Source of the DNA: a virus | Length of the DNA: 37,932 nucleotides | IMG/VR virus record: IMGVR_UViG_3300009506_000100 | Coordinates: 1-37,932 of that record | Strand: one strand, 5' to 3' | Shown here: in pieces, positions 1 to 37,932 of the stretch | Numbering within the stretch: position 1 is the stretch's first letter | Layout: each line of letters begins with the position of its first letter | Notes under the pieces: model-generated | Databases searched by the model: none | Seen by the model: only the letters and a program-made list of their open reading frames with translations | What the model was told of the DNA's origin: nothing | Program-made: the position numbers and the translations under genes

Positions 1-144
1 AGTTCAGTTCCAAAGTGGTCGCGGTCCCGTTCGAACTGCTGCAGGATTCCGAGATCGACGTCGAAGCCTTCATCCAGCGTCGCCTAGTGCAGCGTCTTGG
101 CCGAGTGACCAACACGTACTTCACCACTGGTACTGGCACTGCGC
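1..144. repeat. Terminal assembly overlap, copy 1. Identical to 37789-37932, so the molecule closes as a 37,788-bp circle.
   Basis: Direct comparison of the two window ends (agttcagttccaaagtggtcgcgg ... ggtactggcactgcgc). The repeat lies inside the capsid ORF, and the 37,788-nt offset is divisible by 3, so the frame is kept. Confidence 0.95.
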
Positions 145-632
145 AGCCCCGTGGCATCGTCACTGGCGCATCGTCCGGTAAGGTCGGCACCACTGGCCAA
201 ACCACCAGCGTCATCTTCGACGACCTCGTGGACCTGATCCACGCGATCGATCCCGCGTACCGCGCAGCCGGTTGCGGCTTCATGATGAACGACGCGTCGC
301 TCAAAGTGATTCGCAAGATGAAGGATACCCAAGGTCGCCCGATCTTCCTCCCCGGCTATGATGGTCTTGGGGGTGCGATGGGCGATATGTTGCTCGGTTA
401 TCCGGTCACGCTCAACCAAGACGTTGCTGTTATGGCCGCGAACGCGAAGTCGATTCTGTTTGGTGATATGACCAAGTACATCATCCGTGACGTCATGGCG
501 GCATCCGCGTTCCGCTTCACCGATTCGTCCTACACCAAGCTGGGTCAGGTCGGTTTCCTCTACTGGATGCGTTCGGGCGGCAACCTCACCGATGCCAACG
601 CTGTGAAGTACTACCAGAACAGCGCAACCTAA
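1..632 (+). CDS. Major capsid protein, HK97 fold: C-terminal part. The gene starts at 37194 and continues across the circular junction; the full gene is 408 aa.
   Basis: The reading frame is open from nt 3 and contiguous with 37194-37932 through the overlap. Stop TAA at 630-632. The sequence ...KVVAVPFELLQDSEIDVEAFIQRRL...TGTGTAQPRGIVTGA... is typical of HK97-family capsid proteins. The gene follows the portal and protease genes. Confidence 0.9.
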   Translation, partial: FSSKVVAVPFELLQDSEIDVEAFIQRRLVQRLGRVTNTYFTTGTGTAQPRGIVTGASSGKVGTTGQTTSVIFDDLVDLIHAIDPAYRAAGCGFMMNDASLKVIRKMKDTQGRPIFLPGYDGLGGAMGDMLLGYPVTLNQDVAVMAANAKSILFGDMTKYIIRDVMAASAFRFTDSSYTKLGQVGFLYWMRSGGNLTDANAVKYYQNSAT

Positions 633-655
633 ACGTAACTTAACTTAATCAGGGT

Positions 656-675
656 GGGAGGGGGAAACTCCTCCC
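656..675 (+). terminator. Stem-loop just after the capsid gene: 8-bp GC-rich stem with a GAAA tetraloop. Possible attenuator or mRNA-stabilising hairpin.
   Basis: GGGAGGGG gaaa CTCCTCCC read directly, with one G-T wobble. It is followed by ataattaaaa, not a clean U-run. Confidence 0.3.
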
Positions 676-684
676 ATAATTAAA

Positions 685-936
685 ATGGCAAAAGAAGAGA
701 AGCTGAAGATCGTCGAGGCTCGCGTCACTGCGGATTTGCACTGGTGTGGGCACGTTATCAAACCGAATTCTATCGTGCTTGCGCACGAAGCCGTATTGAA
801 GGCCTACCCGCACTCGCTCGACGCTACCCCTGAGGCAGTGGCGTACGTCCGTGAGCATGAAGGTGCCGACATGGTCATCGATCTGGATTCGCTCGCTGCT
901 GATGCGGCAATCGAAGCCGAAGTCGAGGAGGGCTAA
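685..936 (+). CDS. Hypothetical protein (83 aa) in the head module
   Basis: ATG ORF between the capsid gene and the next gene, ending 2 nt before the following ATG. No close SD and no motif recognised. Confidence 0.55.
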   Translation: MAKEEKLKIVEARVTADLHWCGHVIKPNSIVLAHEAVLKAYPHSLDATPEAVAYVREHEGADMVIDLDSLAADAAIEAEVEEG

Positions 937-938
937 TC

Positions 939-1322
939 ATGAGCGTCGTGTACAGCGCAGCAGTAAAAACAGCCCGTATGACAGCCGTGCGCGACGCCAT
1001 CGATGCTGGCCTCGCTGCCGGTGCGCTTGAGGTATGTAGCGCAGCGTATGCGGCAGTGCTCGCAACTGTCGCGCTGGCTTATCCGTCAGGGACCATCGCG
1101 GCTGATGTATTGACGTTCACCATGCCGCAGTCTGATGTGAGTGCCGATGCCGATGGCGTTCCTGCGGTGGCCCGCATTAAGGATAGTGCAGGCAACATCT
1201 GCGTGTCCGGTCTTACGGTTGGTCTGACCGGTTCGGGCGCGGACATCATCGTGGACAGCATGAGCATTACGGCAGGCCAGACCGTTACCGTTCAAAGCGG
1301 TACGATCACCCACGCTGCTTAA
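939..1322 (+). CDS. Hypothetical protein (127 aa, Ala/Gly/Thr-rich) in the head module
   Basis: ATG preceded by GAGGAGGG. Tightly packed in the structural operon. No family named with confidence. Confidence 0.65.
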   Translation: MSVVYSAAVKTARMTAVRDAIDAGLAAGALEVCSAAYAAVLATVALAYPSGTIAADVLTFTMPQSDVSADADGVPAVARIKDSAGNICVSGLTVGLTGSGADIIVDSMSITAGQTVTVQSGTITHAA

Positions 1323-1333
1323 TGGGGTGACGC

Positions 1334-2161
1334 ATGCCGTGGAATCCAGCTGATAAAAATCCAGTTATCACCGTATCAAACGGTGATCGAACTATCGTCA
1401 CTACGGCTGGGTGGGCGTCGATTCGCGGTACAGTTGGGAAGTCTACTGGTAAGTGGTATTACGAGATCGTCGCAGACGCGGTAACAGCCAACCAGTACCT
1501 GATGGGTATCGCCGATTTAACGACGCCAACAGGCTCCATGTCGTATGTCGGGGGGTTCCCCAACTCGTACAGTTGGGGGACTACTGGTGTTTTTGTTTAC
1601 TATAACGGGTCTGGTGTAGTCCATGGTGGGAGCGGTGGTCTTGCTGCGGGGGACGTCCTCGGTCTTGCGTTTGATGCAGATGCGCACCGTGTGGACATCT
1701 ACAAGAATGGGGTCTTGCAATCCTCATCTTGGCTGGACGGTATGGAAGCCAACGTGTTTTACCCGGCGTGCGCCCTTTATGAAACCGGTCAGCAGGCCAC
1801 ACTCAACGTCCTAGCATCGCAGTTCCTATATACGCCGCCAACCGGGTACAGTGCTTGGGAGACCCCGTTGGTGCTGTTGGCTGACCTAGCCGCGACGGAG
1901 GGCGGACCTGACATAGCCGCGTTTGCAGCGTCGGTCCCTGTGCATGCTGATATGGCTGCTGTCGAGAACAACGCGGATTCGGCAGCAATGTTGGTGAATG
2001 TTGTTGTGCAGATGGTGGCCAACATGCTAGAATATGGTAGTGATACTGCGTCGTTCGTTAGTGGCGGTATTTTGAAGCCGGGAGCGCGCAGTGCTGGCGG
2101 CAGTCGCCCACGCTCGTCGAGTGTTAAAAGGTCCAAGTTGACCAACGGCAGGAGAGTTTAG
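1334..2161 (+). CDS. SPRY (B30.2-like) domain protein (275 aa). Possible head decoration or fibre protein.
   Basis: SPRY signatures: GKWYYEIV, GIADL, YSWGTTG, GDVLGLAFDADAHRVDIYKNG, FYPACAL, FLYTPPTGYSAW. SD GGGGTGA lies upstream of the ATG. Confidence 0.8.
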   Translation: MPWNPADKNPVITVSNGDRTIVTTAGWASIRGTVGKSTGKWYYEIVADAVTANQYLMGIADLTTPTGSMSYVGGFPNSYSWGTTGVFVYYNGSGVVHGGSGGLAAGDVLGLAFDADAHRVDIYKNGVLQSSSWLDGMEANVFYPACALYETGQQATLNVLASQFLYTPPTGYSAWETPLVLLADLAATEGGPDIAAFAASVPVHADMAAVENNADSAAMLVNVVVQMVANMLEYGSDTASFVSGGILKPGARSAGGSRPRSSSVKRSKLTNGRRV

Positions 2162-2728
2162 ATGGCGCAGAGGATCACACAACCCAGCACAGAGCCTGTA
2201 ACACTGGCTGATGTTAAAGCCCAGCTTAACATCAAGGACACTACGCAGGACGCGGTCATAACTCGCCGCATCAAGGAAGCACGCGAATACATCGAAGAGT
2301 ACTTGCAGCGTTCGCTTATGCTAGCGAGTTGGAGGGTTATCCTTGATGAATTTCCGCCTGAAATCGAACTGCCGTATGCACCAGTGTCGGCGATCATCAG
2401 CGTAAAATACGTTGACACCAGTGGTGTGCAACACACGATGAGCAACACCGAATACGTGTTGGACAACTACAGCGAACCGGCATGGCTCGTCCCCTATTAC
2501 GGAACTTCCTGGCCCGCTACGCTCGATGCGTACAACGTGGTTGAAGTGGTGTATAGCGCCGGGTATGCATCGGCGGACGAGGTGCCGCAGCCCATCAAGG
2601 AAGCAATCATGCTGCTGGTCGGGCACTGGATGAACTTTCAAGGTAACATAGAGTCAGGGTCAGTCATCACGCGTGTGCCGCTCGCAGTTGAGCAACTCGT
2701 GTTTCCGTGGAAGGTGATTAAGTTATGA
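2162..2728 (+). CDS. Head-tail connector (adaptor), phage gp6-like family
   Basis: The N-terminus, ...PVTLADVKAQLNIKDTTQDAVITRRIKEAREYIEEYLQRSL..., and the C-terminus, VPQPIKEAIMLLVGHWMNF, are typical of gp6-like connector proteins. SD AGGAGAG. Confidence 0.8.
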   Translation: MAQRITQPSTEPVTLADVKAQLNIKDTTQDAVITRRIKEAREYIEEYLQRSLMLASWRVILDEFPPEIELPYAPVSAIISVKYVDTSGVQHTMSNTEYVLDNYSEPAWLVPYYGTSWPATLDAYNVVEVVYSAGYASADEVPQPIKEAIMLLVGHWMNFQGNIESGSVITRVPLAVEQLVFPWKVIKL

Positions 2729-3174
2729 GCCACGCACGCGATCAAGTCATAGATGCGATGGTGGCGCTGCTGTCCGTGACGCCCGCGAATTGGGATTTGG
2801 TCAAAAAGCAACGCATTGAGTCGACGCGAATCATCAAGACGTACCTGATGGTTTATTTCGAATCGGAGGAAGTGGAGCGTTTGACGATCCACACTGCGAC
2901 GCTTTACCGAAGGGTGATCGGCGTCAATGTTGAAGCACCGATCAGGATTGCTGATCCTGAGGACTTGGAAACCACTATTGGCGCAGTAGCTGCTGAGATA
3001 GAGCAAAAGCTGACCAATGCGGCAATGCTGGCGCAGTTGCCAGCAATGAAGGACTTCTCGCTCGTGCACTCAACTGTGCTGCTCGACGAGGACCAGACGT
3101 CTTACGCGAAGTTAAGCATCACTTGGGCTGTAACGGTGATGACTGCGGAAGGTTCACCCTCAACTTTGATCTGA
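2725..3174 (+). CDS. Hypothetical neck or tail-completion protein (149 aa). Function assigned by position only.
   Basis: ATGA overlap with the connector gene. Lies between the connector and the tail tube gene, where stopper or terminator proteins normally sit. Confidence 0.6.
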   Translation: MSHARDQVIDAMVALLSVTPANWDLVKKQRIESTRIIKTYLMVYFESEEVERLTIHTATLYRRVIGVNVEAPIRIADPEDLETTIGAVAAEIEQKLTNAAMLAQLPAMKDFSLVHSTVLLDEDQTSYAKLSITWAVTVMTAEGSPSTLI

Positions 3175-3187
3175 TAAGGAGTTAGAA

Positions 3188-3829
3188 ATGAAACCGAAGC
3201 TTTGGAGTAATGTGCAGGTTGCAATGCAGTCTGCTATTGCCACTGCCAAAACCATCACCGGCATCACCAATGCAAATCCGGGTGTGGTCAGTTGTGTTGG
3301 CCATGGATATGCCGCTGGCTCGTATGTACTACTGCCCGATGTGCAAGGCATGACTGAGGTGCGTGGTCGTGTGTTTCGTGTAGCCAACCCTCTAACTGAT
3401 TCGTTCGAATTGGAAGGCGAGGACACGACCAACTATGGCACGTTTACTTCCGGTACGGTCCAGCTGTTGACGCTCGGCACCAGTCTTGGTACCGCACGCG
3501 GCATTTCGGCATCTGGCGGCGACTACCCGTTCGTCGACACGACCACGATTCATGACAAGGCATCGTCGGCCATTCCCGGCACACCGTCCGCCATCAACTA
3601 CACGATGGAAAACATCTGGGACGTTACCGACACTGCGCTGCAGGCAATGAAGGTTGCGTCCAAGTTGAAGGAGCAACGCGCATTCAAGTGGACGTTCTCT
3701 GACGGGACGATCATGGTCTTCAACGGATACGTTGGTGCGAACCTCGCTCCTGTCGGCAATGCGCAGGACTTGGTAACGACCCCCGTGGTGGTTACGATGT
3801 TCGGTGAACCGACTTACTACGCGGCCTAA
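3188..3829 (+). CDS. Major tail (tail tube) protein, 213 aa
   Basis: Strong SD AAGGAG. Sits immediately upstream of the G/GT chaperone pair and the tape measure gene. Size and position are typical of a siphovirus tube protein. The N-terminal part carries an FCCH-like small beta-barrel motif (ITGITNANPGVV...GMTEVRGRVFRV...). Confidence 0.75.
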   Translation: MKPKLWSNVQVAMQSAIATAKTITGITNANPGVVSCVGHGYAAGSYVLLPDVQGMTEVRGRVFRVANPLTDSFELEGEDTTNYGTFTSGTVQLLTLGTSLGTARGISASGGDYPFVDTTTIHDKASSAIPGTPSAINYTMENIWDVTDTALQAMKVASKLKEQRAFKWTFSDGTIMVFNGYVGANLAPVGNAQDLVTTPVVVTMFGEPTYYAA

Positions 3830-3831
3830 TC

Positions 3832-4167
3832 ATGAGCACACTGGTCGATAAAATCAGGAAGTTGCGCGAGAGCACCGTCGATGTTGGCAAGTTCAAGTTC
3901 ATCATTCGCCGACCGACTGACTCGGAAGCGCTATCCATGCGGCACCTTCCTATGAAGGATATCGTTGACCAGTTTGTGGTTGGCTGGCAGAATGTGCAAG
4001 AGATCGACGTCATTCCCGGTGGCAACCCCACCGATGTGGCGTTCGATAAAGAGCTATGGGCGGAGTGGAGTTCTGACCGTCCGGACTTCTGGCAACCGAT
4101 CACAACCGCAGTCACCGATGCGTACCTGCGCCATCGTTCAGCCAAGGAGGAAGCCGAAAAAAACTAA
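3832..4167 (+). CDS. Tail assembly chaperone (gpG analogue), 111 aa
   Basis: Lies directly between the tail tube and tape measure genes. Ends in a slippery heptamer followed by an open -1 frame. Confidence 0.8.
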   Translation: MSTLVDKIRKLRESTVDVGKFKFIIRRPTDSEALSMRHLPMKDIVDQFVVGWQNVQEIDVIPGGNPTDVAFDKELWAEWSSDRPDFWQPITTAVTDAYLRHRSAKEEAEKN

Positions 4168-4367
4168 GGGCATGGCTTGAGCTAACACAACTGCCGATCA
4201 AGCCAAAGGACCCCGGATTCGAACAAAAACAGGCAGTTGAAATTTGGAACGAGATGGGCGGGTGCATCGATTGGGCGGCGCTGCCGGTTTTGGTGGAGTT
4301 GCACGGAGTTGAAGATGTGGAAGCTCTACTCGGGCGATTACAAACGATCAGGGGGTTCCTAGGATGA
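3832..4367 (+). CDS. Tail assembly chaperone frameshift product (gpGT analogue), ~178 aa, made by a -1 shift at 4158-4164
   Basis: I read the -1 frame by hand from 4164 (cta agg gca tgg ...). It is open for 67 codons, up to TGA at 4365-4367, and that TGA overlaps the next ATG at 4364. No ATG-initiated ORF covers 4168-4363. Confidence 0.75.
4158..4164 (+). promoter_or_regulatory. Programmed -1 ribosomal frameshift slippery site A_AAA_AAC
   Basis: The zero-frame codons are gaa aaa aac taa. The heptamer a-aaa-aac fits the X_XXY_YYZ rule and sits at the very end of the G ORF. Confidence 0.75.
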
Positions 4368-4816
4368 CTGAGGTGCTGCAGGTCAGAGGGCTAAAGGAAG
4401 CAGAGAAGGCTATCTATTCCTACAGCAAGCGCATGGGCGATAAAGTCGTCCTGTCTGCTCTGACCAACGCAGCGAGATTGTTCAACCGCCAAGCAAAAAA
4501 GAACGCACCCATCAGGACTGGACGCTTGCGCAAGGCAATCCAAACGCGCAAATCAAGAATCTACAACGGAAGGCGTAACAGCAAGATTGGGGTGTACATA
4601 CGCGCTAACCCCGGAAAGAATCGCCGAGATACCAAAGGAGCCTTTTACGCGGGGTTCGTCGAAGATGGGTGGACCGACCGTGGCGGGCATAAGCATACCG
4701 GCAAAAAGTACATACAAAAGGCGTTCGAAGCGCAACGTTCAGCCGCTATCCATGTGGCGACGTCGGCCATCTTCGCTGGCTCCGAACTCATCAAACGCAG
4801 ACTAGGGTTGAAGTGA
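4364..4816 (+). CDS. HK97 gp10-family tail/neck component (150 aa)
   Basis: Motifs NAPIRTGRLRKAI, FYAGFVEDG and KKYIQKAFE match the gp10-family pattern as I recall it. ATGA overlap with the GT stop codon. Confidence 0.7.
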   Translation: MTEVLQVRGLKEAEKAIYSYSKRMGDKVVLSALTNAARLFNRQAKKNAPIRTGRLRKAIQTRKSRIYNGRRNSKIGVYIRANPGKNRRDTKGAFYAGFVEDGWTDRGGHKHTGKKYIQKAFEAQRSAAIHVATSAIFAGSELIKRRLGLK

Positions 4817-4817
4817 T

Positions 4818-6962
4818 ATGCCTAACGTAACCATCGACTTCAATGCCAACTTAGCCCGTTGGTCTGGCCAGATAGACAAGGCCATGGGCGATCTTGACAG
4901 GTTCCGTGACAGAGCGGATAAGTTATCCACCAGCATGGGGTCATTGGTGCGCACTCTCGGGGTCGGCATCAGCGTGGCTGGCATCGCTGGTCTTGTAAAG
5001 GGTGTGATCGACGCGCAAGACGAGATCGCGAAGATGAGCCAGAAAACCGGCTTGGCTGTTGAGACTCTCGCCGGTCTGCAACATGCCGCTGATCTATCGG
5101 CAGTCGGAGTCGATCAGCTGGCCAAGGGCGTCCGTACGTTCTCGGTGCTAGTTGATGAAGCGGCCAACGGCCAGAAGTCCTATCAGGATAAGCTCGTGTC
5201 ACTCGGCCTAAACTACAGGGACTTACAGAACTTATCGCCGGAAAAGCAGTTTTACAAGCTGGCCGACGCAGTGTCGAAACTCGGCGCTCAAGATCGCGCC
5301 ACCAAGGTAGCTGCCGCGTTGGGTGATCGCATGTCGGTGTTGGTGCCTCTGCTGTCCGGGGGCGCTGACGAGTTGCGCAGGATGGTGGAAGAGGGGCAGC
5401 GTTTTAACCCGGTCACGGCTGAATCGGCCAAGCAAGCTGAAAAGTTTAACGACGAACTAGACCGCCTGAAGAAGGCGGCTGGTACGGCTGGTATCAAGGT
5501 GTCGATGGAGTTGTTGCCTCCGATGGCCGATTGGCTAGTTGCAGTTAACAAGCTTATTGAGCGTTACGGGGTTTTGGTCGGTGTGTTGGCCGGGATCGGT
5601 GCTGCAGTCGTCCCCGGCCTAACCGCCGATCAGGTAGCCGGGACTGAGGACCAGCTTGACAAGTTCAGGAAGAAGATCGCCGGCCAAAAGGAGGAATTGC
5701 TCAGTCTTGAGAACCAGCTTAAGAGTGGTGCCGCTGGCGAAGGCCTTCTGCAGCGCTATTTCTTCGGGTCAACCGCAGAAGTGCAGACCCACATCAAGGA
5801 ACTGCGCGAGATCATAAGGCTGAACGAAATCAGTCTGCAGCAAGCTGAAGATCGCCTTAAAAAAGCGTCTGAGGAGGGCGCTAATGGTGCCACTGAAGCG
5901 GCTAAGAAGGCGCAATGCGAAGCCAGCAACGGCGTATGGGATGGCAAAAGCTGCAGGCCCAAACCCACTGGCGGTGCCAAAGTCGATCCGTTGGCCGGTC
6001 TGATCAACAGCACTGATGTTGGCCGCATGCGTGAGTTTGACAAGACCGTTGCGCTTCTCAATGCGCGGTTCAACAATGGTACTAAGGACGTCGAACTGTA
6101 CACGCAGGCAATGTCAAAGCTGATTGAAAAGACGTTTGCCGGTAACTACAAGACGAAGGCGTACAATGATGAGACTGAGCGCATGGTGGCCGAACACTTA
6201 AAAGCTACTACCGACGAATTGCGCGCACAGAAGCAAGAATGGATCGATGCTGGTAAGGCGATCGAAGATCAGTACATGCCAGCGAGCGAGAAGTTGGGCC
6301 AACGAATCGACTACTTGAACGAACTGTTTGCGCGGGGGCTTATTAGCCATGACGCACTTGACGCGGCGACTGCGGACGCGTTTGACAGTGCGGGTGCCTC
6401 CATTGAAAAGGCAACCGACGTGATGTCGGTATTTGCTGAGCAGGCAGCGCGTAACATACAGGACGCGTTTGCTGAGTTCCTGTTCGACCCGTTTGACCAA
6501 GGGCTGGGGGGTATGTTGAAGTCGTTCGGGGTAACGATCCAGAAGATGGTAGCACAAGCCGTTGCTGCAGACTTGGCCAAGCGTGTATTTGGCAGTCTTG
6601 GTGGTGGGACCGGAAGCGGGTGGTTGGGGTCGATTGCCAACTTCCTAAAGTCGGAGGATGGTAACGTGTTCATGAATGCTCCTGCGTTGTCCGCTTATTC
6701 CGGGTCAGTCGTCAGCAAGCCGACTGTGTTCCCGTTTGCAAACGGTATCGGGCTTATGGGCGAAGCTGGACCAGAAGCAATCTTACCATTGAAGCGCGGA
6801 CCTGATGGGAAGTTGGGCGTTGATGCCGGTGGTGCCAAGGGCGGGCACACCGTGAACGTGTATTTGTACGGGGTTAACAACGCGCCTGATGTACGCAACG
6901 CTGGCGGCAAGGTTGCGCGTCAAGTGCTGGGGGCTATTGAGGGGAGCCGTCGTTATGGCTGA
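4818..6962 (+). CDS. Tape measure protein (714 aa)
   Basis: Long, helical, Ala/Gly/Lys-rich protein downstream of the chaperones. It has hydrophobic Gly-rich segments (VGISVAGIAGLV, GVLVGVLAGIGAAVV). The position is canonical. Confidence 0.9.
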   Translation: MPNVTIDFNANLARWSGQIDKAMGDLDRFRDRADKLSTSMGSLVRTLGVGISVAGIAGLVKGVIDAQDEIAKMSQKTGLAVETLAGLQHAADLSAVGVDQLAKGVRTFSVLVDEAANGQKSYQDKLVSLGLNYRDLQNLSPEKQFYKLADAVSKLGAQDRATKVAAALGDRMSVLVPLLSGGADELRRMVEEGQRFNPVTAESAKQAEKFNDELDRLKKAAGTAGIKVSMELLPPMADWLVAVNKLIERYGVLVGVLAGIGAAVVPGLTADQVAGTEDQLDKFRKKIAGQKEELLSLENQLKSGAAGEGLLQRYFFGSTAEVQTHIKELREIIRLNEISLQQAEDRLKKASEEGANGATEAAKKAQCEASNGVWDGKSCRPKPTGGAKVDPLAGLINSTDVGRMREFDKTVALLNARFNNGTKDVELYTQAMSKLIEKTFAGNYKTKAYNDETERMVAEHLKATTDELRAQKQEWIDAGKAIEDQYMPASEKLGQRIDYLNELFARGLISHDALDAATADAFDSAGASIEKATDVMSVFAEQAARNIQDAFAEFLFDPFDQGLGGMLKSFGVTIQKMVAQAVAADLAKRVFGSLGGGTGSGWLGSIANFLKSEDGNVFMNAPALSAYSGSVVSKPTVFPFANGIGLMGEAGPEAILPLKRGPDGKLGVDAGGAKGGHTVNVYLYGVNNAPDVRNAGGKVARQVLGAIEGSRRYG

Positions 6963-7830
6963 GTTTTTGGAAGAACGGCTAAGCATCGATGTGCGCATGG
7001 GTGCTAGTTATGCGGACGACTTCGCCGTTGAGATTTCTGAGGACGCTGGTGGCAGCGAGTACAGGCACTTGATTCACCCGTACCTGCGCAGAGAATTCAC
7101 CGTCATGTACACTAAGGTCACCCCCGATTTATGGGCCAGTGTGATCAGCCTGTACCACCGCGTTTACGGCAAATACGCGGGGTTCCGTGTCCGTTGTGAG
7201 GATGACTTCTCCACCAACGGTGATGTGCTCGACCCCACCGCATTCGACCACGTGCTACAGGAGCTTACTGCTTACACCACGTACCAACTGCTGAAGGAAT
7301 ATGGTGCCGGAGGTGCAGCCATCAGCGTCGGCCCTCCGTTGCGCACCATCTTCAAGCCGGTGGCGGGCACGGTGCGTGTGGCCATCGATGCGCTGGAGCA
7401 GCAGGAGGGGAAGCTGTGGACCGTCGACACGACCACCGGCATCGTGTCGTTTGCGGCGGACAAGACGCGGGCTATCACGGGCATCTCACAGGCCGCAAAC
7501 GCGGTAGTCACCGTGGGTTCACACACGTTTGCCGTGGGGGAGTCATTGAACTTCTCCGGTGTGGTCGGCATGACGGAGATAAACGGTCTGCGCGGAGCCA
7601 TCATCGCAGTGGACACACTCAACGTGACGGTTGCAATCGACACCACCGCGTTTACCGCTTACACCAGCGGGGGCAATGTGCATACACAACCGCAGGTGGG
7701 TGAGGTCGTGAAGGGTGGGTGCCAGTTTGATATCCCGTGCCGCTTTAATGGCCGCATCGACATCAACGCCATCGAATACGGAATCCGTGAATCCGGGCAG
7801 ATTGACATTCTGGAGTTACTGAACCCATGA
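6955..7830 (+). CDS. Distal tail protein, DUF2460 / RcGTA gp12-like (291 aa), with an inserted FCCH-like beta-barrel
   Basis: The N-terminus MAEFLEERLSIDVRMGASY... resembles the conserved start of the DUF2460 family. The ATG at 6955 follows GAGGGGAG and overlaps the TMP stop. The track start at 6889 would overlap TMP by 74 nt. Confidence 0.7.
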   Translation: MAEFLEERLSIDVRMGASYADDFAVEISEDAGGSEYRHLIHPYLRREFTVMYTKVTPDLWASVISLYHRVYGKYAGFRVRCEDDFSTNGDVLDPTAFDHVLQELTAYTTYQLLKEYGAGGAAISVGPPLRTIFKPVAGTVRVAIDALEQQEGKLWTVDTTTGIVSFAADKTRAITGISQAANAVVTVGSHTFAVGESLNFSGVVGMTEINGLRGAIIAVDTLNVTVAIDTTAFTAYTSGGNVHTQPQVGEVVKGGCQFDIPCRFNGRIDINAIEYGIRESGQIDILELLNP

Positions 7831-8657
7831 AAACCGTAACCGCAAATCCGGCGTATAAGGTCTACTGCTTAAGGATTGTGCCCAATTGGGGCAGCCCGAT
7901 TCACATTACGAACCATGTGCGCGATCTGAAGATGGGCGCTAATACGTACAAGAGTGACTACGGGTATCGGTTCTCTGGGCAGGCCAGTGAATCGAACATG
8001 TCTCCCGGCGTGATGGACCTTGAGGGCGTCGCCAATATCGCCGGTATCAGCCGCGACCAGATCGTGTCCGGTGTGTTTGATAATGCACGTGTCTATTGCT
8101 TCGCGACGACGTGGGTTGTTCCAACTGAAGACGAAGAGCCGATCGGCCTCGCTTTGATGGGCAAGATAAAGATGGAAGACGACCGCTACACGGCTGAGCT
8201 TATGCACATCGTCGACGCGCTCAATCAGACCGTTGGCGATACGTATATGCCGAGTTGTCCGAAGACGTTTGGCGGGCAGGGATTTGCTGGGTGCAAGGTT
8301 TCGTTAGCCCCGATCACCAAGACCGGCACCCTAACCTCAGTTACGAGTAACTCAGCTTTCACCGATTCTGCGCGGACGGAACCTGCGGATTGGTTTGGTG
8401 AGGGGACAATCGCATTCACAAGTGGGGCGAACGCTGGACTCAAGCCCCAAATGATAAGGTGGTTCAGCGCTGGTGACATAGTGACGCACGAGCCGTTCCA
8501 CTACCCGGTGTCGGTCGGCGATGCATACATCATCATTCCGGGGTGCCGCAAACGTCTGGTGGATTGCCGCGACAAGTGGGGGAACGTACCAAACTTTGGC
8601 GGGTATAGCTTTATCCCGGCGTCTAGCGTGTACACGCAACAGGGGAACAGAAGATGA
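7827..8657 (+). CDS. Tail hub protein, DUF2163 / RcGTA gp13-like (276 aa)
   Basis: The C-terminal motif PGCRKRLVDCRDKWGNVPNFGGYSFIP matches the characteristic GC...C...F.N..NF.GFP.IP signature of this family. ATGA overlap with the upstream gene. Confidence 0.75.
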   Translation: MKTVTANPAYKVYCLRIVPNWGSPIHITNHVRDLKMGANTYKSDYGYRFSGQASESNMSPGVMDLEGVANIAGISRDQIVSGVFDNARVYCFATTWVVPTEDEEPIGLALMGKIKMEDDRYTAELMHIVDALNQTVGDTYMPSCPKTFGGQGFAGCKVSLAPITKTGTLTSVTSNSAFTDSARTEPADWFGEGTIAFTSGANAGLKPQMIRWFSAGDIVTHEPFHYPVSVGDAYIIIPGCRKRLVDCRDKWGNVPNFGGYSFIPASSVYTQQGNRR

Positions 8658-9070
8658 CAGCTGATGAAGTAATCGCCGCAGCAAGGGAATGCATAGGCAC
8701 ACCATTCATGCATCAGGGCAGAGTCGTTGGGCGTGGTCTTGACTGTGTGGGTGTGGTGATCCATGTTGCTCGTCGTTTGAATTTGAAGGTCGTGGAGCCT
8801 GCCGGGTATGGTCGTGTACCAGCCAGAGGCATGCTGGAAAACGCGTTCGATTCACATGCCTGTGTTGAGCGTGTGGGTATAGCCGACATGCAGCCGGGTG
8901 ATATCCCGATGTTGCGATTTGGTCGTGACCATCAGCACGTTGGGGTTTTTACCGGCGATACGCTGATTCATGGATATGAGGGGGTCGGATTCGTCTGCGA
9001 GCACAGGATAGACGAAGAGTGGCGCAGCCGCATTAGCCGTGTGTATAGATTCATCGGGGTTGTTCCATGA
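8654..9070 (+). CDS. NlpC/P60-family cell-wall peptidase, tail-associated (RcGTA gp14-like), 138 aa
   Basis: Catalytic Cys context GRGLDCVGVV and a downstream His in HQHVGVF. Position between the hub and the host-specificity protein matches GTA-like tails. Confidence 0.75.
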   Translation: MTADEVIAAARECIGTPFMHQGRVVGRGLDCVGVVIHVARRLNLKVVEPAGYGRVPARGMLENAFDSHACVERVGIADMQPGDIPMLRFGRDHQHVGVFTGDTLIHGYEGVGFVCEHRIDEEWRSRISRVYRFIGVVP

Positions 9071-12000
9071 GCCTTGGTCAGGGATTAGGTGGTGTAGTAG
9101 GCGCAGTTGCCGGGTTCTTTATTGGCGGTCCCGTTGGCGCGTTGTATGGTGCGCAGATCGGCATAACTGCCGGTGGCATCATCGATCCTCCAAAGGGTCC
9201 GACTCTTGTAGGCCCGCGCCTTAATGACTTATCCGCGCAGACGTCAACATATGGCGCAACGCAACCCCGTAATTACGGGTCGTCTGCGCAACTCGGCAAC
9301 GTCTTTTGGTTGCAGGGCGATAAGCTTGAGGAAGTGGCCACCACAACAACCAGCGGCGGCAAGGGTGGTGGGGGCGGCACAAAGAGCACCACGTACAGTT
9401 ATTACGCTACTTTTGCTGTTGGGTTATGCAAGGGTCCGATCGACGGGGTGCGTCGCATCTGGATTGGTAATCAGTTGTGGTATGATGCAGGCAGTGACGA
9501 CATCGCGACCATCATTGCAAGCAATGAGAATGCAGGCTCGTCGTCACCGTGGGGGGCTGCCATAGGGCTTTTTACAAGTCTCATCACCACAGTTGCAACG
9601 AAGAATTACAACCCGGCCAAATTTAAGTTGTACACAGGCACCGACACCCAAGAGCCGGACCCGGCTATTCAGGCTGATCGTGGTGTTGCTAATGTGCCGG
9701 GGTACCGTGGACTTGCATATTTAGTATTCTATCGCCTTCCGTTGGAAAAGTGGTCAAACAGTCTAGTCGCCGCGCAGGTGAAGGTTGAAATCGTAAAGAA
9801 TGGTACGATAAGCTACGTCATCACCAACCTCGGGTCCATTGCTGCGGGCAACCACACGACTACGAGTGGCCCTTGGTCCCTTGCCGTACAAGCATCTCGC
9901 GCATACGTGGTCAACATCTATGACAACACGCTTGAAGCGTTCGATATCTCTGACCCATCGCACATGCGTTCGATCAAAAAGGTATCAACCGGTAATGCTC
10001 CAACGGTGGTGAGGGTGATGGGCAACTACGCCTATGTCTGTATATACAACAGCCTGCTGCAGATTTTCGACCTTAACGCAGATTCGCTAACTTTGGTTGG
10101 GCAGGTCAATACCGCAGTCGGCGGTGAACAGATGGACGTTGCGCGGATAGGTAATTTCACGTACGCGTTTGTGGGCGGCATCGTCGGCGGCTCTGGTTCT
10201 TTTCTGAAGATTTATGATGTAACTGACCCGACGTCCCCAATGCTGCTTAAGACGATCGCTTTGGGTAGCGGTATCTCGTACCCTCAGGGTAATGAGATCA
10301 GGTGCACGAACGGATACCTGTATGTAACGTCGACGTATCTTTTAGAAGTGTTTGATGTGTCGGTACCAGCCAACGCTTACCTCGTAGGCAGTCTCGCTCT
10401 GACAGGGAACCCCATGGGGATGGACGTCGGCGCTAATTACGCGTACATCTTGGATTATGGTGGGCAAATCCAGATCGTCGACATTTCTAACCCGGCGTCG
10501 CCATCCATCATCTCATCGGTTGCGACGTCTGGCAGTTGCCGTAAGCTCACGGTAGTTGGCGGGTACGCTTACGCGGTCAGTGCTACCACGGACGTTGTGG
10601 AGGTTTTTGACGTATCGAATCCACTCTCACCGTTCTTGGCTCAAACGGCACCGACCCTGTCTACCACGCCGTGGGACGTGTTCTCCTTTGACGGGTTCAT
10701 CTTCTACGTGACGATTGGCGGTTATCTTGAAGTGGCGTTCTTCTCGGGTAAGAAGATCACCGGCAACAGTGTGCAACTTTCCACCATCGTACAGGCAGAA
10801 TGCCTGCTGAGTAACTTAATCACTGCAGCCGATATCGATGTCACGGAGTTGACCGACCAAGTACGCGGTTATCGCATCGGGAGTGTCGGTGCTATACGCG
10901 CAGCACTGGACCCGCTCCGGGCTGCTTGGCCGTTTGATGTAGTGCCCGATGGTTACAAGATTAAGTTCAAACGGCGCGGGTCCGCTTCCGTGGCGACGAT
11001 CACCGAGAATGAGTTGGGCGCACGCGCTGCCGGCGAATCGCCTGCAGTGCGCGTAACTGAAAGTCGGGAGATGGACAGTGTGCTGCCCGGAAAAGTTGTT
11101 ATCTCGTACTCCGACGTTACGCGTGAATACGACGTTAACCAGCAGCAATACGAGCGCATCAACACCGACGCCATCAACGAGCGCGTCGTCGAGATGCCTA
11201 TTTCGCTAGTGGCAACCGAAGCGGCGAATATCGCGCAATCGCTCATGTACCTGTACTGGCTCGAACGCTACGATGTGTCGCTCAAGCTCCCACCATCTTA
11301 CTCAAGATTGCAGCCGGGTGATGTCATAACGGTGACAACTTCGAAGGCCAACTACGAGCTACGCCTGACTAGCACCAACTTGTTGCCCGATGGCCGTATA
11401 AACGTGGACGGCAAGTTAAATCAGGCGGCAATCTACACACCAACTGCGGCTGGTGAGGAAGGGCAGTCCACCGGGGGTGTGTTGGCGTTGGCCGGACCGA
11501 CCGTGTATCAGATACTTGATATGCCGCTATTGCGCGATGATGATGACACTGCTGGATTCTCGGTGGCGATGACCGGTGTGCTGACCGGCTGGCCGGGTGG
11601 GATTCTTTATCGCAGCGACGATTCTGGTCAGACATGGGTCGATATTGCGGCTGCGATAAGCCCCGGTGCAATCATGGGCTACACCACGAACAGCATCGGT
11701 GCTGCGGGCAGTGGGGTGTATGACTCGGCGTCAGTGCTCAATGTGAAGTTGTATCAGGGGGCACTTGCATCAGTCACTGATGACCAGCTGTTTGCCGGGC
11801 AGAACTGGTTTGCTTATGGTGCGCACGGGCGTTGGGAAATCGTCGCGGCAAGAACCGCAACACTGAAGATAGACGGGACGTTCGATTTGCAGGACTTCCT
11901 GCGCGGCCAACGTGGGACCGAATGGGCATCCGGGCTGCATCAAGCGGGTGATGTTCTGGTGCTGCTATCTGCCGCTGATTTGCAATTCGTTAGCGTCAAT

Positions 12001-12441
12001 AGTTCTACTATCGGCGCGTCGCGTGCCTATCGCGGCATCACAAGTGGGAAGTCGATGAACAGTGACTCCGACTTGAACCTTGCGTACGAGGGCGTCAACC
12101 TTGAGTGCCTCAGTCCCGTGCACTTGACGGGCAACCGGCACCCGACTACAAACGACTGGACGCTGTCATGGGTGCGGCGCAGCCGTTTTGACCAGTGGCG
12201 CGACTATGTGGACGAGCCGCTTGGGGAGGCGTCTGAGTCGTACGAAATCGACGTCTTCACTGACGGCACGTACACGACTGTGAAACGTACGCTTACCGCA
12301 TCCGCCCCGACTGTCACGTACACCAGCGCTGACCAAGTCACCGACTTTGGTAGCAACCAAACTACGTTGTACGTCAAAGTTTATCAGCTATCGGCCACTG
12401 TTGGTCGTGGCTACCCTCTAACGCAATCTATCACAAGGTGA
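9067..12441 (+). CDS. Host-specificity / central tail fibre protein (RcGTA gp15-like), 1124 aa, with an inserted seven-repeat LVIVD-type beta-propeller
   Basis: The N-terminal region (GGKGGGGGTKSTTYSYYATFAVGLCKGPIDGVRRIWIGNQLWYD, GYRGLAYLVF) and the later LSTIVQAECLLSNL...IDVTEL...VRGYRI...DPLRAAWPFDVV are typical of this family. Residues ~247-568 form repeats of the type NYAYV...LxIxDxSxPxxP. Confidence 0.8.
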   Translation: MSLGQGLGGVVGAVAGFFIGGPVGALYGAQIGITAGGIIDPPKGPTLVGPRLNDLSAQTSTYGATQPRNYGSSAQLGNVFWLQGDKLEEVATTTTSGGKGGGGGTKSTTYSYYATFAVGLCKGPIDGVRRIWIGNQLWYDAGSDDIATIIASNENAGSSSPWGAAIGLFTSLITTVATKNYNPAKFKLYTGTDTQEPDPAIQADRGVANVPGYRGLAYLVFYRLPLEKWSNSLVAAQVKVEIVKNGTISYVITNLGSIAAGNHTTTSGPWSLAVQASRAYVVNIYDNTLEAFDISDPSHMRSIKKVSTGNAPTVVRVMGNYAYVCIYNSLLQIFDLNADSLTLVGQVNTAVGGEQMDVARIGNFTYAFVGGIVGGSGSFLKIYDVTDPTSPMLLKTIALGSGISYPQGNEIRCTNGYLYVTSTYLLEVFDVSVPANAYLVGSLALTGNPMGMDVGANYAYILDYGGQIQIVDISNPASPSIISSVATSGSCRKLTVVGGYAYAVSATTDVVEVFDVSNPLSPFLAQTAPTLSTTPWDVFSFDGFIFYVTIGGYLEVAFFSGKKITGNSVQLSTIVQAECLLSNLITAADIDVTELTDQVRGYRIGSVGAIRAALDPLRAAWPFDVVPDGYKIKFKRRGSASVATITENELGARAAGESPAVRVTESREMDSVLPGKVVISYSDVTREYDVNQQQYERINTDAINERVVEMPISLVATEAANIAQSLMYLYWLERYDVSLKLPPSYSRLQPGDVITVTTSKANYELRLTSTNLLPDGRINVDGKLNQAAIYTPTAAGEEGQSTGGVLALAGPTVYQILDMPLLRDDDDTAGFSVAMTGVLTGWPGGILYRSDDSGQTWVDIAAAISPGAIMGYTTNSIGAAGSGVYDSASVLNVKLYQGALASVTDDQLFAGQNWFAYGAHGRWEIVAARTATLKIDGTFDLQDFLRGQRGTEWASGLHQAGDVLVLLSAADLQFVSVNSSTIGASRAYRGITSGKSMNSDSDLNLAYEGVNLECLSPVHLTGNRHPTTNDWTLSWVRRSRFDQWRDYVDEPLGEASESYEIDVFTDGTYTTVKRTLTASAPTVTYTSADQVTDFGSNQTTLYVKVYQLSATVGRGYPLTQSITR

Positions 12442-12445
12442 GAAC

Positions 12446-13102
12446 ATGTCTGATTCTACCAGCCTGCTGACCCAGCTTACTCCCGGCCAAGCCACCAAGG
12501 AACCAACCGTCAACGAACTGTTCAACGCAGTGAGTGGTGCCTCCGCGTTTGGTAAGAAGCAGTCTTCATCCGGTCTATCGTGGGACTATTACGGTCTGTC
12601 TCGTTGGTACATCAATGCTACGGCAACTGCGAAGGCCAACGGCACACTGACGCTCACCGCCTCAAGCACACGCTATGTCGCGTCCGATCGTGCGCTGGCA
12701 GTTACCGACAATGCAACTGCGTTCCCTCCCGATAAGCTCGCACTGTACAAGATCGTAACCGGTGCCAGCACGGTCAGCAGCCACGAGGACCACCGTGACC
12801 CGCACCACGTGAACCGCTTTTTATATGGTCGGTTTACGTTGGCCATGGCCGACGCCAATCAGACGCTCACGTATGAGCAGGCCATGTGCGAATCGATGGA
12901 GCTTACTGGAGCGCTAACTGCACTGCGCGATGTCGTGGTGCCTGCAATACCTCGTGATTGGAAGGTGTTTGCCAACACGACTGGTGGTTTTGGGGTCAGA
13001 ATAAAAACAGCAGCGGGGACCGGCATAACAATCGCGGATGGCAAACGGGCTATCGTTGAGTGCGACGGCACCAACGTGGTACGCGTCACTCCCGATACAT
13101 AA
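12446..13102 (+). CDS. DUF2793-like tail fibre-associated protein (218 aa)
   Basis: The N-terminus LLTQLTPGQATKEPTVNELFNAV resembles the conserved LP.l..GQaqKe.thNeAl start of DUF2793 proteins, which follow gp15-like genes. SD AAGGTGAG. Confidence 0.55.
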   Translation: MSDSTSLLTQLTPGQATKEPTVNELFNAVSGASAFGKKQSSSGLSWDYYGLSRWYINATATAKANGTLTLTASSTRYVASDRALAVTDNATAFPPDKLALYKIVTGASTVSSHEDHRDPHHVNRFLYGRFTLAMADANQTLTYEQAMCESMELTGALTALRDVVVPAIPRDWKVFANTTGGFGVRIKTAAGTGITIADGKRAIVECDGTNVVRVTPDT

Positions 13103-13117
13103 ATATGAGGACGGGTC

Positions 13118-13411
13118 ATGGCGGTATCAAGGGAAGAAGCACGGTTGATCGCGGAAGACGTTGTGCGAGCATGCCGGTCAGAAATCGATCACGAGATCAG
13201 GAAGTTGCACGATCACGACATCGAAAACGCATGGACGGAAGAACGCGCAAAGCAGATAGCGGAGGAAGCCGCGTCTATCGCCGTTACGCGCATTACGCAA
13301 AACTTCTATATGAGCGTTGGCAAGAAGTTTATAGCAACTGTCGGCGTAACGGTGGTGGCTTTAGTTTACTACTTGAAAGACGAGGTGACGAGATGGATTG
13401 GAAGCAGATAA
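13118..13411 (+). CDS. Small membrane protein (97 aa, single C-terminal TM). Holin or lysis-accessory candidate.
   Basis: Charged helical N-terminus followed by the hydrophobic stretch FIATVGVTVVALVYYL. SD GAGGACGGG. First gene of the lysis cluster. Confidence 0.55.
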   Translation: MAVSREEARLIAEDVVRACRSEIDHEIRKLHDHDIENAWTEERAKQIAEEAASIAVTRITQNFYMSVGKKFIATVGVTVVALVYYLKDEVTRWIGSR

Positions 13412-13587
13412 AAGACATCATCAAGCGCGAAACGCTGGGGTGGGTTGTTGCGCTGCTCATACTCGGCATGCTCCTGACGGCTATCGTGGACGTTGTGCAG
13501 GTTGCGTATCTCATCAGGCACGAGAACGCAATCGAAGCGCTGGAGCAGGGATATGCGGCGCACGAAGCAAGGGAGTCTGCTAAATGA
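13393..13587 (+). CDS. Small membrane protein (64 aa, one TM). Holin, antiholin or i-spanin-like candidate.
   Basis: ATG at 13393 after GAGGTGACGAG. TM segment LGWVVALLILGMLLTAIVDVV. ATGA overlap with the lysozyme start. Only this C-terminal part of the 175-aa track ORF (13060-13587) is plausible. Confidence 0.55.
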   Translation: MDWKQIKDIIKRETLGWVVALLILGMLLTAIVDVVQVAYLIRHENAIEALEQGYAAHEARESAK

Positions 13588-14636
13588 ACGCCCGCGACTT
13601 GGTCAAGCAATCCGAAGGCCTGAGGTACAAGGCTTATCGCGACTCGCGGGGTGTGTGGACTATCGGCTATGGCCACACCAAGGGCGTTGCTGAAGGGGAC
13701 ACGTGCACCAAGGAGCAAGCCGAATTATGGCTCGATGCCGACCTTGCATCCGCGTTCATGTTAATTGATCAGGTGGTGTCTTCGCCGCTGACCACCCAGC
13801 AGCGTGATGCGCTGGCTAGTTTTGTGTTCAACGTTGGACCGGGCTTGAAAGGAGATAACGACGGATTTTTGGTACTTAAGTCTGGGAAGCCGAGCACGAT
13901 CCTGCTGAAGTTAAACGCAGGCGACATGTTTGGTGCCGCAGACGAGTTGTTGAAGTGGACACGCGCAGGTAGCACCCACCCAGCTGGCTTGGTGGTCAGG
14001 CGCAAGCGGGAACGCGCATTGTTCCTGTCCGGCACCGACATCAATCCGGACCCTATTCCCACTCAGGAGGATAACGACATGGCACCATTTCTCATGGCAG
14101 CAATCCCGGCACTCATTCAGGAGTTGCCCAACTTCGCAAAGATTTTTCAGAATAAGGACGTCGCCGAGCGCAACGTTGAAGCAGTGACCAAGGCAGCGGA
14201 CATCATCGTTAAGTCGGTCCCCGGCGCGTCAAACCTACAGGATGCGGTCGAGAAAATCCAGACCGACCCTGAAGCGAAAGACGCGGCTAATGAAGCCGTG
14301 AAGATGAGCACGGCTGATCTGCTCGACGTCATCGAGCGCGTGAGTGCGATCGACCAGAAGAGCATCGACAGCGCCCGTGTGTTCAACGCTGGTGAACCGC
14401 TCATGATCAACAGCAAGCGCATCCAGATGAAGTTCTGGCATGTGCTCGCGCTGTTTGTCACCGTCGCGTTCCTTGTCGCAGTCGTGGTAGTCGCGGTCAA
14501 GTCGACCAACGAGGGCGAACGCATGATGATGTTTCAGGCGTTGATCGGCTCCTACCTGCTGATCATGGGCTTCGTGTTCGGGTCCAGCACCGGCAGCAAG
14601 GTGAAGGACTTCATGCGTGGCGGGCCACAGCCATGA
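13584..14636 (+). CDS. Endolysin: N-terminal GH24 (T4/lambda-type) lysozyme fused to a ~190-aa C-terminal region that ends in two TM helices (350 aa)
   Basis: GH24 catalytic pattern QSEGLRYKAYRDSRGVWTIGYGHT (Glu, Asp, Thr), plus QQRDALASFVFNVGPG. C-terminal hydrophobic helices FWHVLALFVTVAFLVAVVVVAV and MMMFQALIGSYLLIMGFVFGSS. Confidence 0.85.
   Translation: MNARDLVKQSEGLRYKAYRDSRGVWTIGYGHTKGVAEGDTCTKEQAELWLDADLASAFMLIDQVVSSPLTTQQRDALASFVFNVGPGLKGDNDGFLVLKSGKPSTILLKLNAGDMFGAADELLKWTRAGSTHPAGLVVRRKRERALFLSGTDINPDPIPTQEDNDMAPFLMAAIPALIQELPNFAKIFQNKDVAERNVEAVTKAADIIVKSVPGASNLQDAVEKIQTDPEAKDAANEAVKMSTADLLDVIERVSAIDQKSIDSARVFNAGEPLMINSKRIQMKFWHVLALFVTVAFLVAVVVVAVKSTNEGERMMMFQALIGSYLLIMGFVFGSSTGSKVKDFMRGGPQP
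14079..14636 (+). CDS. Possible in-frame internal translation product of the endolysin gene: membrane domain only, 185 aa, holin-like candidate
   Basis: A perfect AGGAGG at 14065-14070 lies 8 nt upstream of the in-frame ATG at 14079, at the boundary between the lysozyme domain and the C-terminal region. Confidence 0.3.
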   Translation: MAPFLMAAIPALIQELPNFAKIFQNKDVAERNVEAVTKAADIIVKSVPGASNLQDAVEKIQTDPEAKDAANEAVKMSTADLLDVIERVSAIDQKSIDSARVFNAGEPLMINSKRIQMKFWHVLALFVTVAFLVAVVVVAVKSTNEGERMMMFQALIGSYLLIMGFVFGSSTGSKVKDFMRGGPQP

Positions 14637-14974
14637 CGTACGAATACAGGCATGTTGGCGTGGTCCATGTCGTCGACGGTGATACCGTGAAGCTGATCGT
14701 CGACATGGGCAACAAAATCCGGTGGACTGAGAACTTCCGCTTGTTCGGGATCGATACACCCGAGCGGGGGCAGGTCAACCACGATGAGGCTACCGACTAT
14801 CTAAACAAGCTGTTGTCGAATGGGGTCACGCGGATCGTGACCTATAAGCCGGATAAGTATGGCAGGTGGCTCGTCGACATATGGGTTGCCATCGATGGCG
14901 GGGAGCTTCACGCAAATCACGCGATGGTCGTGGAAGGATTTGCCAAGGAGTATTTCGGCGGGAAGAAGGGCTAG
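14633..14974 (+). CDS. Staphylococcal-nuclease (SNase / thermonuclease)-like nuclease, 113 aa
   Basis: SNase pattern VVDGDTVKL ... FRLFGIDTPE ... DKYGRWLVDI ... NHAMVVEGFAKEY. ATGA overlap with the endolysin stop. Confidence 0.75.
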   Translation: MTYEYRHVGVVHVVDGDTVKLIVDMGNKIRWTENFRLFGIDTPERGQVNHDEATDYLNKLLSNGVTRIVTYKPDKYGRWLVDIWVAIDGGELHANHAMVVEGFAKEYFGGKKG

Positions 14975-14988
14975 CGCCTCTGGTGTGT

Positions 14989-15162
14989 TCATGGCATCAC
15001 CATCCACAGCTTAACAGCGATACCGATCGTGAGGAAAAACACACCCAAGATCAGCGATAACCCTAGCAGATGCCACCAGTGGTCCTCCTTAACCTTCATT
15101 GCCGTGAGATAGACAGCACCGTATGCGGCGCTAACCGTGAGTATGAAACCGATAGACGTCAT
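14989..15162 (-). CDS. Small two-TM membrane protein (57 aa), below the ORF-track cutoff
   Basis: Hand translation gives MTSIGFILTVSAAYGAVYLTAMKVKEDHWWHLLGLSLILGVFFLTIGIAVKLWMVMP. Its ATG overlaps the upstream stop (ATGA at 15159-15162). Confidence 0.5.
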   Translation of the reverse strand: MTSIGFILTVSAAYGAVYLTAMKVKEDHWWHLLGLSLILGVFFLTIGIAVKLWMVMP

Positions 15163-15620
15163 GATCTTCCCCTTCGTTGTGATTTGACCGGGGAGCTATG
15201 AGTATAGCTCCCTCCCCGTTTGACAACCTCCGTGATGGCACGACACAAGCCGGAGACGTCCTCGTAGACCAGCGCTCGGCTCGCCGCATCCGCCCACGGC
15301 AAATCCCTCGACTCCGCCAAGCTGCTCCACCTCCATAAGAAGTGGGCGTTGGGGGTGCCTATCCACAAGTAACAATGCCCCGACCCTTTGCTGCCGCGCT
15401 GTATGAGCCAATCCTGCTGCCCGTGCGTGTAGTGCTTGATCGCATTCAACGACTTTGGTATCTTCTCGCAGTACTTTATTTCGATCCAGCCGTCCGCACG
15501 GTGTGCGCTGAACGACAGGTCGGGTATGAAGTTCTGCACTGAGTCCTCGTGTTGCTGAGTCTTCCAGCCCAGCCCGCGCAGCAGGTCGGCTACTTCGTGT
15601 TTGTACTCCAGTTCTGTCAT
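15159..15620 (-). CDS. VRR-NUC / PD-(D/E)XK nuclease (153 aa)
   Basis: Motif NFIPDLSF ... DGWIEIKY ... HGQQDWL matches the PD...(D/E)xK core and the VRR-NUC pattern. ATGA overlap with the upstream gene. VRR-NUC genes often co-occur with phage SNF2 helicases. Confidence 0.7.
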   Translation of the reverse strand: MTELEYKHEVADLLRGLGWKTQQHEDSVQNFIPDLSFSAHRADGWIEIKYCEKIPKSLNAIKHYTHGQQDWLIQRGSKGSGHCYLWIGTPNAHFLWRWSSLAESRDLPWADAASRALVYEDVSGLCRAITEVVKRGGSYTHSSPVKSQRRGRS

Positions 15621-16192
15621 GGCGGGGTGAGCCTCTCCGACTGGTTCACAAACGGAAGCCCCAAATCCATCAGCACCGGATTCGCAGTGTCATATGCCTC
15701 GTGTTCGTGCACGAAGTCCTCCACTGCCCGCCAGCACTTATCCGCCACAGTTCTAGCATGGTGGCCAGCGCCATTCTCCCCGATCCACCATGCCGCCTCG
15801 ATCAGATCGGCCAACTTGATCAAGTTGCGTTCCACTCCGGACAAGCTGCGACCCGGCGACGGTGTCAAATACGGAAGGTTTGGCATGATGTCGGCATCCA
15901 TGCTGTGGAAGATATCGACCACCTCATCCGGATTCTGGCGGCTGCGTATGAACGACTTACCCGGCGTGGGTATGTCGCCATACCTGATTTCGGGGGAATC
16001 GTGGAACATCAGCGCAGTCATGAAGTGCGCGGACGGCTCACCCAACATAGCCCGCTTAAACAATTCCAGCCCGATCACCGTCACGTTGTACTGGTGCTCC
16101 GCAAGGTTCTGCTCCTTGGTGGTGTTTATGATGGTCCACCGCTTGATGTGGCTGGTGCGGGCCAGTTCGTAGAAGCTTAGCTCTTTGCTCAT
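15617..16192 (-). CDS. datZ: HD-domain phosphohydrolase, YfbR-like. Candidate DatZ (dATP triphosphohydrolase).
   Basis: Motifs HIKRW, NLAEHQYNV and LMFHDSPEIRYGDIPTPGK match the YfbR-like HD pattern. Third gene of the purZ operon, joined by ATGA overlaps on both sides. Confidence 0.65.
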   Translation of the reverse strand: MSKELSFYELARTSHIKRWTIINTTKEQNLAEHQYNVTVIGLELFKRAMLGEPSAHFMTALMFHDSPEIRYGDIPTPGKSFIRSRQNPDEVVDIFHSMDADIMPNLPYLTPSPGRSLSGVERNLIKLADLIEAAWWIGENGAGHHARTVADKCWRAVEDFVHEHEAYDTANPVLMDLGLPFVNQSERLTPP

Positions 16193-16620
16193 AACGCCCG
16201 CCCTCCATGATCGTCCTGTGTGCCGTGCTGCTCAAGACACGCATGTAGCACAGCGATGGTCTGCACGATTTCACTGCGCACCGAGTTGCGGTCAGTGCCG
16301 CCCTTGATCACAGCCTGCTTAGCCTCCGCAAGCTCGGCCTCGGCGATGAGAATCCATTCCGCGATGGAGTGCGGGGATTGCTCGATGCTGCCCCACTTGG
16401 AGTCTTGGAAGTTGCGCTCTACCTGAATGGCGGCACGCACATCAGCAATACGCTGGCGCTGCTTCAGAGCCTTGGCCTGCTCACTTATCTGCTTGCGTAT
16501 GTTGTGCCCGGTAAGCGCTTGGCGCAGATCGTCCGCGCCGAGTGGACACTTGTGGTCGGAAGTCAGGGTGCCTCCGCACCGCTGGCACCGACCAAAAACT
16601 GCTGTGTTTTGCACGTCCAT
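16189..16620 (-). CDS. mazZ: MazG-like all-alpha NTP pyrophosphohydrolase with an N-terminal Cys-rich (zinc-ribbon-like) segment. Candidate MazZ.
   Basis: FQDSKWG...HSIAEWILIAEAELAEAKQAV...VRSEIVQTIAVLHACLE resembles phage MazG-like / dATP-dGTP diphosphohydrolase families. N-terminal CQRCGG...HKCP. The ATG at 16620 follows AAGGGGGA. The TTG start at 16671 in the track would overlap purZ. Confidence 0.55.
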   Translation of the reverse strand: MDVQNTAVFGRCQRCGGTLTSDHKCPLGADDLRQALTGHNIRKQISEQAKALKQRQRIADVRAAIQVERNFQDSKWGSIEQSPHSIAEWILIAEAELAEAKQAVIKGGTDRNSVRSEIVQTIAVLHACLEQHGTQDDHGGRAL

Positions 16621-16621
16621 C

Positions 16622-17677
16622 TCAATCCCCCTTAGTAGTGAAAACGTCGTTGTGGGAAGCACCCCAGCCAAGCATGGTCAACTCAGCGCCAGTGTTGCTG
16701 ATGATGCGCTCATAGTCGTGCAGCCGCAGCGCATTCTCATCCTCGTCGCGCTCGATGTAGTTGACGAAGTTTAGAAACACCTCGTCGACTCCGTTCATGC
16801 GCACGGCATCGGCGATCTGCTGTGGCGAGAACGTGAAAATGCGTCGCGGCAGTTGAGTCACCGTGGTAAGTTCTGGCTCCATTCCGAGTTGGCTCCACTC
16901 GATCTCGCGCTGGTCGTCGTAGCACGGGCCAGAGGTGCCGACCTGTACACCGTCCTTGTAACGATTGGCGACGCGGATCGGGTAGGTGCGTGCGCAGCCG
17001 TAGACGCGGGTGTTCCTGCTCTGAGCGAATGCACGTGGGATCGCACAATCGGACAGTAGCTGGTGCGTTGTACAATCACGGCTGGTGGTGTACGGATAAA
17101 AGCCCTGATTTATCGACAGCGAGAATCCCTGTGCGCCCTCCAGCAACAACTTGTTTGCGGAGTCGAGCGCGCTGTTATAGTCGTCTGCCGACGCCAGCAG
17201 TGCTTCCAGTGGCGTGCCCACCAACACATCGCGTGCGATAATGCTGGCATCCGGATCGCGCTTAATCTTTTCGATGACTGCGGCACCCACACCCTTCATC
17301 GTGCTGCCGATCTTGAACATAGACTCGGATTCAGCCAAGCGATGACCGGCACTCACTACGGCTGCGTTCTCGTGGATGAAAATCTGCACCCCGTCGAGAT
17401 ACTCGATGTAATCGTTAAGCTCATTCCACAGGTTGTCGATGTCGATCACCGAGCCGGGACCGATCAAAATGCGGCGCAGGTTGGGGGACACGATGCCGTT
17501 GGGTAGTGCGCAGTTAACGAACTTCTTGCCGTTGGAATCGATGTACGTGTGGCCAGCGTTCGGACTCCATGCGATAGCGATCGTGTCATATGCGTGCTTC
17601 TCGGCCAGATACCCGGCCAGCAGCCCTTTACCCGTGCTGCCGTATTGCAGATCGGTGATGATGTCGAATCTCTTCAT
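16622..17677 (-). CDS. purZ: Adenylosuccinate-synthetase homologue of the PurZ type (predicted N6-succino-2-amino-2'-deoxyadenylate synthase), 351 aa
   Basis: PurA signatures are kept: SPNAGHTY, IGSTMKGVGAAVIEKI, EGAQGFSLSINQGFYPYTTS. The P-loop reads QYGSTGKG instead of the PurA GDEGKGK. The protein is ~80 aa shorter than cellular PurA and sits next to MazG-like, HD and PolA genes. Confidence 0.8.
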   Translation of the reverse strand: MKRFDIITDLQYGSTGKGLLAGYLAEKHAYDTIAIAWSPNAGHTYIDSNGKKFVNCALPNGIVSPNLRRILIGPGSVIDIDNLWNELNDYIEYLDGVQIFIHENAAVVSAGHRLAESESMFKIGSTMKGVGAAVIEKIKRDPDASIIARDVLVGTPLEALLASADDYNSALDSANKLLLEGAQGFSLSINQGFYPYTTSRDCTTHQLLSDCAIPRAFAQSRNTRVYGCARTYPIRVANRYKDGVQVGTSGPCYDDQREIEWSQLGMEPELTTVTQLPRRIFTFSPQQIADAVRMNGVDEVFLNFVNYIERDEDENALRLHDYERIISNTGAELTMLGWGASHNDVFTTKGD

Positions 17678-17763
17678 TGCTTCTCTCCTTTGGTGATGAC
17701 GATTGGCGGTATAAACGGGACATAGCCAGCCATAGCCAGCGATGCGTACAGCAGTGTCGGCAT
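17674..17763 (-). CDS. Possible 29-aa hydrophobic leader peptide overlapping the purZ start
   Basis: Hand translation gives MPTLLYASLAMAGYVPFIPPIVITKGEKQ. Its TGA overlaps the purZ ATG. The SD-like AAGGAGAG lies ~15 nt upstream, which is a long spacing. Confidence 0.2.
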   Translation of the reverse strand: MPTLLYASLAMAGYVPFIPPIVITKGEKQ

Positions 17764-17811
17764 GATAACTTTCAATTCACTCTCCTTGTGCGTATGTTGT
17801 CTGATGCGGCC

Positions 17812-17840
17812 AGTGTATCACACCGGCACGCACCAGTCCA
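17812..17840 (-). promoter_or_regulatory. Sigma70-like promoter candidate for the purZ operon (TGGACT-N17-TACACT on the minus strand)
   Basis: The + strand shows AGTGTA (17812-17817) and AGTCCA (17835-17840) exactly 17 nt apart. The same hexamer pair recurs at 23374-23402 and 27935-27963. Confidence 0.45.
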
Positions 17841-17851
17841 GCATGTTTTTA

Positions 17852-18034
17852 TCAAATAATCCCCTTCCACACCAGCACAGCGGCCAGTATAACAAGTACC
17901 ACGAACAGTGCGGCCCCTCCCCAAAATGGGGCGGTGACCCACCACCAAGACCAGTTAATGTATCCGGTCAATTTAAGTGTAACAAACACTACGCCGAGTA
18001 AACCAACCGTACTGATAGAACTACTATTAGCCAT
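17852..18034 (-). CDS. Small two-TM membrane protein (60 aa)
   Basis: The ATG at 18034 follows AAGGAGAGG. Sequence MANSSSISTVGLLGVVFVTLKLTGYINWSWWWVTAPFWGGAALFVVLVILAAVLVWKGII. The longer track ORF would overlap the SSB gene. Confidence 0.55.
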   Translation of the reverse strand: MANSSSISTVGLLGVVFVTLKLTGYINWSWWWVTAPFWGGAALFVVLVILAAVLVWKGII

Positions 18035-18044
18035 GATCCTCTCC

Positions 18045-18326
18045 TTAAAACGGGATATCATCATCCATTTCGTCGAATCCGCTGCTGGTGGGTCTGGGGT
18101 TGTTGGCCGCGCCACGCTGCGCACGCGTCGCGGGCTGTTGCTCCTTCAATTGGAACGACAACGACAAAAATGCCTCGCCGGTCGTCCTGTTCTTCTGCTT
18201 CCACCCGCTGATCCAGTACTCCACACCCTCAATCTCACATTTGCCACTGTAGTCGGGTTGTGCGTCCTTTTCCTTGCGCTTGTTGGTGCCGAGGGTGCCT
18301 CGCATGTTGTTGTCGTACTGTGCCAT
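18045..18326 (-). CDS. Single-stranded DNA-binding protein (short, 93 aa)
   Basis: Acidic C-terminal tail FDEMDDDIPF, typical of bacterial and phage SSBs. The ATG at 18326 follows AAGGAG. Lies immediately downstream of the polymerase gene. Confidence 0.6.
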   Translation of the reverse strand: MAQYDNNMRGTLGTNKRKEKDAQPDYSGKCEIEGVEYWISGWKQKNRTTGEAFLSLSFQLKEQQPATRAQRGAANNPRPTSSGFDEMDDDIPF

Positions 18327-18345
18327 TGCTATTGCTCCTTGAGTG

Positions 18346-20205
18346 CTATTTGCTTGCTTCGAACCAATTCGGCCCAACTTCGACCGACGACTTGATGGGT
18401 ACGCGCAGCCTGATAGGACAACGCTCACCATCGAAAACTTCTAACACCTCCTTCACCATGCCAGATTGTCTGGCAGACTCCGACTTTCGCATGGAGAAGT
18501 CCAACTCATCGTGCACGGACAGCAGCATTCCAATGCCTTCACTCTGGCACACAGGCCAGAGTTCTACCATCTTCTGCTTCATGCAGTCCGCACTCGATCC
18601 CTGAAATACAAGGCCACCCGCCTTATGCGTGTACTTGCCACCGGGGAAGCGGATATGCCGCCCCATGATGGTCTTCACATAACCGCGTGATTTGGCGATA
18701 GCCGACGCCTCACTCAGTAGCTTGGATACGCCCGGAATCGCACCGTGGTATGTGCCGAAAATCTCCTCGGCCTTGGGTCCAGCGTTGAACCACTCGCGGC
18801 CATCGGTGCCGTAACGTACCGTATAATCAAGTCCCATCTCGTACGCCATCTTACCCTTACCCATACCAAACACTAGACCAAGGTTTATCTGCTTCGCGTT
18901 GGCGTCACCCGCGAATCGCGGTTTGCGCGGAATACCAGTAAGGTTGGACACGATCTGGTGATAGTCGGTATCAGGGTCGTCCGCGTATGCCTTTAGAATG
19001 TTGGGGTCTTTAGTGTAATGGGCGAACATGCGAAACTCCATCTGCGCCCAATCCGCGCAGCACCAGTCGTGCCCGTCCTCGGGTATGAAGCATGAGCGCA
19101 CGATAGCTGCGATGTCAACGTCCCGCGCTGGAATCTGCTGCAGCGCCGGGTCATTGATGGAGAATCGGCCAGTGCCGGTGCCTAGGTCGTTGTCGCCGCG
19201 TGTCTGATTGTAGTTTGGGTAGACGCGCCCGCCCACAGCGTGCGCGATGATGTGGTCCTTCAGGAACGAATTCGCCTTCGTCATCTTGCGCAGTTGTAAC
19301 ACCTGCTTGGCCCGCGCATCACCCTGCTCGGACATGATAACTAGCGTATCCTTACCAAGTGATGGCCCATCCGAATCGGTCATCGGCAACAGGAACCCCG
19401 AATCGGTGCGCCATTCGAAGCCCTTCGGATTGTCGGCGTCGCACTTCTTCACCTTGAACAGTTCACGCATCTGCTTGGGCGAGTTTGCGTTCATGACGGC
19501 ACCAGCCAGTTTGTCTAGTGCGCGTTGTGCCTCGTCAATCTTGCGGGCGACGTCCTTCATGGAGCCGTGCGCACGCTGTTCGTCCACGCGCACCCCCTGA
19601 CGCTCAATGTGGCACAGGATCGGCGTTACTCGCTTTTCCAGCGACCACACCTGCCCCAACTCTTGACGTTTGATCTCTTCCTCCTGCCACAACCACAGCT
19701 TGATAGCGAGCACGGGGTCTTCGATTGCGTACTTCCCGGCCAACGACTCTGGCGCACGATGCAGGTTGGGCATTTGTGCCTCGCGTGTGGGCTTGCCACC
19801 AAACATCGCCGCCAGTTCCGCGTAGATGTCGACCTTTGACACGTTCAGGTACTTGCGCGACAATGAGTCCAGACTGAAGGAGCGCTCGTGCTCGTTGATA
19901 AGTGCGGAGCGAACGCTGGTGCACTCGATGGAGTCGTCCGACACACGCACACCTTTGTTCATCAGGAAGTTTACGTCGAACTTGATGTTGTGGTTTACCA
20001 GCCGTTTGATCAGCGGCACCTCAGTGCGCAGCATCTCGACCACACGCGTCTTGCTGCGGATGTCGAAATAGCCGGACACGATCTTCTCACCGTCATAAGC
20101 AGCGACAGCGATCCCGAACACATCGTCCTTGTACCAGTGAAGTCCAGTAGTTTCAGTGTCGATCGAAACTATTGGGTACTCGTGCAGCCTTGCAAGATTC
20201 AGCAT
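18346..20205 (-). CDS. Family A DNA polymerase with 3'-5' proofreading exonuclease (619 aa). Candidate DpoZ-type polymerase.
   Basis: Exo motifs: VSIDTETTGL, NHNIKFDVNFL, YAIEDPVLA. Pol motifs: A DWAQMEFRMFAHY, B AKQINLGLVFGMGKG, C LSVHDEL. The ATG at 20205 follows GGGGG. The track start at 20235 is a TTG that overlaps the helicase gene. Confidence 0.9.
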   Translation of the reverse strand: MLNLARLHEYPIVSIDTETTGLHWYKDDVFGIAVAAYDGEKIVSGYFDIRSKTRVVEMLRTEVPLIKRLVNHNIKFDVNFLMNKGVRVSDDSIECTSVRSALINEHERSFSLDSLSRKYLNVSKVDIYAELAAMFGGKPTREAQMPNLHRAPESLAGKYAIEDPVLAIKLWLWQEEEIKRQELGQVWSLEKRVTPILCHIERQGVRVDEQRAHGSMKDVARKIDEAQRALDKLAGAVMNANSPKQMRELFKVKKCDADNPKGFEWRTDSGFLLPMTDSDGPSLGKDTLVIMSEQGDARAKQVLQLRKMTKANSFLKDHIIAHAVGGRVYPNYNQTRGDNDLGTGTGRFSINDPALQQIPARDVDIAAIVRSCFIPEDGHDWCCADWAQMEFRMFAHYTKDPNILKAYADDPDTDYHQIVSNLTGIPRKPRFAGDANAKQINLGLVFGMGKGKMAYEMGLDYTVRYGTDGREWFNAGPKAEEIFGTYHGAIPGVSKLLSEASAIAKSRGYVKTIMGRHIRFPGGKYTHKAGGLVFQGSSADCMKQKMVELWPVCQSEGIGMLLSVHDELDFSMRKSESARQSGMVKEVLEVFDGERCPIRLRVPIKSSVEVGPNWFEASK

Positions 20206-20206
20206 G

Positions 20207-21499
20207 TCAACCCCCAATGATGGACGGTGGTTCAAATAGTGGGTTGCCTCCGCTCAGGATCAACTCGTCTGAGGTGCGCGTCAGAGCCACGTACAGGACG
20301 CGCAGTTCGGCATCACGATCGTTGTATATCCCGGACAGCACGCGTGTGGGCAGGTTCAGGTCGACTACAACGCGTCGATGCTCACGCCCCTTGGCCTGAT
20401 GGATCGTCGACAGCTGCACCTCGATCGGCTTGTTCAGGTCCGCTTGGGCGTAGAACTCGCGCAGGTGGATCGGAATCTCGGGCTTGCCGCCCTCGCGCAA
20501 CTCACGAGCGATCCTGCTCGTCCACGGGCTGACGCCACCCATCACCGAGTAAGGGACCATGGCCCGATTCAGATCGCGTTTTATGTCGGCGAGCCGAGCG
20601 CGATCACGCGCCAGCACGAGTGCTCCACCATCGGCGGCGATTCGCTGCAGGTCGATGTAGTGAAAGTCGTTGTATGTCGTGATGTTACCCACGGCATTGC
20701 GCGGATAGAACTGCTTCCGTACCCTGCGCCCGATCTGGGCCAACGCGACATCATGGGCAAGGTCGTGCACCATGCGCGGTACCCGATGCGACTGGCGTAA
20801 GATGTGTAACTCGCCCTCCGTGGCCTGCATGAAGTCAAGCATGCCGTGGGGGTCGGCACCATTCCACTCGTAGATCGCTTGGTCGTCATCGCCAGCGATC
20901 ACCACCTCGCATTGCTCTGGCAGCAGGGTGCGGAGCACCACCCACTGCAGCGGCGAGCAGTCCTGTGCTTCATCTAGGAACACACGCTTGTACTGCGACA
21001 GATCGCCCCGCTTTGCCCACTCCTTGAGCATGTCATCAAAGTCAACGTACCCGTATGCGGCTTTCCAGTCCTCATACGCACTGGCGAAGAACGTGAACCT
21101 GCGCATGGTCCCCGGTCTGCCGAAGTGGTCGTACGCCTCCATATGGCCTATCGACCTGTTGTTTGCGTACGCTACGACTGCCGCGTATTCATCACCCTCT
21201 TGCTGTTCCTCCTCTGACCCAGATTCGCTACCGCGCATCGGTACCCCGGCCATCTCAGCAAAAGACTTAAGTTTGGCTGCGTCTACCACTTGCGCCCGAG
21301 TCAGGCCAAGTTGGTGAAACGCTAGTGAATGCATGGTTGAGGCTGTGATGCCTTCATTCCCCTTGATCCGGGACTTCATCTCCAGTGCTGCCGCCTTGGT
21401 ATATGACAGAAGCAGGGTATCCTTCCTCCCCTCTGCCAGATCGACCAGCGTTCTCGTTTTCCCGGTGCCGGGGGGACCAAATATGGCTGAAACCTTCAT
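20207..21499 (-). CDS. Superfamily 1 (UvrD/Rep-like) DNA helicase, 430 aa
   Basis: Walker A GPPGTGKT, motif II FLDEAQD, and C-terminal STIHQAKGRE and LYVALTRT. Confidence 0.85.
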   Translation of the reverse strand: MKVSAIFGPPGTGKTRTLVDLAEGRKDTLLLSYTKAAALEMKSRIKGNEGITASTMHSLAFHQLGLTRAQVVDAAKLKSFAEMAGVPMRGSESGSEEEQQEGDEYAAVVAYANNRSIGHMEAYDHFGRPGTMRRFTFFASAYEDWKAAYGYVDFDDMLKEWAKRGDLSQYKRVFLDEAQDCSPLQWVVLRTLLPEQCEVVIAGDDDQAIYEWNGADPHGMLDFMQATEGELHILRQSHRVPRMVHDLAHDVALAQIGRRVRKQFYPRNAVGNITTYNDFHYIDLQRIAADGGALVLARDRARLADIKRDLNRAMVPYSVMGGVSPWTSRIARELREGGKPEIPIHLREFYAQADLNKPIEVQLSTIHQAKGREHRRVVVDLNLPTRVLSGIYNDRDAELRVLYVALTRTSDELILSGGNPLFEPPSIIGG

Positions 21500-21556
21500 T
21501 ATCGTCTATCCTCTCCCAAAAGCCGGGAAGCCACTGGAGCACCCCGGCAAGCTATG

Positions 21557-21585
21557 AACATAGCTGGACCTCCCCGTGAGCGCAA
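21557..21585 (-). promoter_or_regulatory. Promoter candidate (TTGCGC-N17-TATGTT on the minus strand) whose -10 lies inside the palindrome AGCTATGAACATAGCT (21550-21565)
   Basis: Hexamers and the 17-nt spacer were read directly. Sits in the intergenic gap upstream of the helicase-polymerase block. It is paralogous to 26768-26803. Confidence 0.4.
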
Positions 21586-21621
21586 CGGAAATACCTTCCG
21601 TGGCTCCGGGGGGCTATCTAT

Positions 21622-22452
21622 TTACATCTCGTGATCCCGGTCAGGCGCACCCCCCTGCGATACGTCTGTTTCGTAATCGGTGACGTCCATCGTCACCTTG
21701 CGCCCGGACTCCATCAGGCTGTACAGGCTTTCGGCCTTGTCGTACACTGGCTTCGACACATAGCCCAGCTGCTTAACCGTGTAGTTGAAGTAGTCGTCAC
21801 CGGCTTTGTTCTTCTCCAGTGCGGTCCCAATCTGGTAGGCACGGGAAAAGCGATCACCACCAGCCATGCGCACCAGCGAGTTCCACTGACGCGATACCTT
21901 AGCCTTGGTGCGCGGCATCGACACCATGACTTCGTTAATGGTGCCGTCCTTGAAGTTCAGCAACAGACACAGGTGCTGCGGGGTGTCCAGCACTTCGATG
22001 CTCCCGGGAGCGATGCCCTTGTCGCGAATCTCCTGCTCAACGCGGGCTTCCGCTTCAGCGGGGGAGTTGAATGCGCCAAAGAAACCGCCCTCACCCTTCT
22101 GTTCCCGCCCCTTCGAATCGACCCACTTGCGCTTGCCCCATACGAGCCATTGCTTGATGAAGACCACCGGCACCACTGCGACGTCCTTGCCGTACAACTC
22201 ACCAGTAACGGAGTTCACAAGCATACCGGCGCGTGCGTCCTCGTTGAACTTGGGGTCGCCCTGTTTGACTTGGGGTGACAGCGCCTGCACAATCTCCAGC
22301 CGGGGAATAACGAGGTCTTCCTGCCCGACGTTTTCAGAGCCACGCTGCTGCCCCTGCTTGATGTGATCGGGAACCTGACCCTCTTCGCCAAACACCATCA
22401 TGCTCTGCTTGTTAGCATCAACAGTCGTCATTTCAGTTTGCTTCTTTGCCAT
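21622..22452 (-). CDS. Hypothetical protein (276 aa) in the replication/recombination module
   Basis: ATG after AAGGAAG. Contains DLVIPRLEIVQALSPQ. No family assigned with confidence; an ssDNA-binding or annealing role is only a guess from position. Confidence 0.7.
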   Translation of the reverse strand: MAKKQTEMTTVDANKQSMMVFGEEGQVPDHIKQGQQRGSENVGQEDLVIPRLEIVQALSPQVKQGDPKFNEDARAGMLVNSVTGELYGKDVAVVPVVFIKQWLVWGKRKWVDSKGREQKGEGGFFGAFNSPAEAEARVEQEIRDKGIAPGSIEVLDTPQHLCLLLNFKDGTINEVMVSMPRTKAKVSRQWNSLVRMAGGDRFSRAYQIGTALEKNKAGDDYFNYTVKQLGYVSKPVYDKAESLYSLMESGRKVTMDVTDYETDVSQGGAPDRDHEM

Positions 22453-22507
22453 TGCTTCTTCCTTTCAGTTTGATTAAACGAGGATAAGCCATCCTCCGGG
22501 CTACTGC

Positions 22508-22981
22508 TCACTTCACCTTCGTGATCGATGCCCGTGTAAACGGGATCACACGCAAGTATTCCTCGGGTACGGGTTTGCCCTCCTTCATGCGGTTCTTAAC
22601 GAACGCCTTCAGTGTGCTGGCGTTGATAGTCGGCTGAATGAGGTCTTGAAAGCCATTTTCATGCAGCCATGCAAACAACCCGGCCTTGTCGGTGGCCGAC
22701 ACCAGCATATCGGCAGTCAGACCCACGCGACCGATACCGTCAAACGTGATACGCTCGATGCCGTCATCATCCATCTTGGCCGGGATGACTTCAGTGCGCA
22801 GCACATCGAACTTCGCATTGACGATGGCTAATTGCGCCTCTAGGTCATCCTTCTCGGAGCGCAATAGCTTCATGTGCTCGACCATGGAAAACAGCGTCAT
22901 GGTCTTGTATTCCTCGCGTGCCGCTGCCTTGGCCTTGTTGAACGCGCTGCTCTGCTGATCGTCGTTGTCATCACTGCTCAT
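22508..22981 (-). CDS. Hypothetical protein (157 aa) with an acidic N-terminus and a coiled-coil segment
   Basis: ATG ORF overlapping the upstream gene by 11 nt. Resemblance to Gp157-like phage proteins is weak and unverified. Confidence 0.65.
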   Translation of the reverse strand: MSSDDNDDQQSSAFNKAKAAAREEYKTMTLFSMVEHMKLLRSEKDDLEAQLAIVNAKFDVLRTEVIPAKMDDDGIERITFDGIGRVGLTADMLVSATDKAGLFAWLHENGFQDLIQPTINASTLKAFVKNRMKEGKPVPEEYLRVIPFTRASITKVK

Positions 22982-23306
22982 AGGTCTGTCCTCTCATGTC
23001 TATGTACGCCGGGATATAAGTAAAGGTGCGGTTGTCCCAGCGCAATACGTTCACACCCTTGATGCCTTTGGCACCGAGCATCATGAACACCAGTGCCGAC
23101 ACATAAGGCGAACCGGCGATCACGATGTAGTCGTTGTCGGCATCAAACTCGCGCAGGCCGCGAGCAATGTGCGCAACAAGCTTTTCATTATGCAGCGATC
23201 CCCTGATGTTGCTCAGGTCTTCGCGTGCAAGGAAACGCACTTCACCAAACTGCTCGGCTGGTACGAAGTTCAGGTTTATCTCCTGCGTTACCCATACAGT
23301 GCTCAT
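22971..23306 (-). CDS. Hypothetical protein (111 aa)
   Basis: The ATG at 23306 follows a strong AAGGAGG. The longer track start at 23432 would overlap the SNF2 gene and the promoter candidate. Confidence 0.65.
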   Translation of the reverse strand: MSTVWVTQEINLNFVPAEQFGEVRFLAREDLSNIRGSLHNEKLVAHIARGLREFDADNDYIVIAGSPYVSALVFMMLGAKGIKGVNVLRWDNRTFTYIPAYIDMRGQTYEQ

Positions 23307-23373
23307 GTCTGTACCTCCTTTCAACCGGCTATCCCGCAGGTAGGTTTCCCGGCTATCGTCTGATCTAGTCTCT

Positions 23374-23402
23374 AGTGTACCACAGGGGGCGGCTTCAGTC
23401 CA
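23374..23402 (-). promoter_or_regulatory. Sigma70-like promoter candidate (TGGACT-N17-TACACT on the minus strand)
   Basis: AGTGTA at 23374-23379 and AGTCCA at 23397-23402 on the + strand, with a 17-nt spacer. Shares CTGTGGTACACTA with the 27935 copy. Confidence 0.45.
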
Positions 23403-25164
23403 GCGCATTTTCGTCCCCATCAAGCAATGCATTCATGCGCTTGATCCGCTTGCGGATGTAGTTGTGCAAGTCCTCCTTTGACTCGATTGCTTTGGCTATC
23501 GTTACGTCCACTGTGCGCGTCGCAGTTAGGTCGATCCAGATGCCCGACTTGGTCTGCCCGTCGCCCCATGACCGGTCCTCGGCCTGCAACCGGTCCCTGA
23601 TCTTGTGCGTGTTGTTGTAGAACACGTTCACCTCAGCCGTGTGCATGGAGTAGCCCATACCACCAGTGGACGCGTTGCCAACCACGATGTCGATGCCACC
23701 ACGCTTAAACTCATCCACCATCGGTTGGCGCTCTTCCTCCGGGATGCCGCCATGCAACTCGCCTATACGCAGCCCCATGCGCTTCAACTGCCCAACGATG
23801 GCTTGGATTTCCGGATTGTACACTGCCCATACGAGCATTTGTTTATGCCGCGCCTCCTCGACGATCGACAACAACTCGATAATCTTGGGGTTCTTCTCCG
23901 GGGTCACAATCTCGACGGGGTCGTAGACCATTTTGATGCGCGGGTTGCCCTTGGCGTCGAATGTATGCACTTCACGCGGTTTGACAGTGTACCCACCGGC
24001 CACCTGATGCAGGCGCAGCAACATCTCCAACGTGTTTTGGATCACGCGGACGTCGTCGCCATGCGTGATGATGCCCTCCTTTTTGATCTTGTTGTAGATC
24101 GCCCGCTGCTCCTTTGTGATCTCGATATCGCGCACTGCATACCGTTTGGGTGGTAAATCATACGCGTCGGTCTTCATGACTTGGTATGTGTACGGTGCGA
24201 TAAGCTCCATAAGCTCATCGAGATTCTGATATCCGACGATCTGTGTGGGCTTGCCCGCCATCGGACCATCGCTGGGGGTGAACCCTCCCATCACGGCATA
24301 GCGGTTGCGGTAAGCGTAGTAATCGCCGATCCCGATGATGTTGGGGTCGAGGAATTCGAACTGCTGGTACAAGTTCATCGGCCCTTCCGCAGCCGGTGTG
24401 CCTGTCAGCGCAAAGCGAAACTCCGACATGCGGCCAAACTTCTCTGCAGCCTTGGACCTCGCGGCCTTGTGCGTCATGATGTAGTTTGTCTCGTCGCCTA
24501 TGATGGCAGTCGGGTGATGTGCCAACAGGAATCGCTCCACCATCGCGGGCATACCGCCAGATGACAACGACTCCCAACCCACAATCATGATCTTGAAATC
24601 ATGACGCGAGTGCAGGAACGTCTCAAATGCAAGCTGCTTGTCGGTGTCGGGCCTGTGCGCCAAGAACGGTATCGGGCAGTCATCGTTCAGAGCGTTGATC
24701 CAGTTCTTACGCAGCGTTTTCTTCGTGAGGATGAGCACCGCCTGCAGCTTGCCCTCCATGCGCAGCGCCGACACCATGTCAATCGACGTCTTGCTCTTGC
24801 CGGTCTGCATATCCATGAAGAATGCGAACGCGTGCTTGCCGTACGCCTTGTTCAGCGCTTCGATTTGGTGCTTGCGCGGCTCGCGCTTGAATGGGTACCA
24901 AGCCGGGAACGTCGATGGCTTGGCTTGTGCCTCCCCGCGCTGCTCGTGGTACTCGTCCAGCAGCTTCCTACAGTTCTCGTTTACCACGATGTCAGGGTCT
25001 TGCCCAATCAGGCGCTCGATGTACTCGACATTTGCCCGGATGAGTGGAGCTGTCCACGCACGCTTGGCTTTGGACCACCTTCTGTTTGGCAGACCACGCA
25101 CCCGATCGTTTTCCCATACGCGGCACTGGATGATAAACTGCTTGCCGTCACTTCCAATGTTCAT
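23395..25164 (-). CDS. SNF2/RAD54-family helicase (589 aa)
   Basis: Motif I DMQTGKSKT, motif II IIGDETNY, motif III ALTGTPAAEGP, C-terminal lobe GGMGYSMH and QAEDRSWGDGQ. SD AAGGAGAG. Confidence 0.85.
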   Translation of the reverse strand: MNIGSDGKQFIIQCRVWENDRVRGLPNRRWSKAKRAWTAPLIRANVEYIERLIGQDPDIVVNENCRKLLDEYHEQRGEAQAKPSTFPAWYPFKREPRKHQIEALNKAYGKHAFAFFMDMQTGKSKTSIDMVSALRMEGKLQAVLILTKKTLRKNWINALNDDCPIPFLAHRPDTDKQLAFETFLHSRHDFKIMIVGWESLSSGGMPAMVERFLLAHHPTAIIGDETNYIMTHKAARSKAAEKFGRMSEFRFALTGTPAAEGPMNLYQQFEFLDPNIIGIGDYYAYRNRYAVMGGFTPSDGPMAGKPTQIVGYQNLDELMELIAPYTYQVMKTDAYDLPPKRYAVRDIEITKEQRAIYNKIKKEGIITHGDDVRVIQNTLEMLLRLHQVAGGYTVKPREVHTFDAKGNPRIKMVYDPVEIVTPEKNPKIIELLSIVEEARHKQMLVWAVYNPEIQAIVGQLKRMGLRIGELHGGIPEEERQPMVDEFKRGGIDIVVGNASTGGMGYSMHTAEVNVFYNNTHKIRDRLQAEDRSWGDGQTKSGIWIDLTATRTVDVTIAKAIESKEDLHNYIRKRIKRMNALLDGDENALD

Positions 25165-25175
25165 CTATACTCTCC

Positions 25176-26732
25176 TTAAAGCTCGATTTCGTCAGCAAAG
25201 TCGATCTGTTCGGGTTCTGCCGCCAGCATCGCAGACGCAATCGGTATATACCACACGTTGCAGCCGCTGTCCTTGTCGATCCGCATCTTCTTATGCATAA
25301 CGCCGATGTCACGCACCGCAAACCACAGGTTGGTGCCTTTTAACTCCTCGCTGCGCGTCCGCTTCAGGTAGGCGACGAAGTCTTCACCACGGAACACAAC
25401 GCAGCGCTCACCGTCCACCACTTGTACGACCGGCTGTCCGCGCAACAACACTTTACGATCGGCTAGGATCATGCCGTCCCTAGTCAGGTCGGCTTTTGAT
25501 ACAAACTCACGCAGCTTGCTGCGGATGAGTCCACTGGTTGATGAGTCGTCCGGTGTGTCGACTATTCGTGCCGTAGCCATCATGGGGGCGAGCATGCGCT
25601 CCCATTCGTCGTTCTTGATCATGGGCACGATGCGCGTCAGCTTCTCGGCGATCAACATACGCATAAACTTCCAGTTCATCAGTGTGTTGGTGTCGATGTT
25701 TGTTAGCGTTGTGCCGTCGATCTTCATTTCCCATCGCACAGGATCGGTCGGGTACTTGACCAGATCGGCGAATGCGGGCAGCATGTCGCGGGCTGCGTTG
25801 TCGTCGGCCTCGCCCTCCGTGATCCCACACTTACGCGTCAGGCACACATCACGGTTACAGTACTGCTTTATCACTTCCTGCCCGCACCGGTACGAGTAGT
25901 CTGGATTCATCGCGCTGGCGACGGTCCGTTGTAGTTCGGCCTTGGGTAGCGGTGAAGTGAAGATGAAGTCATTCATCTGCCTCGCTGCGTCTGGCGCCGT
26001 GTTCGGGTCCAGCTTGCGGAAGTACACAGCCACGTTGTACATGGCTTCGTTCCTATGCCCCTTGTCCACGCCGTTTGCCATGATCGACTGGATGCACGGT
26101 GGTGCCTCCGGGTGATCGGCAACGAGCAGCCTGCCGAACTCAGAGTCGGTGAGGCTGACGGACTCGGCGTGCTCGATGAATTCGTCTATGGCTAGCTTCT
26201 TCCCGTTAACCACTGCGTATCGCACGGTGTTGTCGGCGTCGAAATAGGGGAGGTTGATCCAGTTGCCGTAGGACATTTCGCCGCCACGCTTGTACAACCG
26301 GCTCTGCTTGGGAAACACCTCAGCCCCGGCGTACCCAAGCTGCGCTGCCCATCGCGTAAGCAGTGCCCGAACTTTGCCAGCCTGCTCGGGCTTTTTCATG
26401 AATAAGTAACAGTGGACTCCTCCGCTCTTCGATCTGCACATCACCAACGGCATCTGCATTGCGCGTGCGTTGGACTCGATGTCTTCTATCGGCAGGTCCG
26501 CATCTTCACCGTGGTTGTCTAGGTCGATGGCAGCCCAAGTACACGTGCCGTCATCTTGGATAGGCACCCCACCACACCCACCCTTGCCGCTCAGGTGATC
26601 GGCCATCACTTCACTGGTGATAGGCTCGTGCTCAACGTGCATCCGCTCCCGCTCCGGATTCCAGCGCCCGGACGACCTCGGGTTAGAGGCGAACAGCGCC
26701 ATGAACCGCTTGATTATGTCGTTGGTCTTCAT
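25176..26732 (-). CDS. Primase-polymerase of the archaeo-eukaryotic primase (AEP) superfamily with a helical C-terminal primase domain (518 aa)
   Basis: AEP motifs AAIDLDNHG (DxD), SKSGGVHCYLF (sGGxH) and GNWINLPYF. Later GHRNEAMYNVAVYFRK resembles PriCT-type domains. No P-loop helicase domain was seen. Confidence 0.75.
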   Translation of the reverse strand: MKTNDIIKRFMALFASNPRSSGRWNPERERMHVEHEPITSEVMADHLSGKGGCGGVPIQDDGTCTWAAIDLDNHGEDADLPIEDIESNARAMQMPLVMCRSKSGGVHCYLFMKKPEQAGKVRALLTRWAAQLGYAGAEVFPKQSRLYKRGGEMSYGNWINLPYFDADNTVRYAVVNGKKLAIDEFIEHAESVSLTDSEFGRLLVADHPEAPPCIQSIMANGVDKGHRNEAMYNVAVYFRKLDPNTAPDAARQMNDFIFTSPLPKAELQRTVASAMNPDYSYRCGQEVIKQYCNRDVCLTRKCGITEGEADDNAARDMLPAFADLVKYPTDPVRWEMKIDGTTLTNIDTNTLMNWKFMRMLIAEKLTRIVPMIKNDEWERMLAPMMATARIVDTPDDSSTSGLIRSKLREFVSKADLTRDGMILADRKVLLRGQPVVQVVDGERCVVFRGEDFVAYLKRTRSEELKGTNLWFAVRDIGVMHKKMRIDKDSGCNVWYIPIASAMLAAEPEQIDFADEIEL

Positions 26733-26774
26733 ACGCCCTCAAGAAAAAGGCATCGGGAGAGGGGGGTAGCTATG

Positions 26775-26803
26775 TTCATAGCGTGACCCTCTACCGAATG
26801 CAA
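26775..26803 (-). promoter_or_regulatory. Promoter candidate (TTGCAT-N17-TATGAA on the minus strand) whose -10 lies inside the palindrome AGCTATGTTCATAGC (26768-26782)
   Basis: Read directly. Sits in the 127-bp gap upstream of the prim-pol gene. Flanks align with the 21550-21600 element (GGTATTT..CC.TTGC). Confidence 0.4.
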
Positions 26804-26859
26804 GGAAAATACCCTCCCGCCCCGGAAAGCCATATCCGGGGACTTAACACTACACCTTC

Positions 26860-27345
26860 CTAGCTGATACCCTGCTTGGCCCGTTCTCGCTCGGCCCGCC
26901 CCGACTCCATCTCACGGGCCACAGCCTCTAGCCCCTCGGCCAACTGGCGCATCACGCCCTCATCGGCCCCATCTGGTGAGGTCAGGTGCACATAGTCCAT
27001 CGGGCTAAGGCCCGACTCGATCAGCAGACCAGCCGACAACCGGCTGACCAAAGTGACCTGAGCGGAACGGACCCTTGACAACCCCTCTGGGTCATTCTTC
27101 ACCACGCCGGCCCCATCCATCCTGATGAGGTACAGGAGGGTGGCAGCGCACTCATCCGGGGGTGACAACTTGTCAGCCATCCTCCTGCCATTGGTAATGT
27201 CCATCAGCAGACTCATGAACTCTTTATCGCCCCATATATCGCAGCACACAGTGAACATACCAAACTCATCAAAAACGCTGCGTGTGGCCCACACCCGCAT
27301 GACAGTGTGCATCAAGTCACGATGCTTGTTGAGTGGTATAACCAT
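26860..27345 (-). CDS. Hypothetical protein (161 aa)
   Basis: ATG ORF with a TAATG overlap to the upstream gene. No motif recognised. Confidence 0.65.
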   Translation of the reverse strand: MVIPLNKHRDLMHTVMRVWATRSVFDEFGMFTVCCDIWGDKEFMSLLMDITNGRRMADKLSPPDECAATLLYLIRMDGAGVVKNDPEGLSRVRSAQVTLVSRLSAGLLIESGLSPMDYVHLTSPDGADEGVMRQLAEGLEAVAREMESGRAERERAKQGIS

Positions 27346-27887
27346 TACTTGCCCCCTTTCTTGAAATAACCGCGTAGCCGATTTCCCAACGTCATGCGCT
27401 TGCGCCCGTTGTCCAGATGCTCATATTTGGCCCGCAACTCGTCCTCAGTCTCACCCAACTTGCTCGCTGCAAGCGTGAAGACATCGTCCAGAGTCGTGCA
27501 GGCACGAAGTAGAACAGCGACCTCATCGCCATTGTCCCGCACCCCCTCGACTCTCATCTTCTCTCGTCTATCAACTGCCTTTTTTGTCGGCTGACGCCCG
27601 TATTTGTTGCGTGACACTGGAGCTAAGCTCACCAGATCAGCCGGTACGTTAAAGCTCGTTCTGTCCAGTGGTGCTGGCTGGTCCGGCCTGATCACGCAGT
27701 CGGCGATTCTAACGAATGTCCCCTGCTCCCATGCCGGTGGTACGCGCTCCAAGTAATACCGCTGGTCGTTGTACCACACCGAATCCCCCACTTTCAGTGA
27801 TCCCGGCTCATGCAGACGCGGGAACAGGTCTGGTCTTATGGGGTCGGGTTCCGTGCGCGGGGGTTTTGTATCCCTTTTTACGTTCAT
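27345..27887 (-). CDS. Hypothetical protein (180 aa). Its C-terminal module is shared with the 30469-31221 protein.
   Basis: The ATG at 27887 follows GAGAGGA. C-terminus NGDEVAVLL...LDDVF..AASKLGETEDELRAKYEHLDNGRKRMTLGNRLRGYF. The GTG start in the track would overlap the promoter candidate. Confidence 0.65.
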   Translation of the reverse strand: MNVKRDTKPPRTEPDPIRPDLFPRLHEPGSLKVGDSVWYNDQRYYLERVPPAWEQGTFVRIADCVIRPDQPAPLDRTSFNVPADLVSLAPVSRNKYGRQPTKKAVDRREKMRVEGVRDNGDEVAVLLRACTTLDDVFTLAASKLGETEDELRAKYEHLDNGRKRMTLGNRLRGYFKKGGK

Positions 27888-27934
27888 TTTGATCCTCTCA
27901 TGTCTATTAGCTATCTGGCGTGAGCCAGACCTGT

Positions 27935-27963
27935 AGTGTACCACAGGTCTAGCCCTGAGTCAA
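27935..27963 (-). promoter_or_regulatory. Sigma70-like promoter candidate (TTGACT-N17-TACACT on the minus strand) embedded in an 8-bp-arm inverted repeat
   Basis: AGTGTA at 27935-27940 and AGTCAA at 27958-27963, with a 17-nt spacer. The flanking AGACCTGT ... ACAGGTCT arms bracket the -10. Confidence 0.5.
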
Positions 27964-27969
27964 ACCACG

Positions 27970-28137
27970 TTAGTGCAGCGCTTTCCAGTTGACAAGCTGC
28001 CCGCGTACCCGAAACGCCATCGGTTTCAGTAGGTTAAGCCTGTCAAATTCCTTCACATACTCGACCACGTCGGTCGCATATGACTTCACTGGAATGAGCA
28101 GCTTCGGCTTGCTCGTCTTGGTTTTGTATTTCTTCAT
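27970..28137 (-). CDS. Hypothetical small basic protein (55 aa)
   Basis: The ATG at 28137 follows AAGGAGG and overlaps the upstream stop (ATGA). Confidence 0.5.
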   Translation of the reverse strand: MKKYKTKTSKPKLLIPVKSYATDVVEYVKEFDRLNLLKPMAFRVRGQLVNWKALH

Positions 28138-28448
28138 CCTAGCTTTACCTCCTTCAGCCGTTGTACCGCCAACAACACCCGCATGCCACCCCACGTGTTA
28201 AGTTGTTGGATAACCGTCACTTCGTCGTCGCCATTGAGCATCGTGTGGGAGTGCATCACGTACCAAAAATCAACCTTTTCACCACACTCAACACTCGTCG
28301 CTGCCCCGATAGCCTGCGCTAGTTGCATTTCAGGCTCAGCATGCCTCGGTACCTTTAACAACAACTCGTCGACGTCTACTTCAATTTGGAGATTCGACCA
28401 CGAGTAGTCTTTAGAATCCCACATACAGACTTCATAGATACCGATCAT
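28134..28448 (-). CDS. Hypothetical protein (104 aa)
   Basis: ATGA-coupled member of the early operon. No motif recognised. Confidence 0.6.
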   Translation of the reverse strand: MIGIYEVCMWDSKDYSWSNLQIEVDVDELLLKVPRHAEPEMQLAQAIGAATSVECGEKVDFWYVMHSHTMLNGDDEVTVIQQLNTWGGMRVLLAVQRLKEVKLG

Positions 28449-28657
28449 TGTGAAGTCCTCCCAATGGTGCGTGCCTCCTCATTTGCCGCCTGCACAATCG
28501 GCGCGAGTGCTTCGATGTCGGCGTGCGACTCGACCTCAATGACGAGTAGGATGGTGTTGTCACCTGCAGCCATCTGTGTGAACGCATGACCCGCTTGATC
28601 GAGGTGTTTTTTGAACACGGGCAGCTTGTAGTCATCAATAATAATTCCTGTTTTCAT
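28445..28657 (-). CDS. Hypothetical protein (70 aa)
   Basis: ATGA-coupled on both sides within the early operon. Confidence 0.6.
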   Translation of the reverse strand: MKTGIIIDDYKLPVFKKHLDQAGHAFTQMAAGDNTILLVIEVESHADIEALAPIVQAANEEARTIGRTSQ

Positions 28658-28887
28658 TTCTTCACGCTCCTGTAAGTGATGTTAAACAACGGTCTGATGC
28701 GCCCAACGAACGACAAGCCTCGGACCCCACACCTCCCGCCACGGGCGCGCATGTCGCGAGTGGGGAGCGCAAAAAGTGAGCAGTGGTCGTGCCCGATAGA
28801 ACCATCATTAATGGATATGCCAATCTTACAATTCACGCAGGCTATGCACGGCCTAACGTCTCGATGAATGGCTACTACTTTTGTCAT
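28654..28887 (-). CDS. Hypothetical Cys-rich protein (77 aa)
   Basis: The ATG follows GAGGAGG. Contains a CIACVNC cluster plus further Cys and His residues. Confidence 0.55.
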   Translation of the reverse strand: MTKVVAIHRDVRPCIACVNCKIGISINDGSIGHDHCSLFALPTRDMRARGGRCGVRGLSFVGRIRPLFNITYRSVKK

Positions 28888-28922
28888 AATGCCTCCTCAA
28901 AATGGTATCGAGTCGATACGGC

Positions 28923-29372
28923 CTAGCGCATGCCGGGAAAGTTGACCTGATTCAGCAGGTCGAGTGCCTCCTGTGCATCGTTCAGCACATCGGACATATC
29001 GTCGGCGTCATCGTGGTCGACGAAGTCCTCAGGCAGGTCGGCTGGCGCGTACTCAAGAGCAGCGGTCGCCTGCTCCAGCCGTTTTGCGCGGCTGATCCTG
29101 CGCAGCGCCGATGGGGATAGCACCGGCATCTCGTAGGAAAACTCGTACTGATGAATCGTGTCATCGCCGTTCTGCGCGTCCTCCAGTTTGCTAATGCCTT
29201 CCTCCAGCATGTCGATGGCTTCCTGAATCTCGTCGGCCTTGCTGCCGCTCTGCAGGTTCTCGGGCAGGCTGTCCTTCCAGTTTTCAAGCTCGTCTCGAAG
29301 TTCCTCGGCGACGCTAAGCGCCTCCTCGATTGCGCCGAGTACGGTGGTGATCATGGGTTGGGTCTTTTTCAT
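28923..29372 (-). CDS. Hypothetical acidic helical protein (149 aa)
   Basis: The ATG at 29372 follows AGGAGAA, inside an 18-nt leader that is duplicated at 29606-29623. Very Asp/Glu-rich. Confidence 0.6.
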   Translation of the reverse strand: MKKTQPMITTVLGAIEEALSVAEELRDELENWKDSLPENLQSGSKADEIQEAIDMLEEGISKLEDAQNGDDTIHQYEFSYEMPVLSPSALRRISRAKRLEQATAALEYAPADLPEDFVDHDDADDMSDVLNDAQEALDLLNQVNFPGMR

Positions 29373-29406
29373 TTCAATTCTCCTATGTGTGATGATCCAC
29401 TTAAAA

Positions 29407-29601
29407 CTACCTGACTTCCATATCGCTAACCGCAACTGCCCCGCAGTCCTCTAATTCATCGAGTAATGCCCGCGCTTCTGCTTCCGTGGCCGGGTGGAGT
29501 TCGACGAAGACCTCGGGGGCATCGTTGTCGTAAATCACTACGTCGAAAGTTTCGCTGCCGTCAGTGAGCTTATTGATACGTACGTATGCGCTGGTGTCCA
29601 T
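29407..29601 (-). CDS. Hypothetical protein (64 aa)
   Basis: The ATG at 29601 is preceded by the same 18-nt leader (CATCACACATAGGAGAAT on the minus strand) as the next gene. Confidence 0.55.
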   Translation of the reverse strand: MDTSAYVRINKLTDGSETFDVVIYDNDAPEVFVELHPATEAEARALLDELEDCGAVAVSDMEVR

Positions 29602-29629
29602 GGTGATTCTCCTATGTGTGATGGTTGGG

Positions 29630-29707
29630 TTACTTGCGGCGCGGCTTCCATACACTCCACGCGATGAGTGCGACGCCAGCAACAGGGATTGCAAGTAGCA
29701 GTAACAT
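29630..29707 (-). CDS. Possible 25-aa single-TM peptide
   Basis: AAGGAGAATCGAAATG context. Hand translation gives MLLLLAIPVAGVALIAWSVWKPRRK. Confidence 0.3.
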   Translation of the reverse strand: MLLLLAIPVAGVALIAWSVWKPRRK

Positions 29708-29718
29708 TTCGATTCTCC

Positions 29719-30402
29719 TTAAGCCTTGCCCTTGCCCCAAGGCAGGGACCAGCTTTTTGCGCAGACCGGACCGTAGCCACGACGCTTGGACTCGTCGTCC
29801 GACAGGCGGATTCCGCAGTACATGCACGCGCCGAGTTCATTGGCCATGGCCTTTGCTACGCCCATAGGGTCGGTGGCCAGAAGCTCGATCACCTCCACGA
29901 CATCGGGGGTGACGCGATCGCTCGCGTACGGGTAGATATGGTTCTCGGTCATCGTGCCAGCGAACTTGCGGTAGCCGTGACCAGCCCAGCCGTCCACATG
30001 GATCACGACTTCCTTGGGCTTTTCGACGTTGAAGGTCAGCTGTACAAAGCGCTTGCCCTTCGACATCAGGCGCACCTTGGGACGCTTAAGCCCGCCCTGC
30101 GACTGAGCCATCATGAACATGACCATGATAGCCTTAAACGAGCCGTCGATGGTGCGCTGCCCAGCCACACGATCATAAAGCTTACCAACCCACTCCCACT
30201 GACGCCCGGACAGCGCGTGGGAGTTGACAAACTGACGATACAGGTCCGCAGCAAAGCTGCGGTCACGCTCGTTGAGCTTGTCCTCGGCTGCGTGCAGGTT
30301 GATCAGCGTTTCGATGTTGTTGCGGAAATCGGCCACAACAGTCTCAATGTCAATCTCGCTCTCGACTTCGCTGGGGGTGGTGGTTTCGCAGGCTTCACAC
30401 AT
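29719..30402 (-). CDS. Hypothetical protein (227 aa) with a C-terminal Cys motif resembling DUF6011
   Basis: C-terminus ACMYCGIRLSDDESKRRGYGPVCAKSWSLPWG matches the C..CgR.Ltd..S...GyGP.C pattern I recall for DUF6011. SD AAGGAG. Confidence 0.65.
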   Translation of the reverse strand: MCEACETTTPSEVESEIDIETVVADFRNNIETLINLHAAEDKLNERDRSFAADLYRQFVNSHALSGRQWEWVGKLYDRVAGQRTIDGSFKAIMVMFMMAQSQGGLKRPKVRLMSKGKRFVQLTFNVEKPKEVVIHVDGWAGHGYRKFAGTMTENHIYPYASDRVTPDVVEVIELLATDPMGVAKAMANELGACMYCGIRLSDDESKRRGYGPVCAKSWSLPWGKGKA

Positions 30403-30439
30403 GTCGTACTCCTTGGTCTATGGTCTATTGAGGTGAACC

Positions 30440-30460
30440 GCCACCCCGCTGGGGGGTGGC
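30440..30460 (-). other. GC-rich hairpin between two early genes (8-bp stem GCCACCCC/GGGGTGGC)
   Basis: Read directly. No U-run follows on the transcribed strand, so it is not a canonical intrinsic terminator. Confidence 0.35.
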
Positions 30461-30468
30461 ATCGCTGG

Positions 30469-31221
30469 TTACTTGGCCAGCAGGACAGCCCGCATGCGGT
30501 TGCCCAGATTCATACGCTGCATGCCGGGGTTCAGGTGAGCGTACTTTTCCTTGAGGCTCTTTTGGGTTTCGCCCAGCACCTCGGCGGCATCCTTGTAAAC
30601 GTCGTCGAGCGACAGACCCATCAGGCGCTGCGCGACGGCATCGCCATTGGTCACGCTGGGGTGCCCGCCTGCGGTCTTGACCTCGGTGTTGCGCTGGTAG
30701 TGCTGCGCGGCCTCACGGAGGGCATCGGTGGACTTTCCGTGGACTTCCTTGGCCTTGGCAGCTGCCTTAGTAGCTGCGGGCTTTTTCGCGGCCTTCTTCG
30801 TGGCTTCCTTGGCCTTGGCCGCTGCCTTGGCGGGCTTGGCTTCAGCAGCCTTGCGCGGAGCACGGGTCTTTTTGGTCACGGTGGTGTCAGTTGTGGTTGC
30901 TTGGGTGTTCATGGCTTTGATCCTTTCGATCAGGTTATCAGGGAGGATTTTACGGACATTTTCGGCACCGACTGCTTCCACGTAGGCTGCAGCGCCCGCC
31001 TCGGTGATGGTGATGCAGGCTTCATCGTCGCCAGTGCCATCGGCGATCAGGAAGCCTTTTTTGCTCAGGCTGGAGACAACACCACCAGCGCTGCGCTTAT
31101 TCGGGAACCCGGCGTGATCCATTATGCTCCACGCCCAGATCGGGTCGCATAGGTACTCACAATACTCCGACTCATCAGCGGCACGGAGGACTTTCAACTC
31201 GTTTGCGGTCAGCTTGGTCAT
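30469..31221 (-). CDS. Putative DNA-binding protein (250 aa): winged-helix-like N-terminus, a histone-H1-like Ala/Lys/Pro-rich linker, and the shared C-terminal module
   Basis: VVSSLSKKGFLIADG resembles a wHTH recognition region. The linker reads KKTRAPRKAAEAKPAKAAAKAKEATKKAAKKPAATKAAAKAKE. The C-terminus LGETQKSLKEKYAHLNPGMQRMNLGNRMR is paralogous to the 27345-27887 product. Confidence 0.65.
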   Translation of the reverse strand: MTKLTANELKVLRAADESEYCEYLCDPIWAWSIMDHAGFPNKRSAGGVVSSLSKKGFLIADGTGDDEACITITEAGAAAYVEAVGAENVRKILPDNLIERIKAMNTQATTTDTTVTKKTRAPRKAAEAKPAKAAAKAKEATKKAAKKPAATKAAAKAKEVHGKSTDALREAAQHYQRNTEVKTAGGHPSVTNGDAVAQRLMGLSLDDVYKDAAEVLGETQKSLKEKYAHLNPGMQRMNLGNRMRAVLLAK

Positions 31222-31303
31222 GGTGTTACTCCTTCTATTGTCTCTAAGTTAGGGGTACGTCGTCGCGCTACATGTTTATTGGAACACAGACGGGGGGTGC
31301 CTG

Positions 31304-31645
31304 TCAACCCCCTTCGACCGGCAACTCCGAAAGGAACTTCTCGGCGGCGCGGATGTCGTGCTCCAGACCAGCCAGAACACCGAACAGATAAGCCCGCTGC
31401 ACTGGCGGGCGCGAAACCATCCGGGCGACTTCATCAGCATTGTAGCTGTTGAACGTGCCGTACGCGACGATCGCACCCGACTTGGCAAGACCCTTATCGA
31501 CGGCTAGACGCACGCGGCGATCGGTGTCGAGCTTTTTGGCGCACAACCCGTTCGGATTGAAGTAGTGGAAGCGAACGATGTCGCGGATGGACCACGAGCG
31601 CGAAGGCTTGGTTGCGGTCTTGGTCACGAAGTCGAAGGTGGGCAT
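31304..31645 (-). CDS. Hypothetical protein (113 aa)
   Basis: The ATG is preceded by the conserved 21-nt leader with AGGAGA. First gene downstream of early promoter copy A. Confidence 0.6.
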   Translation of the reverse strand: MPTFDFVTKTATKPSRSWSIRDIVRFHYFNPNGLCAKKLDTDRRVRLAVDKGLAKSGAIVAYGTFNSYNADEVARMVSRPPVQRAYLFGVLAGLEHDIRAAEKFLSELPVEGG

Positions 31646-31688
31646 CTGAATTCTCCTGTCTGTGGTCTATGATCGGTGGTACACTTCT

Positions 31689-31717
31689 ATTAAAGCATAT
31701 CTCGGGACTTTATGCAA
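31689..31717 (-). promoter_or_regulatory. Early promoter candidate, copy A (TTGCAT-N17-TTTAAT on the minus strand)
   Basis: ATTAAA at 31689-31694 and ATGCAA at 31712-31717 on the + strand, with a 17-nt spacer. Part of a ~80-bp unit duplicated at 32087-32165. Confidence 0.55.
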
Positions 31718-31729
31718 GTCCCGTGTGCG

Positions 31730-32086
31730 TCATTTGAGGTTGGAAGCCGACACGGTGTAACGATAACCGTTGGCGTCGACCAGTGTGTAACGGGTGCCAT
31801 TCCAGCACTCCCGAATCTTGACGATGGTTGCGCTGTGATCTTGGTACTGCTTGGTTTTGGTCACCATGAAGTCGGCGCTGATGGTTGCGGTGTCACCGAC
31901 TTTGAAGGTTTTCCGCTCGCCCCGGCGAACCGATGCCTTGACTGACTCGGGGAACGGGCTGTTTTTGGCCGGGTTGGACCAATCCGGGCAGGCCACGGTA
32001 TCGATGCACAGGCTGGTCAGCCCATTGACGTAAACGCGGCGATATCCGTTGAGGTCAGCGCGGAGCCAGATTTTGGTGGTGGTCAT
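31730..32086 (-). CDS. Hypothetical protein (118 aa), first early gene
   Basis: The ATG is preceded by the conserved 21-nt leader. Lies directly downstream of early promoter copy B. Confidence 0.6.
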   Translation of the reverse strand: MTTTKIWLRADLNGYRRVYVNGLTSLCIDTVACPDWSNPAKNSPFPESVKASVRRGERKTFKVGDTATISADFMVTKTKQYQDHSATIVKIRECWNGTRYTLVDANGYRYTVSASNLK

Positions 32087-32130
32087 GGTGTATCTCCTGT
32101 CTGTGGTCTATGAAAAAGTGCTACACCCCA

Positions 32131-32159
32131 ATTAAAGCACACTCCGGGCCTTTATGCAA
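32131..32159 (-). promoter_or_regulatory. Early promoter candidate, copy B (TTGCAT-N17-TTTAAT on the minus strand)
   Basis: ATTAAA at 32131-32136 and ATGCAA at 32154-32159, with a 17-nt spacer. Same architecture as copy A. Confidence 0.55.
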
Positions 32160-32309
32160 GTGTCGTCACATTTCTGTCGGGAGCAGCACCTCCGGGGGTG
32201 CCTCGTCGAGATGCCGTCCGAAATGCGGCGCGGGGGTGTGAATATGTGTTCCGGGAGGGGGTCCGGTCTGTTCTGGCGTTCTGGCTGCAGCCAGAACAGA
32301 CATACTCAA

Positions 32310-32336
32310 ACACCCGTGGAACGCCCGTCCTGACGG
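32310..32336. repeat. 27-bp perfect direct repeat, copy 1 (acacccgtggaacgcccgtcctgacgg)
   Basis: Identical to 32383-32409, with a 73-bp period. Lies within the iteron region. Confidence 0.9.
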
Positions 32337-32382
32337 GTCAGACGCTGCAAACGGACGGAACGACGCGGTCTGTAGGCTCATG

Positions 32383-32409
32383 ACACCCGTGGAACGCCCG
32401 TCCTGACGG
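32383..32409. repeat. 27-bp perfect direct repeat, copy 2
   Basis: Identical to 32310-32336. Confidence 0.9.
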
Positions 32410-32779
32410 TATGTGAATGTCTGTTCCGGGCTGAGAACCCGCGTCGGACGGGCAGGTGAATGCTCAGGCACCTGATGTTAGCGGTCATTAACTTGACAAA
32501 CTTAGTGCCGTTTGTTCCGGAACAGACCCCCCCAGCCAGAACAGAGCCAGAACAGACGCCCGCCCCGCTACGACGCGCCTTAGACGCACATACACACCCG
32601 TCTGTTCTGTTGTTCTACCCTCACGTACGCATCTGTGTGCAGGTGCAGCCCCGCAGCCCCGTACTACCCGAGTGCATGTACGCCCGGCATAGGGCCAGAA
32701 CAGACCAAGTGCGACAGTCGGAGTTGTGCACGCAGTGCGGTATGGTGTGGTGCTAAGTAATATCGAATCGACACCATAG

Positions 32780-32808
32780 TTGACCCGTGCTCGGGTGTGT
32801 GGTATCCT
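32780..32808 (+). promoter_or_regulatory. Rightward promoter candidate for the late/structural arm (TTGACC-N17-TATCCT with a TGn extended -10)
   Basis: TTGACC at 32780-32785, a 17-nt spacer, then tgg TATCCT at 32803-32808. Sits ~28 nt upstream of the HNH start codon. Confidence 0.45.
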
Positions 32809-32835
32809 CAACTCGTCACATACAGGTGCGATGCC

Positions 32836-33144
32836 ATGACGAGCAGACGGGAACTGCAGGCGCTATACCATACGGCCAGATGGCGTAGGTTGCGTCGGCA
32901 GTTCCTGCAGCAGCACCCACTGTGCAAGTTCCACATGGAGTCGGGTAAGTTGGTGCCATCTGAGGTAGTCGATCACGTGGTGCCACACAAGGGAAATACC
33001 GACTTGTTCTGGGACGAGGGCAACCTACAGGCGCTGTGCAAGTGGTGTCACGACTCGCTGAAGCGCAGAGTTGAAGTGTCGAGGGTACATAGTGTAGCGT
33101 TTGATGAGCATGGCCTGCCTCGGGACGGCAAGCAGCACTGGTGA
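32836..33144 (+). CDS. HNH endonuclease (102 aa), terminase-associated type
   Basis: YHTARWRRLRRQFLQQHPLC ... VVDHVVPHKGNTDLFWDEGNLQALCKWCHDSLK is a typical phage HNH pattern. Lies immediately upstream of terS/terL, as in HK97-like cos phages. The start is taken at the ATG of MTSRRE. Confidence 0.85.
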   Translation: MTSRRELQALYHTARWRRLRRQFLQQHPLCKFHMESGKLVPSEVVDHVVPHKGNTDLFWDEGNLQALCKWCHDSLKRRVEVSRVHSVAFDEHGLPRDGKQHW

Positions 33145-33194
33145 CTAGGGGGGTACTGAAACTTTGGGAGTTTAGCTTCCAATCGCCCCCCTAG
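33145..33194. other. 9-bp-arm inverted repeat (CTAGGGGGG ... CCCCCCTAG) with a nested AAACT/AGTTT hairpin, between the HNH and terS genes. Candidate cos or terminase recognition region.
   Basis: Arms at 33145-33153 and 33186-33194, read directly. The location matches the HNH - cos - terS order of HK97. Confidence 0.35.
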
Positions 33195-33232
33195 CCGAAA
33201 ATCAACACATGTACAGGAGTCGGGATACAACA

Positions 33233-33694
33233 ATGAAGTCCACGGACCGTAGATTTGGCAGTAAGGCAGACCAGCAGTTATTTGCTGATGCCGCTGAATC
33301 CGTATTGCCGCCTGATGGGGTTGAATTACGCAGCAATGAAGAGCGCGTGATCTGGCACCAGTTCACCAAGGTGCGTACGAAGTCCGACTGGCGCGATTTC
33401 GACTTAGTCATTCTTGCGAAAGTGGTGCGTCTGGAGGCAGACATCCGCAAGTACCAGAAGAAGGTCGACTCGGAAGGCCCCACAGTTACCAACGCTCGTG
33501 GCACACCCGTCACGAACCCCATGCTCACGGCATTGTGCGCCCTGCAGTCACAGCAGCTGGCGTTGATCCGTAACCTGAGCCTCAGCCAGAGCGGGTCAGA
33601 CCCGCGCACCAAAAACCGCACCGGCTCCCGTGGCGTCGACGCTGGGTCCGCGATGGACGAGTTGGGCGGCGACGGGCTGATACCGCTGCAATGA
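33233..33694 (+). CDS. Terminase small subunit, P27 family (153 aa from the ATG at 33233; alternative ATG at 33209)
   Basis: ...DFDLVILAKVVRLEADIRKYQKKVDSEGPTVTNARGTPVTNPMLTAL...LIRNLSLSQSG matches the P27-family TerS pattern. ATGA overlap with terL. Confidence 0.75.
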   Translation: MKSTDRRFGSKADQQLFADAAESVLPPDGVELRSNEERVIWHQFTKVRTKSDWRDFDLVILAKVVRLEADIRKYQKKVDSEGPTVTNARGTPVTNPMLTALCALQSQQLALIRNLSLSQSGSDPRTKNRTGSRGVDAGSAMDELGGDGLIPLQ

Positions 33695-35229
33695 AGAGGC
33701 ACGCACCAGTCCCCGGTAAGACTTCAATGACTCGCGGCGAGCGGGTTATAGCTTTCATCGAAAAATACTGCATCACCCCCGATGGTGCCCACGTGGGCAA
33801 GCCCATCATCCTCGATGAATTTCAGAAGTCGTTCATACTCGACGTGTATGACAACCCGCACGTAACAAATAACGCCATCTTGTCGATGGCCCGCAAGAAT
33901 GGCAAAACCGCGTTGATCGCCGCTATCACTCTGGCTCATCTGGTCGGCCCGGAAGCACGCCGCAACTCGCAGATCGTGTCAGGTGCGCGAAGCAGGAAGC
34001 AGGCCGCGCAGGTGTACAACTATGCGTCCAAGATGGCTGCGCTGTCGCCTAAGCTGCGGCAGATCGTGCGCACAGTCCCAAGCAGCAAGATGCTGATAGG
34101 TATTCCGCTCAACGTGGAGTATTACGCGCTGTCCGCCGAATCGACTACTGCCATGGGTGAGTCACCCATCCTCGCCATTCTTGACGAAGTGGGTCAGGTG
34201 GTCGGACCCTCCGATGCATTCATCGATGCTATCACCACTGCGCAGGGTGCGCACGAGTCGCCGCTGCTGATATCGATCAGCACGCAGGCTGCGAACGATT
34301 CCGACCTGTTCAGCATCTGGATCGATGATGCTCTCACCGGCAAGGACAAGCGGACCGTGGTTCATCTGTACACGGCAACGCCAGCTGCCGATTTGGACGA
34401 CGAACACGCATGGGCCATGGCTAATCCAGCTATGGGGGTTTTTCGCAGTAAGGAAGACATCGCATCGATGGCTGCGAAGGCCAAGCGCATGCCCTCATTT
34501 GCAAACACGTTCCGTAACCTGATCCTCAATCAGCGTGTGTCGAGCCACTCGCCATTCGTGAGCAAGGACGTCTGGACCAAGTGTGGTGGCGAGATCGATG
34601 AATCGGTATTCGACGATCATGTGTGTTATATCGGCGTCGACTTATCGCAGCGCACTGACTTGACATCAGCCGTCATCATCGCGCAGGACGACGATGGTGA
34701 ATGGCACGTGAAGCCGTTATTTTGGACTCCCGAGAACGGGCTGCACGATCGTGTGCTGCGTGATAAGGCACCTTATGATGTGTGGGTTGATCGTGGGTTC
34801 CTGCGCACAACTCCCGGCAACACCGTTGATTACTCGGTGGTAGCACGTGATCTGGCGGAAGAGATGGACGGGCGCGATGTCGGCTTCCTCGCATTCGATC
34901 GCTGGCGATTTGACGTCATGCAGAAGGCATTGGACGACCTTGAACTCGGGTGGGAAGTGAAACCATTCGGTCAGGGGTTCAAGGACATGGGGCCAGCAGT
35001 CGACAATATTGAAGCGCTTTTGCTCGACTCTATGCTGCGGCACGGCATGAATCCAGTGCTGACGATGTGCGCGGCCAACACCGTGATTGTGAAAGACCCT
35101 GCTGGTAATCGAAAGTTTGATAAGGCCAAATCAACAGGTCGCATCGACGGCATGGTTGCATTGCTGATGGCTTATGGTGTGGCCAATGCCGAGAAGACTG
35201 AAACGAGTCCGGGGATGGTACTGTTATGA
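33691..35229 (+). CDS. terL: Terminase large subunit (Terminase_1 type), 512 aa
   Basis: Walker A region ILSMARKNGKTALIAAI. The ILDEVGQV motif, the nuclease half, size and position are all typical. Confidence 0.9.
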   Translation: MKRHAPVPGKTSMTRGERVIAFIEKYCITPDGAHVGKPIILDEFQKSFILDVYDNPHVTNNAILSMARKNGKTALIAAITLAHLVGPEARRNSQIVSGARSRKQAAQVYNYASKMAALSPKLRQIVRTVPSSKMLIGIPLNVEYYALSAESTTAMGESPILAILDEVGQVVGPSDAFIDAITTAQGAHESPLLISISTQAANDSDLFSIWIDDALTGKDKRTVVHLYTATPAADLDDEHAWAMANPAMGVFRSKEDIASMAAKAKRMPSFANTFRNLILNQRVSSHSPFVSKDVWTKCGGEIDESVFDDHVCYIGVDLSQRTDLTSAVIIAQDDDGEWHVKPLFWTPENGLHDRVLRDKAPYDVWVDRGFLRTTPGNTVDYSVVARDLAEEMDGRDVGFLAFDRWRFDVMQKALDDLELGWEVKPFGQGFKDMGPAVDNIEALLLDSMLRHGMNPVLTMCAANTVIVKDPAGNRKFDKAKSTGRIDGMVALLMAYGVANAEKTETSPGMVLL

Positions 35230-36461
35230 ATAAATGGGAACAAACGCTTGCGCGTATTCGCGAAAATCCGAACGGAAGCAAGGTTCTGAAGGAATGGCTG
35301 CACGGGCGTGGCGCTATCGAGGCGTCGAGTACGTGGGACCCACTATACAACACGACCGTTGCTGGGGGCAGCGCTGTCAATGCCATCACTGCGATGCAGT
35401 CGAGCGCCGTTTATGCATGCATATCGCTAATCGGCGGTGCTATCGCATCGATGCCCATGCACATCTACGAACGCCTGCCTGATCAGCGCAAACGTGCGGA
35501 TTCGAAGTTATGGTGGTTGCTGAATGAACAGCCGTCGCCGACCATCACTTCGGCGACGATGTGGGAATATCTACTAGCATCGAAGTTGCTGATGGGCGAC
35601 GGATTCGCGCAGATTCTGCGCCGGGGTGCCGAAATTGTCGGCCTTGAGCCGTGGTCGCCCACTCGTGTCGATGTGAAGCGCGTCGATGGTCGCCTCAAGT
35701 ATAAGTTAACACCCGAGGATGCGTCGGCATTCGTTGTCGACCAAGACGACATGCTGCATATTCCGGGTCCGGGGTTCAATGGCTTGCGCGGCATGAGCCA
35801 GATCAAGTTTGCATTGCGCAATGCGGTGGGCATTTCGCTCGCCGCAGACCAGTACAGCCACGACTTTTTTGATAACAGCGCACGCCCCGACTTTGTGCTG
35901 TCCTCACCGAACAACCTCACCGATAAGCAGATCGAACTCCTGCGCAAGACGTGGGAAGAGCGCTATGGCGGTAGTGGGAACAGGCACAAGCCCGCAGTTC
36001 TGTTCGGTGGCATGAAGGTCGAGCCGCTTAGCTTGAATGCTGAGGACGCGCAGTTGTTAAGCACGCGCCAGTTCCAGATCGAAGATATCGCCCGTGTGTT
36101 TGGGGTGCCGCCGTTTATGATCGGCCACACCGAGAAAACTACAAGTTGGGGCAGTGGTGTGGAGCAGATGGGCATCGGCTTCGTCAAGTTCACACTCACC
36201 ACCCACCTGAAGAAGATTGAACAGGAAATCAATCGGAAGTTTTGGCCCAGATACGAGCGCTATTTTGCGGAGTTCTCGACGTCTGGTCTGGAGCGCGGCG
36301 ATTACAAGAGTCGCAATGAAGGATACCGGATCGCTCTGGGTCGTGCTGGCGAGCCGGGATGGATGACCGTCAACGAAGTAAGACGTCTGGAGAATCTGCC
36401 GCCTATTGAGGGTGGCGATCAACTTACCGCAACCGCACCCTCTCAAGGAGCACAACCATGA
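35226..36461 (+). CDS. Portal protein, HK97 family (411 aa)
   Basis: SSAVYACISLIGGAIASMPMHIYER, PGPGFNGLRGMS and FGVPPFMIGH are typical of HK97-type portals. ATGA overlaps on both sides. Confidence 0.9.
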   Translation: MNKWEQTLARIRENPNGSKVLKEWLHGRGAIEASSTWDPLYNTTVAGGSAVNAITAMQSSAVYACISLIGGAIASMPMHIYERLPDQRKRADSKLWWLLNEQPSPTITSATMWEYLLASKLLMGDGFAQILRRGAEIVGLEPWSPTRVDVKRVDGRLKYKLTPEDASAFVVDQDDMLHIPGPGFNGLRGMSQIKFALRNAVGISLAADQYSHDFFDNSARPDFVLSSPNNLTDKQIELLRKTWEERYGGSGNRHKPAVLFGGMKVEPLSLNAEDAQLLSTRQFQIEDIARVFGVPPFMIGHTEKTTSWGSGVEQMGIGFVKFTLTTHLKKIEQEINRKFWPRYERYFAEFSTSGLERGDYKSRNEGYRIALGRAGEPGWMTVNEVRRLENLPPIEGGDQLTATAPSQGAQP

Positions 36462-37168
36462 TGAACAACCGTCTGCTCGCGTTTTACGCGAAGAATAAGT
36501 CACGCCCGCGCTGTTTCAACACGATTCGCAACGATGCTGGGCAGTCCACCGTATACCTCTATGACACGATCGTGTCCGATGATGAGGAGGCAGCATGGTT
36601 TGGTGGGGTGTCACCGATGGCCTTCATTCGTGCGCTTGGTGATATCGGAGGCGGCGACATAAATCTCCGCGTCAACAGTCCCGGCGGCAGTGTGTTTGGT
36701 GGGCAGGCCATCGCGCAGGCCATTCGCGATTATCCGGGCGCTATCAACGTAAAGGTTGACAGTCTGGCTGCTTCCGCCGCGTCTATTGTCGCTATCGCTG
36801 GTGATAATGTGCAGATGGCCCCGGGTTCGTACATGATGATCCATAAAGCGTGGACCATCGCTCTGGGTAATTCCAATGACTTGCTCGATGTGGCTGCGGT
36901 GCTTGACAAAATCGACAACACCCTTGCCGCTCAGTACGTCAACCGCACCGGCATCGACCAGCAGACGATAGCTGACATGATGGCGGCTGAAACTTGGCTT
37001 ACGGCTGAGGAGGCTATCAGCCAGAAATTCGCGGACTCGATGATTGATGCGCCAGTCAAGGCGCAGAATCGCTGGGACCTATCCGCGTTTAATAGTGCGC
37101 CGAAAATGGCGCACGGAACTGAAGTCGCGCACTTGCTGCGCAAGCAGCAGTTGATCGAAAGATCGTAA
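36458..37168 (+). CDS. Prohead (head maturation) protease, ClpP/S14-like (236 aa)
   Basis: Motifs INLRVNSPGGSVFGG, SLAASAASIVAIAGD (Ser nucleophile context) and YMMIHKAW (His). Lies between the portal and capsid genes. Confidence 0.85.
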   Translation: MMNNRLLAFYAKNKSRPRCFNTIRNDAGQSTVYLYDTIVSDDEEAAWFGGVSPMAFIRALGDIGGGDINLRVNSPGGSVFGGQAIAQAIRDYPGAINVKVDSLAASAASIVAIAGDNVQMAPGSYMMIHKAWTIALGNSNDLLDVAAVLDKIDNTLAAQYVNRTGIDQQTIADMMAAETWLTAEEAISQKFADSMIDAPVKAQNRWDLSAFNSAPKMAHGTEVAHLLRKQQLIERS

Positions 37169-37193
37169 TTCCCAACCAAACTAGGAGATGGAA

Positions 37194-37932
37194 ATGAAAC
37201 TCAGTATTCAAGAACTTCGCGAAAAGCGTGCAGCCGTTGCAACCAAGGCGCGTGCCCTGCTGGAAGACAACAAAGAGAAGTGGACTTCTGCCAACAATGA
37301 ACAGTACGACCAGTTCATGGCGGAAATCGACGACATCGATGGTCAGATCAGCCGCATCAATGCCCTGCACGATCGTTTGGCCGAAGATGACCTCAACGGC
37401 CAGCTGTCCAACTCGGTCGATCGTGCCACCAGCCGTCTGCCCACCGACGCCAAGAACAAGGCCAAGGCTTTGTACAACAAGTGGCTGCGCGGGGGCGATT
37501 CGGCCATCACTGCAGAAGAATGGGCAGACATCCGTGCAACGATGTCCACCACGACTCCTGCCGAAGGCGGTTACACGGTGCAAACCGAAGTTGCTGCGAT
37601 GCTGATCGACGCACTGAAGGCTTATGGCGGCATGCGTGCCGTTGCTGAAGTGATTCAGACTGCAATGGGCAACTCGATGTCGTTCCCCACTTCCGATGGC
37701 ACCACCGAAACCGGCGAACTCATCGCGGAAAACACGACTGCCACTGCCGCTGATCCGACGTTCGGCACCGTTGGCCTGAACGTCTACAAGTTCAGTTCCA
37801 AAGTGGTCGCGGTCCCGTTCGAACTGCTGCAGGATTCCGAGATCGACGTCGAAGCCTTCATCCAGCGTCGCCTAGTGCAGCGTCTTGGCCGAGTGACCAA
37901 CACGTACTTCACCACTGGTACTGGCACTGCGC
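37194..37932 (+). CDS. Major capsid protein, HK97 fold: N-terminal part including the coiled-coil delta domain. It runs off the window end and continues at nt 145 through the overlap.
   Basis: The ATG at 37194 lies 6 nt after AGGAG. Hand translation: MKLSIQELREKRAAVATKARALLEDNKEKW...ATMSTTTPAEGGYTVQTEVAAMLIDALKAYGGMRAV... The frame is open to the end of the window. Confidence 0.9.
   Translation, partial: MKLSIQELREKRAAVATKARALLEDNKEKWTSANNEQYDQFMAEIDDIDGQISRINALHDRLAEDDLNGQLSNSVDRATSRLPTDAKNKAKALYNKWLRGGDSAITAEEWADIRATMSTTTPAEGGYTVQTEVAAMLIDALKAYGGMRAVAEVIQTAMGNSMSFPTSDGTTETGELIAENTTATAADPTFGTVGLNVYKFSSKVVAVPFELLQDSEIDVEAFIQRRLVQRLGRVTNTYFTTGTGTA
37789..37932. repeat. Terminal assembly overlap, copy 2 (identical to 1-144)
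   Basis: See copy 1. Confidence 0.95.

Follow-up and report, generated by a model that had tools for sequence, protein, structure and literature searches.

In phages of Gram-negative bacteria, lysis is usually described as a process in which a separate holin frees a soluble or signal-anchor-release (SAR) endolysin. Holin genes with dual starts are known from phage lambda (S107/S105) and phage 21 (S68/S71), with the starts for holin and antiholin lying 1-3 codons apart. The GTA_holin_3TM family (PF11351, DUF3154), to which the RcGTA holin belongs, consists of small membrane proteins of phages and gene transfer agents (GTA) that are encoded together with an endolysin. The holin of Vibrio phage ICP1, TeaA (Gp137), has been shown experimentally to function as such, collapsing the PMF and being triggered by DNP (Hays & Seed 2020, PMC7182436). 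A natural fusion of a holin to an endolysin has been described for the TpeE family of Clostridium sporogenes, in six genomes only (PMC9527704). Two-polypeptide endolysins, whose genes contain an internal start, include CTP1L, CD27L, Lys170 and phi2638A; their long and short products are thought to co-assemble, and the survey of such internal-start endolysins deliberately excluded phages of Gram-negative bacteria as being unlikely to have these sites (PMC4777826, PMC9430671, PMC12203907). No published description was found of an architecture in which a lysozyme is joined to a TeaA-like module with an internal start, and this previously undescribed layout was found here to be common to hundreds of uncultured phages.

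The window analysed, meaning the whole stretch of 37,932 nucleotides, carries an ORF for a putative endolysin-holin fusion of 350 aa (13584..14636; all features described are on the plus strand), with homologues of the same layout ranging from 318 to 385 aa. The first 150 aa (13584..14033) were matched by the lysozyme family PF00959 of Pfam at aa 8-143, covering the whole of the 125-position model (E 5.5e-35, 120.9 bits against a gathering cut-off of 22.3), and by the endolysin family phrog_7 (E 4e-51), while the PDB lysozymes 9kbq, 6et6, 3hde and 2anv aligned with aa 2-150 only. AlphaFold modelled this domain with a pLDDT of ~90. The catalytic triad E11, D20 and T26 could be read in QSEGLRYKAYRDSRGVWTIGYG and MNARDLVKQSEGLRYKAYRDSRGVWTIGYG and was conserved among GH24-type homologues (alignment A1). 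These findings agree with the standard GH24 lysozyme given for the N-terminus in the preliminary description. Hydropathy analysis of aa 1-45 (N-terminus MNARDLVKQSEG) identified no hydrophobic window that could act as a SAR or signal segment, and classification as a SAR endolysin was rejected, as the weakly hydrophobic N-terminal signal-anchor-release helix is not present. By these comparisons, aa 1-150 form a GH24 muramidase domain of the cytoplasmic type with an intact triad, the muramidase activity being inferred in the absence of an enzyme assay.

The lysozyme is followed by a proline-rich and acidic interdomain linker (aa 151-165, GTDINPDPIPTQEDND; 14034..14078), which also holds the internal ribosome-binding site described below. 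Model confidence was lowest here (pLDDT < 50 at aa 157-163), and the sequence of the linker was found to differ between homologues, with the reading frame open in all of them. Scans for promoters, terminators and composition near the joint of the two halves gave nothing above chance, and the region showed no similarity to known phages at the nucleotide level.

The remainder of the protein (aa 166-350) corresponds to a nested in-frame ORF of 185 aa (14079..14636), which was assigned as a TeaA-type holin module by homology and profile search and which would be the inferred short product. A tblastn search with aa 166-350 against 50,697 phage records (2.3 Gb) matched only teaA of ICP1-type phages (29.7% identity over 96% of the query, E 2e-5), and pairwise BLASTP against TeaA gave an alignment running from Met1 to the GS-x-GSK-x-KD tail (E 5e-15). 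TeaA starts with MAPLLATAIP at the Met equivalent to M166, and its tail bears the matching signature GSTKGSKDKD. Furthermore, a family-pattern scan picked up the ICP1-type locus at E 2e-12, and diverged modules taken from GH19 fusions also matched TeaA. Both proteins, which are of similar size (182 aa for TeaA, 185 aa for the module), have a head of the form MAP(F/L)L...P...P..F, a helical middle of ~90 aa, two TM helices and the GS-x-GSK-x-KD tail. They differ in setting, as teaA is a stand-alone gene of a ~125-kb myophage that adjoins the antiholin gene arrA and does not adjoin the endolysin gene, whereas the module is fused behind a lysozyme on a 38-kb siphophage-like contig. No homologue of ArrA (phrog_14386) was found among the neighbours in the window by PHROG search and alignment. 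Judged by sequence and comparison, aa 166-350 are a full-length homologue of TeaA. The holin-like nature suspected for the C-terminal part is thereby supported by whole-length homology to a proven holin, with holin activity of the module remaining an inference, function being known for TeaA alone at ~30% identity.

Of the elements previously read from the C-terminal part, the amphipathic segment and two TM helices were recovered by hydropathy analysis in 19-residue windows and the helical region in the AlphaFold model. The head segment MAPFLMAAIPALIQELPNFAKIF (aa 166-188; 14079..14147), a possible "TM1" of a 3-TM description, is amphipathic and only marginally hydrophobic (KD 1.17, muH 1.43); the mean across the family was 1.54, with 45% of members at 1.6 or above. 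Prolines are conserved in it at i, i+7 and i+14, and residues P168, F169, L177, L181, P182, F184 and F188 are nearly invariant in alignment A1. It is followed by a soluble helical region (aa 189-282; 14148..14429), seen in the AlphaFold model (helices H191-270, hairpin 273-283) and predicted to be cytoplasmic by positive-inside analysis, with the conserved motifs ERN, N-Q-AVEK, DP and AR-F. Two clear TM helices then follow, at aa 284-305 (14433..14498; KD peak 3.23 at aa 287-305, model helix H284-306) and aa 313-334 (14520..14585; KD peak 1.89 at aa 314-332, model helix H310-332). The family signature G-S-S-x-G-S-x-x-K-D (14580..14609) stands right behind the last helix, with G333, S334, S335, S338 and K341 invariant in alignment A1. 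The C-tail is net positive, and K+R exceed D+E throughout the family. This topology is based on hydropathy and charge counts only; the AlphaFold model of the module alone was poor (pLDDT 67.6), and no structural match to it was found in the PDB.

The preliminary description had also suggested a relationship of the C-terminal part to PF11351, and this could not be substantiated. With hmmscan, no PF11351 match was obtained for the fusion protein at E<=1, for TeaA and six truncated relatives at E<=10, or for 130 family members at E<=0.001. These negative results lack a positive control for the presence of the model in the library copy. Relatives of Pelagibacter phage HTVC010P are reported to carry PF11351, and a control was sought among the membrane ORFs of that phage and none was found, the HTVC010P candidate being aligned with the family profile at a probability of 1.4% in hhalign. 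The precomputed Pfam annotation of the module was empty. TeaA itself has been assigned to PF11351 by remote homology (PMC7182436), and the top BFVD match of the module model in Foldseek is named "Holin of 3TMs, for gene-transfer release", this match being weak (E 0.038, TM-score ~0.3, model pLDDT 67.6). The tie to PF11351 is thus a remote one, resting on the published statement for TeaA and this single weak structural match. The PF11351 family has three TMs by name; two clear TM helices were identified in the module, with the marginally hydrophobic head segment as a possible third. The reading of two products from one ORF does not depend on the argument from a GTA-like tail made in the preliminary description.

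A profile search with the module yielded 647 cluster representatives. Among 174 relatives that were classified, ~140 were in-frame fusions to wall-degrading domains, with N-terminal domains of lambda-R type (60), GH24 (38), GH19 (31), Enc34 type (5) and SLT-like (4); the rest comprised two with an unidentified N-terminal domain and 34 that were short. Sources of the fused homologues were metagenomes, IMG/VR contigs and a Nevskia MAG (locus L007). Sequence and comparison show the module joined to five unrelated wall-degrading domains through an open, proline-rich linker. The fusion is real and selected. Two relatives, P0010 (SLT-like) and P0011 (GH24), have near-identical modules from "EEPMAPFL" on and unrelated N-terminal domains, and the joint behaves like a gene boundary. 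Truly unfused modules were identified only in ICP1-type phages, Vibrio phage 1.084.O and contig L037, on which the lysozyme gene ends in a stop codon and is followed, after 116 nt, by a separate module gene with AGGAG 7 nt upstream of the homologous ATG. Module genes of 175-190 aa that had seemed to stand alone (L015, L019-L022, L031-L033) were rejected as such, all of those examined being open in frame to the contig edge. No fusion was found in cultured phages, as represented by the 50,697 GenBank phage records, with three different modules and the full protein as queries; a match in BUCT554 proved to be an internal virion protein and not a fusion.

Re-reading of the sequence confirmed the AGGAGG (14065..14070) previously noted, with 8 nt separating it from an in-frame ATG at 14079 (codon 166 of the fusion ORF). 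The ORF therefore has two in-frame starts, each with a ribosome-binding site at the same spacing, as an SD-like AGGGAG (13570..13575) lies 8 nt 5' of the ATG at 13584. The duplex of the internal Shine-Dalgarno (SD) sequence with the anti-SD is the stronger of the two (-10.3 against -7.9 kcal/mol) and ranks third of the 48 gene starts in the window, and its energy was equalled at only 0.6% of 652 internal in-frame ATG/GTG codons. In homologous ORFs, ATG or GTG codons with an SD core 4-12 nt upstream make up 0.3% of in-frame codons, so that about one such site is expected per 350-codon ORF and a single occurrence is unremarkable. An SD core was found 5-9 nt before module position 1 in 16 of 18 independent fused loci, where the codon at that position is ATG in 11 and GTG in 7. 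Synonymous resampling gave an expectation of 8.4 SD cores in the 18 loci (P ~4e-5), and the valine codon at the junction is GTG in 7/7 cases (P ~6e-4); these P values are optimistic, as the loci are related. Among 135 fused representatives, 95 have a Met within positions -4 to +2 of the module start, against an expectation of 12%, and 7 lack both Met and Val near the joint. Gene callers were found to have repeatedly picked the internal start. Local RNA structure at this start was not stronger than that of shuffled sequences. These comparisons show a strong SD followed by ATG or GTG, conserved exactly at module position 1.

The reading that we favour, with reasonable though incomplete confidence, is that an endolysin gene harbours a complete in-frame holin gene in its 3' half and gives rise to two products, a tethered fusion and a free holin. 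Expression of both is inferred: no transcript, ribosome-profiling or protein evidence exists for either product, and the sequence was found only in DNA runs of a marine sediment metagenome. That one ORF could make two proteins had been raised in the preliminary description, and this is now the best-supported reading because the SD and start at the boundary are conserved, across five enzyme domains, beyond what amino-acid conservation explains. Ribosomes would start at 13584 to produce the 350-aa fusion and at 14079 to produce the free 185-aa holin, and both products are inferred to be anchored in the inner membrane by their pair of C-terminal TM helices. The positive-inside rule would place the helical middle and the C-tail on the cytoplasmic side, and the lysozyme of the long form would consequently wait there, tethered to the membrane. 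The common module may allow long and short forms to co-assemble, and when holin triggering opens the membrane, the tethered muramidase would already be at the lesion and could reach the peptidoglycan. The route by which a tethered cytoplasmic enzyme gains the wall has not been established.

A different explanation, which we regard as unlikely while granting it real weight, is that only the full-length protein matters, acting as a membrane-anchored endolysin that itself permeabilises the membrane and lyses without a holin, with the internal SD-ATG being a leftover of the fusion. Holin-independent lysis has been reported for endolysins of the M4Lys/Enc34 type and for LysAP; such endolysins with C-terminal TM domains (TMDs) are toxic only at full length, and lysis by them requires the membrane part (PMC8943055, PMC8879335). 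The fusion is also always in frame with a typical proline-rich linker, and selection on the long product is thereby shown; the conserved glutamate of the linker accounts for about half of the SD occurrences (8.4/18 expected), and no SD core was found in two of the 18 fused loci (L010 and L014). However, a relic should decay, and SD and start were found to persist across modules that are 25-50% identical and behind five N-terminal domains. Synonymous codon choice favours the SD, valine is always GTG, and locus L008 retains the SD in a different codon phase, with its GGAG encoding Gly-Asp and not x-Glu. Furthermore, the module is an entire stand-alone holin and not a bare anchor. The TMD of the chi-like ST-W139 endolysin was found to be unrelated to it (hhalign with module profile A5, probability 0.1%), and homology to the Enc34/M4Lys-type TMD was rejected.

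The genes around the fusion bear on a further alternative. The putative lysis cassette opens with the gene for a 97-aa protein (13118..13411), which is helical in its N-terminal part and has one TM at its C-terminal end. The next gene (13393..13587), as read from the sequence, encodes a 64-aa protein that has its TM at the N-terminus (LGWVVALLILGMLLTAIVDVV) and ends in a helical tail; the stop codon of this gene overlaps the lysozyme start (ATGA). Neither had a Pfam, PHROG or NCBIfam match. The 97-aa protein, of unknown function, could be an antiholin, a holin or a spanin-like factor; L004, L007 and L023 encode similarly built proteins, 21-26% identical to it, in the same position ahead of the fusion gene, and L023 also has an 85-aa counterpart of the 64-aa protein with an N-terminal TM. 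Downstream, a gene for an SNase-family nuclease (14633..14974; PF00565 E 7e-10, phrog_452 E 2e-26) overlaps the end of the fusion gene by ATGA and is translationally coupled to it. This is a conserved neighbour, also found in L023 and L025. It is conceivable, and in our view improbable, that the module is a regulator or anchor (antiholin-like or a sensor) and that the true holin is the product of 13118-13411 or 13393-13587. Each of the two upstream proteins has a single TM, and translational coupling links them to the fusion gene; the build of the former is conserved at the three loci named above, and holin function in the module family has been tested for TeaA only (PMC7182436). The low identity to TeaA and these two small membrane proteins, which could be the real holin or regulators, are among the points that count against the model of a nested holin gene. 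Against a regulatory role stand the homology to TeaA, which is whole-length with the signature motifs included, the difference in upstream genes at other fused loci (L002, L029) and the absence of any match of the upstream proteins to a known holin or antiholin family, ArrA included.

That the internal SD-like sequence is not a start and instead imposes a translational pause at the domain boundary, allowing time for lysozyme folding or membrane targeting, is very improbable: the motif does lie exactly in the interdomain linker, 5' of the first hydrophobic segment, but a pause gives no account of an ATG or GTG at a fixed spacing of 5-9 nt or of valine encoded by GTG only, and the unfused L037 has an identical SD-ATG. 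An assembly or frameshift artefact joining two genes that are always separate, the outcome named earlier as one that would undo the fusion, is for practical purposes refuted, since although the window is a metagenomic contig and the related L037 has separate genes, ~140 of 174 relatives are independent in-frame fusions from many samples and assemblers, and the composition scan identified no break at the joint of lysozyme and module.

Returning to the nested holin gene with two products, several extensions are speculative. The head (aa 166-188) may have to flip N-out for hole formation, like TMD1 of lambda S105; the bulky lysozyme on the long form could block this flip, making it a built-in antiholin until depolarisation, and the ratio of long to short form could then set lysis timing. 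Taken to its end, this would make one gene the whole lysis clock, with the short form as holin and the long form as endolysin and antiholin, triggering turning the inhibitor into a hole-former and delivering the enzyme. With one holin as its constant part, the family would form a modular "plug-in" cassette that accepts any wall-degrading domain in exchange for another, and it might be the source of SpmX-like cellular proteins with GH24 and two TMs. This larger proposal is doubtful, and an antiholin role for the long product is conjecture. What has been identified is a complete holin of a validated family placed covalently behind an endolysin with its own conserved start, an arrangement seen with five enzyme domains and across hundreds of sequence clusters. 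It would form a compact and directly testable one-gene lysis module, provided that both products are made. There are also consequences for annotation, as the internal start leads gene callers to divide or shorten these genes, and the family is labelled only "lysozyme" or "hypothetical protein" because no Pfam or NCBIfam model exists for the module.

Comparison with other known systems showed partial likeness to each. SpmX of Caulobacterales, a domesticated phage GH24 lysin, shares the GH24 domain, proline-rich middle and two C-terminal TM helices, and NCBIfam model NF051871 for SpmX matched aa 3-246; membership was rejected, the score of 67.5 bits falling far short of the cut-off (700). The SpmX protein acts in cells as a polarity factor and its active site is attenuated; the authors of that study also mention, in passing, phage muramidases joined to different TM segments (bioRxiv 10.1101/418723). 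No SpmX-like proteins were found in the module searches. Enc34 ORF39, the M4Lys/Siskin type and LysAP of Acidovorax phage AP1 have the same order of N-terminal enzyme and C-terminal membrane segment without an N-terminal signal, but they have short membrane parts of ~40-70 aa (one or two helices), a separate holin is present in those phages and no internal start has been reported. The Enc34-type enzyme domain does occur fused to a TeaA-like module in L004, and production of both forms would bear on how Enc34, M4Lys and LysAP endolysins reach the wall. The TpeE fusion likewise unites holin and endolysin in one polypeptide; its holin is instead N-terminal and consists of one TM and an amphipathic helix, the host is Gram-positive and no nested start has been described.

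The dual-start holins of lambda and phage 21 resemble the present gene in having two in-frame starts, a longer product extended N-terminally from the first membrane segment and the possibility of timing by ratio. Their products differ by a few residues, whereas here 165 codons separate the starts and a 150-aa enzyme domain makes up the extension. The two-polypeptide endolysins likewise have an SD and in-frame start at a domain boundary, with the C-terminal domain shared by long and short products. They belong to phages of Gram-positive bacteria and their short product is a cell-wall-binding domain, whereas the short product here would be a TeaA-type membrane protein. If both products are made, internal-start endolysins would extend from Gram-positive to Gram-negative phages, with a different partner.

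The ORF at 13584-14636 (+ strand) encodes 350 aa, and comparison with relatives gives good support to what is the simplest reading of it, namely that one ORF may yield two products, an endolysin-holin fusion tethered to the membrane and a free holin resembling TeaA, the stand-alone holin of Vibrio phage ICP1. There are no expression data; the only runs containing the window sequence are DNA runs from marine sediment metagenome, and expression of two products is inferred. In its N-terminal half, the Phage_lysozyme domain (PF00959) was identified with Pfam at aa 8-143 (E 5.5e-35), the protein matched the PHROG family phrog_7 'endolysin' (E 4e-51), and solved GH24 lysozymes aligned to aa 2-150 only. 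Residues E11, D20 and T26 were all present, and no hydrophobic segment was found at the N-terminus, which places the enzyme domain among cytoplasmic lysozymes that depend on a holin. In the AlphaFold model of the protein (mean pLDDT 82.7), the lysozyme was modelled with confidence, the linker was disordered (aa 157-163) and the C-terminal half was entirely helical. The top NCBIfam match of the lysozyme domain was BgtA, the endolysin of the Bartonella gene transfer agent (E 5e-29, far under the cut-off), followed by SpmX; the BgtA match was the sole GTA-related signal seen in the analysis.

By hydropathy, the C-terminal membrane module (aa 166-350) has TM helices at aa 284-305 and at aa 313-334, both of them strong. 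All features of the lysozyme/two-TM fusion put forward in the preliminary description are present. The segment at aa 166-188 is marginally hydrophobic and amphipathic, and mean hydropathy of the head segment across the family was 1.54, close to the TM threshold. Comparison of aa 166-350 with 50,697 phage genomes (tblastn) identified teaA of ICP1 and relatives as the sole gene matched (82 records, 29.7% identity, 96% coverage). Pairwise alignment of the module with TeaA (E 5e-15) extended from TeaA residue 1 (MAPLLATAIPTLINLLPDFAKWF against MAPFLMAAIPALIQELPNFAKIF at the head) to the common tail (FFFGSTKGSKDKD against FVFGSSTGSKVKD), meaning that the stand-alone holin begins exactly at the position of this gene's internal ATG. 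TeaA has experimental support as a holin: when expressed by itself it causes the proton motive force to collapse, and dinitrophenol triggers it (PMC7182436). Charges averaged over 149 modules were K+R 1.1 and D+E 1.9 in the inter-TM loop, 2.0 and 1.3 in the 15 residues ahead of the first TM, and 3.6 and 2.2 in the tail, which under the positive-inside rule suggests a cytoplasmic location for both the helical middle domain and the tail. The module is covered by no Pfam or NCBIfam model, and precomputed Pfam annotation over it was empty. A link to PF11351 (GTA_holin_3TM), proposed preliminarily for the module and drawn for TeaA with a remote-homology tool (PMC7182436), was not reproduced, as hmmscan (without a positive control for the model) did not detect this family in the fusion protein, TeaA or 130 relatives. 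Its only echo here came from Foldseek, where the low-confidence module model weakly matched (E 0.038) a viral protein bearing the name 'Holin of 3TMs, for gene-transfer release'.

Upstream of the fusion gene lies a conserved, translationally coupled pair of genes for small membrane proteins (13118-13411 and 13393-13587), one product having a helical part with a C-terminal TM and the other an N-terminal TM with a helical tail. Counterparts were found on contigs carrying module relatives (L023 1817-2134, 2125-2382 and 2363-2461; L004 5108-5407; L007 4906-5292), with an additional 32-aa TM peptide among those of L023. That one of the two is the true holin, with the module acting as a regulator, is not excluded; neither matched a known family, and no obvious o-spanin lipoprotein was seen among them. 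Downstream, a gene for an SNase-family nuclease (14633-14974) shares an ATGA with the fusion gene, whose stop codon it overlaps, and is kept at the same place in relatives (L023 3483-3827; L025 1159-1497). It is unusual for a lysis cassette to end with a nuclease gene. Further genes include a PurZ homologue (16622-17677, - strand; phrog_1211, E 8e-83; PDB 7odx 'succinoaminodeoxyadenylate synthetase (PurZ)', E 1e-80), near which lie an HD-domain YfbR-like deoxynucleotidase, possibly DatZ-like (15617-16192, - strand), and a PolA-type DNA polymerase, possibly DpoZ-like (18346-20235, - strand). The phage probably has 2-aminoadenine (Z) replacing adenine in its DNA.

At the boundary between enzyme and module, the AGGAGG (14065-14070) located 8 nt ahead of an in-frame ATG (14079, codon 166) was confirmed. 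An SD with a start codon within an ORF is not rare, occurring at ~0.3% of in-frame codons in module-fusion genes, but this one is exceptionally strong. Its duplex energy of -10.3 kcal/mol ranked third among 48 gene starts of the window, exceeded that of the lysozyme's own start (-7.9 kcal/mol) and was equalled by only 0.6% of 652 internal ATG/GTG codons. When the joint was extracted from 18 non-redundant fused loci, an SD core (AGGAG, GGAGG, AGGAGG or GAGG) was found 5-9 nt ahead of the start codon at module position 1 (ATG in 11, GTG in 7) in 16 of them, being absent in L010 and L014, while L008 keeps GGAG in a different codon phase (Gly-Asp). The linker peptides at the joint vary (QEDND, EENT, KEKV, KEKD, EEKP, KEDT, MEDKP, KEND, KETK, TEAK, TEDNE, QEVHT, IGDKP, TKEPT, VEAQP), and synonymous-codon resampling of the observed residues predicted an SD core in only 8.4 of the 18 loci (Poisson-binomial P ~4e-5 on the assumption that the loci are independent). 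All seven junction Val codons were GTG, a codon that accounts for just 21-54% of the Val residues in the ORFs concerned (joint P ~6e-4). Both P values are optimistic, since the loci are related. Among 135 fused representatives available only as proteins, 95 had Met at -4 to +2 of the module start (expected 12%), 33 had Val only and 7 had neither. The start signal is nonetheless consistent across highly divergent modules and all enzyme types.

It could be argued that only the long protein functions and that the start signal is a relic, given that the C-terminal membrane domains of M4Lys/Enc34-type endolysins and LysAP are required for lysis. The synonymous-site and GTG evidence for a kept internal start makes this less likely, and the membrane domain of the chi-like endolysin is also unrelated to the module (hhalign probability 0.1%). 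Were the internal SD instead a pause site, the conserved start codon would be left unexplained.

Fusions of this kind are widespread and modular in architecture, and they form a large family so far without a name. When the C-terminal part was used as query, proteins of 326-349 aa were returned in which the module again lies C-terminally, behind various N-termini, and a profile search of 1.84 billion representatives gave 647 matches at E<=1e-3, of which 316 reached E<=1e-10. Among 174 proteins classified, with N-domain identities checked against PHROGs and the PDB, lambda-R-type transglycosylase (60), GH24 (38), GH19 (31), Enc34-type (5), SLT/PF18013-like (4) and unidentified (2) domains were found, along with 34 short proteins. 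With ~140 independent fusions and no composition break seen at the joint, an assembly artefact is excluded. Seven short proteins were traced to contigs; in six (P0006, P0017, P0022, P0179, P0191 and that of L015) the frame ran on without a stop to the contig edge, which lies a few dozen bases upstream, and encoded the usual linker residues there, indicating truncated fusions for which the gene caller picked the internal start. The seventh (P0084, on the 51.8-kb contig L037) is genuinely unfused, its gene following a GH24 lysozyme gene, a stop codon and 116 nt, with AGGAG 7 nt ahead of the homologous ATG. Unfused module genes were otherwise found only in ICP1-type phages and Vibrio phage 1.084.O. 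Enzyme domains are exchanged at the joint, as the SLT-like P0010 and the GH24 protein P0011 have near-identical modules from 'EEPMAPFL' on and unrelated N-domains. L023 and L025 are syntenic with the window (small membrane proteins upstream, SNase gene downstream), with a lambda-R-type domain replacing GH24. The fusion gene of L004, an IMG/VR contig, has an Enc34-type domain, and the two window genes pointing at the lysis cassette from the opposite strand (15159-15620 and 15617-16192, both - strand) are clearly homologous to genes in the same position there (6526-6939 and 7021-7572, both - strand), so one phage lineage carries different enzyme domains.

No fewer than five metagenomic contigs, obtained from different samples, start at most a few dozen bases from the joint (L019, L020, L021, L022 and L033, each beginning 25-37 nt upstream of the internal ATG). 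This would be expected if co-occurring variants share the module and differ in enzyme domain, causing assembly graphs to branch there, and fits the P0010/P0011 swap. On these contigs, L032 and L031 (266-820), callers took the internal start, even where 88 in-frame codons upstream were open, and public protein sets consequently hold many apparently stand-alone proteins of 175-190 aa that in fact represent the 3' half of a fusion gene. The close relative P0024 (272 aa, 3680-bp contig) is 95% identical to the window's module over its first ~45 aa, diverges from the family past '...AADII' and terminates early, possibly representing a chimeric or frameshifted copy.

For the two-product reading, the frame across the variable Pro-rich linker is always open, implying selection for the long protein, while retention of a gene-start signal at the head of the holin module implies that the short protein is also wanted. 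The earlier interpretation of this gene is largely borne out; its proposal of two proteins gains from SD conservation and TeaA homology and remains without experimental proof. With the middle domain and tail cytoplasmic, the long form would keep its lysozyme waiting on the cytoplasmic side, tethered to the membrane. The long form may co-assemble with free holin via the common module, and on holin triggering the enzyme would already be at the membrane lesion. Conjecturally, if the head segment must flip N-out, like TMD1 of lambda S105, and is prevented from doing so by the enzyme joined to it, the long form would be an antiholin.

Full-text searches (endolysin-holin fusions, C-terminal TM endolysins, DUF3154/PF11351, TeaA) found no published account of this architecture, and no genome of the GenBank phage collection carries the fusion. 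A paper on SpmX, whose NCBIfam model touches the fusion protein far under its cut-off, mentions in passing phage muramidases joined to unrelated TM segments (bioRxiv 10.1101/418723), and a survey of internal-start endolysins set Gram-negative phages aside as unlikely to hold such sites (PMC9430671). By descent, the closest relative of the module is TeaA. Analogues by design are the endolysins with a C-terminal TMD (Enc34, M4Lys, Siskin, LysAP), the dual-start holins, the internal-start endolysins of Gram-positive phages, and TpeE, a holin-endolysin fusion of the reverse order in six C. sporogenes genomes (PMC9527704). The window gene combines a holin-endolysin fusion with an internal-start endolysin.

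Follow-up and report, generated by a model that had tools for sequence, protein, structure and literature searches.

The pathway that leads to genomes with 2-aminoadenine (Z) in place of adenine is already known, and one more phage encoding PurZ is ordinary on its own. The Z content of a genome is not readable from its sequence, as reads report Z as A. Experimentally verified Z-phages such as cyanophage S-2L, Vibrio phage PhiVC8 and Acinetobacter phage SH-Ab 15497 carry both PurZ and DatZ (in line with PMC8342488; PMC12884076). In known Z-clusters, mazZ is always located between datZ and purZ (PMC8342488), and unrelated enzymes converge on the dGTP/dATP-hydrolysing role in Z-phages (PMC12884076). 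In SH-Ab 15497 and the Klebsiella phage VLCpiS6a, the module consists of a helicase, DpoZ, SSB, PurZ, a DUF5664-DUF550 pyrophosphohydrolase, an HD dATPase and a phrog_2165 protein.

The window analysed here, a 37,932-nt stretch of viral DNA, has its first 145 nt repeated at 37788-37932. This terminal repeat indicates that the phage genome is complete, and the window is the complete circularly assembled genome (~37.8 kb) of an uncultured tailed phage. From the UvrD-like helicase to the PD-(D/E)xK protein, gene order and orientation are as in SH-Ab 15497 and VLCpiS6a, with the succession helicase, DpoZ, SSB, PurZ, middle gene, DatZ and PD-(D/E)xK protein identical in both; their polymerases are likewise of the DpoZ type, and their PurZ proteins are 46-49% identical to that of the window. 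All genes of this region lie on the minus strand. The helicase gene (20207-21499; Pfam UvrD-helicase, 3e-26) heads the helicase-DpoZ-SSB-PurZ block, as it also does in the gene order of metagenomic relatives. It is followed by dpoZ (18346-20205), by a gene for an SSB-like protein (18045-18431; phrog_7364, 4.8e-23) at the place that SSB genes take in SH-Ab 15497 and VLCpiS6a and, unlike in those two phages, by a gene for a small membrane protein between the SSB-like gene and purZ (17852-18034; phrog_1374, 6e-19 over residues 29-87 of a 90-aa ORF), which probably starts with the ATG at 18034, preceded by the ribosome-binding site taaggagag. Next come purZ (16622-17677; ribosome-binding site aaaggagag), a gene in the MazZ slot referred to below as gene X (16189-16620), datZ (15617-16192), a gene for a 153-aa protein (15159-15620) and, last in the leftward unit, an ORF for a 57-aa hydrophobic protein (14989-15162) that matches no Pfam or PHROG family. 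The purZ/gene X junction reads TGAgATG (16618-16624), and ATGA overlaps occur at 16189-16192 and 15617-15620. The coordinates and junctions that an earlier note had given for purZ, the middle gene and datZ were borne out, with a further ATGA overlap at 15159-15162 joining the last two genes.

The 351-aa product of purZ, the predicted succino-amino-deoxyadenylate synthase, scores 337.4 bits with the NCBIfam PurZ model NF038379 (cutoff 300), against at most 135 bits with all NCBIfam PurA models (cutoffs of at least 368), and matches phrog_1211 at 2e-83. A sequence search of the PDB retrieved PurZ entries 6FM1 (5e-82) and 7ODX (8e-81), with PurA-like chains at 6e-28 or weaker. The protein is far nearer to solved PurZ structures than to PurA: PurZ chains score 275-279 bits, against 101 for the PurA-like 7VF6 and at most 86 for PurA. 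Its P-loop reads QYGSTGKG, with Ser14, and all published specificity residues are PurZ-type in the alignment: Y12 (as in S-2L), S14, P233, Y253, W261, G265, T271, F304 and Y307 (discriminating residues and roles from bioRxiv 10.1101/2025.10.22.683976). By these profiles and residues the protein is a genuine PurZ, and the call made in the earlier note, including Ser at the position of the PurA catalytic Asp, holds.

The 191-aa product of datZ is a predicted HD-domain dATP triphosphohydrolase. The HD motifs that had led to its description as a YfbR-like phosphohydrolase are present, and the protein is nearer to DatZ than to YfbR: it matches phrog_7076 at 1.8e-26, and the best result of a PDB search is S-2L DatZ (6ZPA, 2.6e-13), with YfbR at 1.8e-8. 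In the S-2L enzyme, the metal ligands are H34, H66, D67 and D119, the triphosphate is bound by R19, K81 and K116, and specificity resides in W20, which excludes the ribose 2'-OH, and I22, which excludes a purine 2-amino group, plus P79 (PMC8065100). All 13 catalytic or specificity residues are kept in the window (R18, W19, I21, Q28, A31, H33, H64, D65, G72, P77, K79, K126 and D129, equivalent in the same order to S-2L R19, W20, I22, Q29, A32, H34, H66, D67, G74, P79, K81, K116 and D119), including the metal ligands H33, H64, D65 and D129, the triphosphate-binding R18, K79 and K126, and the dATP-selecting W19 and I21 plus P77. Judged by its active site, this HD-domain enzyme is a true DatZ.

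Between the end of the adjoining family A polymerase gene and the start of purZ, downstream of it, lie 669 nt, in agreement with the proximity reported before; translation of the polymerase probably begins with the ATG at 20205, the mechanically called ORF running from a TTG at 20235. It reaches 713 bits with NCBIfam NF038380 (phage_DpoZ_1; cutoff 500) and matches Pfam DNA_pol_A and DNA_pol_A_exo1, the latter corresponding to a 3'-5' exonuclease domain. Its best PDB match is 7PBK (4e-127), compared with 4e-46 for the Klenow fragment; 7PBK, deposited as 'DNA polymerase I', is presumably the DpoZ of PhiVC8. On these matches the polymerase is a DpoZ, predicted to incorporate aminoadenine. Given that PurZ and DatZ are present and that the neighbouring polymerase is DpoZ, a Z-for-A genome is likely, and a genuine PurZ/DatZ/DpoZ Z-genome system is predicted from sequence with high confidence. 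The earlier prediction of complete substitution by a purZ-mazZ-datZ trio stands in part: PurZ, DatZ and DpoZ are strongly supported, whereas the middle gene is no MazZ. The overall explanation, a Z-for-A phage genome in which MazZ has been displaced by gene X, is given a probability of about 0.8.

By analogy with described Z-phages, PurZ would condense dGMP with aspartate, the route to dZTP would be finished by PurB and kinases of the host, DatZ would clear dATP from the nucleotide pool, and DpoZ would replicate the genome with dZTP. Gene X would most likely, to judge from its position, hydrolyse dGTP (perhaps dATP) to the monophosphate used by PurZ, through an activity that would reside in four clustered, conserved glutamates (E68, E96, E99 and E117) with R69 and K75.

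Gene X, which encodes 143 aa from its ATG, had been described as a MazG-like enzyme completing the same trio as in known Z-phages; the protein is predicted to be all-alpha, yet neither sequence nor profile searches connect it with MazZ, MazG or DUF550. Its sole match in a PHROG search is phrog_2831 (function unknown). There was no Pfam match even at E values up to 10 (PF04447/DUF550, DUF5664 and the MazG families included), nothing significant in NCBIfam at E values up to 1, and nothing significant by BLASTP against S-2L MazZ (E 4.5), SH-Ab 15497 gp40 and PhiVC8 p26. With hhalign, the probability was 0.2-0.3% for profiles of gene X against MazZ-1, 0.1-0.3% against MazZ-2 and, for DUF5664, 0.1-0.2% against single sequences and 0.9% against a 13-sequence profile, in a test of low power that gives only 10% for MazZ-1 against MazZ-2 itself. 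Sequence and profile searches of the PDB with gene X and with alignments of 31 and 144 sequences gave chance matches only (BCL7, GldL), 7ODY not being among them. By HMM and profile-profile comparison gene X does not belong to MazZ-1 (DUF550), MazZ-2 or DUF5664, and on these searches it is an unannotated family in the MazZ position rather than a recognisable MazZ. The idea that another MazZ, Dut or NDT gene lies outside this locus was also rejected, because the genome is complete: HMMs of MazZ-1, MazZ-2 and DUF5664 match nothing in its six-frame translation, and the MazG, dUTPase and NDT families of Pfam are absent among the matches listed (25 of 34 families for the 46 other ORFs, beyond which a weak match may lie).

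The wider phrog_2831 family comprises ~2,700 clusters at 50% identity, with no Pfam domain and no solved structure. One member, gp039 of Pantoea phage AAS21 (hhalign 98%), is deposited as a putative NTP pyrophosphohydrolase; others are fused to HTH, zinc-ribbon, Lar and HNH domains and not to nucleotide-metabolism domains. These fusions, and the lack of detectable homology to any characterised enzyme, agree with an unlikely alternative in which gene X encodes something other than an NTP pyrophosphohydrolase, the clade having lost MazZ and drawing its dGMP from the pool of the host or from degraded host DNA. The protein could then, for example, regulate or assemble PurZ/DatZ, bind nucleic acids through its zinc-ribbon extension, or act in anti-defence.

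The distribution of gene X bears on this alternative from both sides. Among 80 IMG/VR PurZ loci, DUF550 is found in 70, DUF5664 alone in three and gene X in seven, never together with DUF550 or DUF5664. The order PurZ-X-DatZ is kept in more than 10 contigs, gene X following PurZ and preceding DatZ in every close relative examined, and in every PurZ-linked case it is translationally coupled and strictly in the MazZ position. Such placement and exclusivity argue against a role unconnected with the MazZ step, whereas distant family members also occur outside PurZ contexts, as the alternative would allow. In a rough neighbour-joining tree, nearly all X-carrying loci fall into one PurZ clade, which S-2L PurZ adjoins; the exclusivity is mostly that of one clade and so reflects few independent events. 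The X-bearing PurZ/DatZ/DpoZ clade was found in metagenomic contigs only: a tblastn search of 50,697 phage genomes with gene X retrieved nothing up to an E value of 10, and hence no cultured-phage copy, and the same search with a more typical family member matched one uncultured phage.

Gene X is composed of an N-terminal extension of ~37 aa with a Cys-x2-Cys...His-x-Cys pattern and a three-helix core of ~90 aa. An internal start, which would make the extension spurious, was rejected: the ATG has a ribosome-binding site and lies 1 nt past the purZ stop, tight coupling is usual in relatives, and three homologues have Cys-rich N-terminal extensions of their own. The AlphaFold2 model of the core (pLDDT 94.6) has three helices; when the trimmed core was predicted again with a deeper alignment, model confidence rose and Foldseek significance did not. 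Against the PDB, Foldseek E values exceeded 0.6, with the lowest rmsd for MazG-like chains (iMazG, AF_0060, DCTPP1, AF1178 and HisN2; E of at least 0.7) and TM-scores of 0.64/0.70 over 82 of 84 residues for AF_0060; SemiSWEET and ribosomal proteins are interleaved among these weak matches, as three-helix bundles match these too. Against BFVD, where every E value exceeded 0.02, proteins annotated as NTP pyrophosphatases make up at least 10 of the best 50 matches (E 0.02 to 2). The modelled bundle of three helices is weakly similar to MazG-like proteins. Its motif is E96-x-x-E99, 17 residues and E117-x-x-Q120, with a near-invariant Gln where the canonical ExxE(12-28)ExxD has Asp. E68 is a fourth conserved acidic residue, conserved polar residues run along all three helices, and the near-invariant charged residues are the four glutamates, R69 and K75. 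At position 110 the protein of the window has Asp, compared with Gly in at least 90% of PurZ-linked homologues. That the fold matches are not significant and that Gln replaces the Asp of ExxD fits a protein other than an NTP pyrophosphohydrolase; four near-invariant glutamates with an Arg and a Lys are, on the other hand, what catalytic or ligand-binding sites typically show, and NTP pyrophosphatase is the only functional annotation that recurs among the weak structural neighbours. On balance, its position makes gene X a candidate functional analogue and non-orthologous replacement of MazZ, a reading that is somewhat favoured. The chances are evenly poised that it founds a new class of Z-pathway enzyme, 'MazZ-3', a three-helix, four-glutamate NTP pyrophosphohydrolase that displaced MazZ in one PurZ clade and has no detectable sequence relation to MazG/DUF550, MazZ-2, DUF5664 or Dut.

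It is improbable that the cluster is present in a genome that is partly or not at all Z-substituted, its enzymes serving to manipulate the nucleotide pool or its middle gene making the pathway leaky: the specificity parts are intact by residue (PurZ Ser14, DatZ Trp19/Ile21), the polymerase is of the DpoZ clade, and PurZ and DatZ are what verified Z-phages such as S-2L, PhiVC8 and SH-Ab 15497 have. The possibility draws on the assignment of the dGMP-supplying step by position only and on the fact that Z-DNA is directly proven for a minority of PurZ-encoding viruses, most PurZ-based predictions being unverified (PMC13128860). The suggestion that the 351-aa protein is instead a plain PurA-type enzyme, encoded by an auxiliary metabolic gene and forming adenylosuccinate from IMP, as its match to the Pfam adenylosuccinate synthetase family would permit, is effectively refuted by its passing the NCBIfam PurZ model with the PurA models all far under their cutoffs, by its much better matches to solved PurZ structures, by Ser14 in place of the PurA catalytic Asp and by the location of its gene between dpoZ and datZ.

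The earlier note had placed the novelty of the locus in co-transcription with a VRR-NUC nuclease from a dedicated promoter at 17812-17840. No site passes the 9-of-12 threshold in a sigma-70-like promoter scan of 14700-18600, the proposed promoter matching 8 of 12 consensus positions when read by eye, and in relatives purZ closely follows its upstream gene (a 10-nt gap in locus L006, no gap in L014). The 153-aa protein has no Pfam match at E values up to 0.01, VRR_NUC included, and no PDB match, so that the VRR-NUC label is unsupported. What it has is a match to phrog_2165 (1.4e-11) and the motif IPDL...GWIEIK (PD...E-x-K), which aligns with PhiVC8 p23, SH-Ab 15497 gp42, VLCpiS6a gp30 and metagenomic relatives. 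With the promoter unsupported, purZ abutting its upstream gene in relatives and the downstream gene shared with PhiVC8, SH-Ab 15497 and VLCpiS6a, the proposed novelty is not sustained.

What is new is a PurZ/DatZ/DpoZ clade that lacks every recognised dGTP/dATP pyrophosphohydrolase and has an unannotated family in that slot, a component missed by Pfam-based surveys of Z-clusters. If gene X does the job of MazZ, it would be a further independent case of the 'functional convergence' of Z-phages, a first clue to the function of thousands of phage proteins that are still dark matter, and a compact part of ~100 aa for engineering Z-DNA synthesis. Were the MazZ-3 proposal true, many unannotated enzymes acting on the nucleotide pool of phages would be expected within the large phrog_2831 family.

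Comparison with known systems places these features in context. In PhiVC8 (purZ / MazZ-2 / datZ / p24 / p23), PurZ is 46% identical to that of the window and provides its solved-structure match at 5e-82, a p23-like PD-(D/E)xK gene is likewise found downstream of datZ, and DpoZ (presumably the 7PBK entry) is, among solved structures, nearest to the polymerase. PhiVC8 MazZ-2, which is 86 aa long and has the motif EVxELxEA...IEEAADV and conserved E47, E50, E62/E63 and D66, is not detectably related to gene X. Where SH-Ab 15497 and VLCpiS6a have a DUF5664+DUF550 fusion of 294-385 aa as the middle gene, the window has an unrelated protein of 143 aa. Cyanophage S-2L shares the three-gene arrangement with overlapping junctions, there as purZ-mazZ-datZ (PMC8342488; PMC8065100). 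Its PurZ is 45% identical to that of the window and the active site of its DatZ is fully kept, whereas it uses PrimPol and the window phage DpoZ. The core of gene X (~100 aa in close homologues) is near S-2L MazZ (105 aa) in size; MazZ has a DUF550/MazG-HisE fold with ExxE...ExxD and two C-terminal strands, in contrast to the ExxE(17)ExxQ of gene X, which has no profile similarity to it. Like the all-alpha NTP pyrophosphohydrolases (MazG, HisE, DCTPP1, iMazG and AF_0060), gene X is modelled as a small all-helical domain in which ExxE on the second core helix faces Exx(Q) on the third; it differs from this superfamily, whose members have four or five core helices, in having three of them, Gln for Asp, and no sequence or profile match. 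A precedent for the independent recruitment of unrelated folds to hydrolyse dATP/dGTP to dNMP is provided by DutZ and DUF5664-1 of the PurZ0 phages (PMC12884076); those proteins have other folds and belong to the PurZ0 subgroup, whereas gene X is linked to PurZ proper and DatZ.

The window carries a genuine PurZ/DatZ/DpoZ module for a genome in which 2-aminoadenine (Z) replaces adenine, in a new, uncultured lineage. The kind of system is already known, and Z in the DNA of this phage is a prediction; direct proof is reported to be missing for most predictions of Z drawn from PurZ (PMC13128860). The assignment of the gene between purZ and datZ to MazZ fails at the level of family: its slot is occupied by an uncharacterised family (gene X). 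Nucleotides 1-145 recur exactly at 37788-37932, which makes the window a complete, circularly assembled genome of ~37,787 bp, with the major capsid gene spanning the circular junction (capsid match at 15-632). It comprises a terminase/portal/protease/capsid block, a tail module of GTA-like type and a replication module that runs leftward, and none of 50,697 deposited phage genomes is closely related to it at the DNA level. A 1,124-aa tail protein (9067-12441, plus strand) contains GTA-like Phage-tail_3, Rcc01698_C and an LVIVD/beta-propeller repeat region. The endolysin (13584-14974, plus strand) consists of a phage lysozyme domain and a long C-terminal extension ending in hydrophobic segments; a staphylococcal-nuclease homologue lies directly behind it, convergent with the end of the Z-cluster genes.

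The replication module lies on the minus strand. Its primase (25176-26732) is of the archaeo-eukaryotic type, with a ‘TOTE conflict system’ AEP domain as best Pfam match together with PriCT_1, and is adjoined by an SNF2-family helicase (23395-25164). Three consecutive genes (21622-23432), just upstream of the helicase-DpoZ block, match the families of Pam3 cyanophage gp32, gp33 and gp34 (PF23992, PF23984 and PF23977); the same trio comes before the block in four X-bearing relatives (L005, L006, L010 and L013). In the ORF table, the series continues with a UvrD-like helicase (20207-21499), a family A polymerase (18346-20235; probably starting at the ATG at 20205), an SSB-like protein (18045-18431), a small membrane protein (17852-18034), the 351-aa product of purZ (16622-17677), the 143-aa product of gene X (16189-16620), the 191-aa product of datZ (15617-16192), a 153-aa protein (15159-15620) and a 57-aa hydrophobic protein (14989-15162). 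The purZ stop and the ATG of gene X are one base apart (TGAgATG, 16618-16624), the three following junctions are ATGA overlaps, and recognisable ribosome-binding sites precede purZ, gene X, datZ and the small genes. The ORF table and direct reading of the junctions thus bear out the almost gapless arrangement and coordinates described in the earlier note. A 29-codon hydrophobic ORF (17674-17763, minus strand; MPTLLYASLAMAGYVPFIPPIVITKGEKQ), whose TGA stop overlaps the purZ ATG, may be spurious.

The 351-aa protein was previously proposed to be PurZ rather than PurA, which holds. It matches the Pfam adenylosuccinate synthetase family and passes the curated NCBI model for PurZ (NF038379; 337 bits, cutoff 300), whereas it falls far under the cutoff of all PurA models. 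Its scores against solved structures are 275-279 bits for PhiVC8 and S-2L PurZ, 101 for the PurA-like 7VF6 and at most 86 for PurA. When it is aligned with four PurZ proteins, characterised or annotated, its P-loop shows Ser14, the serine whose mutation to the Asp of PurA abolishes selectivity (bioRxiv 10.1101/2025.10.22.683976). Tyr12 (as in S-2L), Thr271, Phe304, Tyr307 and the remaining residues reported to tell PurZ from PurA are likewise present. Its nearest relatives from cultured phages are at most 53% identical, so the lineage is distinct.

The nearby family A polymerase is confirmed and can be placed further in the Z-specific clade, scoring 713 bits with the curated ‘aminoadenine-incorporating DNA polymerase DpoZ’ model (cutoff 500), which strengthens the Z-genome prediction. 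Its closest solved structure is 7PBK (E 4e-127; Klenow fragment 4e-46), deposited under the name ‘DNA polymerase I’ and presumably PhiVC8 DpoZ. The YfbR-like HD protein is DatZ, as had been supposed: it matches the Pfam YfbR-like/HD_3 families and phrog_7076 (‘dATP triphosphohydrolase’), its best solved relative is S-2L DatZ, and it keeps all assigned metal-binding, triphosphate-binding and specificity residues (PMC8065100). Among them are Trp19 and Ile21, which correspond to W20, which shuts out ribonucleotides, and I22, which shuts out the 2-amino purines G and Z (PMC8065100).

Two claims about the surroundings of these genes find no support. No sigma-70-like promoter passes a scan of 14700-18600; the dedicated purZ promoter that had been proposed (TGGACT, 17 nt, TACACT, preceded by TG) agrees with the consensus at 8 of 12 positions by our own reading. 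The gene upstream of purZ adjoins it directly in several relatives, so a dedicated promoter is not a conserved feature, and the Z cluster looks like the last part of the replication operon. The 153-aa product, labelled VRR-NUC and taken for a peculiarity of this lineage, has no Pfam VRR-NUC match, carries a PD...E-x-K motif and is not confined to this lineage. A phrog_2165 protein of ~140-155 aa follows datZ in the window, PhiVC8, SH-Ab 15497, VLCpiS6a and metagenomic relatives, the motif-bearing protein lying at 15159-15620 in the window and at 6953-7390, 7930-8397 and 7653-8078 in the loci L004, L002 and L001. It has the look of a fourth, conserved Z-cluster gene. The phrog_2165 label ‘DNA helicase’ is a mislabel.

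The middle gene had been read as a MazG-like pyrophosphohydrolase in the role of MazZ, a reading that finds no match in MazZ families by Pfam, BLASTP, PDB or profile-profile comparison. At E-values up to 10, gene X has no Pfam match to PF04447 (DUF550/MazZ), PF18909 (DUF5664), MazG, MazG-like, PRA-PH or dUTPase families; in the same search these models readily pick up S-2L MazZ and the proteins of SH-Ab 15497 and VLCpiS6a. It shows no BLASTP similarity to S-2L MazZ, SH-Ab 15497 gp40 or PhiVC8 p26, no solved relative by sequence or profile search, and among PHROGs a match to phrog_2831 alone (function unknown). Profile-profile probabilities are all below 1% for X alignments of 31 and 144 sequences against MazZ-1 (DUF550, S-2L type) and MazZ-2 (PhiVC8 type), for the larger of these alignments against two individual DUF5664 domains and for a 97-sequence alignment against a DUF5664 profile, a test of limited power because MazZ-1 against MazZ-2 itself reaches just 10%. 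By these comparisons, membership of gene X in the MazZ-1, MazZ-2 or DUF5664 family is excluded, which bears on family, not superfamily.

On all readable contigs with close homologues of gene X (nine proteins, down to 44-45% identity), the X homologue comes directly behind a PurZ homologue. An HD/YfbR-like gene is next on each contig that extends further, and helicase and PolA are usually upstream. Two more distant family members have unrelated genomic contexts. Among the best 80 of 451 PurZ loci in IMG/VR, classified with local HMMs, the middle gene is DUF550 in 70 (10 of them also with DUF5664), DUF5664 alone in three and X in seven, with X never accompanied by either domain (0/80; Fisher's exact p = 3e-10, shared ancestry ignored). 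Measured from the end of the PurZ match, the X-holding ORF always starts at a point from 258 nt upstream to 4 nt downstream, with a DatZ match beside it. A rough neighbour-joining tree of PurZ puts 12 of the 13 X-bearing loci, the window included, into one clade adjoining S-2L. PurZ of the remaining locus, L047 (IMGVR_UViG_3300037461_000393), groups with a DUF550-bearing locus outside this clade in the same tree, which has no support values; this hints at a second acquisition or an exchange of the middle gene. In three IMG/VR loci (L073, L077 and L095), the middle slot is arranged in yet another way: PurZ is followed by a stand-alone DUF5664 and then DatZ, and no DUF550 lies within 4 kb.

The family itself is large, with 2,723 clusters at 50% identity in an exhaustive profile search (E 1e-3 or better). 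In a sample of 144 members, no core carries a Pfam domain, 133 members match phrog_2831, and occasional fusions to HTH, zinc-ribbon, Lar or HNH modules occur. Close homologues of 90-140 aa cover roughly the C-terminal 100 residues of gene X, in which E68, R69, Q72, K75, G77, W89, E96, E99, A100, E117, Q120, A127 and G133 are near-invariant across the family, giving an ExxE motif, 17 residues, an ExxQ motif and a conserved ER..Q..KWG helix. Asp110 (16291-16293) takes the place of a conserved loop glycine (KGGTDRNS versus KGGxGRNS in at least 90% of PurZ-linked homologues). The 37-residue N-terminal extension (16510-16620; Cys12-x2-Cys15...His23-x-Cys25) has a zinc-ribbon-like look, low pLDDT and a sub-threshold Pfam DUF2688 match; three homologues (P0023, P0025 and P0027) have Cys-rich extensions differing from it.

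AlphaFold2 gives a confident three-helix model of the core (pLDDT 94.6, pTM 0.84; full-length score 86.1). Foldseek finds nothing significant for it in the PDB. The lowest-rmsd, non-significant matches are all-alpha NTP pyrophosphatases (iMazG 2Q73, AF_0060 2P06, DCTPP1, AF1178 and HisN2; TM 0.64/0.70 over 82/84 residues for 2P06), interleaved with generic helical bundles (SemiSWEET, ribosomal protein chains). In a viral structure library, at least 10 of the top 50 matches are annotated as NTP pyrophosphatase, MazG-like or DUF5664. They include a protein of Ochrobactrum phage vB_OspP_OH, apparently the phage whose MazZ-2 has been discussed (PMC8342488), and Pantoea phage AAS21 gp039, a true X-family member (hhalign 98%) deposited as a putative NTP pyrophosphohydrolase, with no Pfam match. 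The modelled fold is compatible with a MazG-like enzyme and does not establish it.

By homology with the established PurZ route to dZTP (PMC8342488), PurZ would condense dGMP and aspartate to the succinylated dZMP precursor, host enzymes would complete the route to dZTP, DatZ would hydrolyse dATP and so exclude A, and DpoZ would polymerise with dZTP. The position of gene X, its mutual exclusivity, its conserved acidic residues and the weak fold resemblance together make it somewhat better than an even bet (about 0.55) that X turns dGTP, and perhaps dATP too, into the monophosphate by hydrolysis. A six-frame translation of the complete genome gives no MazZ-1, MazZ-2 or DUF5664 HMM match, and the other ORFs of the window show no MazG, dUTPase or NDT family among the 25 of 34 matching Pfam families listed. 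The main rival, which is unlikely, holds that this clade no longer has a dedicated dGMP supplier and that X has some other function.

Published surveys of Z clusters applied Pfam and two custom HMMs to NCBI viral genomes, from which gene X is absent, and no mention of it was found in the searchable literature. In described Z clusters, mazZ comes in two variants and its place is always between datZ and purZ (PMC8342488), and DutZ and DUF5664 represent independent recruitment for the same chemistry (PMC12884076). Gene X can be added to this pattern as one more gene in the MazZ slot, so far undescribed, and what is new here is this uncharacterised family within an otherwise known Z-genome module.

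Follow-up and report, generated by a model that had tools for sequence, protein, structure and literature searches.

Two lineages of DpoZ, the DNA polymerase of phages with 2-aminoadenine (Z) genomes, are distinguished in the literature. They match the split between PurZ and PurZ0, and homologues of DpoZ have been found in metagenomes as well. The DpoZ of phiVC8 (PDB 7PBK; Pezo et al., 2021; PMC8599892) gives full-length product at about 16 µM dZTP or about 450 µM dATP, i.e. with about 30-fold less dZTP, and this ratio persists in exonuclease-dead mutants (PMC8599892). The preference is explained by no single residue, and Czernecki et al. (PMC8599892) have proposed that it relies on backtracking, which would be more efficient at a nascent A:T than at a nascent Z:T pair. 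The enzymes of phiVC8 and SH-Ab 15497 have both been characterised and are reported to prefer Z or to raise the incorporation of dZ, and two metagenomic homologues of DpoZ raised dZ incorporation in E. coli. In S-2L, DpoZ is dispensable for complete replacement of A by Z, as DatZ suffices; the PrimPol of this cyanophage is not selective.

The phiVC8-like clade is marked by three insertions, one in the palm (between strands 7 and 8), one within helix O and one at the tip of the fingers between helices O1 and P, by the substitutions L455 and F459 in motif B and G548 in motif 6, and by an active 3'-5' exonuclease with elongated and mobile E1/E2 helices, R161 (or K) and M165 (or I/A) (PMC8599892). 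It should be noted that Ser583 of phiVC8 is not characteristic of the clade, and that each of the atypical residues of DpoZ is also found in some polymerase of ATGC-DNA (PMC8599892).

The window analysed here, i.e. the whole stretch of DNA, is an IMG/VR record of 37,932 bp representing the complete genome of an uncultured virus, with direct terminal repeats and an estimated completeness of 100%. It encodes a family A DNA polymerase close to purZ, which an earlier note on this DNA had put forward as a candidate DpoZ. We consider it probable (about 0.8) that the gene codes for the replicative, proofreading family A DNA polymerase (DpoZ-2) of a phage with a Z genome.

The polymerase gene and its catalytic motifs

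The gene, hereafter dpoZ, is contained in a single open frame on the minus strand (18346-20235), which ends with a TAG stop codon (18346-18348) and yields a protein of 619 residues when read from the ATG at 20205. This ATG was taken as the start because a Shine-Dalgarno-like GGGGG run is located 7 nt on its 5' side, because the helicase gene upstream ends with a TGA at 20209-20207, and because tblastn aligned the query from its first residue onwards with PMBT28 and VLCpiS6a, at the starts annotated in those phages. A possible start at TTG 20235 was rejected, because it would lead to an overlap with the gene of the helicase and because the alignments with homologues start at ATG 20205.

The search against Pfam identified a DNA_pol_A_exo1 domain (PF01612, 2e-9) and a DNA_pol_A domain (PF00476, 6e-54), and a MAFFT alignment of the query with Klenow, T7 gp5 and phiVC8 DpoZ was used to identify the motifs. 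The features of the gene are as follows.

18346-20205, minus strand: dpoZ, family A DNA polymerase of 619 aa, phiVC8-like DpoZ (DpoZ-2) clade by sequence
19693-20193, minus strand: 3'-5' exonuclease domain, residues 5-171 (Pfam PF01612 and alignment)
18361-19560, minus strand: polymerase domain, residues 216-615 (Pfam PF00476)
20149-20160, minus strand: Exo I, D16-T-E18-T, with D16 and E18
19975-19995, minus strand: Exo II, NHNIKFD77
19717-19731, minus strand: Exo III, Y159-AIE-D163
19030-19056, minus strand: motif A, ADWAQMEFR, with the catalytic D385
18865-18900, minus strand: motif B, NAKQINLGLVFG
18598-18624, minus strand: motif 6, KAGGLVFQG
18505-18516, minus strand: motif C, VHDE, with H565 and D566 followed by E567

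Every catalytic motif of the polymerase is intact in this alignment. The catalytic residues of the exonuclease (D16, E18, D77, Y159 and D163) are all kept, and motif B contains R427, K438, L442 and F446. The earlier note had read all the exonuclease motifs and the polymerase motifs A, B and C in this protein, and the alignment bears this out for Exo I-III and for motifs A, B, 6 and C. L442 (18880-18882) occupies the position of Klenow F762 and F446 (18868-18870) that of Klenow Y766, while G531 (18613-18615) corresponds to G548 of phiVC8 and to N845 of Klenow.

The replication arm and the Z genes

The polymerase belongs to a replication arm on the minus strand. The first part of the arm encodes an AEP primase, a SNF2 helicase, some small ORFs, a protein similar to gp34 of Pam3, and a UvrD-type helicase. 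It continues with the polymerase, SSB, PurZ, a 160-aa ORF, a DatZ-like HD hydrolase and a 153-aa phrog_2165 protein. The main features other than dpoZ are listed below.

25176-26732, minus strand: AEP primase
23395-25164, minus strand: SNF2 helicase
20207-21499, minus strand: UvrD/PcrA-type helicase, directly upstream of dpoZ
18045-18326, minus strand: SSB gene, between dpoZ and purZ (phrog_7364, 5e-23, from residue 36 of the long frame)
16622-17677, minus strand: purZ, 2-aminoadenylosuccinate synthetase (PHROG 1211, 2e-83)
15617-16192, minus strand: datZ-like gene for an HD-domain dATP triphosphohydrolase (phrog_7076, 2e-26)

The SSB gene likely starts at ATG 18326, which is preceded by an AAGGAG site. 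That polymerase and purZ share one arm had already been noticed; more exactly, purZ lies downstream on the same strand at a distance of 668 nt, and the SSB gene is the only gene in this gap.

The best match of the query PurZ in the PDB was PurZ of phiVC8 (6FM1, 5e-82), and the protein matched 6FM1 and the PurZ of S-2L (7ODX) far better than any PurA. The loop which reads GDEGKG in PurA is GSTGKG in the query, with Ser replacing Asp. Identity was 46% to the PurZ of phiVC8 and SH-Ab 15497, compared with 32% to that of Wayne. The DatZ-like HD protein found its best PDB match in DatZ of S-2L (6ZPA, 2.6e-13), and the two small ORFs flanking it had no relatives in the PDB.

The whole genome was also searched for MazG (PF03819), DUF550 (PF04447) and MazG-like (PF12643) domains, and none was found. 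Likewise, nothing was found when the genome was searched by tblastn with the DUF5664 protein of Wayne, the DUF550 fusion protein of SH-Ab 15497 and the small ORFs of phiVC8. Because neither MazZ nor DUF550 is recognisable, the Z toolkit of the phage, as read from its sequence, appears to consist of PurZ, DatZ and DpoZ. The full toolkit envisaged in the earlier note is therefore confirmed as far as these three proteins are concerned, but not for a pyrophosphohydrolase of the MazG/MazZ, DUF550 or DUF5664 type.

The same gene order (UvrD helicase, DpoZ, SSB, PurZ, X, DatZ, phrog_2165 gene) is found in SH-Ab 15497 (Acinetobacter), PMBT28 (Salmonella) and VLCpiS6a (Klebsiella), and all three share with the query the position of the UvrD-type helicase upstream of the polymerase. 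The gene between PurZ and DatZ, however, codes in those phages for a DUF550/DUF5664 or MazZ-type pyrophosphohydrolase, whereas in the query it is an unrelated 160-aa ORF. The order in phiVC8 is different, in that a primase gene separates dpoZ from purZ and no gene for a UvrD helicase precedes dpoZ. Megablast of positions 14000-30000 of the window against phage records gave no match, and therefore the phage has no close isolate in this collection.

Phylogenetic placement

When the polymerase was compared with the PDB by phmmer, the best match was phiVC8 DpoZ (7PBK; E 4.7e-127, 428 bits, residues 6-617), followed by Klenow with 161 bits. The best 40 phage records for the polymerase all belonged to PurZ-bearing phages, among them PMBT28, VLCpiS6a, SH-Ab 15497, the VP2/phiVC8-like vibriophages and Burkholderia phage Bm1, with identities of 38-45% and scores of 404 bits or more. 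Next came non-Z Mesyanzhinovviridae (30% identity, 219 bits).

A phylogenetic tree was calculated with IQ-TREE (LG+C20+F+G4 PMSF, 1000 ultrafast bootstraps) from 56 rows and 630 columns. The rows were 14 labelled references, nine relatives from IMG/VR, 32 cluster representatives retrieved in a search of 1.8 billion proteins, and the query; a near-duplicate (L023) was left out. The query fell in a clade of 40 rows together with phiVC8, K300, Bm1, SH-Ab 15497, PMBT28 and VLCpiS6a, with a support of 100/100 and a stem length of 0.45 in the PMSF tree; an inner clade of 35 rows was supported by 99/96. Outside the DpoZ clade were phiJL001, Ab20, JEP7, Klenow, a T5-like enzyme, T7 gp5, a mycobacteriophage PolA (Hami1) and the DpoZ of Wayne. 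A quick tree under LG+G4 placed the query in the same way. The phylogenetic analysis suggested in the earlier note thus puts the enzyme inside the clade of phiVC8 and SH-Ab 15497, and the T7-like and Pol I groups, with which an ordinary polymerase was expected there to branch, are both outside.

Within the DpoZ clade, the query belongs to a subclade of six rows (100/99) composed only of uncultured viruses (the others being L016-L019 and P0002). This subclade is separate from SH-Ab 15497, PMBT28 and VLCpiS6a, and phiVC8 DpoZ is in a different subclade as well. The nearest relative of the polymerase, also from an uncultured virus, is 74% identical. Identity to the characterised DpoZ enzymes is 40-43%, and to the enzyme of any isolate it is at most 45%.

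An AF2 model of the query was built on 23 sequences of the clade (mean pLDDT 92.2). The top match of this model in Foldseek was again 7PBK (E 2.5e-51, TM 0.83-0.85), with Klenow next (6e-33). Taken on its sequence, the polymerase is to be assigned to the phiVC8-like DpoZ (DpoZ-2; PolA cluster 18).

Clade markers in the query

The three insertions and the extended helices published for the clade were located in the query as follows.

19180-19197, minus strand: DpoZ-clade insertion 1, palm, residues 337-342 (equivalent to phiVC8 G349-G353)
18901-18921, minus strand: DpoZ-clade insertion 2, helix O, residues 429-435 (equivalent to phiVC8 A442-P448)
18784-18828, minus strand: DpoZ-clade insertion 3, fingers tip, residues 460-474 (alignment)
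19756-19824, minus strand: extended helices E1/E2 of the exonuclease domain, residues 128-150 (alignment and AF2 model)

In the AF2 model a loop at residues 424-436 interrupts helix O, E1 and E2 have their counterparts in helices 128-135 and 141-150, and insertion 3 is predicted to form a beta-hairpin (residues 461-475). R141 and M145 of the query correspond to R161 and M165 of helix E2 in phiVC8. All three marker residues of the clade are present, L442, F446 and G531 being the counterparts of L455, F459 and G548. The insertions and marker residues described in PMC8599892 therefore add to the evidence for the DpoZ candidate of the earlier note.

Altogether, the query and phiVC8 DpoZ share, besides the 100/100 clade, 40% identity over the full length, the exonuclease plus polymerase architecture with its exonuclease active-site residues, the three insertions, the L/F/G residues, R/M in E2, and the fold, for which phiVC8 DpoZ is the top structural match. 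There are also differences: insertion 3 of the query is about five residues shorter than that of phiVC8, insertion 1 exceeds its phiVC8 counterpart by one residue, and Ser583 of motif C is replaced by Glu, so that the motif reads HDE (shared with SH-Ab 15497) and not HDS. The enzymes of SH-Ab 15497, PMBT28 and VLCpiS6a are 43-45% identical to the query and share with it the HDE of motif C and the L/F/G markers, but have a longer insertion 3 and an insertion 1 of 13-16 residues, compared with 10 in the query.

Marker residues and PurZ among uncultured relatives

Two scans of IMG/VR provided 21 loci in the identity range of the DpoZ clade and 69 phiJL001-like loci, which were compared for the residues at the positions of L442, F446 and G531 and for the presence of PurZ. 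PurZ was encoded just downstream in all of the 15 informative uncultured relatives with L-F-G, and in none of the four loci with L-Y-A (L020, L022, L023 and L024). It was also absent from the 69 phiJL001-like loci with L-Y-N, many of which are short fragments. In this sample, the equivalents of F446 and G531 thus occur only together with PurZ, and the relatives lacking purZ have Tyr and Ala, an association which represents very few independent evolutionary contrasts, namely one nested group and the outgroup. The query carries the PurZ-linked L-F-G signature, with PurZ and DatZ alongside.

The L-Y-A group, which includes P0009 and P0031, received an SH-aLRT support of 100 in quick trees and is nested inside the 99/96 clade. 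It has no cultured member, and its best matches among isolates are Z phages (45-47% identity). Two of the four L-Y-A loci are complete or 98% complete genomes; in these two, tblastn with four PurZ and three DatZ queries found no PurZ and no DatZ, while the same run recovered the genes in the positive controls, i.e. the window, L016 and L017. The backbone of L024 is the same as in the query (primase, SNF2 helicase, UvrD helicase, polymerase, phrog_2165 gene), but the SSB-PurZ-X-DatZ block is missing and a nucleotide kinase follows. Because this purZ-less group is nested in the DpoZ clade, membership of the clade is by itself no proof of the use of Z.

Other cluster representatives of the Tyr type in the DpoZ search were P0022, P0038 and P0069. 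No loci related to these three were found in the viral contigs searched, and a metagenome scan with P0069 gave only contigs of 2.6-3.9 kb, too short to reveal PurZ.

Function and alternative explanations

In the proposed scheme, PurZ and purine enzymes of the host would provide dZTP, and DatZ would destroy dATP. The polymerase would copy the phage genome with the help of its neighbours, the UvrD-type helicase and SSB; opposite T, dZTP would be a more efficient substrate for extension than dATP, which would give a kinetic bias for Z. The preference of this enzyme for dZTP over dATP is expected by homology, and the virion DNA presumably contains Z. Since a Z-type polymerase is encoded beside PurZ and DatZ, exclusion of A need not rest on DatZ alone.

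One alternative would be a phage PolA of an ordinary kind (phiJL001-like, T7-like, T5-like or Pol I-like), which merely happens to be encoded near purZ. The general PolA motifs are indeed shared, and the phiJL001-like enzymes (cluster 11; Czernecki et al., 2023; PMC10201439), which come from non-Z phages and are among the nearest outside groups at 30% identity, have in common with the query Leu at position 3 of motif B, insertions 1 and 3, and helices similar to E1/E2. However, in the alignment these enzymes have no insertion 2, they have the canonical Tyr and Asn in place of F446 and G531, and they contain an extra loop in Exo I which is not present in the query. They form a separate clade (SH-aLRT 99 in quick trees), and the main tree sets the query apart from all the ordinary groups with 100/100 support. 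The scores point the same way, 428 bits to 7PBK standing against 161 to Klenow and 219 to phiJL001/Ab20. Assignment to cluster 11 was therefore rejected, and the phylogeny refutes an ordinary PolA so clearly that we regard this explanation as highly improbable. Even less credible is an assignment to the DpoZ of Arthrobacter phage Wayne (DpoZ-1, PolA cluster 19), the second, convergent lineage of Z polymerases, found in actinophages with PurZ0. The Wayne-like enzyme is reported to do the same job, i.e. to prefer Z, and has Phe at position 4 of motif B like the query. Nevertheless, it stems from an unrelated, D29-like lineage of PolA and stands on a long branch at a great distance from the clade; none of the three insertions is present in it, and it has Phe rather than Leu at position 3 of motif B and Asn at the position of G548 (FFN, as against LFG in the query). 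Furthermore, Wayne-like DpoZ is paired with PurZ0, DutZ and DmtZ, whereas the query is found with PurZ and DatZ, and the query PurZ is far closer to those of phiVC8 and SH-Ab 15497 (46%) than to that of Wayne (32%). Tree and marker residues agree in rejecting this assignment.

An objection of a different kind deserves more weight, namely that the enzyme, although it genuinely belongs to the DpoZ clade, does not itself discriminate to any useful extent, A being excluded through the removal of dATP by DatZ, as in S-2L. DatZ is encoded in the genome, DpoZ has been called dispensable for the complete replacement of A by Z, and no single residue accounts for the specificity even in phiVC8 DpoZ. In addition, phages without PurZ carry closely related polymerases, which indicates that the DpoZ scaffold works with ordinary dATP. 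On the other hand, the characterised enzymes of phiVC8 and SH-Ab 15497 and the two metagenomic homologues were reported to prefer Z or to raise dZ, and the query has F446 and G531, seen here only with PurZ, and not the Tyr and Ala of the purZ-less relatives. On balance, we consider a non-discriminating enzyme rather unlikely, and a Z-preferring DpoZ remains our preferred reading.

As such, the query is what would be expected in a system already described from isolates and metagenomes. It represents a subclade of uncultured and uncharacterised members, and its identity to the DpoZ of any isolate does not exceed 45%. The subclade is compact, with a short insertion 3, and the query is encoded in a genome in which no MazZ is recognisable. 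The one point going beyond the literature consulted here concerns the sister group that lacks purZ and has Tyr and Ala at the two marker positions; by comparison with the query, it offers a concrete contrast for mutagenesis on the cause of the Z preference of DpoZ.

It is conceivable, although we hold this view only tentatively, that the F446/G531 pair (at the positions of Klenow Y766 and N845) is more than a marker of the clade and is coupled to the use of Z. N845 of Klenow is close to the nascent base pair on its minor-groove side, the side on which Z carries its 2-amino group, and G531 would on these grounds be a reasonable candidate for contributing to the preference. If the coupling is real, the query and its purZ-less cousins (such as L022 and L024) would constitute a natural swap experiment, and such a swap could locate the determinants of selectivity for Z over A in DpoZ.

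Diversity of the DpoZ clade

In the protein search, about 80 clusters (50% identity) outscored the tier of phiJL001-like PolA sequences, a non-Z outside group (cluster 11 in Czernecki et al., 2023, PMC10201439). The 2023 PolA reclassification contained 21 sequences for the phiVC8-like DpoZ clade, and the diversity of this clade in metagenomes is therefore much greater than was apparent from that set.

The clade includes a group of polymerases, with no cultured members, that are found in phage genomes with neither PurZ nor DatZ; two of the genomes in question are complete or 98% complete. Examples of the group, all from IMG/VR contigs, are:

L022, 741-2597, purZ-less DpoZ-clade polymerase
L024, 7968-9842, purZ-less DpoZ-clade polymerase
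L020, 7977-9845, purZ-less DpoZ-clade polymerase

They share 43-45% identity with the query polymerase, and carry Tyr and Ala at phiVC8 positions 459 and 548, in place of the Phe and Gly of PurZ-linked members. L024 retains the replication backbone of the window, without the SSB-PurZ-X-DatZ block (X being the ORF between PurZ and DatZ).

Eight representatives of the clade (P0003, P0005, P0010, P0011, P0025, P0042, P0057 and P0059) are 860-940 aa long, and the query matches each of them in two separate stretches; this length and pattern of matching suggest inteins or homing-endonuclease insertions inside the polymerase gene.

Genes near the polymerase

Three further genes of the window were considered:

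15159-15620 (-), 153-aa phrog_2165 protein, next after DatZ
16189-16671 (-), 160-aa ORF between PurZ and DatZ
18045-18431 (-), long SSB frame

The phrog_2165 family is labelled 'DNA helicase' in PHROGs, although 153 aa is far too small for a helicase. Because its homologue directly follows the polymerase in the purZ-less L024, and in VLCpiS6a and SH-Ab 15497 homologues come after the Z cluster, as in the window, this protein is a member of the replication backbone and not of the Z cluster.

The slot between PurZ and DatZ holds MazZ or DUF550/DUF5664 in other Z phages, whereas in the window it is occupied by the 160-aa ORF, which matched nothing in Pfam, the PDB or the MazG family, and is kept in the four loci of the query's own subclade (L016-L019). 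No MazZ-type enzyme was found across the whole window genome.

The long SSB frame overlaps the 3' end of the polymerase gene by 86 nt. The true SSB start is most likely the ATG at 18326, which is preceded by an AAGGAG site and lies 20 nt past the polymerase stop; alignments with SSB homologues begin at a point consistent with this start.
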